Assembly: GCA_012964235.1 (NCBI GenBank)
Contig: DTUJ01000094.1
Span: 1 to 47,067, forward strand
DNA: 47,067 nucleotides
Reading direction: 5' to 3'
Source: Fidelibacterota bacterium
Lineage (GTDB): Bacteria; Fidelibacterota; Marinisomatia; Marinisomatales; UBA8229
Position numbers and translations under genes: made by a program. A model generated the notes under the pieces. It had not been told where the DNA came from, did no database searches, and worked only from the letters and a program-made list of their open reading frames with translations. How positions within the stretch are numbered: position 1 is the first letter of the stretch; every line of letters starts with the position of its first letter. Of the stretch, positions 1-47,067 are shown in pieces.

Positions 1-86
1 GGGGCACCCCCCTGTTTATATGTTATATGCCACTCTCACACAAAACGGGTAAAAAGGTTGGCTGATTGGAAAAAAGGGGGATTTAA

Positions 87-145
87 GGGTAAATTAAAGA
101 GCTTCCAAATTGATTCCTCTGGGTAAATTGAAGAGACTTTTATTT
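87..145 (+). repeat. Modular intergenic element, copy A (GGGTAAATT ... CAAATTGATTCC ... GGGTAAATTGAAGAGA-CTTTTATTT)
   Basis: The same ordered boxes recur at 5348-5440. The core boxes match 12/12 and 15/16. Copy A ends 45 nt upstream of the ATG at 191. Confidence 0.6.
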
Positions 146-190
146 ATGGCATTAACTAAAAGGATAATAAAATGAAGAAAGAGATTTTAG

Positions 191-1183
191 ATGGAATATA
201 GGATTTTAGGGAATACAGGAGTTGAGGTATCAACACTTTGTCTTGGTACAATGACGTTTGGAGGGCCAGCAGATGAAAAAGAATCCACCAAAATGTTTAA
301 CCTAAGCCGAGATGCAGGCATTAACTTTTTTGATTGTGCCAATGTTTATGAGAATGGACGTTCTGAAGAGATCCTTGGGAAACTCATCGCTGATAGCAGA
401 GAACAGTTGATTATAACTAGCAAAGCATATTTCCCCACTAGTGATGATGTTAATGATCGTGGAGGAACCAGAAAGCACATTATGACTGCTGTTAATGATA
501 GTTTAAAAAGATTAAATACGAACTATATTGATTTATATTTTTTACACAGGTTTGACGATCTCACCCCACTTGAAGAAACACTACGAGCCTTGGAAGATTT
601 GGTTCGAAATGGTAAGGTTCTATATTTGGGTGCAAGTAATTTTGCTGCCTGGCAGATAACTAAAGCGCTGGGAATCACAGCAAAAAATAGATGGAGCAGG
701 TTTGAATGTATCCAACCCATGTACAACTTAGTAAAGAGACAGGCTGAAGTAGAAATATTGCCTATGGCTTTATCGGAAAATGTTGGTGTTATCAGCTATT
801 CTCCACTCGGGGGTGGTTTGCTTACGGGTAAATACGGAATTAAAAAAAGACCCAAGACGGGTCGCCTGATTGAAAATAAGATGTATAAAAAGCGTTACAG
901 TGATTCACAGGTTTTTAAAATTGCTGAAAAATTTAGTCAACTGGCTAAAGAACAGCACTTGTCACCGATTAGTCTTGCCATAGCTTGGGTTGCCAGCCAT
1001 CCAGCTGTGACTGCACCTATTATCGGAGGTCGTAATTCAAATCAGCTTAAAGAATCACTAAAATCTGCGGATATTAAAATGACCGAAAAACTTAGGAATG
1101 AAATATCGGTATTATCATCAAAACCTCCGAATGCCACTGATCGAAATGAGGAACAAACTATATATAACTACGGTCAACGATAG
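191..1183 (+). CDS. Aldo-keto reductase (Kv-beta/Tas-like family)
   Basis: 330-aa ORF. The N-terminus MEYRILGNTGVEVSTLCLGTMTFGG and the blocks YIDLYFLHRFD and VLYLGASNF are typical of AKR family oxidoreductases. A strong hairpin terminator follows. Confidence 0.85.
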   Translation: MEYRILGNTGVEVSTLCLGTMTFGGPADEKESTKMFNLSRDAGINFFDCANVYENGRSEEILGKLIADSREQLIITSKAYFPTSDDVNDRGGTRKHIMTAVNDSLKRLNTNYIDLYFLHRFDDLTPLEETLRALEDLVRNGKVLYLGASNFAAWQITKALGITAKNRWSRFECIQPMYNLVKRQAEVEILPMALSENVGVISYSPLGGGLLTGKYGIKKRPKTGRLIENKMYKKRYSDSQVFKIAEKFSQLAKEQHLSPISLAIAWVASHPAVTAPIIGGRNSNQLKESLKSADIKMTEKLRNEISVLSSKPPNATDRNEEQTIYNYGQR

Positions 1184-1200
1184 ATTTATATTAGACAATA

Positions 1201-1226
1201 TAAGCCCCGCCAAGTAGCGGGGCTTA
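1201..1226. terminator. Rho-independent-type hairpin between convergent genes
   Basis: Perfect 10-bp stem TAAGCCCCGC (1201-1210) / GCGGGGCTTA (1217-1226) with a 6-nt loop, followed by TTGTTTAT. It lies between the 3' ends of the AKR gene (+) and the EamA gene (-). Confidence 0.8.
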
Positions 1227-1410
1227 TTGTTTATAGAACAAAGTCCTCAGTCTCAGTAGTCAGTAGTGGTGCATAGTGTCCCTCAGTAGCAGTAACAGAT
1301 GAATGACCAAGCAACTTGCTCACCTCATAGATAGATCTTCTTTGCTTGATGTGTAGGATTGGCTAAACAAAGCTATTGATAGAGACGCTAAAGCAGAATT
1401 TATGATGTGA

Positions 1411-2313
1411 TTAGTCTGTTGGCTCTTGTCGCGCATGACTTTTGTTAATTAGGTAAACAGCCGTCATAGTCATTATTCCACCTATCATAGTGGTCACTTC
1501 CAAACGCTCCCCAATTAACAGCACACTGAAAAGCAGAGCCGTGACCGGTACCATAAATATGAAAGCACTGGCTTTTTCAGGTCCCAGCCGGGTAGTGGCA
1601 AGAAAATAAACTGTAGTTCCGAACACCATAGCGCCGGCAGACAGGAAGAACATATTCACCCAAAAGATCCAGTCATAGGTGAATATTAGTAAAATATCTT
1701 TATTCCAGGTCACGCCAAGGTAGATCAGGGCAGAGATTGTGTAGACCCAAAAACTAAATGAAAGTGTAGACACATGACCGTGGGACCGACCCGATATTAC
1801 CGACATGATCCCCCAGGAAATGGAAGCGCATATGAAATACATATTGCCGTTAGCGATCATTTGTTCCAGAGACAGTGTCCAAGCCTGTAATACAATCACA
1901 CCGCCAGTGAAACCTAGTACCAAACCGATGATATCCTTACGGGAGAACACTTGTTTCAGTAGCAATACAGAAATAATGAATGTAATAACCGGATTGAAGG
2001 TAGGGACAATAATGCCACCCACACTGGCGGATCCTCTATCGGTGCCCACGAAAAAGAAAATATTGTAAAGAGAGATAAACACGGCACCGGGAAAAATATA
2101 TTTCATCCCCTGGCGAGTCACCCGGAAATCATTACCGGTTAACCACAATACTGGGATCATGGTAATACTGGAAAAGAAAAAGCGCCAGAAAACCACTACG
2201 GATGATGGTCCATAATCACTCAGGACCTTTGCATTAGTCCATGATAGCCCCCATGTGGCCATGGCGAGTATCATTAAAGTGTATAATAAAATGGGGAAGT
2301 GGCTCTTATTCAT
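1411..2313 (-). CDS. EamA/DMT-superfamily transporter
   Basis: 300-aa ORF, almost entirely hydrophobic, with about 10 predicted TM segments in two similar halves. This is the typical drug/metabolite transporter architecture. Confidence 0.7.
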   Translation of the reverse strand: MNKSHFPILLYTLMILAMATWGLSWTNAKVLSDYGPSSVVVFWRFFFSSITMIPVLWLTGNDFRVTRQGMKYIFPGAVFISLYNIFFFVGTDRGSASVGGIIVPTFNPVITFIISVLLLKQVFSRKDIIGLVLGFTGGVIVLQAWTLSLEQMIANGNMYFICASISWGIMSVISGRSHGHVSTLSFSFWVYTISALIYLGVTWNKDILLIFTYDWIFWVNMFFLSAGAMVFGTTVYFLATTRLGPEKASAFIFMVPVTALLFSVLLIGERLEVTTMIGGIMTMTAVYLINKSHARQEPTD

Positions 2314-2443
2314 AAGCCGAAAAATTACATTTCAACTTTACATTGACTCAGTTAATTCATTCTGGGTCTCTGTATCTTGCCATCAGTTATTCTAACACAT
2401 GTATATTTTTTCAGCGCAGATTTCTTTCAGAACTTTCGGCGGT

Positions 2444-3037
2444 TTATCCAAATGTAAATCCTTCTGGGATATCTGATTCATTAGTTCCTTCCGGTACCCA
2501 CGATAGATCCAGGATAGTGTAGCTAGGCTTGGTGGTATTAAAAATAGGCACCACTTTCATTCCGATTTCTGGTTCACCCACAGATAAATATCCCATTAGT
2601 ATTGTAGGCACCCCTTCAAATTCCACATTTACAAAGCGAATGGGCTTTGGCAGCGTATTGAATGCACCGGTCCGTTCGGTGATCATGAATGTATGTACAG
2701 TGGCACCCTTTTGAGCTGTTTCAGTCATATCCACAATTGTATTCTTTCCTAAACAGTCCGGGCAGTGTATGCGGAAGGGGATAAAGATGGAACCATTTGC
2801 GTCGCAATTCTGATTATCACATCGGGTGCCCAGCAGTTTTCCCTGACCTAACCCTTCGAAGAAAGGCGCTTCGCCACCATACATGTGTATGTGGGTCAAA
2901 TCCCGGGGATTGGTGATCCCCATTAGTACACCGTCTTCATTGCGGATGGGATCGTTAGGATAGGGAAAATGGAATTGTCCATCCAGGCGATAGCGACCTC
3001 TTTCTACGCGAACTTTCCCACGCTTGGCTGTGCTCAT
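2444..3037 (-). CDS. DUF35-type zinc-ribbon/OB-fold protein (thiolase partner)
   Basis: 197 aa with a Cys4 ribbon, RCDNQNCD...HCPDC, followed by an OB-fold-like C-terminal half. Its start overlaps the stop of the upstream thiolase-like gene (ATGA at 3034-3037), which is the usual DUF35/thiolase pairing. Confidence 0.7.
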   Translation of the reverse strand: MSTAKRGKVRVERGRYRLDGQFHFPYPNDPIRNEDGVLMGITNPRDLTHIHMYGGEAPFFEGLGQGKLLGTRCDNQNCDANGSIFIPFRIHCPDCLGKNTIVDMTETAQKGATVHTFMITERTGAFNTLPKPIRFVNVEFEGVPTILMGYLSVGEPEIGMKVVPIFNTTKPSYTILDLSWVPEGTNESDIPEGFTFG

Positions 3038-4461
3038 GATTCATTCCTTTCTAATTGATGATCCGGATGGACGAGAATTGTTGCGGTAACGTGTGAACCA
3101 ACCCCGGCATGGCTGATGGCTAGTCCCCGTTTAGCGCCTTCTACCTGAAGGTTGGTCCAGTCATCAGGTTTGGTGCGGCCGAAGCGGTCCCATTTGGACT
3201 GGTCTTCGTGCATTTCCGCCCAGCGTCCCCAAATATGCTGGCCCACTTCAACGGTCTGCATAATTCCCGTGGCACCAACAGCGTGCATACAGCCGATGAG
3301 TCCGCCACAAAGATTCGACGGCAGTTTTCCGGGCTCCCCAGTATGGGGATTGGTGTGATAACAGTCGCCAGATTCCACATAGGTCCGCCCTTCACCGTAA
3401 GGCCGGATACCAATATCTTCGTATGTCTGGATATCGCTGATGGTAAAAGCATCGTGCAGTTCCACCAAGTCCAGATCTTCCGTAGGATCCACAACTCCGG
3501 CCATTCGGTAGCCGTAATAAGCAGCCATCCGGGCAGCCAGGAAACTCGTAAAGCCGGGGTAGCGGTCCCCGCCAGGAAAGCGCTCGCCCAGGTCTTTATA
3601 CTGGTCTGGTGATTCATTAGGTAATAACGGAATATCCATGTCCCGGCGATCGGCCACACGCAGGGTATGGCTACCGGCGGATACATAAATTATGAGCGGA
3701 TTGTCCGTCAGTTCATAGGCAGTTTTTTCATCACATAGAATTGCACAAGACGCTCCCACACTCATGAGGCAGCAGTCCAGTGCCCGAAGGGGATAAGCCA
3801 CCACCGGGGAATTCAGTACATCTTCAACGGTAATGTCCATGGGCCCCTGAGCGTGTGGATTCATCCGGGCATAACCGCGGTTTTTTACAGCAATCTCTGC
3901 CATGGTATGGCGGAAAGATTCCTCTTCTTTTCCAAAGACTTGCCAGTATTTCTGGGCCATGACGGCATAGTAGCCGGTATAAATGTGCCCCAATGGTGTT
4001 TCCCAGTCCTTATCTGCTGCAGAAGCAATATAATTATTTCCTTCATCTGTGGGCACCTCGTCCATACGTTCCCAGCCCATTGCCAGAACACAATCGGAAT
4101 ATCCGGAAGCAACGGCTTTAAAAGCTTCCCAAAGAGTAGATCCACCAGTGGCGCCGCCGGTTTTAATCCCAACATTACCTAATGGATCAAGTCCAAGTCT
4201 ATCATGGATAACCGCTTCGCCTAGAAGTTGATCTCCAAAATGATCCGCAAAGTGTCCATAATAGCAGGAATGAATATATTCCTTGAGTTCAGCTGGTGTT
4301 TTGTTAATGAATTCTGCTGCTTCCACAAAGGAATCTATAACCAGTTCTTCCGTCCGTTTTTCCGGTATAGAACGGTCAAATTTGGACATGCCACCGGTAA
4401 CAAGAAATACCGGCCTCTGCATCTGGGGTATCTTGAGTTGTTTATCACTGAATTTGATCAT
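3034..4461 (-). CDS. Thiolase-superfamily (SCP-x-type) protein lacking the nucleophilic cysteine
   Basis: 475 aa. It has SCPx-thiolase-like blocks GIKTGGATGGSTLWEAF...CVLAMGWERM, VELHDAFT and GGLIGCMHAVGATG. In the N-N-N-C-A-T-G-S block, the position of the acyl-accepting Cys is Gly (KTGGATGGS). Confidence 0.75.
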   Translation of the reverse strand: MIKFSDKQLKIPQMQRPVFLVTGGMSKFDRSIPEKRTEELVIDSFVEAAEFINKTPAELKEYIHSCYYGHFADHFGDQLLGEAVIHDRLGLDPLGNVGIKTGGATGGSTLWEAFKAVASGYSDCVLAMGWERMDEVPTDEGNNYIASAADKDWETPLGHIYTGYYAVMAQKYWQVFGKEEESFRHTMAEIAVKNRGYARMNPHAQGPMDITVEDVLNSPVVAYPLRALDCCLMSVGASCAILCDEKTAYELTDNPLIIYVSAGSHTLRVADRRDMDIPLLPNESPDQYKDLGERFPGGDRYPGFTSFLAARMAAYYGYRMAGVVDPTEDLDLVELHDAFTISDIQTYEDIGIRPYGEGRTYVESGDCYHTNPHTGEPGKLPSNLCGGLIGCMHAVGATGIMQTVEVGQHIWGRWAEMHEDQSKWDRFGRTKPDDWTNLQVEGAKRGLAISHAGVGSHVTATILVHPDHQLERNES

Positions 4462-4756
4462 AATACACTTCTTTTATTATAGAGTTAAGGATACCAATTT
4501 CGTTAATTTTCCACATATACTGTTTAAATAACATGAATGTGAGATTTACCAGTATAATAACCATGGTGATTCTACCCCCCGGAGTGGGAATGATATCACC
4601 CAACCAAGTAATGTTAGCCGAAAAATATTTCTGCTGAGACGCATAAAGTCCAATATCCCGCTGGGCAAGAGTGCCCAGAACAACCAGAACCATAAGTCAA
4701 TTTAACGTGTAGAAAAAAATCTTGGGATTGCCTATTATTTTAATGATCTGTTTCAT
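4445..4756 (-). pseudogene. Decayed small membrane-protein gene (ResB-like N-terminal fragment?) with an in-frame TGA
   Basis: The ATG at 4756 overlaps the stop of the upstream lipoprotein gene (ATGA). The frame reads MKQIIKIIGNPKIFFYTLN-TGA(4697-4699)-LMVLVVLGTLAQRDIGLYASQQKYF... and continues in the same frame as the tracked 82-aa ORF. It has only two TM segments and ends inside the start of the thiolase-like gene. The GT-x-AQ...YF pattern recalls ResB/CcsB N-termini; that call is from memory and weak. Confidence 0.3.
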
Positions 4757-5322
4757 TGATTACTATTATCACGTTTCATGGATGAACAGAAAGCTTTAAA
4801 ATCTTTTTCTAAATCTACTATACCATCTGCACTGGCAATCAGTTTAATGAATAGGGCGCTAGACTCTAAAGGAAAAATAGCCGCAAGAAAAGCCGACTCT
4901 TTTTTTTCAAGATTGATCAGCCGGAATAACTGATAATTTCCGAGTTCACTCACCCCGTTTTCTGCTTCAGCTTCAATCTCAAGCCTAGATAAAGGGCCTA
5001 GGCCGATCTGTCCCCGCCAACGGTTTACATTAGCTTCGAGACCCCCGCCTTCACCCCCAAGCTGGATAATGGACAACTCTCCCACACCACCGGAATAGGG
5101 GATCTCAAAGCTCGCCAGCCTCATTGAAGAACCCCTGGAAGGAATCCATGAATCGGGTTTTTTCCAGGTGAAACCTGATGGTTTGATTGTCACATCTTTG
5201 ATTTGATGAGGGTTTTTACTCGTCTTGATTTTTGGCAAGCGATATGTCCGGACATGATCATCTGTGTCGCAGGACAGTAACATTATGGCCAGTAAAATAA
5301 AAGTGGTCTGATTTTTTATCAT
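4753..5322 (-). CDS. Lipoprotein of unknown function
   Basis: 189 aa with the signal and lipobox MIKNQTTFILLAIMLLSC|D. The mature part is soluble and Gly-rich (GGEGGG). I recognise no catalytic motif. Confidence 0.6.
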   Translation of the reverse strand: MIKNQTTFILLAIMLLSCDTDDHVRTYRLPKIKTSKNPHQIKDVTIKPSGFTWKKPDSWIPSRGSSMRLASFEIPYSGGVGELSIIQLGGEGGGLEANVNRWRGQIGLGPLSRLEIEAEAENGVSELGNYQLFRLINLEKKESAFLAAIFPLESSALFIKLIASADGIVDLEKDFKAFCSSMKRDNSNQ

Positions 5323-5347
5323 GGTAGAATTTTGGTATGAATAAGTA

Positions 5348-5440
5348 GGTAAATTTAGTCGGGTTTTTATTCCTACACACTACAAATTGATTCCCTACCC
5401 ACCCCAGGGGTAAATTGGAGAGATGAAAAAACTTTTTATT
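5348..5440 (+). repeat. Modular intergenic element, copy B (GGTAAATT ... CAAATTGATTCC ... GGGTAAATTGGAGAGA ... CTTTTTATT)
   Basis: Same boxes, order and orientation as copy A (87-145), with longer spacers. TTGATT (5387-5392)-N18-TAAATT (5411-5416) resembles a -35/-10 pair. Copy B ends 96 nt upstream of the ORF at 5537. Confidence 0.6.
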
Positions 5441-5536
5441 ACAGCATAGTTATTTGTGTGGTTATGTAAGGATAAATCAGATTGAATTTTATCAAACTTT
5501 CAACAAAAGATTCTATCAAGACCAGGAAAGCAATCC

Positions 5537-6277
5537 TTGTTAAATAGATTATTTTATATCCATTTTATTATGAGTTTGTTGCTTGGCTCAGGAAAAGAAA
5601 AACCGCAAATTCTATCCACATCAGTATCATTCTCTGGTATTGAATTCGAAGTTGTAAAAAACGGCGAATCCAACAACCGTTACATTTGGCTGCACGGTGA
5701 TGAAAGAACCGCAAACATGGCTTTAAGGCATCATTTGAATCATTATGATGGTACAGCATTTCTGATAAAAAGTGATGAACGGGAGGTGGTTTATCAAAAC
5801 ACCAAGATTGATCCAAATCGAATATTCTCCAGGTCAGGCTCACTCAGAGCTCTAAAAAAATTCAGACCGAAATGGGCACCGGGAACACTCAATGAAGCCC
5901 TGGATGAACTGGACCAAAATCGTGAGCAATTTCTCACTATCCTTTTTCCAGATTCAGGAGGTATTTTGATCGCAGTCCACAACAATTTTCGTGGGTATAA
6001 CCTAAAATCCGAGTTGGAAATCTGTACCAAAGTTTCTGTAAATCCAAAAGAAAATCCTCGTGACTTTATCATATGTACTGATCCTGACGACTTCGACAAA
6101 TTATCTGTGGGTCATTATAATATACTTTTACAGGATCAGCCTCCTAAAGAAGATGACGGCAGCCTGTCCTGGGCTGCGTTTCGGAATGGGATTCGCTATG
6201 TGAATATTGAAACAAGGTTAGGCTGGTTATCGCAGCAGAAAAAAATGCTGGAGTTTATTGAGGAACGTTTAAATTGA
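5537..6277 (+). CDS. Hypothetical protein with M14/AstE-AspA-like zinc-hydrolase motifs
   Basis: 246-aa ORF with a TTG start; an alternative ATG lies at 5570. The motifs IWLHGDERTA (HxxE), DPNRIFS and IAVHNN occur in the order seen in zinc carboxypeptidase/desuccinylase-type hydrolases. The family call is tentative. Confidence 0.45.
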   Translation: MLNRLFYIHFIMSLLLGSGKEKPQILSTSVSFSGIEFEVVKNGESNNRYIWLHGDERTANMALRHHLNHYDGTAFLIKSDEREVVYQNTKIDPNRIFSRSGSLRALKKFRPKWAPGTLNEALDELDQNREQFLTILFPDSGGILIAVHNNFRGYNLKSELEICTKVSVNPKENPRDFIICTDPDDFDKLSVGHYNILLQDQPPKEDDGSLSWAAFRNGIRYVNIETRLGWLSQQKKMLEFIEERLN

Positions 6278-6411
6278 CTGGTAGGGCTGATTGATCTAAT
6301 TATGCACTCACTGGCTCTCTTTATTCCTGCTGATAACATTTACTTTTTTACACTAAAGTCTAAAATCTATTTAAGTCACTGACAGTTGAGCTGAAACCAT
6401 ACACCACCTTT

Positions 6412-8802
6412 TTATATCTGAAACCAATAGTTCAGCTTTATGAAGAGGGTGTTTGACTTGTAAGAATCCCATGAACCATCTAAAGAGGAAAAATGGTTAG
6501 AATCATTTAAGTTATATACAATGAACAAGGTGCTGCCGGGAAGATATTCCCAGCGCAGAACAAATGTTCCCACGCTGTTTCTTATTTTAAAATCAGGATC
6601 ATTGTTATATCCGTACGGTTCAAAGTCTAATGTTTTTGGTGCGGTTAGTCGTTTGAAATCAAAGTATTCCATATCTGCTCTGAATGGCTGGAGATACATC
6701 TGCAAAGACAGTTCAGGAGAAAATGTTAAATTCATTCGCAGTTGTATCTCATTGATTTTTTGCTTCGAATTGCTGTATATAATACTATCTTTGTCCACGG
6801 TTTCCACCCACTCAACCCTGGAATCATCATAATTTTCTGTCGCTTCCACAGATACCATTAAATAGTTGGTCGGTTTTAAGATAAGGCCGAATTGAACCTT
6901 ATAACCCCATCCACCTAAGTCATTCATGCCAAAACCAAGCACTGGAGCTACGATGACACGCTTTCTGGAATCGCTTTTAAGAAAGATCCACCCTCTTTTT
7001 GAAAAAGGAGATGCGATATCCCACGCAAGACTGTCCTGGAATGTATCGTCATCATCATAGGATGGAAAATCAACCTCGGCTCCAAATCCAAAACGCCAAT
7101 AGTTCTTTGTTGAGTTATTTTGTTCAATTCTAAGGTGTTTCGCCAGCGGCAGTCCATCATTTCGAGATTTGTAAAAAAAGCGATACTCCAGCTCATTCCT
7201 TAAGAATGGGCCCCAAGGATCCTGTCTCCGTATTTCCCCGAATATACCCGATTTCCAAAACCCATTTCTTTCCAAAAAACCCAGATCGTTAATATCAAAA
7301 GAATCACTAAACCAGGCGCCTATAATATTTACATTCCACCAGACAGGATCAGAATATCCTGCATAAAACCTCCCGGCATAGCCCTTATCCCCATTGACAT
7401 CTGATTGTGCCAGTTGTCCACTAAATCCAAACCGATTGTCAGACAACCGTACGTCCCAATCCAACCCGCCGGTGAATGCTCCCGTTGCCTCTTTTCGCCT
7501 GACATCCGTAACCATAGCACCGATGGTGGACACATCATTTATGATTGGTTTTTCAATGCGACCTACAAAATAATTTGTGTAGGGCTCCAAAAGAAAATCC
7601 TGGGCTAGAGTTGAGTCTCCAATTTCATATTCCCAAATTCCGTACTCTTCATCCGTCACACTTTCTATAACCCCAAAACTTAATCCGCTTTCTGTTTTTC
7701 CCATGATTTTTACCGCACTTAAAATTGTAGTAAAATCTGGACTTTCAATAATTTCTCCATGAGAGGGAGAAAAATATCCAGGCTCTTTGCCAATCCGCCT
7801 GGAATGGAAAAACTGGATACGATTCTTAAAAAAGGATCCTCCCTTAACAAAAAACGGTCGTTTTTCCTCATAAAAAGTTTCAAATGCACTGAGATTCAAC
7901 ACGGATGGGTCCGCTTCAACCTGCCCAAAATCGGGATTAAATGCCACATTCAGTGTCGTGTTGCTGCCAAGTCCATATTCTACATCAAGTCCAGTATTTT
8001 TAGTCAGACGATCATCATCGTTTTTGTGTATTCCTCCCAGAATATATGGTAAAATTTCTAATTGTTTGGGAGGAGGAACATCCTCGATGCCTCTCAGAAC
8101 TCCAAAACGTGACACAAATCCTTCAGTTCCCCGTTTTATCCCCGGCCACATTTGTTTTTCCTGTTTCCTTTGTATTCTCCGGTCAAGCAACATACCCCAT
8201 TCTTGATTCCCCACTGCACTGAACCTAAACATGGAAAAGGGAAGTTCGAATTCTGCCATCCAGCCCAGCTCATCCCTGTTCACTTCAACATCCCAGATTC
8301 CATTCCATGATATGTCAATTTCTTCATCGTCATAAATGTAGGCATCAAATTTGACTCCAGAAACATTGACACTAAAGGCAAAAGCTGTACGATTATCGTT
8401 TCGGCTGTCAAACATTACCCCCACCCAGTCAGCATTATTCTCTCCTGCTTCCATCCAGGAATCCCGTCGTGCAAGGCGCCCTACAATTTTTTCAGGTTCT
8501 GAGTCAAAGGCGCGGATAGCCACATAAATGTTGTCATCGTCGTAGAGTATGCGCACCTCAGTGAGTTCTATCAGACTTCCCAGATCTTCAGGCTCTACCT
8601 GTAAAAAGTCCGAAATGGGAACAGCTTTTTTCCAGACAGGATCAGTAAGGTCTCCATCAATTATTGGAGGAGTAGAAACCCTCACGGCAAAGGCTTCTTT
8701 TAAATGTAATGTAGCAGGATCAATTTTTGATGGGCTGGTTCCATTAAGTAATTGGGATAGCGCTACAACCAGCAAAAGTAGATGTGTTGGTATGCGATTC
8801 AT
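6412..8802 (-). CDS. CBM9-like domain / DUF5916-type outer-membrane-associated protein
   Basis: 796 aa with an N-terminal signal peptide. The block PPIIDGDLTDPVWKKAVPISDFLQVEP...ILYDDDNIYVAIRAF is typical of carbohydrate-binding family 9-like domains. A long beta-rich C-terminal region ends in an aromatic residue (YWFQI). Confidence 0.7.
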   Translation of the reverse strand: MNRIPTHLLLLVVALSQLLNGTSPSKIDPATLHLKEAFAVRVSTPPIIDGDLTDPVWKKAVPISDFLQVEPEDLGSLIELTEVRILYDDDNIYVAIRAFDSEPEKIVGRLARRDSWMEAGENNADWVGVMFDSRNDNRTAFAFSVNVSGVKFDAYIYDDEEIDISWNGIWDVEVNRDELGWMAEFELPFSMFRFSAVGNQEWGMLLDRRIQRKQEKQMWPGIKRGTEGFVSRFGVLRGIEDVPPPKQLEILPYILGGIHKNDDDRLTKNTGLDVEYGLGSNTTLNVAFNPDFGQVEADPSVLNLSAFETFYEEKRPFFVKGGSFFKNRIQFFHSRRIGKEPGYFSPSHGEIIESPDFTTILSAVKIMGKTESGLSFGVIESVTDEEYGIWEYEIGDSTLAQDFLLEPYTNYFVGRIEKPIINDVSTIGAMVTDVRRKEATGAFTGGLDWDVRLSDNRFGFSGQLAQSDVNGDKGYAGRFYAGYSDPVWWNVNIIGAWFSDSFDINDLGFLERNGFWKSGIFGEIRRQDPWGPFLRNELEYRFFYKSRNDGLPLAKHLRIEQNNSTKNYWRFGFGAEVDFPSYDDDDTFQDSLAWDIASPFSKRGWIFLKSDSRKRVIVAPVLGFGMNDLGGWGYKVQFGLILKPTNYLMVSVEATENYDDSRVEWVETVDKDSIIYSNSKQKINEIQLRMNLTFSPELSLQMYLQPFRADMEYFDFKRLTAPKTLDFEPYGYNNDPDFKIRNSVGTFVLRWEYLPGSTLFIVYNLNDSNHFSSLDGSWDSYKSNTLFIKLNYWFQI

Positions 8803-8834
8803 AGTTCTATTAGGTATTCGATATTAAAAAAAAG

Positions 8835-9839
8835 TTAAAATGATGATTGAAGGCAGGAAAAAAGCTTATTTTTCGGTAGATGATTTTCTAAAATAGTATT
8901 ACAAAAATTCATCATTTCTGTCTCAATTTCTTCTGAATAGGAAGTTAAACCATTTCGATTTTCAAGGGGGCCTGCAAACAAACGTTCATCCGGGTAAAGC
9001 CGTTCAATAGTATGAAACATTTTTTCCGGGAAACGCATTGGGCCAGTGCTCACAGAATGAATACTTTCAGCCGAAATCGTATAAAAAATTTCCTGAATCA
9101 ATTTCCTGTAATTTTTTTTATAGGATTCATGGTAAATCAACGGATCCAGACGTATCCCAACTCGCCAGCCTTTTTCAGCCAAGCTCTTCATTGTCTGTAT
9201 CCGTTTTTTTACAGGTGGGACACCATGTTCCAATTTTTGAGAAATATTTTCAGGAGTAAAACTATAGGCAACAACACAGTTGGGAATGACTTCATGATTC
9301 AATAATTCATCAACATTGATGCTTTTTGTGCGAAGTTCAAGAACTGCTTTTTTATGTTTTTGAAAGAAGGGAAGAAATTCCCGTACAAACCGGGTGACTG
9401 ATTCCAGAGCAAGGGAATCACAATCATAACCGGAGAAAAAAGTGATTTCTTTCTCATCAGGATTTTGTTCTACAATATTATTTATTTCATTCTGGAAATC
9501 TTCATAATTCACAAATAATACATAATTTGCTGAACGGTACATTCCCTGAAGGAAACAATATCTGCAGTCATAAATACAGTTGAGCATGTGGGAAAAATAA
9601 TAATTTTTCCTTCCACCAATTCCAAATCCTTTCGGAGCATCCAATATAAAATTCCCGTGTTTCCTGGCAAGAATAAGCGCCGGTTTCTTTTTCTGTAAAC
9701 GGAAATTCTGTTTTTTAGGATTGAATACTTCCCCATAGCGTTCACATTCCACAATCCTTGCTTTTGAAAAACGGCTGAGGATACTTTCAGTCCTGGGATG
9801 GCTTCGAATTTCCGATTCTATATAAATTGTTTCAATCAT
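8835..9839 (-). CDS. Spore-photoproduct-lyase (SPL) family radical SAM protein
   Basis: 334 aa with the CxxxCxxC cluster motif in NCIYDCRYCFLQGMY. It is collinear with B. subtilis SplB blocks as I recall them: the N-terminal IYIE, a basic K..L.L.RK segment, C-x3-C-x2-C-[YF]-LQ, and LRTKS. Its start lies 8 nt inside the upstream gene. Confidence 0.8.
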   Translation of the reverse strand: MIETIYIESEIRSHPRTESILSRFSKARIVECERYGEVFNPKKQNFRLQKKKPALILARKHGNFILDAPKGFGIGGRKNYYFSHMLNCIYDCRYCFLQGMYRSANYVLFVNYEDFQNEINNIVEQNPDEKEITFFSGYDCDSLALESVTRFVREFLPFFQKHKKAVLELRTKSINVDELLNHEVIPNCVVAYSFTPENISQKLEHGVPPVKKRIQTMKSLAEKGWRVGIRLDPLIYHESYKKNYRKLIQEIFYTISAESIHSVSTGPMRFPEKMFHTIERLYPDERLFAGPLENRNGLTSYSEEIETEMMNFCNTILENHLPKNKLFSCLQSSF

Positions 9840-10671
9840 GATCCATCCATACAGGTGTATTCTTCAAATGAAGATCCAATGTTTGAATGACATTACGGCT
9901 ATCCTTACAGTTAGGTAATAAAACATCTAAAACATTTTTCCCTGGCTGAAGTAATAACCATTTCCGGAGGAGAGATTTCAATTGATGGGTTTGAGTGACA
10001 GTAAAATGCCAGAGGGAAAGGCACTCTTGTAAAAATGGAGGATCTGAAGTTCTTTCTTCTTCCTCCATTGATAAAACCTGAAGTTTTCTCACCAACTCTT
10101 TTATGCTTGATAGATTTCTGTTAACTAATTCATCAACCATAGTTTCAGTAAGTGGTGGCCTGGAAAGAGACTGAGAATTATCAGAAATTATTTTCATGCA
10201 GTGAATAATTTCCCTTGTTGAATATGATTCCGCAGCAGAATAAAATCCAGATGCTTCCATTTCTACAACATTATCGTCTGGATAATTAAAGTCAGGTTTT
10301 TCAACTGTTTTAACTGATGCCGTTAAACATGGTGGATCGAATACCAACTGTGGAAACCATGACTGTTTCGTTTTAGAATCAACAATCCTTTGAGCTAAAA
10401 TAGCTGTCGCCAGTGGTAAATCTTTGTGACCGCCAATTCCTATATTCAACCAAGCTGTTGTACTAGTATCGTCTTTCGAAACTGAAGCAAGGTGTTTTGT
10501 TGCTTTTAATGAAGCAGATGATCCAATACCTGAAATAATAAGCCGGATTGAATGATCTTGATTAGAATAGACCTTGAATAAGGTGGAATCCCTTTTCCTG
10601 AGATTGAAATGACTGATTATTGGTTTTGCCTCGCAAGAGAGAGCAACTACAAAATTTACTTTTCCTATCAC
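9832..10671 (-). CDS. PNP_UDP_1 / MTA-SAH-nucleosidase-fold protein with an unassigned ~90-aa C-terminal extension
   Basis: 279 aa. The N-terminal ~190 aa show nucleosidase-like blocks FVVALSCEAKP, SGIGSSAS, IGIGGH and VEMEASGFY (compare the DMES/EME block of Pfs and HpnG). The GTG start overlaps the TGA stop of the GT2 gene (GTGA at 10668-10671). Confidence 0.6.
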   Translation of the reverse strand: MIGKVNFVVALSCEAKPIISHFNLRKRDSTLFKVYSNQDHSIRLIISGIGSSASLKATKHLASVSKDDTSTTAWLNIGIGGHKDLPLATAILAQRIVDSKTKQSWFPQLVFDPPCLTASVKTVEKPDFNYPDDNVVEMEASGFYSAAESYSTREIIHCMKIISDNSQSLSRPPLTETMVDELVNRNLSSIKELVRKLQVLSMEEEERTSDPPFLQECLSLWHFTVTQTHQLKSLLRKWLLLQPGKNVLDVLLPNCKDSRNVIQTLDLHLKNTPVWMDHD

Positions 10672-11486
10672 GATAAAAATTCTGAGTATTGTTCTTTAAA
10701 TTTTTTGACTTCCTTTATATTGCCTCGTTTTTGGGCACCCTGAATAAAAATATATATTTTTTCCATCAGCATTTTTTTTGCTGCATTTTCATCCAATTCT
10801 GAAAGTACTCTTGAAGATATGATTTTCTCCAAGGACTTAATTCGGAATCGGTCCATACCCCAGTATTTTTTGGAAAGCTGATCCTCATGACCCCCATATT
10901 TGATAAGAAACGGTTCCTCGATATACAACACTGGATTCCGTGCAGTAATACGGAGCCACAAATCGTAATCTTCACACACGGGAAGAGAGTAATCAAATAA
11001 TCCGATCTCTTTAAAAATACTTTTGTGAATTATCACACTAGATGGAGAAATACAACACAATGGCAGACACTTTTGAAAAATCCATCCGCCAAATTTTTCG
11101 TGTTTCTTTTTAGGATTAACCCTTTTTCCATTCCGAATCCAGATTTCGTTTGTATGACATATTTTTATTTCGGGATTTTCATAAAGCGCTTTCATCTGGA
11201 TTTCTAGTTTTTCCGGGAGCCATTCATCATCTGAATCAAGAAATGCAATCCAGTCGCCAGATGCACGTTTTATTCCCACATTTCTAGCACTGCTTACACC
11301 AGTATTTTGTTGCTGAATAAACACAATCTCCGGATACTCGGAAGTCATCAAAGCTAAGGTTTCATCGGTGGATCCATCATCCACAACGATAATTTCCTTT
11401 GGTGAGCAGGATTGACATAAAATTGAATCAAGAGTCCTGGGAAGCTGATGGGCGCGATTGTACGTTGGAACGATGACGGAGATCAT
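10668..11486 (-). CDS. Family 2 glycosyltransferase
   Basis: MISVIVPTYNR..., VVDDGSTDET and the DxD block FLDSDDEW are the classic GT-A/GT2 N-terminal domain. I prefer the ATG at 11486 over the tracked GTG at 11507. Confidence 0.85.
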   Translation of the reverse strand: MISVIVPTYNRAHQLPRTLDSILCQSCSPKEIIVVDDGSTDETLALMTSEYPEIVFIQQQNTGVSSARNVGIKRASGDWIAFLDSDDEWLPEKLEIQMKALYENPEIKICHTNEIWIRNGKRVNPKKKHEKFGGWIFQKCLPLCCISPSSVIIHKSIFKEIGLFDYSLPVCEDYDLWLRITARNPVLYIEEPFLIKYGGHEDQLSKKYWGMDRFRIKSLEKIISSRVLSELDENAAKKMLMEKIYIFIQGAQKRGNIKEVKKFKEQYSEFLS

Positions 11487-11708
11487 TGTACAGATCACTC
11501 TACTCACTTCCCCACAATAATTGGTTGTTTACCAAAAAGTTTTGCAATACTATTGTGATAAGAAAAGGTTTTACTGTCTTTTTCACCTATCCACATATTT
11601 TTAAATAGTAATATTAAAGTAAACTAATGTTATGAATGTAAGTTTAAGGATACTTTTGAACCTTCCTTCTTTTCTTTTTTGTAATAAATTTAAAAGTAAT
11701 TTTAGTAA

Positions 11709-12407
11709 GTGAACAAACAAAGCTATATCGAACCGGAATATATCCAAATCCCCGAAGGTAGTTTTCTTATGGGAAGTAAAAACGGTTCATCAAATGAAGC
11801 GCCTATCCATACTGTTTGGGTTGATTCTTTTGCAATTGGTAAATATCCGGTAACAAACAGAGAGTATGCATTGTTCATAAAAATGAAAGCATATCCTCCT
11901 CCTCCATTTTGGAATAAACCAAAATTTTCAACCCCGGATCATCCTGTAGTTGGTACCAGTTGGTACGATGCAAACACATATTGTAATTGGTTAAAAGAGT
12001 TAACGGGAAAACCTTACCTTTTACCAACTGAAGCAGAACGGGAGAAAGCCGCACGAGGCGGTGTGGAAGGATGTGAATATTCCTGGGGAAACAAACTCCC
12101 TGGGAACCATTTGGGAGGACGAAATGATTATCTTACCATTAAGGGAACTGAAGGGAAAAATGGTTATAACCTTTACAATATGTCAGAGGGTATCCATGAA
12201 TGGTGCGCAGATTGGTATGATCCAAATTACTATGATATTTCTCCAAACCGAAATCCCAATGGTCCCAAGCGTGGTGCCCGCCGTGTGGCAAGGGGAGGAT
12301 CATGGCGGCACCTAATCCGCTTCACGCGTTGTGCAGCACGAAGCAGTCTTGCTCCTGAAAAACAGTTCAGTGATTTCGGTTTTCGCTGTGCAATGAACAT
12401 TTATTAA
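11709..12407 (+). CDS. Formylglycine-generating-enzyme (SUMF1/EgtB/PvdO) family protein
   Basis: 232 aa with a GTG start. The blocks FLMGS..., YPVTNREY, TSWYDANTYCNWL, LPTEAEREKAARGG, ARGGSWRH and GFRC are typical of the FGE-sulfatase fold. There is no signal peptide. Confidence 0.75.
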   Translation: MNKQSYIEPEYIQIPEGSFLMGSKNGSSNEAPIHTVWVDSFAIGKYPVTNREYALFIKMKAYPPPPFWNKPKFSTPDHPVVGTSWYDANTYCNWLKELTGKPYLLPTEAEREKAARGGVEGCEYSWGNKLPGNHLGGRNDYLTIKGTEGKNGYNLYNMSEGIHEWCADWYDPNYYDISPNRNPNGPKRGARRVARGGSWRHLIRFTRCAARSSLAPEKQFSDFGFRCAMNIY

Positions 12408-12753
12408 ATACCAGCAGAATCAGTTGTCTTCTTCACAATGATTGTGGACATCTGATTTTATGGGTTTTAAATGGATTTGTTCATCATGGGAAAAAAACTA
12501 GCTAATACTTCGATAGAGCCTCCAACAAAAGTAATCCCTGCTGTCATATAGGCATCTTTATAAATTGCTGAAACCAATTTAATTATACGAATAACGCTAT
12601 GAAATTGAAGACCCTACCTTTGAATATCTAAAAAATATTTATTAATAATAATGTTGAATTATCTTCCTCTCTAAGTCACAAAATATTTTAATACTGCTAT
12701 ATTCATTATTAATAGAAATTTCTCATTATATTTATGTTTAGTTTTTATCTTAA

Positions 12754-13974
12754 ATGGGAGAAAACGAATTGCACCGGGTCATAAAAAAGATACATACCTT
12801 TTTCCTTATTGGTTTGATTTTTATTTCATATTCAGTCTCTCAAATTCAAACAAGAAAAATCGCAGACGGATTTGATAAACCCATTTATGCAGTTTCTCAT
12901 CCAACAGATCACAAAATGATATTCGTGGTTGAGCAAAAAGGCGTCATTAAAATAGTGAATTACAAAACTGTATTAAAACTTCCGTTTTTGGATATTCAAG
13001 ACAGGGTTCATTATCCATTATTTCCGGGTGATGAAATGGGTTTATTGGGTTTTGCTTTTCACCCTGAATTTTCAATAAATGGATTCTGTTTTGTTAATTA
13101 TGTAGATAAGAATGATTATTCTATCATTTCACGATTCAAAGCAGACAGTCTCACTATTAATCCGAGCTCAGAAAAAATATTGCTAAAATTGAAACAACCT
13201 TATTCCAACCATAATGGAGGGAGCATTGCGTTTGGACCAGATGGTTATTTGTATATCGGGTTTGGTGATGGGGGATCTGCAGGAGACCCTGAACGTAATG
13301 CTCAAAATCTTAATAATTTTTTTGGGAAAATTCTCCGGATCGATGTGAATACCAATGCAGAAAAATATACAATTCCACATAATAATCCATTTATCGGTAA
13401 GAAAAATGTAAAGGAAGAAATATTTTGTTACGGATTACGAAATCCTTGGCGTTTTTCCTTTGATTCGCTGACTGGTGATTTATTTATCGGGGACGTTGGG
13501 CAAAATAACTGGGAAGAGATTGATGTCATTCTGGCAAATAAAATGGGTGGGCAAAATTTTGGCTGGAATATAATGGAGGGATTCCATTGTTATCCTGAAG
13601 AAATCGAATGCAATAATACAAATCTTATTGAGCCAATTTGGGAATATCCAAATAATGCCAATTACTTTAAAACTCTGGCTGGAATAAAACAAACTAAAAT
13701 GGATGGATGTTCTATTACAGGTGGATATGTCTATCGCGGGAATAAAATTCCCGAATTTTACGGACGATACATTTTTGGTGACTATTGCACTGGTAAAGTC
13801 TGGAGTTTTATCTATGAAAACGGTGAAACTAAAAATATAAAAAATCACACCCTTGAGATTTTAAATAGTATGAACAAAAATAGTTTTTATTTATCCTCAT
13901 TTGGTAAAACAAATGAGGGTGAACTTTTCATTGTTGATTATAATGGAGGAATCTATATAATAACATCATTATAA
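12754..13974 (+). CDS. PQQ-dependent (soluble aldose/sorbosone) sugar dehydrogenase family protein
   Basis: 406 aa with a signal/anchor segment. The blocks SNHNGGSIAFGPDGYLYIGFGDGGSAGDP, GKILRID, IFCYGLRNPWRFSFD and DVGQNNWEEI are hallmarks of the YliI/sGDH beta-propeller family. Confidence 0.8.
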   Translation: MGENELHRVIKKIHTFFLIGLIFISYSVSQIQTRKIADGFDKPIYAVSHPTDHKMIFVVEQKGVIKIVNYKTVLKLPFLDIQDRVHYPLFPGDEMGLLGFAFHPEFSINGFCFVNYVDKNDYSIISRFKADSLTINPSSEKILLKLKQPYSNHNGGSIAFGPDGYLYIGFGDGGSAGDPERNAQNLNNFFGKILRIDVNTNAEKYTIPHNNPFIGKKNVKEEIFCYGLRNPWRFSFDSLTGDLFIGDVGQNNWEEIDVILANKMGGQNFGWNIMEGFHCYPEEIECNNTNLIEPIWEYPNNANYFKTLAGIKQTKMDGCSITGGYVYRGNKIPEFYGRYIFGDYCTGKVWSFIYENGETKNIKNHTLEILNSMNKNSFYLSSFGKTNEGELFIVDYNGGIYIITSL

Positions 13975-14095
13975 CCCTTTTTCTAGAAATCTCAAAAAGC
14001 AAGCCCAGTGATTCTTTTGTTTCATTCTTGAGAATTCTTTGATTATGTTTCCGTGTCAATTTTGTAATTAACATATTTATAAAGGAGTGAGCTTT

Positions 14096-14410
14096 ATGTC
14101 AACATTTATAATGTTCGGGAAATATACTGCAGAGGGGTTCACCAATATGTCCCAAGAACGGACAGGAAAAATTGTAGAAATCATTAAAAAACGTAATGGT
14201 GATATTCTCAAAATGTTTGCAATTTTAGGTGAGTATGATCTTTTGTTCTTGGTAGATTTTCAAAATACAAAAACTGCTATGCAGACTTCGGTTGAAATTT
14301 CACACTACTCTGGAATAAGCTTTTCTACTTCACCTGCGCTACCTGTAGAAATGTTTGACGAACTCATGGGAGGAGGCTTCTTTTCTGACTGGGAATCCCC
14401 TCAGAGCTAA
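14096..14410 (+). CDS. GYD-domain protein
   Basis: About 104 aa starting MSTFIMFGKYTAEG. This size and N-terminus are typical of the GYD family. AAGGAG at 14082-14087 lies 8 nt upstream of the ATG at 14096, which I prefer over the tracked GTG at 14087. Confidence 0.6.
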   Translation: MSTFIMFGKYTAEGFTNMSQERTGKIVEIIKKRNGDILKMFAILGEYDLLFLVDFQNTKTAMQTSVEISHYSGISFSTSPALPVEMFDELMGGGFFSDWESPQS

Positions 14411-14568
14411 TTTATTCTAAACAAATTCCTTAAAAAATATACTCTAAAATATTCAACCTTAAATAGGGAGTGAATGGAGAGGAAATAGTGCATAATATCG
14501 ATTATAAAAAAACGAAGCCAGGAAATTAAACATTAACTCCTCTTCTTATCATTTATGAATTTTACTAT

Positions 14569-15141
14569 ATGGTTGCAGTAAACGAATTTGTACGCCGGCA
14601 GGTAAAAGGATCAGGAAAAACCTATTCATCCAATCTATCATTTGAAGAAATTGCCCTTCATGCAGAAGAAAGGTTAAGTAATAATCATTTCAGGCAAGGA
14701 TACAGGAATGGAGTCGTATTAGTTGAAGTATCCCCAAAACTTGTACATCATTTTATATGTCCGCTGGTAAAGATTGATGAAAACACAAAACTCATAACTA
14801 AAAGAGTAAAACGGAGAGAAGGGGAAAACCCTTATTTACGTATTCGCGCTTTAAATGGTACACCTCTGCCAGCAGGAAAGGTGAAGCTGGTATTATATCG
14901 TCACGATGTTTTAAAAGAAAACAACGAACAGAGTACAACTGAAGAATGGGAACTAATCAGTATAAATGCTATTCCTGAAGGAATTGATAAATTACCAATG
15001 GGACCGATAACTATGATGCGGAATCAAATGGAGCTTCCCGGGGGAACAAAGGGACAATATACATCGGAAGATTGGGCTGAATCGGTGGAATTTTGGCAAA
15101 ATTATGCTGTGCTTGCTCCCGATGAATCCCCTGAAAACTAA
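14569..15141 (+). CDS. Conserved-looking hypothetical protein (possibly DUF3228-like)
   Basis: 190-aa ORF with coding-like composition. No catalytic motif recognised. The family suggestion is from memory only. Confidence 0.45.
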   Translation: MVAVNEFVRRQVKGSGKTYSSNLSFEEIALHAEERLSNNHFRQGYRNGVVLVEVSPKLVHHFICPLVKIDENTKLITKRVKRREGENPYLRIRALNGTPLPAGKVKLVLYRHDVLKENNEQSTTEEWELISINAIPEGIDKLPMGPITMMRNQMELPGGTKGQYTSEDWAESVEFWQNYAVLAPDESPEN

Positions 15142-15309
15142 ACTCATTTAAATTCGTTCAGAGCCCTCTTTTGCTCGCCTTTTTTTTAACTGATTTGTAT
15201 TTGATCAAGGAGTGGTAATTCTTCATTGCAACGAATGAATTGTTTGATGAAAGGAAACCATAGAAAACCTGGAAATAATACGTTCGAATTATTTTACATC
15301 CAACAGTCT

Positions 15310-16119
15310 TTAAACGGGCTTCATGAGCATGGGCCTACTGGGGGCTGCATCACATTGGAAACGGGGCAGCTGGATTTCCAGAAAATAAAAACCATCTTCA
15401 ACATCATCTGGAATATATGCCAGTTCTGTAACTGTTCGATGTGAATTGGAGTCCAGATCACTCTTGAGGTCTTTTCCGTTACCCCAGAAAATTCGATGAT
15501 TACCCAAAATGCCATCATCTTCCATCCGATCCAGACTGGGAATATCCACTACCAGATGCTGAATTTCTTGACTTGACAGGAAAGCAATAGAATCGTGGGT
15601 GAAAAAAACCGGGACCTGTTCTGTATAGCGATAGAATCGTTTTTCTACGGGATTGGGCAGGGTCCGGATTATAATGGATAACGGACGGTAATCCTGAAAC
15701 TGTTGAAATGCCTTTTCAAGAGATTCCCTGTTAATAACCTGTTCACCTCTTTGAACAGTGACATGATAGTTGTCAGCACAGGCCGAAAAAAGTATGGGTT
15801 GCACCGTTATAAGTACCGCCGGAAAGAAAAGATCCTTAATACATTCTGTCACTGAATTATTTTGTTCCAACAAATGTCCCACACATTCTGTATGGGTACC
15901 CGTACAGTGGATATTCATACTGATTTCTGATACATTGCTTCCGGCTCCGTCCACAACTGAGTAAGATTTTTTTCCTAATTTTAATGGGACTAACCTTCCT
16001 GGATTCACATCATAATAATTGGGCTGGGGCCCATTAAAATGATAGGGGATGGACAAATCTACAAAGAGAGATGTATCAAGGGTGTATACTTTCCTTTGAT
16101 GCTGTAGTGATACAATCAT
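15310..16119 (-). CDS. kynB: Kynurenine formamidase (cyclase-family, variant metal motif)
   Basis: 269 aa, collinear with Bacillus-type KynB. MNIHCTGTHTECVGH corresponds to MSIHTGTHIDAPFH, VVDIPSLDRMEDD to GVDVPSVDPLDD, and the C-terminal DAAPSRPMLMK to DADGSPVRAVIRP. Its start overlaps the kmo stop by 4 nt. It is the last gene of the kynurenine operon. Confidence 0.7.
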   Translation of the reverse strand: MIVSLQHQRKVYTLDTSLFVDLSIPYHFNGPQPNYYDVNPGRLVPLKLGKKSYSVVDGAGSNVSEISMNIHCTGTHTECVGHLLEQNNSVTECIKDLFFPAVLITVQPILFSACADNYHVTVQRGEQVINRESLEKAFQQFQDYRPLSIIIRTLPNPVEKRFYRYTEQVPVFFTHDSIAFLSSQEIQHLVVDIPSLDRMEDDGILGNHRIFWGNGKDLKSDLDSNSHRTVTELAYIPDDVEDGFYFLEIQLPRFQCDAAPSRPMLMKPV

Positions 16120-17444
16120 ACCAAGGGGGACAGCTTTTCTTTGACCATAGATTCAGCTGCGGTTATGTCCGGTTTCTTAAGATCAAGCTTAGAAATAATT
16201 TCTTTCTGAATAGCGCTCCGCCTATAGACCTCCGAATAGGGGATGGAGGTAAAACTCACCATATTGTATCGGGGAATAAATCGGTCAGGAAATCGTTCCA
16301 TCAGTATGTTGGCTATTTCTTTTTGTTGTATAAACTCTTTTCGGGTTACCAAATCTCGCATTTCCACATAGTTTTCTATGGCCATTTTAGCAATGGCATC
16401 ACCATCTGCTTTCCGGACAGAACTATATTTTTCACACACCCCCTCCCAGTTTCCCTGGGCTTCATCCAAACATTGCATGAGGACTTCACAGTCTTCAAAT
16501 GACGCATTCATGCCCTGCCCAAAAAAGGGTACAACCGCATGAGCCGCGTCACCTATCAGGCAGTACTGATTATTATATTGCCACTCATCTGTATAAACTG
16601 TCCCCAGTTTTCCAGTAGGATTGTCAAAAAAAGCATTGGGAAAGTTTTCCACAAGAGGTAGGACATCTTCAAAATAAGTATGAAAAAATTCTGTTACTAA
16701 TTCTGGTGTTCTCAGAGATTTAAAGCTCCTTTTGCCTTCGATCGGCAAAAATAATGTGCAAGTAAATGATTTATCCATATTTGGCAGAGCAATGAGCATG
16801 AATTCACCCCGGGGCCATATATGCAGAGCACTAGAATCTAATTGAAACTCGCCATCTTTACTGGGCGCAATATGAAGCTCCTTGTAATCATGGCCCAGTG
16901 GATCTACATAAGATGGTGACAATACTTTCCCGTCAATATGTTTCCGGATGACTGAACCTGCTCCATCGGCTCCAAAAACGTGATCTGCAACCGGAGCCCG
17001 GTTTCCATTTTCAAAAATCAGTTCATTTGTATACTCATCTATTTCTAATAACGAATGATCAAAATAAATCTGCACTTTTCCTGATGCTTCAGCCTTGGTC
17101 ATAAGAATTTTATTTAATTCTCCCCTAGATACAGAATTGATGTACTCATGAGGATGAATACTATAAGGCTGGAATTCAATATCTCCACCAGAGAGATGAA
17201 CCATCCGACCCTTCATGGGAATGAGCAGGGGGTCTATTTTATCAAAAACACCTGCAGACTTAATGGCCTTGATTCCCCTGTGAGAGAGAGCAAGGTTAAT
17301 AGATCGGCCTTCAGGAATATTTTCTACCCGAAGATCCGGCCGTTTTTCATATAGCTGTACAGGATATCCACGCTGGCTCAGGTAAATAGCCAGAAGGGGA
17401 CCTGCCAAACCAGAACCAATGATTATTTTCATATCATGATCCAT
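16116..17444 (-). CDS. kmo: Kynurenine 3-monooxygenase (FAD-dependent)
   Basis: 442 aa. It has the Rossmann motif IIGSGLAGPLLAIYLSQRGY..YEKRPD and the block GDAAHAVVPFFGQGMN typical of the KMO/PHBH family. The position in the operon supports the call. An alternative ATG lies at 17432. Confidence 0.85.
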   Translation of the reverse strand: MDHDMKIIIGSGLAGPLLAIYLSQRGYPVQLYEKRPDLRVENIPEGRSINLALSHRGIKAIKSAGVFDKIDPLLIPMKGRMVHLSGGDIEFQPYSIHPHEYINSVSRGELNKILMTKAEASGKVQIYFDHSLLEIDEYTNELIFENGNRAPVADHVFGADGAGSVIRKHIDGKVLSPSYVDPLGHDYKELHIAPSKDGEFQLDSSALHIWPRGEFMLIALPNMDKSFTCTLFLPIEGKRSFKSLRTPELVTEFFHTYFEDVLPLVENFPNAFFDNPTGKLGTVYTDEWQYNNQYCLIGDAAHAVVPFFGQGMNASFEDCEVLMQCLDEAQGNWEGVCEKYSSVRKADGDAIAKMAIENYVEMRDLVTRKEFIQQKEIANILMERFPDRFIPRYNMVSFTSIPYSEVYRRSAIQKEIISKLDLKKPDITAAESMVKEKLSPLV

Positions 17445-18714
17445 TAAGTATCTCTTTCAAAATATGGACAAATTGATGACAGTCAGCAAAGGAATTATAC
17501 AAGGGCACAGGTGCTACCCGGAGCACATCCGGATCCCTCCAGTCGCAAACTGCTCCTTTTTCACGGAGAATATCTATGGTATTGTAAATTGGATTTTTCA
17601 GCCTTATGGAGAGTTGGCATCCCCGGCCTCTCACAGAGACAGGAGTAATAATTGTAATATGTTCATTCAATTCAGATTTCAGCAGTAATTCCAGATAGGA
17701 TGTGAGCTTTTCACTTTTTTTCCTGAGACTTTCTATCCCCGCTTCATGGAATATTTCCAGACTAGCCAATAATGAAGCCATTGAAAATATGGGTGGATTT
17801 GAGAGCTGCCAAGCTTCTGCAGTAGCTGTTGGTACAAACTTATCAGGCATCTGAAAGCGGGTTGATTTATCATGTCCCCACCAACCTTCAAAACGGGGGA
17901 TGTCTGATTTACCCAGATGGCGTTCATGAATGAAAACTCCAGAAGGGGCTCCAGGGCCACCATTCAAATATTTATAACCACACCAAGCCGCAAAATCCAC
18001 GTCCCAATCATGTAATTTAAGATGGAGATTTCCTGCACCATGGGCCAAATCAAATCCAACTAAACATCCGTACTCATGAGCTTTCTTGGTAATGGCTTTC
18101 ATATCAAAGGCTTGCCCGGTATAATAATTCACACCTCCGATAAGCACGAGTGCAATTTCATGCCCATGATGATGGAAGCAGTCAAAAATCCACTCGGTGG
18201 TAATTGTATCCCCCTGATCAGGATTGAGTATTATTAAACCTTCTTTAGGATGATTTCCATGAATTTTCAGCTGAGATTGAACGGCATATCGATCGGAAGG
18301 AAAGGCGTTGTCCTCAATAAGTATTTTTTTTCGTTTGCCTTTGGGTCGATAAAAGGAAGTCATGAGCAAATGCAGGTTCACAGTTAAAGAGTTCATCACC
18401 ACCACTTCTTTTTCAAAAGCACCTGCTATTTCGGCTGTGTATTGAGTTAGTAATTCGTGATATGGCAGCCAGGGGCGTTTGGCATTTAAATGTCCTTCAA
18501 CACCCAGCTTTTTCCAGGCGTCTAATTCTTCTGTTATATATTGCTCTGCAGTATCAGGCTGGAGTCCCAAAGAATTGCCGGAAAAATAGATAAATGACTC
18601 ACCAGATTCGGTTTCAGGGAAGTGAAATCTCCCCCTGAAGTGAGCCTGCGGATCATAATTATCCTGTTCCAGGGCAAAGTTTAAATCGGTAGGGCTAATT
18701 GCGGATGAATTCAC
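17434..18714 (-). CDS. kynU: Kynureninase (PLP-dependent)
   Basis: 426 aa. FAAWCGYKYLNGGPG contains the PLP lysine block characteristic of kynureninases. The N-terminal FHFP...IYFSGNSLGLQP block also fits. Confidence 0.85.
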   Translation of the reverse strand: MNSSAISPTDLNFALEQDNYDPQAHFRGRFHFPETESGESFIYFSGNSLGLQPDTAEQYITEELDAWKKLGVEGHLNAKRPWLPYHELLTQYTAEIAGAFEKEVVVMNSLTVNLHLLMTSFYRPKGKRKKILIEDNAFPSDRYAVQSQLKIHGNHPKEGLIILNPDQGDTITTEWIFDCFHHHGHEIALVLIGGVNYYTGQAFDMKAITKKAHEYGCLVGFDLAHGAGNLHLKLHDWDVDFAAWCGYKYLNGGPGAPSGVFIHERHLGKSDIPRFEGWWGHDKSTRFQMPDKFVPTATAEAWQLSNPPIFSMASLLASLEIFHEAGIESLRKKSEKLTSYLELLLKSELNEHITIITPVSVRGRGCQLSIRLKNPIYNTIDILREKGAVCDWRDPDVLRVAPVPLYNSFADCHQFVHILKEILNGS

Positions 18715-19711
18715 TTTGGTCCAAGCCTAGCCACTCCAAGGCAGTACCAGCCAATAACCTCTGTTTTGTGGAGTCGGATAAATTCATGTCTTCAATCAGT
18801 TTTCCAGGATGATGTTCACCCAATGGGAAGGGATAATCGGAACCCAGGGCAATTTGATTTTCCCCCAATGTGTCAATCAGAAAGGACATTGCTTTTTCAT
18901 CATGTACCAGTGAATCCACATATATATGCTCCAGATAGGATGAGGGCAATCTTTCATTGTCAATTGCACAGAGGTCCGGGCGAACATTAAAGCCATGTTC
19001 AATGCGCCCAATAGTAAATGGGAAAGCACCACCGCCGTGGGCAAAGGCAATTTTAAGTGCCGGATACTTGTCCAAAATACCACCAAACATTATTGAGCAA
19101 ATAGCCCGTGATGTTTCTGCAGGCATCCCCACCAGCCAAGGCAGCCAATATTTTTTCATATCAGATTGTCCCATCATTTCCCAGGGGTGAACAAATATTG
19201 AACAGCCAATTTTTTCTGCATGTTTAAATATGGAGTGAAATGCTTCTTCCGAAAGATTCTTACCATTTACATTTGATCCGATTTCAATTCCAGGAAATTT
19301 CAGCTCATTCACACAACGATCCATTTCTTCAATAGCCAGATCGGCATTTTGCATAGGAATGGTGCCCAACCCCAGAAAATATTCTGGATTTTCCTGGACT
19401 ATATGGGAAATATGGTCATTAAGAAATTGAGAAAGTTTCAAACATTCTGCATCATCCGCCCAATATGAAAATAATACGGGAATGGTAGATAAGACCTGCA
19501 TATCTACATCGGTTTTATTGCAGTCTTTGATGCGCTCAGGGGCATGCCAGCAATTGCAGCCTACTTTCCTAAAGGACTGTTGATCTTTTTTCAGTATGGC
19601 ATTTTGCTCATCTAATTTATCTAACTGCAGAAAACGGGGATCCGAAAACGTTTCGGTCAGTTTATTCAGGTTTCCTGGGAGGATATGGGTGTGAATGTCA
19701 ATTTTAAACAA
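18695..19711 (-). CDS. 2-amino-3-carboxymuconate-6-semialdehyde decarboxylase (amidohydrolase_2)
   Basis: 338 aa. It starts MFKIDIHTHILP (the HxH metal site), has FAHGGGAFP and a C-terminal GSDYPFPLGE, and sits between the 3-HAO and kynureninase genes. Confidence 0.8.
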   Translation of the reverse strand: MFKIDIHTHILPGNLNKLTETFSDPRFLQLDKLDEQNAILKKDQQSFRKVGCNCWHAPERIKDCNKTDVDMQVLSTIPVLFSYWADDAECLKLSQFLNDHISHIVQENPEYFLGLGTIPMQNADLAIEEMDRCVNELKFPGIEIGSNVNGKNLSEEAFHSIFKHAEKIGCSIFVHPWEMMGQSDMKKYWLPWLVGMPAETSRAICSIMFGGILDKYPALKIAFAHGGGAFPFTIGRIEHGFNVRPDLCAIDNERLPSSYLEHIYVDSLVHDEKAMSFLIDTLGENQIALGSDYPFPLGEHHPGKLIEDMNLSDSTKQRLLAGTALEWLGLDQSEFIRN

Positions 19712-19713
19712 AT

Positions 19714-20220
19714 TCAGGGTTTTTCCAAGTAGGCGTTACATTCTTTGCAGGTGCGACCATCTTCATCTTCCCAAAAAGCCTCAAATAAAGGCGGTAACTG
19801 AGCTACAATATCTGTCAGGGCAATATGCTTTTCATACAAGAGAGCATTGCATTCGTCACAATACCACTGAAATCCATCCAGTTCGTCAGCATGACGCTTT
19901 CGCTCTACAACCAGGCCCACAGTATCCTCAAATCTCTGTGGTGAATGTGGTATTTTGGGTGGCAGCAGGAAAATTTCGCCTTCCTTAATGTGAATATCTT
20001 CCGGTTTTCCTGATTTCATAATGCGCAAGACCATATTACCCTTTAGTTGGTAGAAAAATTCTTCGCCTTCATCGATATGATAATCTTTTCGTGTATTGGG
20101 TCCGCCCACCACCATTATGATGAGTTCTGTATCTTTGTAAACCACCTTGTTCCCAACGGGTGGTTTGAGCAGATGGCGGTTCTCTTCAATCCAGTTTTTA
20201 AAGTCAATTGGCGGTAGCAC
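19714..20220 (-). CDS. nbaC: 3-hydroxyanthranilate 3,4-dioxygenase
   Basis: 168 aa with a GTG start. The cupin block is DYHIDEGEEFFYQLKGNMVL. A C-terminal CDECN...CKECN rubredoxin-like site is present, as in bacterial HAO. Confidence 0.85.
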   Translation of the reverse strand: MLPPIDFKNWIEENRHLLKPPVGNKVVYKDTELIIMVVGGPNTRKDYHIDEGEEFFYQLKGNMVLRIMKSGKPEDIHIKEGEIFLLPPKIPHSPQRFEDTVGLVVERKRHADELDGFQWYCDECNALLYEKHIALTDIVAQLPPLFEAFWEDEDGRTCKECNAYLEKP

Positions 20221-20275
20221 TAATGATTCCTTTTAACCCAAAAAGACATAAAAATTTTATCGTTGATCACTGTTT

Positions 20276-20692
20276 TTAGATGGTTGCAATACATTTAAGT
20301 TCAATTGCTATTGGGGTAGGTAGGGACTTGATCTCTATTGTCGTCCGGCACGGTTGATTGGTCTTGAAATATTCACCGTAAAGCCGGTTAAAAGTTGGAA
20401 AATCAACCTTCATATTTGTAAGAAATATGGTTACATCCACCAGTTGGTTCCAACTTGACCCTGCATCTTCCAAAATTGACCTAACATTTTTAAAAACTGA
20501 ATGGCACTGGACCTCAATATCATAGGATATAATTCCCCCGCTCCCACCCAACTCAACGCCGGGGATTTCTTTTTTACCTCGTTCTCGTGGTCCCACTCCG
20601 GATAAAAAGAGAAAATTACCAACTTTTCGGGCATGGGGGTATAAGCCTACTGGTTCTGGTGCATTCTTGCTTTCAATTTTATCTAAATTCAT
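20276..20692 (-). CDS. RidA/YjgF-family protein (candidate 2-aminomuconate deaminase)
   Basis: 138 aa with typical RidA blocks (APEPVGLYPHA..., LFLSG, VDVTIFL, CRTTIE). Its start overlaps the aldehyde dehydrogenase stop by 4 nt. The functional guess comes from context only. Confidence 0.7.
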   Translation of the reverse strand: MNLDKIESKNAPEPVGLYPHARKVGNFLFLSGVGPRERGKKEIPGVELGGSGGIISYDIEVQCHSVFKNVRSILEDAGSSWNQLVDVTIFLTNMKVDFPTFNRLYGEYFKTNQPCRTTIEIKSLPTPIAIELKCIATI

Positions 20693-22131
20693 ATTTTAAT
20701 ACACACATTTTTTGATTCTGTAAAAAACTGAAGCGAGTTAAATCCTCCTTCTCTTCCGATTCCTGAACTTTTCATTCCACCAAAAGGAATTCGCAAATCC
20801 CTGAGCAACCAAGTATTGACCCAAACTATTCCAGAATCAATAGCGGAAGCGACCCGGTGAGCCCGACTCACATCTGAAGTAAATATGCTGGCTGAAAGTC
20901 CATAGCGTGTGGAATTAGCCATGCTGATGACATCTTCTTCTGACTTAAAAGGAATCATGGAAACTACAGGCCCAAATATTTCCTCATGATTCGTTTGACA
21001 GTCTGCCGGGAGTCCTTCTATAATGGTGGGTTCAATATAATAGCCGTTTTTCAGTTCTCCCTCTAACTGAAGACGTTTTCCTCCCGTTAAGACTTTTCCA
21101 CCTTCATTCCTGGCCTGTTCAATCTTAGATAAGATTTTTTCCATATGCTGCTTTGACACTATAGCTCCCAGATTACTTGAGTTATCCCGGGGATCGCCAA
21201 CCACCAAGTTTCTGGTTTTTTCAAGGAAGTCAGATTTAAACTTATCGTAAATATCTTCCTGGACAAAAAGACGTGAACCACAGAGGCAAATCTGTCCCTG
21301 ATTTGAAAAGGATGCTTTCACTGCCATCTCCACAGCGTTATCAAATTCTGCATCAGAAAAAACAATATTAGGATTCTTCCCACCCATCTCTAATGATAGT
21401 TTTTTAAAAAATGGAGCGGTGGCGGCAGCAATTTTCCCGCCTGTTTCTGTTCCTCCAGTGAATGAAATTATTGGCACATCCGGATGTCGAGTGAGAGCAT
21501 CTCCTGCTTTTTCTCCAGTTCCATGAACGATATTTAATATTCCTTTTGGTAAGCCGGATTTTTGGCAAATTTTACTGAAAATAAACGCTGTCATCGGGGT
21601 TACTTCCGATGGTTTTGCCACAACAGTATTTCCAGCAGCTAATGCCGGCGCAACCTTCCAGGTTAAAAGATACAGTGGAAGATTCCAGGGAGAGATACAG
21701 CCGGCAACACCAATTGGCTGTCGTAACGTATAGTTTAGAGCCTGTCCATCCATTTCATGAATTTCTGAATTAAAATGGAGAATAGCTGTTGCAAAAAATC
21801 TGAAGTTCTCGGGTGCACGAGGTATGTCAACCGCCTGGGCAAGCCATTTCGGCTTTCCGTTATCCTTGCTTTCCGCAGCAATAAGTTCATCACTATGTTT
21901 TTCAATTTCATCAGCCAGCTTCATAAGGATATCTGACCGTTCCCGCTTCGGTGTTTTACTCCACGATTTAAACGCTTGTTGCGCAGCTTCTACAGCTTGA
22001 TTCACATCGTTTTTATCACTGTCCGGAATCAGGGAATAATTTTCACCGGTAGATGGGCAGACATTTTTCAGGTATTTTCTGGAAGCTGGAGGAACTAATT
22101 CACCATTTATATAATTCATTATTTTCAGCAT
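20689..22131 (-). CDS. NAD-dependent aldehyde dehydrogenase (candidate 2-aminomuconate-6-semialdehyde dehydrogenase)
   Basis: 480 aa. It has the ALDH signatures LEMGGKNPNIVF and FSNQGQICLCGSR (catalytic Cys) and the C-terminal PFGGMKSSGIGREGG. Substrate assignment is by operon context. Confidence 0.8.
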   Translation of the reverse strand: MLKIMNYINGELVPPASRKYLKNVCPSTGENYSLIPDSDKNDVNQAVEAAQQAFKSWSKTPKRERSDILMKLADEIEKHSDELIAAESKDNGKPKWLAQAVDIPRAPENFRFFATAILHFNSEIHEMDGQALNYTLRQPIGVAGCISPWNLPLYLLTWKVAPALAAGNTVVAKPSEVTPMTAFIFSKICQKSGLPKGILNIVHGTGEKAGDALTRHPDVPIISFTGGTETGGKIAAATAPFFKKLSLEMGGKNPNIVFSDAEFDNAVEMAVKASFSNQGQICLCGSRLFVQEDIYDKFKSDFLEKTRNLVVGDPRDNSSNLGAIVSKQHMEKILSKIEQARNEGGKVLTGGKRLQLEGELKNGYYIEPTIIEGLPADCQTNHEEIFGPVVSMIPFKSEEDVISMANSTRYGLSASIFTSDVSRAHRVASAIDSGIVWVNTWLLRDLRIPFGGMKSSGIGREGGFNSLQFFTESKNVCIKI

Positions 22132-22133
22132 TT

Positions 22134-23036
22134 CTAAATAGGATTTATCTCCAGTTTTAAGTCAATATTCTTCACTTTTGTAGTAAGCGATCCAACGGAA
22201 GAAGCATGAATGCCCGTTTCTGCATAAGCACCAATCGTATCTAAATGAATTCCCCCGGAAGCTTCCACAAAAACATCCGTACCATTCGGATGTTCATTCA
22301 CTATCTTTAACGCTTTCTTCACCATTTCCGGCGACATGTTATCTAATAAAAATCCATCAACATTCAAATCTAGCCCCTGCTCTAATTGTTTAAGAGTATC
22401 TACCTCCAATTCGATTGGGATTCCCGGATTTGAATCCTGGATTTTTTTAACCGCTGGCTCCAATCCTCCTGCAGAAATGATGTGATTATCTTTTATCAAT
22501 ACTGCAGTACTCAAATCCAATCGATGATTATAACCACCGCCAACCGCCACAGCAAATTTTTCAAACATTCTTAACCCGGGAGTCATCTTTCTTGTATCCA
22601 ACACTTTGAAATTATAGTTTTGGGTTCGTTCTACATACTGGCGGGTTTTTGTCGAAATTCCGAAAAGTCTTTGCAGTAAATTCAATACAACTCTCTCACG
22701 TTTCAGTATTGTTCGTGCTGAACCACGAATTTTTGCTAAAACTTCATTTGTTTTTCCTATGTCACCATCCATAATAAAGGATTGTATCATTATATCTTTT
22801 GGAAAACAATGGGGTAGGATTGACAAACCGGCGGCCACACATTCTTCCTCTGCAATCAGTACAGCTTCCATTTTCATGGACGTATCTACTGAATAATTTG
22901 TGGTGATATCATCTTCGCTGCCATCTTCTTGCAAAAACGACTTTATTTTTTCCCGTACGTATTGACCATCAAGATTTGTTAATCTGGAAAACTGAAATTT
23001 ATTTCTTTTGAATTTCACACCATTAATCACAGACAT
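22134..23036 (-). CDS. nadC: Quinolinate phosphoribosyltransferase (nicotinate-nucleotide diphosphorylase, carboxylating)
   Basis: 300 aa. The blocks ERVVLNLLQRLFGISTKT, VLDTRKMTPGLR, AVAVGGGYNHRLDLS, LIKDNHI and the C-terminal FVEASGGI are typical of NadC. Confidence 0.85.
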   Translation of the reverse strand: MSVINGVKFKRNKFQFSRLTNLDGQYVREKIKSFLQEDGSEDDITTNYSVDTSMKMEAVLIAEEECVAAGLSILPHCFPKDIMIQSFIMDGDIGKTNEVLAKIRGSARTILKRERVVLNLLQRLFGISTKTRQYVERTQNYNFKVLDTRKMTPGLRMFEKFAVAVGGGYNHRLDLSTAVLIKDNHIISAGGLEPAVKKIQDSNPGIPIELEVDTLKQLEQGLDLNVDGFLLDNMSPEMVKKALKIVNEHPNGTDVFVEASGGIHLDTIGAYAETGIHASSVGSLTTKVKNIDLKLEINPI

Positions 23037-23815
23037 GATAATCTTCCACCGTCTACAGGGAGGTTTATCCCGTTAATGTAAGCTGCAAAGGGGGAGGCCA
23101 AAAATATTATAGCATTTGCTATTTCCTCTGGCTCACAGATTCTACCAGCTGGAATCATCTGGACCCATTCTTCTTTTATTTTTTCCGGACTCATATTTTT
23201 TTCTTTAGCTATGTGTTGAAATAGCGAAGTCAAGCGGCCAGTGTTGGTTGCACCGGGAAGAATGTTATTTACAGTGATCCCAAAAGGAGCTACTTCATTG
23301 GACAAGGTTTTTGCCCAGGATGCTACTGCTCCGCGAATTGTATTTGAAACTCCCAATCCTTTGATCGGTTGTTTCACAGAAGTTGAAATAATATTGATAA
23401 TACGGCCGTACTTATTTTTTTTCATACCAGGAATGACTGCTTTCACAAGAATTTGATTACAAATGATATGTTGAGAAAATCCCTGGTAAAATCTTTCAAG
23501 GTTACTATCTACAAGTTCTCCGGGAGGCGGACCTCCAGTGTTATTAACTAATATATGAACCGGATTATCCTTTGTTACAATCTCATTTACAGCTTTTTCC
23601 AAGGTTTCTGGTTTAGAAAAATCTGCACAAATAAAATGATGACTCTGGTTATTTATGGTAGGGAGCATTGCAATTGTTTCTTTTAACAATGCCTTGTTCC
23701 TTGCTACTAAAATAACTTCAGCACCCAATTCTGCAAATTGCAAAGCCGTCGCTTTTCCCATACCTTTTGTACTTCCGCAAACAAGGGCACGCATTTTTGA
23801 AAAATCAAATTTCAT
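23027..23815 (-). CDS. Atypical short-chain dehydrogenase/reductase-fold protein (no YxxxK)
   Basis: 262 aa with a Rossmann N-terminus ALVCGSTKGMGKA..., NNTGG and a C-terminal PVDGG. At the expected active-site position it reads VSNTIRGAVASWAK, and no YxxxK occurs anywhere in the ORF. It overlaps nadC by 10 nt and kynA by 1 nt (TAATG). Confidence 0.75.
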   Translation of the reverse strand: MKFDFSKMRALVCGSTKGMGKATALQFAELGAEVILVARNKALLKETIAMLPTINNQSHHFICADFSKPETLEKAVNEIVTKDNPVHILVNNTGGPPPGELVDSNLERFYQGFSQHIICNQILVKAVIPGMKKNKYGRIINIISTSVKQPIKGLGVSNTIRGAVASWAKTLSNEVAPFGITVNNILPGATNTGRLTSLFQHIAKEKNMSPEKIKEEWVQMIPAGRICEPEEIANAIIFLASPFAAYINGINLPVDGGRLSCL

Positions 23816-24921
23816 TATTTATTATCCTCTAATCGTGCATAATAAAACCCAAGATTTTTCTGGAAATTCCGCGGGAGTTTCGGGAGTTTAGACCGGGGCA
23901 AGAAATAGCTCGTTAAATCCATAAAATCTGAAAATATTTTTTGATTCTCTAGAGTCGTTTTCAAATAACTGTATCCTGGCGATCCTCCGGTTCCTATCTT
24001 TTTTCCTATCATGCGGAGAGCCATTTGTGAATGCAAATGCCTCCATGAAGTTAAATATTTTTCCATATCGATTAAATTCGTCAACAAATTAAAGGGTAAA
24101 TGAAGAACTGGCTCATCACGATATAGAAAAATTAATAAGGATGCTTGCATTGCTTTGTAGGACAATCTTCTCTTACCATTTTTCACCAATACATTGTGTT
24201 TCTTATTATCAAAAATTGCAATGAAATTTTTATACGATATATTATGCTCCTTCTCCAATTGTTTCTTCTCCTGTAAAGATATTGTACTGTCTTTGAGGAA
24301 TATATTTTTCTGGTTTTGGAGACTTTGGCTTACCGCTTTCTGATAAGAATCCCAAAATTTGAATCCTTCAAAATCAAGAAATGGCATTCGATTGAGCCAA
24401 TTATTTACACCATCAAATAGAGAAGGCTTTTTTTCAGCTTTGGATAAAATCTTTTTTTGCGAAGAATCCAGACTATTTTTATAACTTTGTTTTTCAAAAA
24501 ATATTCGATCGGAAGATTTTAACCCCATTTTTATTTCTAACAACCTGAATTGTACGCTTTGAAAACCTGAAGCAGGGACAAGTAAATCACGAAACTCCAA
24601 AAAATCCAATGGTGTCATTGTCTCTAAAACTGTAATCTGATCTAATAATATTTTTTGGATTTCAATAATTCGCAAGATCCGGGAGTTAATAACTCCCATT
24701 TCTTTTTCAACAATATAATCGTTTTGAAAAATCGTGAGAATGGAATCAAGTTCATATAAAATTTGTTTAAACCACAATTCGTACACCTGGTGAGTAATTA
24801 TAAACAACATCTCCTCATGCGCTATCATTCCACTTTTTTCACTAAGGGGATTTTGCAAATTCAAGAGATCATTTATTCTGAGATAGTCCTGATAATTATT
24901 TTCTTTATTTTTTTTGCTCAT
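23815..24921 (-). CDS. kynA: Tryptophan 2,3-dioxygenase (long form)
   Basis: 368 aa. The blocks DYLRINDLLNLQ, HEEMLFIITHQVYELWFKQILYELD and GTGGSPGYSYL are TDO signatures. It is the first gene of the minus-strand operon. Confidence 0.85.
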   Translation of the reverse strand: MSKKNKENNYQDYLRINDLLNLQNPLSEKSGMIAHEEMLFIITHQVYELWFKQILYELDSILTIFQNDYIVEKEMGVINSRILRIIEIQKILLDQITVLETMTPLDFLEFRDLLVPASGFQSVQFRLLEIKMGLKSSDRIFFEKQSYKNSLDSSQKKILSKAEKKPSLFDGVNNWLNRMPFLDFEGFKFWDSYQKAVSQSLQNQKNIFLKDSTISLQEKKQLEKEHNISYKNFIAIFDNKKHNVLVKNGKRRLSYKAMQASLLIFLYRDEPVLHLPFNLLTNLIDMEKYLTSWRHLHSQMALRMIGKKIGTGGSPGYSYLKTTLENQKIFSDFMDLTSYFLPRSKLPKLPRNFQKNLGFYYARLEDNK

Positions 24922-25120
24922 TGAATTGTGTTTATCCTAGAATCAGGGATGAATTTAATCGGTGAGGGAAAAACATTAAAAAGAAATTCCTTATTTATTA
25001 ATCAAATCCACGTATTAATTTATAAATTGTATGCCAACTTTAATATATGTTTCCGTGAAATTATAAAACCAATTTATTTTAAAATGAAGAACAAATATAA
25101 CATATTATTAAGTAAGAATT

Positions 25121-26212
25121 ATGTCTTTAGTACCAGAACACATTAAGAATCTTTCCCCTTATACGCCTGGGAAATCAATTTCCCGCCTAAAACGAGATTT
25201 AGGCCTCAAATATGTTATTAAACTTGCTTCCAATGAAAATCCAAGTGGGCCTTCTCCTTTGGCTCTGGATGCTGTAAAAAACGCTCTTTTTGATTATAAT
25301 CGATACCCGGACTCAGCCGCATTTGATTTAAGAAAGATGTTGGCAACCCGTTTTAATGTGAAGGTAGAAAACGTAATTTTGGGCGCAGGAAGCGAAGGAA
25401 TAATGTCTACAATTATGCGGACTTTTCTTCGAAAGAGAGACGAAATAATAGCCGTAAAAAATTCATTTATAGGCTTTCGAGTTTTGGCAAATGCCAGTGG
25501 TTTCAAAACCAATTGGATTGCAATGGATCATTACCATTATAATTTAGCATCAATGGCAAAAGCTATAAATAATCATACAAAGATTATATATTTAGCGAAT
25601 CCTGATAATCCTACCGGAACTTATTTTAATGTCAAAAAATTTGATGCGTTCATGTCCAAAGTTCCGAATCGTGTTTTGGTTCTCCTGGATGAAGCATATT
25701 TTGAATATGCAAAAGATGTATTAGATTACCCTGATTCTATGCATTATAGATATGACAATGTAATCACCTTAAGGACATTTTCGAAAGCATACGGTCTGGC
25801 GGGTTTTAGAATCGGGTATGGCTTTGCCCACAAAGATATAATCAAGAATCTCATGAAAGTAAAATTGCCTTTCGAACCATCAACACCGGCACAGATTGCT
25901 GCTATTGCTGCATTGAACGATCAGAATTATCTCCGACATTCTTTGAAATTGAATGAAGAGGGAATCGCCGGGATGGAAAAATCATTTGATAATTATGGGT
26001 TAGAATATCTACCCTCCGTAGCAAATTTTCTTACATTGGTTTTTAAAAACGAAAAGGCTGCAAAATCATTTTGTAAATCAATGCTTCAAAGAGGAGTAAT
26101 ACTCCGTCATTTATCCGGGTTTGGACTGCCGGAATGTGTTCGGGTCACTACCGGAACCAAGGAAGAAAACTCAATATTTTTTGATCACATTTCTCATATA
26201 ATTAAAAGGTAA
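25121..26212 (+). CDS. HisC-family aminotransferase (histidinol-phosphate/aromatic aminotransferase)
   Basis: 363 aa. The blocks NLSPYTPGK, KLASNENPSGPSP, NPDNPTG and TFSKAYGLAGFRIGY (PLP lysine) fit the HisC family. Its position immediately upstream of hppD suggests an aromatic (Tyr/Phe) aminotransferase role. Confidence 0.8.
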   Translation: MSLVPEHIKNLSPYTPGKSISRLKRDLGLKYVIKLASNENPSGPSPLALDAVKNALFDYNRYPDSAAFDLRKMLATRFNVKVENVILGAGSEGIMSTIMRTFLRKRDEIIAVKNSFIGFRVLANASGFKTNWIAMDHYHYNLASMAKAINNHTKIIYLANPDNPTGTYFNVKKFDAFMSKVPNRVLVLLDEAYFEYAKDVLDYPDSMHYRYDNVITLRTFSKAYGLAGFRIGYGFAHKDIIKNLMKVKLPFEPSTPAQIAAIAALNDQNYLRHSLKLNEEGIAGMEKSFDNYGLEYLPSVANFLTLVFKNEKAAKSFCKSMLQRGVILRHLSGFGLPECVRVTTGTKEENSIFFDHISHIIKR

Positions 26213-26219
26213 CTTGAAA

Positions 26220-27341
26220 ATGGCATTAATCTCTACTGAGTGGAACGGTACAGAATATTTTCCTATCCATGATTTTCATCATGTGGAATATTTTGTAGGC
26301 AATGCCAAACAGGCTGTTCATTATTACCGATCTGCATTTGGATTTGAACTTTATGCCTATTGCGGACCTGAAACGGGTGTGCGGGAAAAGGTATCCTACG
26401 TTCTGAAAAAGAATCACCAATTCTTTGTCTTTACCACCCCCCTCAGTTCAGACCATCCCGGATCAGATTGGTTAAAAAAGCATGGAGATGGAATTTATGA
26501 TATTGCCTTCTCAGTGGATTGCGACAAGACTGCCTTTGATTCCTGCCTGTCCCGGGGTGCTGAAAGTGTTCAGGAACCAACAGCAGAAAAAAATGACAAT
26601 GGAGAATATGGCAAATCTTCCATTAAGACCTATGGTGATACCATTCATTCCTTTATTTACGATTCAAATTACTCTGGATTATGGGCACCGGGATTTGAAC
26701 TGATAAATCTCCCGAATATCTCCCGCCCCGATACTGCTCTTATTACCATTGACCATGTGGTAGGAAATGTAGAAACTGGCAAGATGGATGAATGGCAGAA
26801 ATTTTACGAAAAAATATTTGGATTTACCACTTTCGTTCGGTTTGATGAAACGGATATCAGTACGCAGTATTCATCCCTAAAATCTATCGTGGTTCGATCA
26901 AAAAACTGGAAAGTTAAATTGCCCATTAATGAGCCGGCAAAAGGAATCAAGAAATCCCAAATTGAAGAATATTTGGATTTTAATGAAGGCGCAGGTGTTC
27001 AGCATTTGGCAATCTTAACGGGAGATATTATTAAATCTATCACAGCTTTACGGACAAATGGAGTGGACTTTTTAGATGTACCTGACACTTACTATGATGA
27101 TTTAGAAAAGAGAGTTGGCCCAATTGATGAAGATATGGCCGTATTGAAAAAATTAAAAATATTAGTGGATCGGGATGAAGAAGGCTATTTACTGCAATTG
27201 TTTACCAAACCATTAGAAGACCGCCCAACTTTATTTATAGAAATTATCCAACGGAAAGGCTCCCGTGGTTTTGGACAGGGGAATTTCCAGGCGTTATTTG
27301 AATCCATTGAACGTGAACAAGAGTTACGTGGGAATCTGTAA
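26220..27341 (+). CDS. hppD: 4-hydroxyphenylpyruvate dioxygenase
   Basis: About 373 aa. It has the tandem VOC-fold blocks HHVEYFVGNAKQA and IDHVVGNVE, and the C-terminal signature GYLLQLFTKP...PTLFIEIIQRKGSRGFGQGNFQALFESIEREQ. I prefer the ATG at 26220 over the TTG at 26214. Confidence 0.85.
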   Translation: MALISTEWNGTEYFPIHDFHHVEYFVGNAKQAVHYYRSAFGFELYAYCGPETGVREKVSYVLKKNHQFFVFTTPLSSDHPGSDWLKKHGDGIYDIAFSVDCDKTAFDSCLSRGAESVQEPTAEKNDNGEYGKSSIKTYGDTIHSFIYDSNYSGLWAPGFELINLPNISRPDTALITIDHVVGNVETGKMDEWQKFYEKIFGFTTFVRFDETDISTQYSSLKSIVVRSKNWKVKLPINEPAKGIKKSQIEEYLDFNEGAGVQHLAILTGDIIKSITALRTNGVDFLDVPDTYYDDLEKRVGPIDEDMAVLKKLKILVDRDEEGYLLQLFTKPLEDRPTLFIEIIQRKGSRGFGQGNFQALFESIEREQELRGNL

Positions 27342-27372
27342 TGATGGAAACTTTTAACTTTCTTATTTAAAC

Positions 27373-28521
27373 ATGCCATTTTACCATAAACAGGGAAAAA
27401 TTCCACCGAAACGACACACTGCCTTTAAAAAGGAAGACGGTAGTCTTTATTATGAAGAATTGGTAAGCCGTGAAGGTTTTTCCGGTATTTACAGCAATCT
27501 GTACCATTTACAGCGTCCAACCAAAATTTCTAAAGTAGGTGAATTATTTAAACAGGAATTATCCAAGGCAAAAACCAAACACAGAGCTCGGCATATTACA
27601 ACAGCGAGTTTAAAAACCACCGGAGATGTTTTGTCTGCCAGAATACCATTGTTTTTCAATTCGGATGTAATCATTTCAGTTGCAGCCGTTTCTGAAAATA
27701 TGGATTATTGCTATAGAAATGGAACCGTCGATGAGGTACTGTATATTCAATCCGGGGAAGGAAAATTCATTTCCAACTTTGGGAATTTGCACGTTAAATC
27801 CGGTGATTATGTAGTGATACCCCGAGGTGTGATTTGGCAAATGAACCCAACTGATACGGTTCGGATGTTGGTGATTGAATCGGCAGGACCCGTTGAAACT
27901 CCCAATCGTTACCGCAACCGTTTTGGCCAGTTATTGGAGCATTCCCCATTTTGTGAACGGGACATTCAATTACCGGAATTACAGGATCCCATTACCAATA
28001 AAAATGAGTGTCTGGTGAAGGTAAAAACTCAAAAGGGAATTCAGGAATATACTTACGCCCATCATCCCTGCGATGTGATTGGGTGGGATGGCTATTACTT
28101 CCCGTGGAGCATAAGCATTCACGATTTCGAACCCATTGTAGGAAGTATTCATCAGCCCCCTCCGGTACACCAGACTTTTCAGGCAAATGGATTTGTCATT
28201 TGCTCGTTTGTCCCCCGTTTATTTGATTTCCATCCAAGTGCAATTCCTGCGCCTTATCCCCATTCGAATATAGATTCAGACGAAATCATTTACTACTCCA
28301 AAGGAGATTTCATGAGCCGTCAGGGAATTCAGGAAGAATCCATCACTCTGCACCCCATGGGACTTCCTCATGGACCTCAGCCGGGAAAATATCAAAGTTC
28401 CATAGGCAAAAAGCACACCGATGAATTAGCGGTTATGATAGATACATTTAAACCGTTGCATGTGACAGAAGCTGCTTTAGGGATTGATGAAGCTAATTAT
28501 CCTTTGAGTTGGATGGATTAA
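27373..28521 (+). CDS. hmgA: Homogentisate 1,2-dioxygenase (short bacterial form)
   Basis: 382 aa. The blocks MPFYHKQGKIPPKRHT, EELVSREGFSG.YS.LYH and ITLHPMGLPHGPQPG fit HGD. It follows hppD. Confidence 0.85.
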   Translation: MPFYHKQGKIPPKRHTAFKKEDGSLYYEELVSREGFSGIYSNLYHLQRPTKISKVGELFKQELSKAKTKHRARHITTASLKTTGDVLSARIPLFFNSDVIISVAAVSENMDYCYRNGTVDEVLYIQSGEGKFISNFGNLHVKSGDYVVIPRGVIWQMNPTDTVRMLVIESAGPVETPNRYRNRFGQLLEHSPFCERDIQLPELQDPITNKNECLVKVKTQKGIQEYTYAHHPCDVIGWDGYYFPWSISIHDFEPIVGSIHQPPPVHQTFQANGFVICSFVPRLFDFHPSAIPAPYPHSNIDSDEIIYYSKGDFMSRQGIQEESITLHPMGLPHGPQPGKYQSSIGKKHTDELAVMIDTFKPLHVTEAALGIDEANYPLSWMD

Positions 28522-28547
28522 TTCTAAAATAAAAAGTAGAAATATAA

Positions 28548-29477
28548 ATGAAACTCATTAGCTATAAACAAAATGGAAATATAAAATTTGGGGCATTGGA
28601 AGAAGGTAAGATATATGATCTCAATGCTATAGATTCTCAAATTGCTGATAATATGCTGGAATTTCTTCAAGGAGGGAAAGAGCAGTTGCAGTTGGCAGGG
28701 GCCGTTATACGTAATGAAAGTCCAACTATGCCAGTCAAAGATGTTGAATTAATTTCCCCAGTTCCCAACCCATCATCAGTTCGCGATGCATACGCCTTTC
28801 GTCAGCATGTAGCTACCGCCCGACAAAACCGGGGTTTGGAAATGATCCCTGAGTTTGATGAAATTCCCATATTTTATTTTACCAATCATCATGCCGTATT
28901 TGGGGAGGGAGATTTCCCCGTTCGTCAGCGTCATACTGAAAAACTGGATTTTGAACTGGAATGTGCAGCCGTCATTGGCAAAAGCGGGAGAAATATATCA
29001 ACTGAAGAAGCGGATGATCATACTGCTGGTTTCATGATTATGAATGATTTTTCTGCCCGTGTGTTGCAAATGCAAGAAATGAAACTTAATCTAGGTCCAG
29101 CAAAGGGTAAAGATTTTGGTTCTTCATTTGGCCCCTGGCTGGTAACCAAGGATGAACTGGAACCATTTAGGCAGTCCTCTGCAGAAGGTGATCGTTATGA
29201 TCTAAGAATGAAAGCCTTTGTAAATGATATCCAGGTATCAGAAGATACACTGGCCAATATGACCTGGACATTTGCCCAAATCATTGAACGGGTAAGTTAT
29301 GGGGTGGATATTTTCCCAGGGGATGTCATTGGTTCAGGTACCTGCGGTACCGGTTGCTTTCTGGAATTGAATGGTTCAAAGATCACTGACAATCAATGGT
29401 TGAATCCTGGTGATACAGTATCCCTAGAAATTGAAGGACTGGGAACATTAATAAATAAAATTATACTCAGTGACTAA
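28548..29477 (+). CDS. Fumarylacetoacetate-hydrolase (FAH) family protein, short type
   Basis: 309 aa. It has an N-terminal beta domain (MKLISYKQNG..KFGALEEGKIYDL) and a FAH-fold C-terminus (DFELECAAVIGKSG, GFMIMNDFSAR, GDVIGSGT). It follows hmgA, so it is the likely ring-fission-product hydrolase. Confidence 0.7.
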   Translation: MKLISYKQNGNIKFGALEEGKIYDLNAIDSQIADNMLEFLQGGKEQLQLAGAVIRNESPTMPVKDVELISPVPNPSSVRDAYAFRQHVATARQNRGLEMIPEFDEIPIFYFTNHHAVFGEGDFPVRQRHTEKLDFELECAAVIGKSGRNISTEEADDHTAGFMIMNDFSARVLQMQEMKLNLGPAKGKDFGSSFGPWLVTKDELEPFRQSSAEGDRYDLRMKAFVNDIQVSEDTLANMTWTFAQIIERVSYGVDIFPGDVIGSGTCGTGCFLELNGSKITDNQWLNPGDTVSLEIEGLGTLINKIILSD

Positions 29478-30345
29478 ATTCCAGCAATTTGACCCTAACA
29501 AATTAGAACTGAGGGAGAGACATCAATTACTTCTCAGCAGTGTAGCTCCTCGCCCCATTGGATTTACAGGGAGTAAAAGTAAAGACGGCCATATTAATTT
29601 AGCCCCTTTCAGTTATCATAATGCATTCAGCTCAAATCCACCCATGGTGGGGATTTCTCCGGCATTCAGCGGTCGTACCGGTAAAACAAAAAATACTCTC
29701 ACTAATATTCTGGATACCAAAGAATTTACCCTTTCTGTAGTAACCCATGATATGGTTGAACAAATGAATATCTGCGCAGCAGAGTATCCCAAAGAAGTTG
29801 ATGAGTTTGAGAAATCAGGATTAACCAAGTATCCATGTAAGATAGTTTCCACACCGGGGGTAGAGGAGTCACCCCTCATCATGGAATGCAAATTTACCCA
29901 GCATATCCAGTTTAGTGATAAGCCAGCAGGTGGTAATCTTTTATTAGGAGAAATTGTATATTTTCATGCCAAAAAAGACATTATTAATGACTCAGGGAAA
30001 ATAGATCCAATCAAAGTAGATCAGGTAGCCCGGATGGGATTTAATTGGTACACACGCGCAAACCAAGGATTGTTTGAGCTTCCTGCCCCGCGCACTTGTC
30101 CAATCGGCATTGACACCTTATCTGACTCAATAAAGAGGAACCCTCTTTTTAGTGGTAAACTGCTCGCCCGATTAGCGAGCGTAGAAACAATTCCTGAACC
30201 AACATTATTAAAGAAATCATCACATAAATATTCTGATTTTACAAACGAAGAATTGCTTCAAGCGTGTGCTAAACTATTGGAAACAAATAATATCAAGGAT
30301 GCATGGCAAATTGTACATATATTTTTATCAAGAGTGGATAATTAG
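29470..30345 (+). CDS. Flavin-reductase-like domain protein with C-terminal extension
   Basis: 291 aa with a GTG start overlapping the FAH gene end. The blocks PRPIGFTGSKSKDGHINLAPFSYHNAFSSNPP and SPLIMECKF resemble the flavin reductase/FMN-binding split-barrel family. Confidence 0.6.
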   Translation: MTKFQQFDPNKLELRERHQLLLSSVAPRPIGFTGSKSKDGHINLAPFSYHNAFSSNPPMVGISPAFSGRTGKTKNTLTNILDTKEFTLSVVTHDMVEQMNICAAEYPKEVDEFEKSGLTKYPCKIVSTPGVEESPLIMECKFTQHIQFSDKPAGGNLLLGEIVYFHAKKDIINDSGKIDPIKVDQVARMGFNWYTRANQGLFELPAPRTCPIGIDTLSDSIKRNPLFSGKLLARLASVETIPEPTLLKKSSHKYSDFTNEELLQACAKLLETNNIKDAWQIVHIFLSRVDN

Positions 30346-30390
30346 GTTACATTTTCCCGGTTGAAAAAAATAATTGTTTAATCAAATCTC

Positions 30391-30915
30391 ATGAAAATTG
30401 CAATTGTTTCAGGTAGCCCCCGTAAACTATCAAAAACAATCCATGTAATGAGCCATGTCCATGACTACCTAAATAATAAATCTTATCATTTAGACCTGAT
30501 CGATCTTGCTGACGAAAATATTGAAATGTATCATGGGTCTAATGAGGACTATAATCAAACTACAAAGGAGTTGATAAATAAACTAACTGAGGCTGACGTA
30601 TGGATCATTGGAACGCCTATTTATAATTCATTTTTCAGCAGCGCCATAAAAAACGTATTCGAATTTCTAAACTATAAAAATACTTCTGGAAAAGTAGCCG
30701 GACTCATTATCGTTGCGTCAGATCACATAAGTTTTAAAAGTGTTCAAACAAACTTAACACAGCTAATGTCCTACTTTGGAGTCCTGACAAATCCAAACAG
30801 TGTTTATATCACAGTTGATAAAATAGATGAAATCAATCGATTGACAATAGAACTGAAGTTAAGATTAGAAAATATATTGGATGAAACTATTAGGCTATTT
30901 GAAGAAAGTAAATGA
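30391..30915 (+). CDS. NAD(P)H-dependent FMN reductase family protein
   Basis: 174 aa. The N-terminus MKIAIVSGSPRKLSKT and the block WIIGTPIYNSFFSSAIKN are typical of the flavodoxin-like FMN reductase family. Confidence 0.6.
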   Translation: MKIAIVSGSPRKLSKTIHVMSHVHDYLNNKSYHLDLIDLADENIEMYHGSNEDYNQTTKELINKLTEADVWIIGTPIYNSFFSSAIKNVFEFLNYKNTSGKVAGLIIVASDHISFKSVQTNLTQLMSYFGVLTNPNSVYITVDKIDEINRLTIELKLRLENILDETIRLFEESK

Positions 30916-30970
30916 TATCTGAAAAAATTTACGGACAGCAGAACCTTTGACTACAAACTCATGAGAAAAA

Positions 30971-31459
30971 TTACTTACTCATCAATTCATTTAGGTGTAA
31001 TTTTCCATGATCATCAAAATAACTATCAATAAGTAGATTTACTTCTTTAAGGAGTATTTCTGAGTAAGATACTTCTGTGTTTTGTTTACACTTCATTGCA
31101 TGAAAAATAATTTTTTGACAGGAGATAGTCAAAGATACATACTTTGTATAGCCTTCATCGTTAACATTTTTTGGTTTAACTCTCTGAGCTAAAAAATACT
31201 GCATTATGACATCCTGAATATGTTGCGCATGTTCTTCCTTTGTATTTACCCATCGGACTAATTGGTTCAAATCTTGAGGTACAGTTTTATTGTTTGATAG
31301 CTCATTAATATTTTTCATTGCCTTCTGAATAGTCGTTATATCCTCTTGTATTTGTTTGATCCTCGCTGCATCGTCGTAGATACCACAGGGAACCTGACAA
31401 TGTGAAAAAAGAACTGATGAGGTTAGTGTAATCAGAACTATCGAAAGACTAATTTTCAT
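30971..31459 (-). CDS. sodN: Nickel-containing superoxide dismutase precursor
   Basis: 162 aa. The Ni-hook HCQVPCGIYDD (consensus HCxxPCGxY) begins at residue 20, after the leader MKISLSIVLITLTSSVLFS. The size and helical remainder fit NiSOD. AAGGAG lies 5 nt upstream of the ATG. Confidence 0.85.
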   Translation of the reverse strand: MKISLSIVLITLTSSVLFSHCQVPCGIYDDAARIKQIQEDITTIQKAMKNINELSNNKTVPQDLNQLVRWVNTKEEHAQHIQDVIMQYFLAQRVKPKNVNDEGYTKYVSLTISCQKIIFHAMKCKQNTEVSYSEILLKEVNLLIDSYFDDHGKLHLNELMSK

Positions 31460-31517
31460 GTTTTCTCCTTATCTCTTTGATTTACTCAGAGGAATCAATT
31501 TTTTCCCAAAATTTTAT

Positions 31518-33584
31518 CTAATTAAGCAACAATCCTTTTATTGCCTTAACAATCTTTTTCGCATTGGGTAAATACCTTTCTTCTAAAATGGAATTTAAGG
31601 GTATCGCCGGAACATTCTCAGCTCCAATGACTGATACCGGTGCATCCAAATAACTGAAGCAATCTTCTTGGATCCTACCTGCCAATGCCTGAGCAAATGA
31701 ATTCTCTTTGGGCTCTTCAGTAACTACCAGACAGCGGCTGTGCTTGTTAACTGAATTAAAAATCAATTCTTCATCTAGAGGGTATATGGTTCGAAGGTCA
31801 ATGATTTCCACCTGTCCAGGGAAATTTTTTGCGGCTGATTTACCCCAGTAAACACCCATGCCATAAGTAATGATTGTAAGAGAATTTCCAGATTCTATCT
31901 GTGATTTTTCTGCCTCCAAAATTATATGTCCCTTCCCTAAGGGTAAAATATAATCCCGATCTGGTTCTGGACAAATTGCTGATTCTGTTCCTTTGATCTT
32001 GCTCCAATAGAGACCCTTATGCTCTAGCATTACAACTGGATTGGGATCATGATATGCAGCCTTCAAGAGTCCTTTCATATCAGCACTGTTAGATGGATAC
32101 ACAATTTTGATTCCTTTAATGTTAGCCAAAACAGACTCCACGGAAGACGAATGATAAGGACCTCCACTCCCATAGGCACCAATGGGCACCCGAATGATAC
32201 AGCTGACGGGCCACTTTCCTCTAGAAAGATAGCAGGAACGACTCACTTCTGTAAATAATTGATTCAATCCCGGCCAAATATAATCTGCAAACTGCACCTC
32301 TACGATTGGCTTGCAGCCTACTGCTGACATGCCTACGGTACTGCCAATAATGAATGCCTCCTGAATGGGAGTGTTAAACACACGATCATCGCCAAACGTA
32401 TCTGCCAAAGTCGCCGCTTCTCGGAAAACCCCCCCTAATCGCTTCCCAACATCCTGACCATACAGCAAACATTCGGGATACTCTTCCATGAGTTCTTTGA
32501 TGCCCAACAAGGCACAGTCCACCATCATGGTAGCCTTGGCACCTTCAGGATTACGGTTCCCAGTTTCCTCGGTTATTTCCGTAGATTGAAAAATATTTTC
32601 AAATAGCTCTTCAGGGTCAGGATCATCGGCATCCCCCGCTCTCAAAAAATCTGCCTCAACCTTTTTGATCGCTTCTTTCTCAATTTTATCAATCTCTTCT
32701 GACTTAATCCCAATTTCCTTTAACTGACTCTTGAGAATTGGCAATGGATCATCCTTGGCGTGCTCCGCTAAATCATCACGATACCATTCCATGCGCACTC
32801 CGGATGTATGATGATTCAATAAAGGGACATTCGCGTGAGCAAAGAACGGGCGGCGCTCTCTGCGCATTATTTCGATGGTTTTTTGAATAGTGTGATAGGA
32901 TTGTAAAAAGTCATTTCCTGCAAGCTCTAAAACTTCAATCCCATCATAGCCTTTTACATAGTCCACAATATTGTTGGAGCGTATCTCACTATTACTTGCA
33001 GAAATATCCCACCCATTATCCTGAATTAAATAGAGAATTGGGAATTGTTTCAGTGCTGCCATATGAAAAGCTTCCGACACTTCGCCCTCCGTAATGGATC
33101 CGTCACCCATGGAACAAACGACAATGGGATAATCATCTTTTTCAGATAGCTTTTGTTTTTCCAAATATTGAATCCCCATTGCTACCCCAGTCGTGGGGAT
33201 GGCCTGCATACCAGTTGCCGAAGATTGGTGCGGAATTTTAGGCATATCATCCCGCCGTAAACTTGGATGGGAATAATAAGACCGACCCCCTGAAAAAGGG
33301 TCATCTTTCTTTGCCAATAATTGTAGCATGAGTTCAAATGGCGTCATACCAATACTGAGGAGCAGGGCATCATCGCGGTAGTAGGGTGCTACCCAGTCCT
33401 GAGCTTTAAGCTGCATCCCCACGGCAATCTGAATGGCCTCATGTCCCCGTGAAGTGGCATGCACATACTTGGAAGCCACATCCTTATTCTCTTCGTAAAT
33501 ATCCGTCATAGCCTTTGCAGTACACATGAGGTCATACGCTCTATGAAGTATTTTTGGAGAAACAGAAATATTCTTTGGAGCCAT
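31518..33584 (-). CDS. Fused alpha/beta E1 component of a 2-oxoacid (branched-chain-type) dehydrogenase
   Basis: 688 aa. The N-terminal half has TPP-binding E1-alpha blocks (GDGSITEGEVSEAFHMAA, IQDNGWDIS). The C-terminal half has E1-beta/transketolase-like blocks (DVGKRLGGVFREA, NTPIQEAFIIG, VEVQFADYIWP). No E2 or E3 gene is adjacent. Confidence 0.8.
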   Translation of the reverse strand: MAPKNISVSPKILHRAYDLMCTAKAMTDIYEENKDVASKYVHATSRGHEAIQIAVGMQLKAQDWVAPYYRDDALLLSIGMTPFELMLQLLAKKDDPFSGGRSYYSHPSLRRDDMPKIPHQSSATGMQAIPTTGVAMGIQYLEKQKLSEKDDYPIVVCSMGDGSITEGEVSEAFHMAALKQFPILYLIQDNGWDISASNSEIRSNNIVDYVKGYDGIEVLELAGNDFLQSYHTIQKTIEIMRRERRPFFAHANVPLLNHHTSGVRMEWYRDDLAEHAKDDPLPILKSQLKEIGIKSEEIDKIEKEAIKKVEADFLRAGDADDPDPEELFENIFQSTEITEETGNRNPEGAKATMMVDCALLGIKELMEEYPECLLYGQDVGKRLGGVFREAATLADTFGDDRVFNTPIQEAFIIGSTVGMSAVGCKPIVEVQFADYIWPGLNQLFTEVSRSCYLSRGKWPVSCIIRVPIGAYGSGGPYHSSSVESVLANIKGIKIVYPSNSADMKGLLKAAYHDPNPVVMLEHKGLYWSKIKGTESAICPEPDRDYILPLGKGHIILEAEKSQIESGNSLTIITYGMGVYWGKSAAKNFPGQVEIIDLRTIYPLDEELIFNSVNKHSRCLVVTEEPKENSFAQALAGRIQEDCFSYLDAPVSVIGAENVPAIPLNSILEERYLPNAKKIVKAIKGLLLN

Positions 33585-34340
33585 TTACCCTTTTTTAAGT
33601 TTTTCCAGTGTTTCCCTTGCAAATTTTGACAACACCCGTGTTCCGCTCATTGCAGCTCGTTCTAATAATAAATTGTCCCAATGATTGGTGCCTTCCCACA
33701 TAACCTCTTTAAGTCCTCTCATAGAATCGGGATTAGATGCTGCCAACTTTTCAGCCAACGTTTGAATAGCTGTATCCATTTCTTCAGCGGAGTCATAGAC
33801 CTCTGCGAATAATCCTTTCTCTCTTGCCCAGTCCGCAGAATGCCACTGAGTTGCATTGATGGTGAGCTGACTGAAAGCAGATGGTCCAATTTTTCGTTCA
33901 ATGGGCGGACCCACCACAAATGGACCTATACCAATAGCCAGTTCGCTAAGTTTCACCGATGCAAATTTGGTTGCAAAACAGTAATCTGTAGCAGATGCCA
34001 TGCCCACTCCGCCGCCTACTGTTTTCCCCTGAACTCTGCCAATAATGAACTTGGGGCATTTTCGGGCAGCGTTTATGACATTGGCAAATCCGGAGAAAAA
34101 CTGTTTTCCCTGTGCTTCATTTTCTATTGCCATCAGTTCATCAAAGGATGCTCCCGCACAAAAGACTCTATCACCTCCGGATTTTAAAATCACCACTAAA
34201 ATTTTATCATTGTTTCCTGCTTCAGTTATGGTATCCGCTAATTTTTGCAGAATATCTCCGGGAAGTGAATTGCTCTGAGGGTGGAAAAACTCGATAGTTC
34301 CAATTCTATTTTCAATATCTAATTTCACATAGGGATTCAT
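33585..34340 (-). CDS. Enoyl-CoA hydratase/isomerase (crotonase) family protein
   Basis: 251 aa with the crotonase blocks VFCAGASFDEL and GKTVGGGVGMASATDY. It abuts the paaZ stop and the E1 start, so it is a possible PaaF-type hydratase by context. Confidence 0.75.
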   Translation of the reverse strand: MNPYVKLDIENRIGTIEFFHPQSNSLPGDILQKLADTITEAGNNDKILVVILKSGGDRVFCAGASFDELMAIENEAQGKQFFSGFANVINAARKCPKFIIGRVQGKTVGGGVGMASATDYCFATKFASVKLSELAIGIGPFVVGPPIERKIGPSAFSQLTINATQWHSADWAREKGLFAEVYDSAEEMDTAIQTLAEKLAASNPDSMRGLKEVMWEGTNHWDNLLLERAAMSGTRVLSKFARETLEKLKKG

Positions 34341-34343
34341 AAT

Positions 34344-36389
34344 TTAATCCTGATTTTTCTTTTTGATCATCGTTAATATGGTTGCCAGCATGACGGTCTC
34401 GCCCTCATCATCATAGACATCCACCAAAAATTTAACAATTCCCTTGGCAATGTCATCCTCTGATCGTTTTTCCTGCTCTATTTTTTCTTTGGCTGTAAAA
34501 CGAACTGCAATGGTCATACCCGGATAGACCGGTTTGGTGAAACGGCATTCATCAATTCCATAGTTTAACAATACGGGTCCCTTGGGAGGATCTACAAACA
34601 AACCTGCTGCTTTGGACAGGATATAATATCCGTGGGCAACTCGTTCGGTAAAGATGGTACCGTCCAGGGCATTTTCATCCATGTGAGCATAAAATTTATC
34701 ACCGCTAAGTTCTGCAAAATCTTCGATGTTTTCAATGGTTACCAGATGCGTATCTGTTGTCACCGTTTCACCAATTTCAATTTCTTCAAAATGCTTGCGG
34801 AAAACATGGGGACTTGATTCTGTCTGCTTTCCCCCATATTGGTATTGACTTGTCAATGCCGTAATGGTAGTGGGATGCCCCTGAATTGCAGTGCGCTGGA
34901 GATAGTGCATAATGCCTCTTTTCCCTCCCATTTCCTCTCCGCCTCCAGCTCTTCCGGGACCTCCATGGGTGAGCAACGGCATGGGTGAACCATGACCGGT
35001 ACTTTCTTTGGCACAGTCGCTGTTCAGCACCAGAATTCGGCCGTGCATAGAAGCAGCGCCCATGACAAAATCCTTGGCTATATTGTTATCCGCAGTAATA
35101 ATGGAACAAACCAAAGAACCTTTTCCCATTCGGGATAATTCTATGGCCTCATCCAAATTTTTATAGGGGAGAATGGTTGAAACGGGACCAAAAGCTTCTA
35201 TATTATGGCAGTCCCGTCTTTCAAATGGACTGTCATTTAAAAACAGGATAGGCGAGATGAAGGCACCCTTATTTTTATCGGCACCGGTAACTTCAAATTC
35301 ATTTACATCTCCGAAAACAATTTCTTGAGATTTAGCCAGTAAATTTACTTTTTCAGAAACTTCCTCTACCTGCGGTCGTCCAGCTAAAGAGCCCATGCGA
35401 ACTCCTTCAACAGAGGGATCCCCAATGACCGTTTTCGAAAGGCGATGGCTCAAAGCTGACTGAACATCATCCACCAATTTTTCAGGCACAATTATTCTAC
35501 GAATTGCAGTACATTTTTGACCGGCTTTAACGGTTATTTCTCTCTGTACCTCTTTGATGTATAGATCAAACTCCGCTGTTCCCGGTGTTGCATCCTCACC
35601 CAAAATGGAAGCATTTAATGAGTCCGCTTCCATATTAAAGGGTACCGCTTCTTCAATAATTTTGGGATTAGATTTTAGCATTTGTCCTGTGGAAGCACTG
35701 CCGGTAAAGGTTACCACATCTTCACACATGATATGATCTAAAATTCCATTGGCGGAACCGCAAATTAGCTGGAGCGCACCTTCCGGTAGAATGTCTGTTG
35801 CAATAATTTCCCGTACCATGAGTTCTGTTAAATAGCAGGTGAGGGTTGCCGGCTTCACAATGGCGGGCATGCCAGCCATGAGGTTTACCGCAATCTTTTC
35901 CAGCATACCCCAAATGGGAAAATTAAAAGCATTGATATGAATTACTACACCCTCTTTCGGCACCATAATATGATGACCTATAAACGAACCTCCTTTGGAG
36001 AGTTTTGCAGCCTCGCCATCCACATAATAGGGTAAATCCGGGAATTGTTTTCGCAGGGATGCGTTGGCAAATAGGTTGCCTATTCCGCCTTCGATGTCAA
36101 TCCATGAGTCCATTTTGGTAGCGCCGGTTGCAGCACTCAATTCATAAAACTTATCCTTAATGCCATGTAAATGAAGCGCCAGCGCTTTTAGCATTAAACC
36201 TCTCTGTTGAAATGTCATTTTTCTTAAGAAGGGACTGCCAACCTTACGGGCATAATCCATCATTTGGAAAAAGTCTAATCCCTTACTGCTTGCCCTCCCT
36301 ATTTCTGTTCCGGTAATGGCATTAAAAAGAGGGGTGCCGTCCCCATCTCCGTTCACCCATTTCCCCCTTGCGTAATTTTGATAATTCAT
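34344..36389 (-). CDS. paaZ: Bifunctional oxepin-CoA hydrolase / 3-oxo-5,6-dehydrosuberyl-CoA semialdehyde dehydrogenase
   Basis: About 681 aa. It has an N-terminal ALDH domain (FTGSASTGQ, NMEADSLN, AGQKCTAIRR) and a C-terminal MaoC hot-dog domain (AELSGDKFYAHMDE, VAHGYY). I prefer the start MNYQNYARGKW at 36389 (TAATG overlap with paaY); the tracked ORF extends to 36410. Confidence 0.85.
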   Translation of the reverse strand: MNYQNYARGKWVNGDGDGTPLFNAITGTEIGRASSKGLDFFQMMDYARKVGSPFLRKMTFQQRGLMLKALALHLHGIKDKFYELSAATGATKMDSWIDIEGGIGNLFANASLRKQFPDLPYYVDGEAAKLSKGGSFIGHHIMVPKEGVVIHINAFNFPIWGMLEKIAVNLMAGMPAIVKPATLTCYLTELMVREIIATDILPEGALQLICGSANGILDHIMCEDVVTFTGSASTGQMLKSNPKIIEEAVPFNMEADSLNASILGEDATPGTAEFDLYIKEVQREITVKAGQKCTAIRRIIVPEKLVDDVQSALSHRLSKTVIGDPSVEGVRMGSLAGRPQVEEVSEKVNLLAKSQEIVFGDVNEFEVTGADKNKGAFISPILFLNDSPFERRDCHNIEAFGPVSTILPYKNLDEAIELSRMGKGSLVCSIITADNNIAKDFVMGAASMHGRILVLNSDCAKESTGHGSPMPLLTHGGPGRAGGGEEMGGKRGIMHYLQRTAIQGHPTTITALTSQYQYGGKQTESSPHVFRKHFEEIEIGETVTTDTHLVTIENIEDFAELSGDKFYAHMDENALDGTIFTERVAHGYYILSKAAGLFVDPPKGPVLLNYGIDECRFTKPVYPGMTIAVRFTAKEKIEQEKRSEDDIAKGIVKFLVDVYDDEGETVMLATILTMIKKKNQD

Positions 36390-36982
36390 TATTTCTTGGT
36401 CTCTTTCCATGGTTTAAAATGAGTTGTTTGAGATGGGCGATCCTTTTGGATTTCCCGTAAGGGTTCGCATTCTCGCAAGGAATTATAACAATCCTCCGGG
36501 AGTTGTTGATAAATTTTGGTTCCGGTAGATTTCCAGTCAAGCATTTCATCGGAAATGTCTCCCTTAATTATGGCAGGATTACCCACCACCAATTTCCGGT
36601 TTGGAATTTGCATTTCTCCTTTGATGAAACAGAGGGCGCCCACAATACATTCATCACCCACTTCCGCATCATCCATGACAACAGAGTTCATCCCAATAAG
36701 CGTATTTCTCCCAATATTTCCCCCGTGAATGACTGCTCCATGTCCAATATGAGCACCTTCTTTCAGCAACACAGACTTTCCCGGAAAGACATGAATTGTA
36801 CAATTTTCCTGCACATTGCAACCATCCTCAATAATGATTTCACCCCAGTCTCCCCGAACGGCAGCCCCGGGACCAATATATACTTTTTTACCAACAATGA
36901 CATTCCCCGTCACTGTCGCTTGAGGGTGGATAAAAGCAGATTCCATAATTACCGGCTTATAGCCATTAAATTCGTAAATCAT
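36389..36982 (-). CDS. paaY: PaaY-type hexapeptide-repeat (gamma-carbonic-anhydrase-like) protein
   Basis: 197 aa. It has a left-handed beta-helix repeat pattern (IHPQATVTGNVIVG, IGPGAAVRGD, IGHGAVIHG) and a C-terminal helix. It lies within the paa cluster. Confidence 0.8.
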   Translation of the reverse strand: MIYEFNGYKPVIMESAFIHPQATVTGNVIVGKKVYIGPGAAVRGDWGEIIIEDGCNVQENCTIHVFPGKSVLLKEGAHIGHGAVIHGGNIGRNTLIGMNSVVMDDAEVGDECIVGALCFIKGEMQIPNRKLVVGNPAIIKGDISDEMLDWKSTGTKIYQQLPEDCYNSLRECEPLREIQKDRPSQTTHFKPWKETKK

Positions 36983-37597
36983 TTAACATTTCTCATATTT
37001 CCAGGATTTCTTTTTACCGTCACTGAGCCATTCAATACTGGTATTTAACCGCTTGAACCGAGTGGCTTCCTGCTTAGCAGTTGCTACCCATTGAAGGTAT
37101 TCCTTTTTGTAGGATGGTGCCAGACTATTAAAAAAATCCCGTGCTTTTGGATTATCGTTTAGCGCATTTTGAAAATCTTCAGGAAAATCTGCTGCAATTT
37201 TTTTGGGTGTTGGCTTTTTGCCCTGCCTGTTGAGTTCCATCGCTTCTAATAAATAATATTTTAACTGCTCTTTGTCCACTTCCGAAAGGGCAGTATATTT
37301 TATCATGCGGTTAATTTGATCCTCATATTGTTTTTCAAAAAGATTATACTTATCTGTGACAAGAGAACCTTTGAAAAAATTGAGCCCTACATGATTTTTA
37401 AAGGATGCCAGCCAGCAGACCATTCCCTTAGAATTAAAATTTGGTGCGCCCCATTTCCAGTCTTCTTCTAATCCAATTTCTGATGAGGTGAGGATTTCTC
37501 GTAAGTGAATGAGGATTTCATGAAATTCGCCACCTACATTATTGATGTAGTCAGTAATTTTCTGTGAAGCCCCAGGATTTATATTGGACTTCCCCAT
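36983..37597 (-). CDS. DUF1801 (YdhG-like) + YdeI/OmpD-associated domain protein
   Basis: 204 aa. The N-terminal WKWGAPNF...HVGLNFFKG block resembles DUF1801. The C-terminal FFNSLAPSYKKEYLQWVATAKQEATRFKR resembles the YdeI family. Its stop abuts the paaY start. Confidence 0.6.
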   Translation of the reverse strand: MGKSNINPGASQKITDYINNVGGEFHEILIHLREILTSSEIGLEEDWKWGAPNFNSKGMVCWLASFKNHVGLNFFKGSLVTDKYNLFEKQYEDQINRMIKYTALSEVDKEQLKYYLLEAMELNRQGKKPTPKKIAADFPEDFQNALNDNPKARDFFNSLAPSYKKEYLQWVATAKQEATRFKRLNTSIEWLSDGKKKSWKYEKC

Positions 37598-37600
37598 TAC

Positions 37601-38809
37601 CTATACTTTTTCAATGATCGTGGCATAGCCTTGTCCAACACCTACACACATGGCAACCATGGCATATTTTTTCTGCTTTCTCTGGAGTTCCAAGGCAGCG
37701 GTTTGCAGAATCCGTGTTCCTGTCATGCCTAGGGGATGACCCAAAGCTAACGCACCTCCATTGGGATTTATACGGGGATCATCATCTGCCAATCCCCATT
37801 CTCTGATACACGCCAAGGACTGTGCCGAAAATGCTTCATTCAGTTCAATGACATCCATATCATCCATTTTCAAGCCGGATTTTTCAAGGGCTTTATTCGC
37901 AGCCTGCACCGGACCAATACCCATAATTCGGGGTTCAACTCCCACTACAACAGATGAAAGAATTCGTGCCAACGGATTTAGTCCATGAGTCTTAACACCC
38001 TCTTCTGAAGCAATGAGCATGGCAGCGGCTCCGTCATTAAGCCCGGAAGAATTTCCGGCGGTGACGGTACCATCCTTTTTAAAGGCTGGCTTAAGTTTCG
38101 CCAATCCTTCAATGGAGGTATGAGGTTTTACAAATTCGTCATCCTTAAAAATGATGGGATCGGCTTTTCGTTGGGGTATTTCGACCGAGATAATTTCATT
38201 TTCGAAAATTTCCTCTTTTTGAGCTAATGCTGCTTTCATCTGGGAATGATATGCGAAAGCATCCTGATCATTCCGATTAATGTCATATTTCTCAGCCAGA
38301 TTTTCTGCTGTTTGTCCCATTCCCTCAGTGCCATAGATTTCCTGCATTTTGGGATTGATGAAGCGCCAGCCAAAACTGGAGTCCTCCATTTGTGAATCCC
38401 TGCCGAATGGTTTGGACGCTTTGGAAATCACCCAGGGACCACGGGTCATGTTTTCCACGCCACCTGCAATAAATAAATCACCATCTCCCGATTGAATAGC
38501 ACGATGGGCATGGATGATAGCGGACATTCCTGAAGCACAGAGACGATTCACTGTTTCACCGGGGACAGAAAATGGAAGCCCTGCCAATAATAATGCCATT
38601 CGGGCCACATTGCGGTTATCTTCTCCAGCCTGATTGGCGCAGCCCATTATGACATCATCAATTTCTACCGGATCAAAATCGTGGCGGTCCATTAAAGAAC
38701 GAATGGCGTGGGCAGCTAAATCATCGGTTCGGACTTGTGATAAGGTTCCTCCAAATTTACCTATAGGAGTCCGTACTGCATCAATTATATAGGAGTCTTT
38801 ATTTCTCAT
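37601..38809 (-). CDS. paaJ: 3-oxoadipyl-CoA / 3-oxo-5,6-dehydrosuberyl-CoA thiolase
   Basis: 402 aa. It is a canonical degradative thiolase: VNRLCASGMSAI (nucleophilic Cys), NEAFSAQ, GGALALGHPLGMTG and the C-terminal MCVGVGQG. Confidence 0.85.
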   Translation of the reverse strand: MRNKDSYIIDAVRTPIGKFGGTLSQVRTDDLAAHAIRSLMDRHDFDPVEIDDVIMGCANQAGEDNRNVARMALLLAGLPFSVPGETVNRLCASGMSAIIHAHRAIQSGDGDLFIAGGVENMTRGPWVISKASKPFGRDSQMEDSSFGWRFINPKMQEIYGTEGMGQTAENLAEKYDINRNDQDAFAYHSQMKAALAQKEEIFENEIISVEIPQRKADPIIFKDDEFVKPHTSIEGLAKLKPAFKKDGTVTAGNSSGLNDGAAAMLIASEEGVKTHGLNPLARILSSVVVGVEPRIMGIGPVQAANKALEKSGLKMDDMDVIELNEAFSAQSLACIREWGLADDDPRINPNGGALALGHPLGMTGTRILQTAALELQRKQKKYAMVAMCVGVGQGYATIIEKV

Positions 38810-38904
38810 TCATCCTCCGAAAACCAATCTTTGGTAGTACGATATACGGTGCCCTTAAAATAAGCAATTTCCTGATTATCCTGATTAGTATCGGACTGAT
38901 TCAT
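38806..38904 (-). CDS. Possible 32-aa leader/micro-ORF translationally coupled to paaJ
   Basis: The reading is ATG(38904)...MNQSDTNQDNQEIAYFKGTVYRTTKDWFSEDE-TGA. The stop overlaps the paaJ ATG (ATGA at 38806-38809). A purine-rich GAGGG lies about 11 nt upstream. I have no homology evidence. Confidence 0.2.
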   Translation of the reverse strand: MNQSDTNQDNQEIAYFKGTVYRTTKDWFSEDE

Positions 38905-38911
38905 AAAAGGA

Positions 38912-39002
38912 AACCCTCAATAAAAGGGTTCCTGCCCGTCCGGCAGGCGGAAAAACCCCTAACTTGTTGTCTTTTAAATAATCCCCGCTCTAAAGGACGG
39001 GG
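38912..39002 (-). promoter_or_regulatory. Cluster of three stem-loops in the paaH-paaJ spacer (attenuator/terminator/processing candidate)
   Basis: The stems are AACCCT (38912-17)/AGGGTT (38925-30), CCTGCC (38931-36)/GGCAGG (38942-47) and CCCCG (38983-87)/CGGGG (38998-39002). This 216-nt gap is the only long gap inside the otherwise tightly packed paa operon. Confidence 0.3.
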
Positions 39003-39025
39003 CAAATGAAATTTTTTGAGTGTAA

Positions 39026-40189
39026 TCATGAATAAAATGTAGAATTTTCACTTGCCTTTTTTATGAGCAATGGGCTGGCAATATAGCGGTCATCTCCATA
39101 TTGAGAATGGAGTTCTTTTAATTGAGAAAGGGGTATATTTAATCCGATATCATCTGCCCATTTCAGCAGTCCTTTGGGATAGTTCACACCTGTAGTCATG
39201 GCAATGTCAATATCCTCCCGGGTAGCAATGGATCCGTTCAAAGCATCAGCCGCAGCATTAATAAGCATGACTAAAATCCGGTTGAATATTTCCCTACCTA
39301 ATTCCTCATTCTTTTTAGGTTCAGGATTAACAGCGCTTTCTGAATAATCAAAATAACCTTTACCGGATTTTCTACCCAGCAATCCTTCGTCCATCATTTT
39401 CCTTTGTGTAGGAGAGGGCTTATAGCGGGGATCATGGTTGGTTCCATCATACACGGCTTTGGTGGCAGAATAATTAATATCGTTTCCAATATAATCCATG
39501 AGTTCAAATGGACCCATACGAAATCCGCCAAACTCCTTCATTGCCCAATCAATAGTGGCAAAATCGGCAATGCCATCTTCGAAAATTTTCAGTGCTTCTC
39601 CGTAGAATGGCCGCGCTACCCGATTCACAATAAAACCGGGTGTGTCTTTGGCGGTAACCACCGTTTTTCCCCAACCCTCCAAAATGGATTTTACCTCTTT
39701 TACTAATCTTTCATCTGTTTTTTCGGTGGGAATTACTTCCACCAATTTCATCAAAGGTACCGGATTAAAAAAATGAATGCCCACAATCCTGGTTTGATTG
39801 TTACAGGCAGATGCGATGCCTGCCACTGAAAGTGATGAAGTATTGGTAGCTAAAATACAGTCCTCTGATACCAATGATTCCATTTGAGAAAATAATTTCT
39901 GCTTGATTTCTAGATTTTCAACAATAGCTTCAATTACCAGATCACTATCAGCAATCTCTTCCGTTTCTGAAGTCCAGTTGATATTTGCTAAAATATGTTG
40001 GGTTTTGTCCTCATTCATTTTTCCTTTTTCAACCAAACGATTGAGAATTGACTTTAGTTTGGATTGGGAACTTTCTAATGCCTGTGGAAAGGAATCAACA
40101 ATAGTAACCTGACAACTATTTGATGCTGCCACTTGTGCAATTCCAGATCCCATAGTGCCGGCACCTATTACAGAAATTTTATTGCTCAT
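39026..40189 (-). CDS. paaH: 3-hydroxyacyl-CoA (3-hydroxyadipyl-CoA) dehydrogenase
   Basis: 387 aa. It has the Rossmann block KISVIGAGTMGSGIAQV, NTSSLSV, GIHFFNPVP and PGFIVNR, plus an extra C-terminal helical domain. It overlaps paaG by 4 nt. Confidence 0.8.
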   Translation of the reverse strand: MSNKISVIGAGTMGSGIAQVAASNSCQVTIVDSFPQALESSQSKLKSILNRLVEKGKMNEDKTQHILANINWTSETEEIADSDLVIEAIVENLEIKQKLFSQMESLVSEDCILATNTSSLSVAGIASACNNQTRIVGIHFFNPVPLMKLVEVIPTEKTDERLVKEVKSILEGWGKTVVTAKDTPGFIVNRVARPFYGEALKIFEDGIADFATIDWAMKEFGGFRMGPFELMDYIGNDINYSATKAVYDGTNHDPRYKPSPTQRKMMDEGLLGRKSGKGYFDYSESAVNPEPKKNEELGREIFNRILVMLINAAADALNGSIATREDIDIAMTTGVNYPKGLLKWADDIGLNIPLSQLKELHSQYGDDRYIASPLLIKKASENSTFYS

Positions 40190-40956
40190 TTGCCGGTAAA
40201 TACCGGGGGTCGTTTTTCTAAAAATGCCTGGACACCTTCTTTATGGTCTTCCGATTTGGCTGAGAGCGCCTGTGTTTCAGCTTCTAAATCCAATTGTTCA
40301 TCCAGAGAATTATTGAGAGAATGGGTGAGCAATCTTTTGGTATATCCCAATCCTTTTGTAGGCATTTCAGAAATAGATTTTGCCAACTGCAATGATTTGG
40401 ATTCAAACTCAGCATCCTCATACACGGCATAGATCATTCCCATTTTTTCCGCTTTTTCAGCAGATATCGATTCGCCCGTCATCATGAGGGCGGTTGCCTT
40501 TGGGAGCCCAATTAAACGGGGTAAAAAGTAGGTACCGCCGCTATCTGGAATTAACCCAATCTTACTAAAGGCCTGAATAAAGTTTGCTGATTTGCCTGCC
40601 ACCACAATATCACACGCCAATGCTACATTGGCACCTGCCCCGGCAGCTATGCCATTTACTGCAGCTATCACCGGTTTCTCAATTTCACGAATTTTCCTGA
40701 TAATGGGATTATAATGCTCCCGAACAATTTGCTCAATTTCCGGTCCTTCAGGATCGGTGGCTTCTTTTAAATCCTGTCCGGCGCAGAATGCTTTCCCCGA
40801 ACCGGTAATGAGAATACAGCGAATGCTATCATCATTGGCGCAATCATTTAAAATATTTTGCAGAGCCAATGCCATCTCCCGGACAAAAGAATTATATTTC
40901 TCCGGGCGGTTTAGGGTTGTTTTCCCAATTGCATCTATTTTTTCAAATAGGATCAT
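40186..40956 (-). CDS. paaG: 2-(1,2-epoxy-1,2-dihydrophenyl)acetyl-CoA isomerase (crotonase family)
   Basis: 256 aa. It aligns end to end by eye with E. coli PaaG: LNRPEKYNSF, IRCILITGSGKAFCAGQDL, AAVNGIAAGAGANVALACDIVVA, AFSKIGLIPDSGGT, and the C-terminal EGVQAFLEKRPPVFTGK. Confidence 0.85.
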   Translation of the reverse strand: MILFEKIDAIGKTTLNRPEKYNSFVREMALALQNILNDCANDDSIRCILITGSGKAFCAGQDLKEATDPEGPEIEQIVREHYNPIIRKIREIEKPVIAAVNGIAAGAGANVALACDIVVAGKSANFIQAFSKIGLIPDSGGTYFLPRLIGLPKATALMMTGESISAEKAEKMGMIYAVYEDAEFESKSLQLAKSISEMPTKGLGYTKRLLTHSLNNSLDEQLDLEAETQALSAKSEDHKEGVQAFLEKRPPVFTGK

Positions 40957-40961
40957 GGCAT

Positions 40962-41417
40962 TTAAATCTGCTTAAAATGGTGAAATGGTTCTAAACAATC
41001 TAAACATTTATACAAAGCCTTACAGGCGGTGGAACCAAATTCGCTAATGACTTCGACCTGTTGAGATTCACACTGGGGACAGGCCACTTCCAAAGAAGGT
41101 GGTGCAATTCCGGATTTTTTCAGCTTTGTTTTTACGGCATCGTTCATCCAGTCCGTGGTCCAAGGCGGAGCCAGGGAAATGTCAATTTGGTAATTAGTGA
41201 TACCATCTGTTTCCAAATGACGGACGATTTCCTCTTTCATAAAAGAAAATGCGGGGCAGCCGCTGTAGGTTGGTGTGATGGTAATTTTGAGTTGATTATT
41301 ATTAAATTCTACATTCCGTACGATTCCTAAATCTACTATAGATACAGCAGGAATTTCAGGGTCGGGAATAGTCTTTAATAATTCCCAAATTACCGTAGTG
41401 GAAATTTCCTTTACCAT
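40962..41417 (-). CDS. paaD: Phenylacetyl-CoA epoxidase subunit D (DUF59/SufT-like + Cys-rich C-terminus)
   Basis: 151 aa. It has the blocks DPEIPAVSIVDLGIV, TPTYSGCPA and the C-terminal CPQC...CKALYKCLDC. It overlaps paaC by 7 nt. Confidence 0.8.
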   Translation of the reverse strand: MVKEISTTVIWELLKTIPDPEIPAVSIVDLGIVRNVEFNNNQLKITITPTYSGCPAFSFMKEEIVRHLETDGITNYQIDISLAPPWTTDWMNDAVKTKLKKSGIAPPSLEVACPQCESQQVEVISEFGSTACKALYKCLDCLEPFHHFKQI

Positions 41418-42166
41418 TTGGCATCAGGATAGGCACGTTGAAGATACTGCATATCCGATAATAAATGTCCCAAATGTTCAGTATGAATTCCCTCCCTGCC
41501 GCCAGTAGTCATGTGGATATTCTCAGGTCTCTTCAAGGTGGCCTCTGCAAGGACTTCATCAATTATTTTAATCCATTCCTGTTTTAGTGATGAACAATCA
41601 ACACCTATTTTCTGCTGAAGCATTTCATTATCAATCTCATTCATCTCAAATAATTCATTGGTGAACATCCATAAATTATCAATAGCTGACTGGACCTTCG
41701 TATGGCTTTCCGCTGTGCCAACACCCAATCGGATGACCCACTTCGATGAATGGCGAAAATGATAGGCAGTTTCCTTAATGGATTTTTGGGCAATGGCTGA
41801 TAGTTGTTCATCCTTACTTCCAGTTAATTTCTGTAAAAATAATTTATAAAATGCATCCAGAAAAAACTGGCGCACCATAGTATCTGCAAAATTCCCATTG
41901 GGCCGTTCAAAGAGAATACGATTGGTGAATTGCCTTTCATTTCGTTTAAAAGCAAGATCGTCTGCTGTGATACCATTTCCTTTTAGAGTGGCAGCATATT
42001 CCAATAATAAATTGGCTCTGCCAAACATATCTAGCGAGATGTTGCTGAGTGCAATATCTTCTTCCAGAAAAGGAGCTCTGTATGCCCACTGGGACAGCCG
42101 CTGGCCTAAAATGAGGGCATCATCTCCAAGAGCCAGTACATATTTATAGAGCGAATCTTTAGCCAT
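41411..42166 (-). CDS. paaC: Phenylacetyl-CoA epoxidase structural subunit C
   Basis: 251 aa. It has a ferritin-like helical pattern and the N-terminus LALGDDALILGQRLSQW...PFLEEDIALSNISLD, typical of PaaC. It lies between paaB and paaD. Confidence 0.8.
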   Translation of the reverse strand: MAKDSLYKYVLALGDDALILGQRLSQWAYRAPFLEEDIALSNISLDMFGRANLLLEYAATLKGNGITADDLAFKRNERQFTNRILFERPNGNFADTMVRQFFLDAFYKLFLQKLTGSKDEQLSAIAQKSIKETAYHFRHSSKWVIRLGVGTAESHTKVQSAIDNLWMFTNELFEMNEIDNEMLQQKIGVDCSSLKQEWIKIIDEVLAEATLKRPENIHMTTGGREGIHTEHLGHLLSDMQYLQRAYPDAKW

Positions 42167-42453
42167 TATAATCCTTTTGCTTTTTTCGACACCTTAAAGA
42201 AAGCGGGATAGCGATACACTTTATCATCTGCCGGATCAAAAAATGAAGCTTGATCTTCAGGACTGGAGGAGACGATGTTTTCCGTTTTTACTACCCAAAT
42301 ACAAGTACCTTCCTGACGGCGGGTGTAAAGTTCTCGGGCATTCTGGAGAGCCATTTCCTTATCCGTGGCATGAACATTTCCAGCATGCTGAAATGATGCC
42401 CCGGTTTTGGGCTGGATAAATACTTCCCAGGCTGGTATTTTTTTTTCACTCAT
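42166..42453 (-). CDS. paaB: Phenylacetyl-CoA epoxidase subunit B
   Basis: 95 aa starting at the internal ATG ([29 protein letters not shown]...YTRR). The size and sequence are typical of PaaB. Its ATG overlaps the paaA stop (42450-42453). Confidence 0.85.
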
Positions 42454-43385
42454 TTCAAATCTCCGTTTTGTGTTTTTTCTGCGTAAGCCAATGCTGCCTC
42501 CCGCACCCAATTGCCTTCAGTGTGTGCATTGGTGTGATTATTAATTCGTTCTTTATTGCAGAATCCATTACCATTTACTACTTCCCAGAACTCCTCCCAG
42601 TCAATTTCACCAAAATCATAATGTTTGGATTCAGGATTCCATTTGAGATCGGGATCGGGAATTTCCAATCCTATGAGATCCGCCTGCTTCACAGTCCTGT
42701 CCACAAAAAGCTGGCGTAGATCATCATTGGTTCCCCGCTTAATTTTCCATTTCATGGCATTGGATGTATGGGCTGAATCTGAATCGTGGGGACCGAACAT
42801 CATAAGAGCTGGCCACCACCAGCGGTTCAGGGAATCCTGTGCCATTTCCTGCTGCTCTGGAGTTCCGTTGGACATTTTAGACATGATCTCATAGCCTTGG
42901 CGTTGATGGAAACTCTCTTCTTTACAAATCCTGATCATAGCGCGGGAATAGGGGCCATAGGATGTCCTGCGCAAAGATTGCTGGTTCACAATTGCTGCCC
43001 CGTCAACCAGCCATCCGATAGCGCCCATATCTGCCCAGCTTAGTGTGGGATAATTAAAGATACTTGAATATTTTGCCTTCCCTGTCTGAAGCTGCTCAAT
43101 TAATTCGCTGCGGGTAATTCCTAGTGTTTCAGTGGCACTATACAGGTACAAACCATGTCCAGCTTCATCCTGAACTTTAGCAATGAGCACCATTTTTGCT
43201 CTCAAAGATGGCGCACGAGTGATCCAGTTACCTTCAGGCTGCATACCGATGATTTCCGAATGGGCATGCTGTGATATCTGTCGAATAAGATGCTTGCGGT
43301 ATTTATCCGGCATCCAGTCTTTCGGCTCAATTTTTAATCCAGCATCAATTTTATCCTGAAATAACTGTTCTTTTTTTTCAGTCAT
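42450..43385 (-). CDS. paaA: Phenylacetyl-CoA 1,2-epoxidase catalytic subunit A (di-iron)
   Basis: About 311 aa from the ATG at 43385 ([10 protein letters not shown]...). The blocks [27 protein letters not shown] and EESFHQRQG are the di-iron ligand blocks of PaaA. The tracked TTG start at 43430 is less likely. Confidence 0.85.
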
Positions 43386-43647
43386 ATTTACACTTCTTGA
43401 AAACTGGAATAAATACAATTTTGGCAGCAATATTTCATGATTATTACACGAAAATATAATAAAAAATAGTCATCTACTTTCAGATCAAAATCTTCTGTTT
43501 ATTCCAAAATATTTATAATGAATTTTCTTCTAAAAAGATTTGATAAATACGTATGTAAGTATTTGGGTAAATTTCACGATTGAGAAAAAAATAATGTTTT
43601 CATTAATTTATCAACTTTTAAACCAGTAAGACTACGAACCAAAAAAA

Positions 43648-45015
43648 TTGGTCGAAAAAATTGAATTAACCAGCAATTCAGAACTTTCAGAGATGCCATT
43701 TCCATTGAACTCCGAATCAATAGATGATATTATTCATCAAAACGATATTGATCTCAATTTAATAAGTATCAGAGAGCTCCAAAGCTTGGTAAACAAACTG
43801 GCAGATAAATTTTCAGTTGATTTTTTACGTTTTGAATTTGGAATCCCCGGCCTGAAATCAAACCCAATTGGACCAAGTGAAGAAATAAAAATGTTAACCG
43901 AAAACGAAATGCTGCCTTCAACCTATCCTCCATTTGATGGTATTCCAAGACTAAAGAATGCAACTGTTGAATTTGCACGCCAATTTTTAGATATCCATGT
44001 CTCTCCAAATAATTGCATCCCAACTGTCGGTGCTATGCATGGATGTTTCATCAGCCTGGCAATCTCTGGTAGACGAAAAGAAGTCTCTGATACAATTTTA
44101 TTTATCGACCCGGGATTTCCTGTAAATAAATTACAAACCCAGTTTTTAGGATTGCAAAACATGTCTATTGATTTGTGGGATTACAGAGGAAAATCATTGG
44201 GTGATAAATTAGAAGAATTATTTTCTACCGGGAAAATCGGAGGGTTGCTGTGGTCAAGCCCGAATAATCCCACATGGACCTGTTTGACGGAAACTGAATT
44301 AGAAATGATTGGAAAACTACTTACCAAGCACGATGTAATTGGGATTGAAGATTCAGCATATTTGGGGATGGATTTCCGTTATGACTATAGCAAACCAGGA
44401 CAATCTCCATTTCAACCGACAATAGCAAAGTTTACTGAAAATTATTTTATTATAATCTCAAGCTCAAAAATATTCAGTTATGCAGGACAAAGAATAAGTG
44501 TTACAATATCCTCTGAATCATTAATGACGAGAAAATATCCGTATTTGAAAAAATACTTTAATTCAAAAACCATTCTAAGCGCATTTATTCATGGTGGTAT
44601 ATATCCAACCACTGCAGGGGTTCCTCAAACTACTCAACATGCATTAGCAGCATTTTTTGAATCTGCATGTACAGGTGAATTCGATTTCTTAGACAGCCTA
44701 AAGGTTTACAAAGTTAGAGCAAAAAAGGCAAAAGAGATATTTTTAAAAAACGGATTTACACTGGCTTACCCGGATGACAGAGGAAAACCCCTGGGAGATG
44801 GTTTTTACTTCACAATTCAAAGAGGAGATTTAACCAGTGGTGAATTATTATATTATCTGCTTCAGTTTGGGCTTGCTGGCATACCTCTTGATATTACCGG
44901 AAGTAAGAAAAAGGGTGTTCGAATTTGCATTTCACTGGTACACCAAAATCAATATCCGGAATTAGACAATAGAGTAAAAGCACTTAATAAATTTTTAACC
45001 AATCTCAATAAATAA
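43648..45015 (+). CDS. Class I/II PLP-dependent aminotransferase
   Basis: 455 aa with a TTG start; an alternative ATG lies at 43693. It has fold-type I blocks (SSPNNPTW, IEDSAYLGMDF, ISSSKIFSYAGQRIS with the PLP lysine). It is divergent from paaA. Confidence 0.7.
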   Translation: MVEKIELTSNSELSEMPFPLNSESIDDIIHQNDIDLNLISIRELQSLVNKLADKFSVDFLRFEFGIPGLKSNPIGPSEEIKMLTENEMLPSTYPPFDGIPRLKNATVEFARQFLDIHVSPNNCIPTVGAMHGCFISLAISGRRKEVSDTILFIDPGFPVNKLQTQFLGLQNMSIDLWDYRGKSLGDKLEELFSTGKIGGLLWSSPNNPTWTCLTETELEMIGKLLTKHDVIGIEDSAYLGMDFRYDYSKPGQSPFQPTIAKFTENYFIIISSSKIFSYAGQRISVTISSESLMTRKYPYLKKYFNSKTILSAFIHGGIYPTTAGVPQTTQHALAAFFESACTGEFDFLDSLKVYKVRAKKAKEIFLKNGFTLAYPDDRGKPLGDGFYFTIQRGDLTSGELLYYLLQFGLAGIPLDITGSKKKGVRICISLVHQNQYPELDNRVKALNKFLTNLNK

Positions 45016-45108
45016 TGGAAAAATAATTAATCCATAAAAATTGAAAACAAGTGAAGTCTTTTACTAATTAATTCTATACTAAACGCTTCAATCCCCAATA
45101 TTCTTTTT

Positions 45109-46365
45109 ATGAAATTTAAGACATTTCTCCTCTTCGTAGTATTCATTCAACTGACCTATCCTTCTGAAAAAAACATTAACCATAAGAGTTCACCAAATAA
45201 AAACAAAACAATCATTTTAAATGGAATTGATATTTTATTAGATAAATATCATTCCAAAATCAAAGGATTCTCACTAGCTCTTGTTACGAACCAGACGGGA
45301 ATTGATAAAAATGGGATTCCTAATTTTGAGCGATTGATGGAATTAGAAGATGTTCATCTTAAAATTATATTCTCCCCTGAGCACGGACTCTTTGGAGAAA
45401 AAGTTGCTGGACAAGAACTCAGCTACACTAACATAATACTAAATTTCCCAAAAGTCTTTAGTTTATATAACAATACAAAAAAGCCAACACCTGAAATGCT
45501 GACAGGAATTGATTTGATATTATATGATATCCAAGACATTGGCGCTCGATTTTACACATATATTTCTACATTGGGACTAGTAATGGAAACAGCAGGCGAA
45601 CTAGGAATTCCAATTTGGATATTAGATCGGCCAAACCCTATTTCCGGAATTCAAATTGAAGGACCAATTCTTGATATAACTCACAAATCGTTCGTAGGAT
45701 ATTATCCCATCCCAATCCGCTATGGTCTTACAGTTGGAGAGCTAGGTACAATGATTATCTCAGAAAAGTGGATTGATCCCGCTCCAGAACTAACGGTTAT
45801 CCTGATGGAAGGGTGGAATAGGAATCTCTGGTTCGATGAAACAGATTTAATGTGGATAAGTCCTTCTCCCAACATTCCAGATCTAGAAACGGCGATTCTT
45901 TATCCTGGGATTTGTCTTCTTGAAGGAACAAACATCAGCGAAGGCCGAGGAACCCTGCACCCTTTCAAGTGGATTGGAGCACCATGGATTGATGGTGAGA
46001 CCCTATCTAAAGAATTAAATAAGAAAAATCTCCCTGGGGTTTCATTCAATCCAATTGTATTTACACCCGTTGATATACCTGGAAAAGCTCTAAATCCAAA
46101 GTATAATAATAAAACGTGTTTTGGTGTTGAAATCATGATAATAAACAGGGACTTTTATGAGAGTGTTCGTGTTGGTATTCAAATATTATCTGTGATTAAT
46201 GAACTTTATCCTACTATGATAAAATACAAACCATTTTTAATTAAACTTTGGGGATCCGATGAATTACCCGCTCACATAAAAACAAAGGCATCTACAAATC
46301 AATTAATTGATTCAATTAAAGAAAAATTGAGAATAGTTAACTATACAGAATATTTCCAGTACTAA
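45109..46365 (+). CDS. DUF1343 (NamZ-like exo-beta-N-acetylmuramidase family) protein
   Basis: 418 aa with a signal peptide. The blocks LALVTNQTGID, IFSPEHGLFG, ILYDIQDIGARFYTYISTL, LDRPNPISG and LLEGTNISEGRGT are typical of DUF1343. Confidence 0.75.
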   Translation: MKFKTFLLFVVFIQLTYPSEKNINHKSSPNKNKTIILNGIDILLDKYHSKIKGFSLALVTNQTGIDKNGIPNFERLMELEDVHLKIIFSPEHGLFGEKVAGQELSYTNIILNFPKVFSLYNNTKKPTPEMLTGIDLILYDIQDIGARFYTYISTLGLVMETAGELGIPIWILDRPNPISGIQIEGPILDITHKSFVGYYPIPIRYGLTVGELGTMIISEKWIDPAPELTVILMEGWNRNLWFDETDLMWISPSPNIPDLETAILYPGICLLEGTNISEGRGTLHPFKWIGAPWIDGETLSKELNKKNLPGVSFNPIVFTPVDIPGKALNPKYNNKTCFGVEIMIINRDFYESVRVGIQILSVINELYPTMIKYKPFLIKLWGSDELPAHIKTKASTNQLIDSIKEKLRIVNYTEYFQY

Positions 46366-46420
46366 TTCAATAGTAAATATTCAAAAAAATTCAAGAGCAA
46401 AAGGTTAATCCCTCAAATAG

Positions 46421-47067
46421 TCAGTCTTTTATATAAAACTGTTCTTTTTGCGGTGTCAAAGGACGTCCCATCCAAAGGGGTCTGCGCAAACCATTTGGAT
46501 GCGTTTCCCGTTCTTTTGCCCAACCATTCCACTTTTTAAAATGTTCAAAGGATTTATTCGTATCCACAAAAACATCGCCATATTTCTCATCAGGTTTTGG
46601 TTTAGAAATGCTCACTTTCTGAAGCCAACAGTGAGCACCGGAAATTGGATCAGGATTTACCGCATGGGTAATATTTTGATGGACACCGCCATCCCGCCAC
46701 CAAACACGATTCGTGTCAGGATCTTTCGATTCCCACGGCTCTATTCCGCTCACCGTTCGCATCTGCCATTTCCCATCACCCATGTTTCGTATGTCTACCG
46801 TATTGCTCATGAGACGATTCCCTGCGTCTTGCTGACGTCGCCATCTGCCAATATGATGGGAACAAGCCACCACGCCCGGCTTAATGGCTTCCGTCACCCA
46901 AACTTTATCAATGAACCACCCGATTTCTGTTGTGATTTTAAGTAAATCGCCATTGTCCACTCCAAGGCGTTTTGCATCTTTTGTATGAATCCAAATGGGA
47001 TTTTTATGGGCGATTTCCGTCAGCCATTTTGCATTGGCCGATCGAGAATGAATATGGGTGGGTAATC
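46421..47067 (-). CDS. Molybdopterin oxidoreductase catalytic subunit, C-terminal part (5' end outside the window)
   Basis: The frame is open to the window edge. The block ...IWIHTKDAKRLGVDNGDLLKITTEIGWFIDKVWVTEAIKPGVVACSHHIG is the typical MopB C-terminal molybdopterin-dinucleotide-binding barrel. A ~130-aa tail follows. Substrate class cannot be assigned. Confidence 0.6.
   Translation of the reverse strand, partial: LPTHIHSRSANAKWLTEIAHKNPIWIHTKDAKRLGVDNGDLLKITTEIGWFIDKVWVTEAIKPGVVACSHHIGRWRRQQDAGNRLMSNTVDIRNMGDGKWQMRTVSGIEPWESKDPDTNRVWWRDGGVHQNITHAVNPDPISGAHCWLQKVSISKPKPDEKYGDVFVDTNKSFEHFKKWNGWAKERETHPNGLRRPLWMGRPLTPQKEQFYIKD

Follow-up and report, generated by a model that had tools for sequence, protein, structure and literature searches.

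The steroid side-chain aldolase Ltp2-ChsH2 of Thermomonospora curvata (6ok1) is a thiolase-fold enzyme that has glycine in place of the nucleophilic cysteine and an obligate DUF35 partner. It works after an acyl-CoA dehydrogenase (ACAD) and a hydratase, with no dehydrogenase step, and cleaves a tertiary 3-hydroxyacyl-CoA into a ketone and a short acyl-CoA. The bile-acid aldolase Sal-Shy of Comamonas testosteroni (9myr; PMC12329534) likewise has glycine at the nucleophile position and a DUF35 partner, and it performs retro-aldol cleavage of a 3-hydroxyacyl-CoA. The SCP2-thiolase-like protein TbSLP of Trypanosoma brucei (5ab4-7) also has the thiolase fold without the nucleophilic cysteine, and was recently proposed to be an aldolase (PMC12329534). 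The archaeal acetoacetyl-CoA thiolase of the thiolase/HMG-CoA synthase/DUF35 complex (6esq) keeps the nucleophilic cysteine and the HDCF motif, does Claisen condensation, and is partnered by HMG-CoA synthase. An analogous cleavage is performed by HMG-CoA lyase (NF004283), a TIM barrel, which converts a tertiary 3-hydroxy-3-methylacyl-CoA to a ketone (acetoacetate) and acetyl-CoA; the classical route through this lyase requires ATP- and biotin-dependent carboxylation by methylcrotonyl-CoA carboxylase (MCC). In cultured marine Vibrio, acetone is made during leucine degradation, according to passages of two articles (PMC4033308, PMC13677872) that cite Nemecek-Marshall 1995 and 1999. The full-text literature search found no paper on the cysteine-less family described below or on a 3-hydroxyisovaleryl-CoA lyase gene.

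The locus under study lies in DNA from a Fidelibacterota bacterium (GCA_012964235.1 DTUJ01000094.1:1-47067), and the window refers to this whole stretch of 47,067 nucleotides. It encodes a pair of proteins, a 475-aa thiolase-fold protein and a 197-aa DUF35-type partner (Table 1). The overlap of the stop of the first gene with the start of the second, noticed in a sequence-only reading of the window, is confirmed, since both lie in one ATGA (TCATGAGC), and all motifs quoted in that reading for the 475-aa protein were located in the translation. The same reading suggested, naming no substrate, that the pair may catalyse non-thiolytic, retro-aldol-type C-C cleavage of an acyl-CoA, which the comparative evidence supports. 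The pair probably acts as a so far uncharacterised C-C lyase and provides a shortcut in leucine breakdown. There is about an even chance that it cleaves a tertiary 3-hydroxy-3-methylacyl-CoA by a retro-aldol reaction within leucine catabolism, with the conversion of 3-hydroxyisovaleryl-CoA to acetone and acetyl-CoA as the likely reaction here.

Table 1. Features of the thiolase-fold/DUF35 gene pair, in window coordinates.
Feature	Position	Strand	Evidence or remark
475-aa thiolase-fold protein gene (P0001)	3034..4461	(-)	ORF and translation, Pfam, NCBIfam, AF2 model
197-aa DUF35-type zinc-ribbon/OB-fold partner gene (P0002)	2444..3037	(-)	Translationally coupled by the ATGA overlap
KTGGATGGS block	4138..4164	(-)	Gly103 (4153-4155) at the thiolase nucleophilic-Cys position
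HDAF motif (H336-F339)	3445..3456	(-)	Counterpart of HDCF (SCP2/archaeal thiolases), YDHF (Ltp2) and YDCY (Sal)
MHAVGATG block	3265..3288	(-)	His393 matches the conserved GHP-motif His of thiolases (thioester oxyanion hole)
SHAGVGS loop, last beta-hairpin	3094..3114	(-)	Counterpart of HN(V)GG in canonical relatives
Clade-specific insertion 1 (residues 268-305, conserved LLPNE...YPG)	3547..3660	(-)	Alignments
Clade-specific insertion 2 (residues 411-444, Trp/His-rich, two short helices)	3130..3231	(-)	Alignments, model
Cys4 zinc ribbon of DUF35 partner (C73, C78, C92, C95)	2753..2821	(-)	Invariant in 22 orthologues
N-terminal extension of DUF35 partner, ~55 aa	2873..3037	(-)	Absent from solved DUF35 proteins

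The 475-aa protein matches the Pfam models Thiolase_C_1 (1.1e-18) and Thiolase_N (1.7e-6). The NCBIfam equivalog NF004982 (PRK06365) matches residues 1-466 over profile positions 1-429 of 430 and scores 694.4 bits, 0.6 bit short of its cut-off of 695; it has no functional name and is labelled by NCBI as 'thiolase domain-containing protein'. The AF2 model (pLDDT 95.6) has its best structural match in 6esq_A (Z 53.4, rmsd 1.4 Å over 387 residues), and the model, this match and the Pfam hits all place the thiolase alpha-beta-alpha-beta-alpha fold in the protein. Every one of the structures closest to it is a thiolase-fold enzyme that depends on DUF35, and the aldolases Ltp2 (Z 42.2) and Sal (Z 41.3) are among them. 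Neither protein of the pair contains a TIM-barrel HMG-CoA lyase-like domain in Pfam and NCBIfam searches (PF00682, NF004283). The 475-aa family is 79-97% identical from Asgard archaea to Marinimicrobia and the DUF35 partner 60-86% across phyla; within a genus, the pair is 97% identical whereas its flanks are 74-94% identical. Such unusual constraint, with archaeal and bacterial members ~80% identical, suggests that the enzyme is a multi-subunit machine with tight packing. The family tree has clades at the phylum level and no interleaving. Amino-acid composition accounts for the high GC1 (0.61) of the pair patch, and the GC3 of the patch (0.44-0.47) is only modestly above that of most neighbours. 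As proof of recent transfer the GC-rich patch is weak, given the compositional GC1, the modest GC3 and the tree.

Both catalytic cysteines of thiolases are absent from the 475-aa protein. The nucleophilic cysteine of three solved thiolases (zebrafish SCP2-thiolase 6hsj, P. furiosus 7yvy and M. thermolithotrophicus 6esq) aligns on Gly103, the second G in KTGGATGG, in independent, gap-free phmmer alignments, which bears out the Cys-to-Gly substitution first read from the sequence. A cysteine in a shifted register, named at that time as a possible refutation, was not found: the three alignments place no conserved cysteine in or beside the motif. In an alignment of 101 sequences the nucleophile column holds Cys in 51 canonical relatives and Gly in all 21 family members. 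The acid/base cysteine is replaced by Ala338 (HDCF to HDAF) in every family member, with His336 retained, and the oxyanion-hole histidines His336 and His393 are thus both kept, His393 being nearly invariant. The loss of both cysteines together with the retention of these histidines supports non-thiolytic cleavage. The accompanying motif shifts are VExxCASG to IKTGGATG, GxEKM to GWERM, SDGAAA to SVGAS and HNxGG to SHAG, and Ser450, His451 and Ala452 are clade-specific residues in the SHAGVGS loop.

Two further structural elements had been reported from the sequence. The insertion of about 50 aa exists (insertion 1), but it measures ~26 aa against 6esq_A, the closest structure, and ~45 aa against the shortest relatives. 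What had been taken for a ~60-aa C-terminal extension is actually an internal insertion of ~34 aa (insertion 2) ahead of the last beta-hairpin; this hairpin (residues 445-464) still aligns with the thiolase C-terminus, and the true tail has only ~10 residues. The 197-aa partner scores below the Pfam cut-offs (20.8 vs 27.1 and 19.2 vs 23.2) for the DUF35 models PF01796 OB_ChsH2_C and PF12172 zf-ChsH2. Its assignment as a DUF35 Cys4 ribbon plus OB fold is upheld by a phmmer match to the DUF35 structure 3irb (2.8e-6), by a Foldseek search with its model in which DUF35 chains take ranks 1-7 and most of the first 16 places, and by its invariant cysteines. The N-terminal extension of the partner has the invariant residues F22, H23, N28, T42-N43-P44-R45, H51, Y53 and E56, and the isolated model has low confidence across it. 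The pairing is conserved, with the DUF35 gene immediately downstream of the thiolase-like gene in at least 71 of the 87 loci examined.

From these comparisons we infer the reaction, substrate, products and catalytic residues of the pair as follows. A thiolase-fold catalytic subunit, no longer a thiolase, would form a heteromeric enzyme with the DUF35 zinc-ribbon/OB subunit and act at the end of a five-step route. Leucine would be converted to 2-oxoisocaproate, then to isovaleryl-CoA by a 2-oxoacid dehydrogenase complex, to 3-methylcrotonyl-CoA by an ACAD, to 3-hydroxyisovaleryl-CoA by an enoyl-CoA hydratase (ECH), and finally to acetone and acetyl-CoA by the pair. In the last step, His336 and His393 would polarise the thioester and stabilise the leaving acetyl-CoA enolate, and a general base would take the proton from the 3-hydroxyl; the candidates are His451, Tyr161 and a conserved His or Arg of the DUF35 N-terminal extension. 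An acyl-enzyme would not be formed because the nucleophile position is Gly. Such a route would need no biotin, ATP or bicarbonate and would stand in for the methylcrotonyl-CoA carboxylase, methylglutaconyl-CoA hydratase and HMG-CoA lyase module.

The distribution of the pair was examined in a sample of 301 genomes of the Marinimicrobia phylum, the phylum of the marine bacterium that carries the window, with the pair scored at 80% identity or more and HMG-CoA lyase by NF004283. Absences were called from metagenome-assembled genomes 80-99% complete, and related genomes in these comparative counts are non-independent observations. The pair occurs in 65 of the 301 genomes, HMG-CoA lyase in 57 and neither in 180, and the two coexist only in G148, whose lyase is of a lower-scoring type at an unrelated locus. 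This mutual exclusion extends within genera: genus g28 (6 genomes) has one pair and five lyases, g13 (6 genomes) five pairs and one lyase, g7 (5 genomes) two pair-only, two lyase-only and one with both, and g77 (24 genomes) 17 pairs and two lyases. No MccB-type carboxyltransferase was found in the 65 pair-bearing Marinimicrobia genomes, and whole pair-bearing families have no MccB/carboxyltransferase match at 1e-80. In g77, pair-type genomes have only the PccB-type carboxyltransferase, whereas lyase-type genomes have both the MccB and the PccB type.

In four genera, and with two different flank sets, the pair sits in the slot that holds MccB and HMG-CoA lyase in sister genomes, between flanks of 76-92% identity. 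Gene order in g7 and g13 is EamA-like/MccB/HMG-CoA lyase/ECH/PPIase with one module and EamA-like/DUF35/thiolase-like/ECH/PPIase with the other; in g28 the pair replaces HMG-CoA lyase-MccB; and in g77 it replaces an MccB-ECH-MccA-HMG-CoA lyase block, LiuC and MccA included. The replacement of MccB and HMG-CoA lyase at the same locus supports the lyase reading. The EamA exporter and AKR named earlier as neighbours are present in the window but carry no functional information: the EamA-like gene that clusters with the window's own flanks both module types in g7 and g13, and AKR is not a recurrent neighbour.

The closest rival explanation is that the pair is a non-homologous HMG-CoA lyase that performs the same retro-aldol cleavage on 3-hydroxy-3-methylglutaryl-CoA, giving acetoacetate and acetyl-CoA. 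The near-perfect complementarity with HMG-CoA lyase favours it, and of 11 pair-bearing genomes from other phyla none has the lyase. Moreover, an ECH of the LiuC/AtuE type adjoins the pair in Marinimicrobia, and in g7 and g13 this enzyme is an orthologue (69-71% identity) of the LiuC-type methylglutaconyl-CoA hydratase that lyase-type genomes carry, so that an HMG-CoA-type substrate fits equally well. In Thermoplasmatota, an ACAD and CoA-transferase A/B lie together with the pair, the CoA-transferase genes fitting acetoacetate activation, and the archaea G305 and G388 have the pair with a LiuC-MccA-BCCP-MccB cluster or an MccB orthologue and no HMG-CoA lyase. On the other hand, the HMG-CoA derived from archaeal MCC can enter the mevalonate pathway instead, MccB is missing from all pair-type Marinimicrobia, an MccB orthologue occurs in only two of the 11 genomes from other phyla, and g77 loses its entire block, not the lyase alone. 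The pair's own genome (90% complete) also argues against this rival. It contains no HMG-CoA lyase-like protein, no MccB and no PccB, only an AccC-like biotin carboxylase, and neither HMG-CoA synthase nor HMG-CoA reductase of a mevalonate-pathway source was found, which leaves HMG-CoA without a visible origin. The fused 599-aa AccA/AccD-like carboxyltransferase of this genome was rejected as an MCC substitute, since its distribution does not track the pair: it is found in lyase-type G214 and in pair-type G178 and G183, and is missing from lyase-type G059 and G233. An HMG-CoA lyase function is considered unlikely.

A second possibility keeps the pair in the same branched-chain acyl-CoA pathway with other chemistry. 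The reaction might be a decarboxylation, a hydrolysis, an isomerisation of an intermediate derived from 3-methylcrotonyl-CoA or, in the manner of PhlABC/MucABC, a non-covalent Claisen reaction or acyl transfer. Enolate chemistry of several kinds is supported by the oxyanion hole of the thiolase fold, the C-acyltransferases PhlC and MucABC (Z ~47.5) are among the relatives that depend on DUF35, cysteine-less TbSLP has weak malonyl-CoA decarboxylase activity (PMC12329534), and the aldol general base is known only as candidates. However, acyl transfer of the PhlC type depends on the cysteine that is missing here, and genomes without acyl-CoA carboxylase offer no carboxylated substrate. The recurrent enzyme neighbours of the pair are, moreover, only ACAD and ECH, which yield a 3-hydroxyacyl-CoA, and at the loci examined 3-hydroxyacyl-CoA dehydrogenase is never adjacent; this context fits a lyase that acts directly on the hydratase product. 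No NCBIfam model discriminates the neighbouring ACADs as isovaleryl-CoA dehydrogenase. Other chemistry in this pathway is held to be improbable, to much the same degree as an HMG-CoA lyase function.

It is rather doubtful that the protein serves as a scaffold without catalysis or as a regulatory pseudo-enzyme, or that its function lies outside leucine metabolism; the shared liu locus would then be a recombination hotspot and would not signal functional replacement. Both catalytic cysteines are gone, the flanking genes in this window are uninformative, with no hydratase or ACAD adjacent to the pair, and 180 of the 301 genomes lack the pair as well as the lyase. Against this stand the extreme conservation of the family, with the pair above its flanks within a genus, the invariance of the oxyanion-hole histidines and clade-specific motifs, the recurrence of the replacement across genera and flank sets, and a gammaproteobacterial operon in which AsnC, BCKDH E1a/E1b/E2, ACAD, the pair and Leu dehydrogenase occur together. 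Finally, a true 3-ketoacyl-CoA thiolase with another nucleophile or a shifted cysteine is very improbable, for although the fold is very well preserved and the NCBI name mentions only a thiolase domain, the nucleophile aligns to Gly in the gap-free alignments with no conserved cysteine in the motif, the second cysteine is lost too, the pair is not associated with 3-hydroxyacyl-CoA dehydrogenase, and its own genome already has three canonical thiolases besides the cysteine-less protein.

For the acetone-forming lyase, the pair's own genome has a 2-oxoacid dehydrogenase complex as well as three ACADs and several ECHs. Acetone carboxylase (Hydantoinase_B) was not found in it, and acetone would therefore be a dead end here, the route yielding one acetyl-CoA per leucine instead of three. 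The widest form of the proposal is that an acetone-forming 3-hydroxyisovaleryl-CoA lyase, with catalysis unlike that of Ltp2 and Sal, defines a biotin-, ATP- and bicarbonate-independent leucine pathway, has displaced the MCC/HMG-CoA lyase route across hundreds of marine species of uncultured bacteria and archaea, and is a biological source of marine acetone; this is put forward tentatively, as somewhat short of an even chance. The lineages named for that pathway are Marinimicrobia, Thermoplasmatota, Asgard archaea and Desulfobacterota-like bacteria. If the proposal is true, a widespread alternative to the textbook route of leucine catabolism, which uses methylcrotonyl-CoA carboxylase and HMG-CoA lyase, has gone unrecognised; it would be built on a repurposed thiolase fold that is now annotated as 'thiolase domain-containing protein' or 'acetyl-CoA C-acetyltransferase', and abundant uncultured marine heterotrophs would no longer appear unable to degrade leucine in metabolic reconstructions. 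The pair is also a testable gene candidate for the leucine-dependent acetone formation that the passages cited above describe in cultured marine Vibrio, known since the 1990s. The reverse reaction, which would join a ketone and acetyl-CoA, would be of interest to biocatalysis.

Among the described systems, HMG-CoA lyase has no sequence or fold relationship to the pair; it shares the genomic slot together with MCC, and the carboxylation that its route needs is missing from pair-type genomes. TbSLP (Z 42.9) resembles the 475-aa protein in the lost nucleophile, but it has the motif YDCF, is eukaryotic, and has no described DUF35 partner. The archaeal thiolase 6esq is the closest solved structure (30% identity over structurally aligned residues), belongs to the same DUF35-dependent subfamily and shares the GHP-type His and the HDxF His; in contrast to its catalytic cysteine and HMG-CoA synthase partner, the pair has neither the cysteine nor, in its own genome, the synthase. 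The roles of the HDCF, YDHF and YDCY residues have been described (PMC12329534). Sal requires Tyr302 and Cys304 of YDCY (PMC12329534), and HDAF has neither. Ltp2 matches the 475-aa model with an rmsd of 2.2 Å over 366 residues at a sequence identity of only ~21%, and its catalytic Tyr294 (YDHF) is His in the pair; the sequence-only reading had proposed to look for Ltp2-type tyrosines. Ltp2 also has a second catalytic Tyr, Tyr344 (PMC12329534). The YDHF and YDCY residues of Ltp2 and Sal are thus absent, and their mechanism is not transferable. In addition, the DUF35 of Ltp2 is a domain of the hydratase, whereas that of the pair is a separate protein with an N-terminal extension; the two clade-specific insertions are not present in Ltp2, and steroid gene context is absent around the pair. 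The pair nevertheless has the broad traits of the thiolase-fold/DUF35 retro-aldolases, namely Gly at the nucleophile position, a DUF35 partner, and an ACAD/hydratase context without the dehydrogenase. If the proposed reaction is true, it would represent a third, mechanistically distinct class of these aldolases, without the catalytic Tyr.

On comparative-genomic grounds, from which every functional assignment here derives, the pair formed by P0001 (the Cys-less thiolase-fold protein) and P0002 (its DUF35 partner) is proposed to be a functional alternative to the methylcrotonyl-CoA carboxylase (MCC)/(LiuC)/HMG-CoA lyase module of leucine catabolism and, more generally, an alternative way of handling β-methyl-branched acyl-CoAs. 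Among 301 Marinimicrobia-phylum genomes of at least 80% completeness (incomplete MAGs, the related ones not being independent observations), the pair is present at ≥80% identity in 65 and HMG-CoA lyase (NF004283) in 57. Both modules occur only in G148, where the lyase is of a lower-scoring type, lies on another contig, and is without MccB. The alternation is seen within genera: pair and lyase are found in one and five of the six g28 genomes, five and one of the six g13 genomes, and 17 and two of the 24 g77 genomes, while the five g7 genomes comprise two with the pair only, two with the lyase only, and one with both. Carboxyltransferases form two classes by score, at ~660 bits (PccB-like) and at 515-540 bits; the latter always adjoins HMG-CoA lyase and is thus assigned as MccB. 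The MccB class was found in none of the 65 pair-type Marinimicrobia genomes, all incomplete MAGs, and a carboxyltransferase search at 1e-80 gave no match throughout the pair-bearing families f1, f7, f8, f13, f15, and f16.

Moreover, 13 regions compared between genomes show the pair in the very locus that otherwise holds the MccB/HMG-CoA lyase (HMGL) module; the flanks are 76-92% identical. In g7 and g13, the order EamA-like/MccB/HMGL/enoyl-CoA hydratase (ECH)/PPIase corresponds to EamA-like/.../DUF35/thiolase-like/ECH/PPIase. In g28, PPIase/HMGL/MccB corresponds to PPIase/thiolase-like/DUF35, and in g77, gene27/MccB/ECH/MccA/HMGL/gene28 corresponds to gene27/thiolase-like/DUF35/gene28. Outside the phylum, HMG-CoA lyase was found in none of 11 pair-bearing genomes (one gammaproteobacterium, one Desulfatiglandales, one Asgard, one archaeon labelled Methanobacteriota, and seven Thermoplasmatota); two of them have an MccB orthologue, one within a LiuC-MccA-BCCP-MccB cluster. 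That cluster belongs to archaeon G305 (the genome of locus L061), which has the pair and in which HMG-CoA lyase was not found; its MccB shares 66.5% identity with one from Marinimicrobia, which is unusually high across domains.

The stop of the P0001 gene and the start of the P0002 gene share an ATGA, with a purine-rich AAAGGAA just upstream. P0001 matches Pfam Thiolase_C_1 (1.1e-18) and Thiolase_N (1.7e-6). Its full-length match to NCBIfam NF004982/PRK06365 ('thiolase domain-containing protein') scores 694.4 bits, where the cut-off is 695. P0002, sub-threshold with Pfam DUF35, is a DUF35 protein as first read: phmmer links it to the DUF35 structure 3irb (2.8e-6), the strongest Foldseek matches of its model are nearly all DUF35 chains, and all four ribbon cysteines are invariant. 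Its N-terminus also carries ~55 additional aa, a conserved stretch with no counterpart in solved DUF35 proteins. An 82-aa hydrophobic ORF overlaps the start of the P0001 gene by 17 nt; a family search gave no match to it, and it is perhaps spurious, or else encodes a small membrane protein.

Coordinates of the pair and of other features observed in the window and in related loci
Feature	Location	Strand	Basis or remark
P0001, 475 aa	window 3034-4461	minus	ORF and translation
P0002, 197 aa	window 2444-3037	minus	ORF and translation
82-aa ORF	window 4445-4693	minus	
Radical-SAM protein, spore-photoproduct-lyase family	window 8835-9839	minus	Pfam SPL 6.9e-22; TIGR04070 94 bits, under cut-off
Phenylacetate (paa) catabolic cluster	within window 31518-42166	minus	
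Fused E1alpha/E1beta 2-oxoacid dehydrogenase, 688 aa	window 31518-33584	minus	beside paa cluster
Divergent crotonase	window 33585-34340	minus	beside paa cluster
PaaZ	window 34344-36410	minus	
PaaY	window 36389-36982	minus	
PcaF/PaaJ-type thiolase	window 37601-38809	minus	
PaaH-like 3-hydroxyacyl-CoA dehydrogenase	window 39026-40189	minus	
PaaG	window 40186-40956	minus	
PaaD	window 40962-41417	minus	
PaaC	window 41411-42166	minus	
AccA-like/AccD-like fusion, 599 aa	own genome, contig C218, L090:385-2184		beside separate AccA and AccD genes
LiuC-MccA-BCCP-MccB cluster, G305	L117:4826-9347		

The replacement of the nucleophilic cysteine by glycine, claimed in the sequence-only reading, holds. Three gap-free phmmer alignments place the nucleophilic Cys of the C-A/S-S/T-G motif of 6esq, 7yvy, and 6hsj on the second G of KTGGATGG, which is Gly103. 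An alignment of 101 sequences shows that canonical relatives have CASG, HDCF, GHPVGAT, and HNxGG, in place of which all 21 members of the P0001 family have GGATGG, HDAF, (M)HAVGAT, and SHAG; since the first two stand in for CASG and HDCF, both thiolase cysteines are missing. H336 and H393 are retained, and the equivalent two histidines constitute the thioester oxyanion hole of SCP2-type thiolases. The alignment also reveals concerted changes near the active site (E100K, V130W, K132R, D235V, N450S, and G452A). Two other early descriptions need correction: when set against 6esq, the supposed insertion of ~50 aa (residues ~268-305) amounts to 26 aa, and what was taken for a C-terminal extension consists of 34 aa (411-444) inserted ahead of the last β-hairpin, which itself aligns with the thiolase C-terminus.

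In the window, an EamA-family gene and unrelated genes flank the pair and are uninformative on its function. Of the 87 loci covered, at least 71 have the DUF35 gene directly after the thiolase-like gene, and none was found to have a 3-hydroxyacyl-CoA dehydrogenase next to the pair. An enoyl-CoA hydratase (best NCBIfam models of YngF or LiuC/AtuE type) neighbours it in 23 Marinimicrobia loci, and an acyl-CoA dehydrogenase (ACAD) recurs in Thermoplasmatota, deltaproteobacterial, gammaproteobacterial, and Asgard loci. Thermoplasmatota also have CoA-transferase A/B genes beside it, and Asgard loci have BKACE (β-keto acid cleavage enzyme), more thiolase/DUF35 pairs, and hydratases. One gammaproteobacterium has the order AsnC regulator, branched-chain 2-oxoacid dehydrogenase E1alpha, E1beta, E2, ACAD, pair, and leucine-type dehydrogenase. 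In three Promethearchaeota loci (L007, L069, and L077), the pair is found together with an ACAD-like protein of unusual kind (437-447 aa), BKACE, two more thiolase genes, two more DUF35 genes, and two hydratases; these loci look like an extended acyl-CoA cleavage island.

The window's own genome, a 1.9-Mb Marinimicrobia MAG with a completeness of 90%, encodes a 2-oxoacid dehydrogenase complex, three ACADs, and several hydratases. Searches of it found no HMGL-like domain, PccB/MccB-type carboxyltransferase, HMG-CoA synthase, HMG-CoA reductase, or acetone carboxylase; the only carboxyltransferases are AccA, AccD, and a fused AccA/AccD-like protein, and the only biotin carboxylase found is AccC-like. 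Only a subset of related genomes has orthologues of the fusion (62-65% identity), regardless of whether the pair is present, and the fusion was rejected as a substitute for MCC on this ground.

A hydrated β-methyl-branched acyl-CoA is a tertiary alcohol and is not oxidisable. The chemistry that fits best, and which we consider about an even prospect, is direct retro-aldol cleavage of 3-hydroxy-3-methylacyl-CoA by the pair, because a Cys-less thiolase fold keeps an intact oxyanion hole, the context is of ACAD and hydratase without a dehydrogenase, and the carboxylase is lost. In the leucine case, 3-hydroxyisovaleryl-CoA would yield acetone and acetyl-CoA. Leucine-dependent formation of acetone by cultured marine Vibrio species is documented, as cited in PMC4033308 and PMC13677872. 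The closest competitor, HMG-CoA as the substrate, is improbable: the retained LiuC-type hydratase, the neighbouring CoA-transferase genes, and the MCC kept in two pair-bearing archaea speak for it, but no route to HMG-CoA was found in the own genome or in any of the 65 pair-type Marinimicrobia genomes. The enzyme might accept both substrates. Since the own genome has three canonical Cys-containing thiolases, ordinary thiolysis is already covered; residual thiolase activity of P0001 is less likely, as are a pseudo-enzyme and other chemistry run by the pair. The retro-aldol reading has been tested on the own genome and then carried over to the 301-genome profile, the four genera with same-locus replacement, and the archaeal genomes.

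Members of the P0001 family share 86-97% identity within Marinimicrobia, and their identity to proteins from Thermoplasmatota, Promethearchaeota (Asgard), Desulfatiglandales/Deltaproteobacteria, and Gammaproteobacteria is still 79-85%. P0001 thus evolves extremely slowly even between Marinimicrobia and archaea, one candidate reason being a large and tightly packed complex. With each prokaryotic species represented by one genome, a scan gave 502 stretches that encode the family. When only 50%-identity representatives are considered, identity to the closest full-length relatives falls fast to 35-48%, and these relatives form a wider Cys-less clade that keeps GGATGG. A FastTree phylogeny of 77 sequences has phylum-level clades with very short branches, a depth between phyla of ~0.3 substitutions per site in total, and the Marinimicrobia clade as sister to Thermoplasmatota; this topology argues for slow evolution plus a few ancient transfers rather than rampant recent exchange. 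Within genera the pair is 96-97% identical versus 74-94% for flanking genes; between phyla, the DUF35 partner retains 60-86% identity. A second Cys-less thiolase-like type, 40-43% identical to P0001, is found in families f5 and f9 (G079, G095, G143, G179, G159, G198, G254, and G238). At least four of these genomes also have HMG-CoA lyase, so the second type is not a lyase replacement, and it probably acts on another substrate.

The AF2 model of P0001 (pLDDT 95.6) has as its best structural matches only DUF35-dependent thiolase-fold enzymes. Its matches include the archaeal thiolase 6esq_A (Z 53.4, rmsd 1.4 Å, 387 residues), ST0096 (4yzo), the P. furiosus thiolase (7yvy), the PhlC and MucABC acyltransferases, BbsB, SCP2-thiolases, TbSLP, and the Cys-less aldolases Ltp2 (Z 42.2) and Sal (Z 41.3). 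Thiolase-fold/DUF35 aldolases are an already known kind. Ltp2 employs the Tyr of YDHF and Tyr344, whereas Sal employs the Tyr and Cys of YDCY (PMC12329534). The Ltp2-type catalytic Tyr considered in the sequence-only reading is not there: P0001 has HDAF, which excludes it from both families and means that it must use other residues. A literature search found no publication on the P0001 clade. The proposed cleavage would follow the same retro-aldol logic as Ltp2 and Sal with another catalytic residue set, and the clade differs in HDAF and SHAG without a catalytic Tyr, two insertions, an extended DUF35 partner, and its pathway.

What the first reader, a model, noticed from the sequence alone, without database searches (positions are those of the whole stretch)
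8835..11486. Translationally coupled operon: GT2 glycosyltransferase -> nucleosidase-fold protein with novel C-terminal domain -> SPL-family radical SAM enzyme
Seen: three minus-strand genes overlap (GTGA at 10668-10671 and an 8-nt overlap at 9832-9839), so they form one expression unit. The last gene has the C-x3-C-x2-C-F-L-Q cluster motif and is collinear with spore photoproduct lyase. Nothing in the window suggests an endospore former, and several neighbours look Gram-negative-like. The middle gene has a Pfs/HpnG-like nucleosidase fold (…VEMEASGFY…) plus a C-terminal segment of about 90 aa (from …EERTSDPPFLQECLSLWHF…) that I cannot assign. Established: radical SAM enzyme + adenine-releasing nucleosidase + GT2 is the enzyme logic of hopanoid side-chain assembly (HpnH/HpnG/HpnI). 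Radical SAM + nucleosidase is also used in the futalosine route (MqnE/MqnB). In both, the 5'-deoxyadenosyl radical is added to the substrate and adenine is then removed. Inference: this operon could build a ribosyl- or C5-linked, subsequently glycosylated product by the same adenosylation/deadenination logic, using a different (SPL-type) radical SAM scaffold. The target could be a lipid, a cofactor, or, given SPL's thymine chemistry, a modified nucleobase or DNA. A more mundane alternative is that the nucleosidase only removes inhibitory 5'-deoxyadenosine. The operon is markedly AT-rich and faces an FGE-family gene across a 222-nt divergent region.
Basis: partly seen in the sequence, partly recalled or inferred. 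Interest (0 to 1): 0.7.

Follow-up and report, generated by a model that had tools for sequence, protein, structure and literature searches.

The report
Conserved glycosyltransferase-nucleosidase-radical SAM gene cassette

Summary
Three intact minus-strand genes overlap by 4 and 8 nt: GT2 (10668-11486/11507), an MTAN-fold nucleosidase I call NUC (9832-10671), and an SPL-family radical SAM enzyme (8835-9839).

- **Co-conservation:** among 83 loci found through NUC, from at least 8 phyla, SPL follows NUC directly in 64 and GT2 precedes it in 54. All three occur together in 46, and a short-chain dehydrogenase (SDR) follows SPL in 20.
- **Fusion:** in the Fusobacterium nucleatum group, NUC and SPL form one 623-aa protein followed by the SDR.
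- **NUC:** it keeps the MTAN catalytic residues, and its family is closest to futalosine hydrolase and MTAN. A tail of about 75 aa has no Pfam or PDB match and occurs only in this architecture (1121 clusters).
- **SPL-like enzyme:** it scores far below the SplB model. In this clade it lacks the H-donor Cys and Tyr98 of true SP lyase.
- **Corrections:** the operon is not markedly AT-rich, and the FGE gene is only a lineage-specific neighbour.

Function is unproven. My best reading (0.35) is radical adenosylation of an unknown acceptor, adenine removal, then glycosylation. Rivals are nucleoside rearrangement, 5'-deoxyadenosine clearance, and nucleic-acid chemistry. I found no paper on the module.

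The parts
10668..11507 (-). GT2 glycosyltransferase gene. The ORF runs from GTG 11507; the likely start is ATG 11486 (272 aa). It carries DDGS, a DSDD (DxD) motif and a CEDYDLWLR motif.
   Evidence: PF00535 120 bits; motifs invariant in 55 homologues; 50-65% identity across phyla.
9832..10671 (-). NUC: MTAN-fold nucleosidase (279 aa, GTG start). Residues E14, M138-E139, K160 and S163-D164 match E. coli MTAN E12, M173-E174, R193 and S196-D197.
   Evidence: invariant columns; pLDDT 94.5; Foldseek MTAN/futalosine hydrolase, E 1e-11; 53/69 family members hit TIGR03664 weakly; profile alignment to MTAN.
9835..10116 (-). C-terminal helical region of NUC (residues 186-279). The first long helix corresponds to the last MTAN helix. 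The remaining ~75 aa form an unassigned helical domain with the motif WHFTVTQxHQLxxLLxRW.
   Evidence: no Pfam; present in all 82 locus homologues; 1121 clusters; always at the C-terminus of ~270-290-aa proteins in the top 150; no PDB fold match.
8835..9839 (-). SPL-family radical SAM enzyme (334 aa). It carries C88xxxC92xxC95-FLQ and an invariant SGYDCDS motif.
   Evidence: PF20903 78 bits; TIGR04070 94 bits against a cutoff of 400; SP lyase PDB chains, E 6e-13; conservation in 62 sequences.
10668..10671 (-). GTGA overlap: GT2 stop and NUC start.
9832..9839 (-). ATGATTGA overlap: SPL start and NUC stop.
11487..11708 (.). 222-nt AT-rich (25.7% GC) divergent intergenic region. It is presumed to hold the promoter of the cassette, but no convincing sigma-70 match was found.

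Best explanation
The three genes are one copy of a widespread, uncharacterised metabolic module. Its core is the NUC nucleosidase working physically with the SPL-fold radical SAM enzyme.

Proposed mechanism, with each step marked:
- **Step 1 (inferred).** The SPL-like enzyme cleaves SAM reductively. Instead of repairing DNA, it adds the 5'-deoxyadenosyl radical to an sp2 carbon of an unknown acceptor, as MqnE and HpnH do. The product is a 5'-substituted adenosine.
- **Step 2 (catalytic capacity shown by sequence and fold; substrate inferred).** NUC hydrolyses the N-glycosidic bond and releases adenine. A ribosyl (C5) group stays on the acceptor. The ~75-aa NUC tail probably docks NUC to the radical SAM enzyme.
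- **Step 3 (inferred; this gene is absent from the window).** In many lineages an SDR encoded right after SPL reduces the ribose hemiacetal to a polyol.
- **Step 4 (inferred).** GT2 glycosylates the product from an NDP-sugar.
For: - **Co-conservation across at least 8 phyla.** In 83 NUC-selected loci, SPL is directly downstream in 64, GT2 directly upstream in 54, all three together in 46, and an SDR follows SPL in 20. Flanking genes differ between lineages.
- **Reverse sampling from SPL-like proteins.** NUC is adjacent in 3 of 5, the SDR in 4 of 5 (with 4- to 13-nt overlaps), and GT2 in 1 of 5.
- **Natural fusion.** A 623-aa NUC-SPL protein, in the same order as the genes here and followed by the SDR, occurs in the Fusobacterium nucleatum group.
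- **NUC looks active.** It keeps the full MTAN catalytic set and has an MTAN/futalosine-hydrolase fold. Its family's best HMM relatives are futalosine hydrolase (53/69 members) and MTAN. Both act on 5'-substituted adenosines, and futalosine hydrolase acts after an adenosylating radical SAM enzyme.
- **The SPL-like enzyme is not SplB.** It scores 94 bits against the SplB equivalog cutoff of 400. It has Tyr where SP lyase has the H-donor Cys140 and Phe where SP lyase has Tyr98.
- **Not mobile.** The module is essentially absent from phages and plasmids.
- **Precedent (established knowledge; PMC13459092).** Radical SAM, then nucleosidase, then reduction, then GT2 is the order of bacteriohopanepolyol side-chain assembly (HpnH, HpnG, ring opening/reduction, HpnI).
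Against: - No adduct, acceptor or activity was observed. Everything after 'they work together on an adenine nucleoside' is inference.
- The SPL fold has no known adenosylating member.
- No homology to HpnG or HpnH was detected.
- 5'-deoxyadenosine, the universal radical SAM by-product, is also an MTAN-type substrate, so NUC's features do not separate this reading from the clearance rival.
- GT2 is missing from many NUC-SPL loci (Chlamydiota, Omnitrophota, Fusobacterium). The SDR is missing here.
- Some Methylococcales loci have GT2-NUC without an adjacent SPL.
- The tail's docking role is untested. Its profile does not detectably match the linker of the Fusobacterium fusion.
Confidence: 0.35

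Rival explanations
1. Nucleoside rearrangement route. The SPL-like enzyme abstracts a hydrogen from an adenosine-type substrate (adenosine, 5'-deoxyadenosine, MTA/SAH or an ADP-sugar) and dehydrates or rearranges its sugar, as viperin or DesII do. NUC then frees the modified sugar from adenine, the SDR reduces the resulting keto group, and GT2 passes it on or decorates it.
For: The same co-conservation and fusion data apply. NUC's adenine-nucleoside catalytic set fits. SDRs typically partner keto-sugar chemistry, and the SDR is translationally coupled to SPL. A PTP-like phosphatase lies between GT2 and NUC in 14 gammaproteobacterial loci and hints at a phosphorylated intermediate.
Against: No kinase or nucleotidyltransferase is present to activate a freed sugar for GT2. 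No precedent exists in the SPL family. Nothing identifies the substrate.
Confidence: 0.2
2. Housekeeping clearance. The SPL-like enzyme does some unrelated radical reaction, and NUC only removes inhibitory 5'-deoxyadenosine next to it.
For: MTAN-type enzymes hydrolyse 5'-deoxyadenosine (established knowledge). NUC has the MTAN catalytic residues. Fusion to the radical SAM enzyme would place the scavenger at the source.
Against: This reading does not explain the conserved GT2 and SDR partners. It does not explain why a private nucleosidase is tied to this one radical SAM family, nor the family-specific tail.
Confidence: 0.15
3. Nucleic-acid-directed chemistry. The SPL-like enzyme keeps a pyrimidine/DNA or RNA substrate, either for repair of a dihydropyrimidine-type lesion or for installing a base hypermodification. 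NUC and GT2 then trim and glycosylate an adenosyl adduct on the base.
For: The enzyme is collinear with SP lyase, and the Arg equivalent to Arg273 is retained. The window protein is basic (pI 8.6; the aligned core has charge +9.5, like SP lyase). Earlier notes of this scan report a sister clade with a ParB-like partner (not tested here). GT2 has a sub-threshold hit to the TET-associated glycosyltransferase family.
Against: The H-donor Cys140 and Tyr98 positions of SP lyase are replaced in this clade. The family median pI is about 7.2. No DNA-binding partner is present in this clade's loci. The module is nearly absent from phages, where DNA hypermodification genes are common. The beta-hairpin region could not be aligned.
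Confidence: 0.2
4. An ordinary spore photoproduct lyase with unrelated neighbours.
For: Public annotations call homologues 'spore photoproduct lyase' or 'DNA photolyase'. PF20903 matches.
Against: The score is 94 bits against the TIGR04070 cutoff of 400. The hosts are non-sporulating Marinimicrobia, Gammaproteobacteria, Chlamydiota and others. Catalytic relay residues are replaced. The partners are co-conserved and in Fusobacterium fused.
Confidence: 0.03

Closest known systems
Spore photoproduct lyase SplB (EC 4.1.99.14; TIGR04070; PDB 4FHC/4FHD/4K9R)
   Same: Same Pfam family (PF20903). The CxxxCxxC-(F/Y)LQ cluster motif is shared, and the protein is collinear over about 285 residues (E 6e-13). 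The Tyr96 and Arg273 equivalents are kept.
   Different: It scores 94 bits against the equivalog cutoff of 400. Tyr replaces the H-donor Cys140 and Phe replaces Tyr98 in this clade. The hosts do not sporulate. The gene is always paired, and in Fusobacterium fused, with a nucleosidase, and often with an SDR or GT2.
Bacteriohopanepolyol side-chain pathway (HpnH radical SAM, HpnG nucleosidase/phosphorylase, reduction, HpnI GT2)
   Same: The same set of enzyme types and the same plausible order: radical SAM, adenine-releasing PNP/MTAN-superfamily enzyme, reduction, GT2 glycosylation.
   Different: No sequence membership: there are no HpnG or HpnH model hits. The radical SAM scaffold is SPL-type. 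No hopanoid genes are nearby, and the hosts include lineages not known for hopanoids. This is an analogy only.
Futalosine route (MqnE aminofutalosine synthase with MqnB futalosine hydrolase/MTAN)
   Same: The NUC family's most frequent HMM relative is futalosine hydrolase (53 of 69 members, sub-threshold), and the fold matches PDB 4BMY/4BMZ. The logic of radical adenosylation followed by base removal is shared.
   Different: All scores are below the TIGR03664 cutoff, and the window protein itself gives no hit at E<=0.01. There is an extra C-terminal domain. The partner radical SAM enzyme is not MqnE-like, and no other mqn genes are present.
MTA/SAH nucleosidase (MtnN/Pfs)
   Same: Same fold (Foldseek E about 1e-11, TM 0.5-0.65) and the same catalytic residues (E12, M173-E174, R193 as Lys, S196-D197).
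   Different: About 15% identity. The core is shorter and carries a ~75-aa extra helical domain. The gene is dedicated to an SPL-like radical SAM partner.

Membership tests
Spore photoproduct lyase SplB (TIGR04070) | Radical SAM CxxxCxxC cluster and a PF20903 match above gathering score | tested here: met
   C88/C92/C95 are invariant in 62 sequences. PF20903 scores 78 bits against a cutoff of 27.
Spore photoproduct lyase SplB (TIGR04070) | Score above the NCBIfam equivalog cutoff (400 bits) | tested here: not met
   94 bits. TIGR03886 (the non-sporulator SPL family) also scores only 75 bits against 437.
Spore photoproduct lyase SplB (TIGR04070) | H-atom donor cysteine (Gt Cys140, or the clostridial Cys at the Ser76 position) | tested here: not met
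   The HMMER alignment puts an invariant Tyr138 at the Cys140 position and Lys at the Ser76 position. A Cys lies two residues downstream (90% conserved in this clade, Thr/Ala in the Fusobacterium and gut homologues), so a shifted donor is not excluded.
Spore photoproduct lyase SplB (TIGR04070) | Tyr98 (Gt numbering) of the radical relay | tested here: not met
   The motif is CFLQ, with Phe96 invariant in this clade. The Fusobacterium fusion has Tyr here.
Spore photoproduct lyase SplB (TIGR04070) | DNA-flipping beta-hairpin (Arg304/Tyr305) and Lys309 | tested here: inconclusive
   The alignment to SP lyase ends at query residue 288.
Spore photoproduct lyase SplB (TIGR04070) | Repairs 5-thyminyl-5,6-dihydrothymine in DNA | not testable with these tools
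   Needs an anaerobic enzyme assay.
MTAN / futalosine hydrolase (PNP_UDP_1 superfamily hydrolases) | PNP/MTAN alpha-beta fold | tested here: met
   AF2 model pLDDT 94.5. Foldseek top 50 hits are all MTAN, MTAP or futalosine hydrolase, E 7e-12 to 3e-10.
MTAN / futalosine hydrolase (PNP_UDP_1 superfamily hydrolases) | Catalytic Glu12, Met173-Glu174, Arg193, Ser196-Asp197 (E. coli numbering) | tested here: met
These residues are invariant or nearly so in 69 sequences.
MTAN / futalosine hydrolase (PNP_UDP_1 superfamily hydrolases) | Score above the curated HMM cutoffs (PF01048, TIGR03664, TIGR01704) | tested here: not met
   The window protein has no hit at E<=0.01. Family members give only sub-threshold hits.
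Hopanoid side-chain enzymes HpnH/HpnG/HpnI | Sequence membership in the HpnG (TIGR03468) and HpnH (TIGR03470) models | tested here: not met
   Neither model appears for NUC, its 69 relatives or the SPL-like protein. For HpnI the test is inconclusive: it is not among the 25 GT2 hits shown of 27.
GT2 glycosyltransferase (PF00535, GT-A fold) | Pfam match, DxD motif and catalytic ED motif | tested here: met
   PF00535 scores 120 bits. DSDD (91-94) and CEDYD (178-182) are invariant in 55 sequences.

The most novel reading that the evidence does not exclude
An SPL-fold radical SAM enzyme has been recruited as a further, independently evolved C-adenosylating enzyme, after MqnE, HpnH and ArsS. It would work in a complex (in Fusobacterium as a single polypeptide) with a private tailed nucleosidase. 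Together with an SDR and/or a GT2, it would attach a ribose-derived, sometimes glycosylated, C5 side chain to a still unknown and widely shared acceptor. That acceptor could be a lipid, a cofactor or, using the inherited pyrimidine pocket, a nucleobase. The result would be a metabolite or modification present from pelagic Marinimicrobia to oral Fusobacterium that nobody has described.
Probability: 0.3. Interest if true: 0.85.

Novelty: new variant of a known kind. Interest (0 to 1): 0.62.

Why it matters
- **Scale.** The module is large and spans many phyla: at least 1121 clusters at 50% identity carry the NUC tail, and 5328 SPL-like proteins matched (E<=0.001, clustered at 90% identity). It occurs in abundant ocean bacteria and in the Fusobacterium nucleatum group.
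- **Misannotation.** Every public name for it is a misleading 'spore photoproduct lyase' or 'DNA photolyase'.
- **If the adenosylation reading is right.** It adds a new scaffold to the very short list of radical SAM enzymes that use the 5'-deoxyadenosyl radical as a building block. It also points to an unknown metabolite or modification.
- **If it is wrong.** The conserved fusion and operon partners still define a tractable problem: cultured, genetically accessible hosts exist.

Tried and rejected
- **Literature.** Seven searches and a 2026 review of lipid-modifying radical SAM enzymes found no description of the module.
- **C-terminal tail.**
  - Pfam at E<=10 gave only noise.
  - The isolated-domain model (pLDDT 77) had no PDB fold match.
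  - A profile search of 1.84 billion representatives showed no other architecture and no fusions in the top 150.
  - hhalign of the tail profile against the Fusobacterium linker and the gut NUC tail was not significant, so I do not claim the tail is retained there.
- **Charge and pI as a DNA-binding proxy.** This did not discriminate.
- **A 1119-aa 'fusion' ORF in L027.** It is an overlapping-frame artefact of a GC-rich contig.
- **Other conserved neighbours**. Apt, a FabG-like SDR on the opposite strand, a PutP-like symporter, ThiC and GlnE are confined to one gammaproteobacterial synteny block and were rejected as module members.
- **FGE and DUF5916 neighbours in the window.** They are not conserved beyond the nearest relative.
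- **Promoter and terminator scans.** Results were at or below shuffle expectation.
Full report
**1. What is in the sequence**

Three intact minus-strand ORFs occupy 8835-11507.
- The GT2 stop and the NUC GTG start share GTGA at 10668-10671.
- The NUC stop and the SPL ATG share ATGATTGA at 9832-9839.
- Homologues of GT2 align from residue 7-9 of the longest ORF, so the ATG at 11486 is the probable start. That leaves the 222-nt, 25.7% GC divergent gap to the FGE-like gene.

The stretch is present almost whole in at least 20 marine and hydrothermal-plume metagenome runs. Contigs from metatranscriptome libraries span both gene junctions (9802-10041, 10012-10697, 9772-10020). This is weak support for co-transcription, because contigs carry no strand and DNA carry-over is possible. 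The nearest relatives are Marinimicrobia / Neomarinimicrobiota MAGs, so the host is not an endospore former.

**2. Family assignments**

*GT2.* It matches PF00535 at 120 bits. The DDGS, DSDD and CEDYD motifs are invariant. No specific NCBIfam or PDB relative turned up beyond generic GT-A enzymes.

*SPL-like.* It matches PF20903 at 78 bits. It scores only 94 bits against TIGR04070 (cutoff 400) and 75 bits against TIGR03886 (cutoff 437). It aligns to G. thermodenitrificans SP lyase over residues 5-288 (E 6e-13).
- I used the residue roles given in PMC3467042 and conservation in 62 clade members.
- The cluster cysteines, the Tyr96 equivalent and the Arg273 equivalent are kept.
- The H-donor Cys140 position holds an invariant Tyr (motif SGYDCDS), and the clostridial alternative position holds Lys.
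- Tyr98 is an invariant Phe.
- A Cys two residues after the Tyr is 90% conserved in this clade, but it is Thr or Ala in more distant members.

*NUC.* It has no Pfam or NCBIfam hit of its own and no PDB sequence hit.
- Its AlphaFold2 model is confident (pLDDT 94.5).
- The 50 best PDB matches are all MTA/SAH nucleosidases, MTA phosphorylase or futalosine hydrolase (E about 1e-11).
- A family profile aligned to E. coli MTAN equates E14 with Glu12, M138-E139 with Met173-Glu174, K160 with Arg193 and S163-D164 with Ser196-Asp197. The Glu12 and Asp197 mutant structures appear.
- All these residues are invariant or nearly so.
- Across 69 family members the commonest weak HMM relatives are futalosine hydrolase (53), 'nucleosidase' PRK05634 (42), MTAN (41) and PF01048 (40). 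HpnG never appears.

NUC therefore looks like an active, hydrolase-type, adenine-releasing enzyme for 5'-substituted adenosines.

**3. The C-terminal tail of NUC**

The MTAN fold ends with the long helix at about residues 187-208. The remaining ~75 residues form four short helices with the motif WHFTVTQxHQLxxLLxRW.
- The tail is present in all 82 locus homologues.
- It has no Pfam match even at E<=10.
- It has no PDB fold match when modelled alone (pLDDT 77).
- A profile of it finds 1121 clusters at 50% identity among 1.84 billion representatives. In the best 150 it is always at the C-terminus of 270-290-aa proteins or fragments of them.

So the tail is a family-specific domain. I suggest it docks NUC to the radical SAM enzyme. 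That is inference only, and its profile does not detectably match the linker of the Fusobacterium fusion.

**4. Is the trio conserved?**

Yes. The 80 best come from the following groups, and all are MAGs:
- Marinimicrobia
- many Gammaproteobacteria (Methylococcales, Thiotrichaceae, Legionellales, Coxiella, Arenicellales, Acidiferrobacterales)
- Acidobacteriota
- Chlamydiota (Simkaniaceae)
- Omnitrophota
- Planctomycetota
- Verrucomicrobiales
- Latescibacterota

Counts in 83 non-redundant loci:

| Arrangement | Loci |
|---|---|
| SPL-like directly downstream of NUC | 64 |
| GT2 directly upstream of NUC | 54 |
| All three together | 46 |
| Classical ~240-aa SDR directly after SPL | 20 |

SPL-like and GT2 are 50-65% identical across phyla, while NUC is only 32-45% identical. 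Flanking genes differ between lineages, so synteny alone does not explain the linkage.

I then sampled from the other side. Five SPL-like proteins (57% identity) on long contigs have NUC adjacent in 3, the SDR adjacent with 4- to 13-nt overlaps in 4, and GT2 in 1. The constant core is therefore SPL-like plus NUC and/or SDR. GT2 is a frequent accessory gene that this lineage has, and the SDR is a frequent member that this locus lacks. No good SDR match exists elsewhere in the window.

**5. Fusion**

A tblastn search of plasmid records hit a 2.1-Mb Fusobacterium vincentii replicon. It contains a single 623-aa ORF.
- Residues 5-244 align to NUC residues 8-244 (E 5e-19). The EAKP, DMEA and KIVSD motifs are kept.
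- Residues 302-622 align to the SPL-like protein residues 5-327 (34% identity, E 6e-64).
- An SDR gene follows 213 nt downstream.

The fusion is conserved at over 92% identity in F. nucleatum, F. polymorphum, F. animalis and F. watanabei, where it is named 'spore photoproduct lyase (family protein)'. An unverified 'phage' contig from human faeces carries separate NUC-like, SPL-like and SDR genes in the same order. A fusion in the same order as the genes is strong evidence that the two enzymes act together.

**6. Mechanism**

*Shown.* The genes form a coupled, co-conserved and sometimes fused unit. NUC has the fold and residues of an adenine-releasing nucleosidase. In this clade the radical SAM enzyme lacks two residues needed for the SP lyase radical relay. 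The hosts do not sporulate. The module is chromosomal and nearly absent from phages and plasmids.

*Inferred.* I think the most likely reading (0.35) is radical C-adenosylation of an unknown acceptor, adenine removal by NUC, reduction by the SDR where present, and glycosylation by GT2. This mirrors HpnH/HpnG/reduction/HpnI and MqnE/MqnB (for the hopanoid steps).

Rivals:
- The radical SAM enzyme rearranges or dehydrates an adenosine-type substrate, and NUC then frees the modified sugar (0.2).
- NUC merely clears 5'-deoxyadenosine (0.15). This does not explain GT2, the SDR or the tail.
- Nucleic-acid repair or hypermodification (0.2). The SPL ancestry, the basic window protein and a reported ParB-linked sister clade (untested) favour it. 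The lost relay residues, the neutral family pI, the absence of a DNA-binding partner here and the rarity in phages count against it.
- Canonical SplB (0.03).

**7.
- The operon is not markedly AT-rich: 36.7% against 39.8%, within one standard deviation of equal-sized windows.
- The FGE gene is conserved next to it only in the closest relative, L006, so it is not part of the module.
- The HpnG likeness is one of fold and logic only. The nearest sequence families are futalosine hydrolase and MTAN.

**8. Novelty and limits**

I found no paper on the module. Earlier agents of this scan met the same cassette in other genomes. That is not independent evidence, but it shows how common the module is. 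I could not test whether these genomes lack a general MTAN, or where the SDR lies in this genome. Both structure-prediction slots went to NUC, so the SPL-like beta-hairpin question stays open.

Noticed in passing
window 6412-8802 (-): A 796-aa secreted protein with a CBM9-like domain and DUF5916 starts 32 nt after the SPL-like stop. Metatranscriptome contigs span that junction (8618-8886, 8495-8897), so it may be co-transcribed. It is not next to the module in any other locus.
   Followed up: partly
window 11709-12407 (+): A compact FGE/SUMF1-fold protein lies divergent to the cassette. It is conserved beside the cassette only in the nearest relative (L006, 94% identity), so it is a lineage-specific neighbour.
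   Followed up: partly
L024:4169-4651, L036:5537-6001 and 12 other gammaproteobacterial loci: A 150-160-aa DSP/PTP-like phosphatase (HCxxxxxR loop; PF22741 34-36 bits) is inserted between GT2 and NUC. This may hint at a phosphorylated intermediate.
   Followed up: partly
L024:1089-1604 and 11 other gammaproteobacterial loci: Adenine phosphoribosyltransferase (apt) lies a few genes upstream of the cassette in one gammaproteobacterial synteny block. That is suggestive for adenine salvage but is confined to one clade.
   Followed up: no
L091 (NZ_CP084075.1) and L092 (MT835770.1): Two database labels look wrong. The 2.1-Mb Fusobacterium vincentii 'plasmid pSB055A' is chromosome-sized. The UNVERIFIED 'Bacteriophage sp.' contig from human faeces carries a bacterial NUC / SPL-like / SDR operon.
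   Followed up: partly
L086:2536-3900: An aldehyde dehydrogenase gene sits directly upstream of an SPL-like / SDR pair that lacks an adjacent NUC. It might act on an open-chain sugar aldehyde. This is a single case.
   Followed up: no
L035, L040, L047, L067, L068, L072, L077 (mostly Methylococcales; also Chromatiaceae and unclassified Proteobacteria): These loci have GT2-NUC without an adjacent SPL-like gene. In Methylomonas (L003) NUC stands alone. Either SPL is elsewhere in those genomes or NUC has a second role.
   Followed up: no
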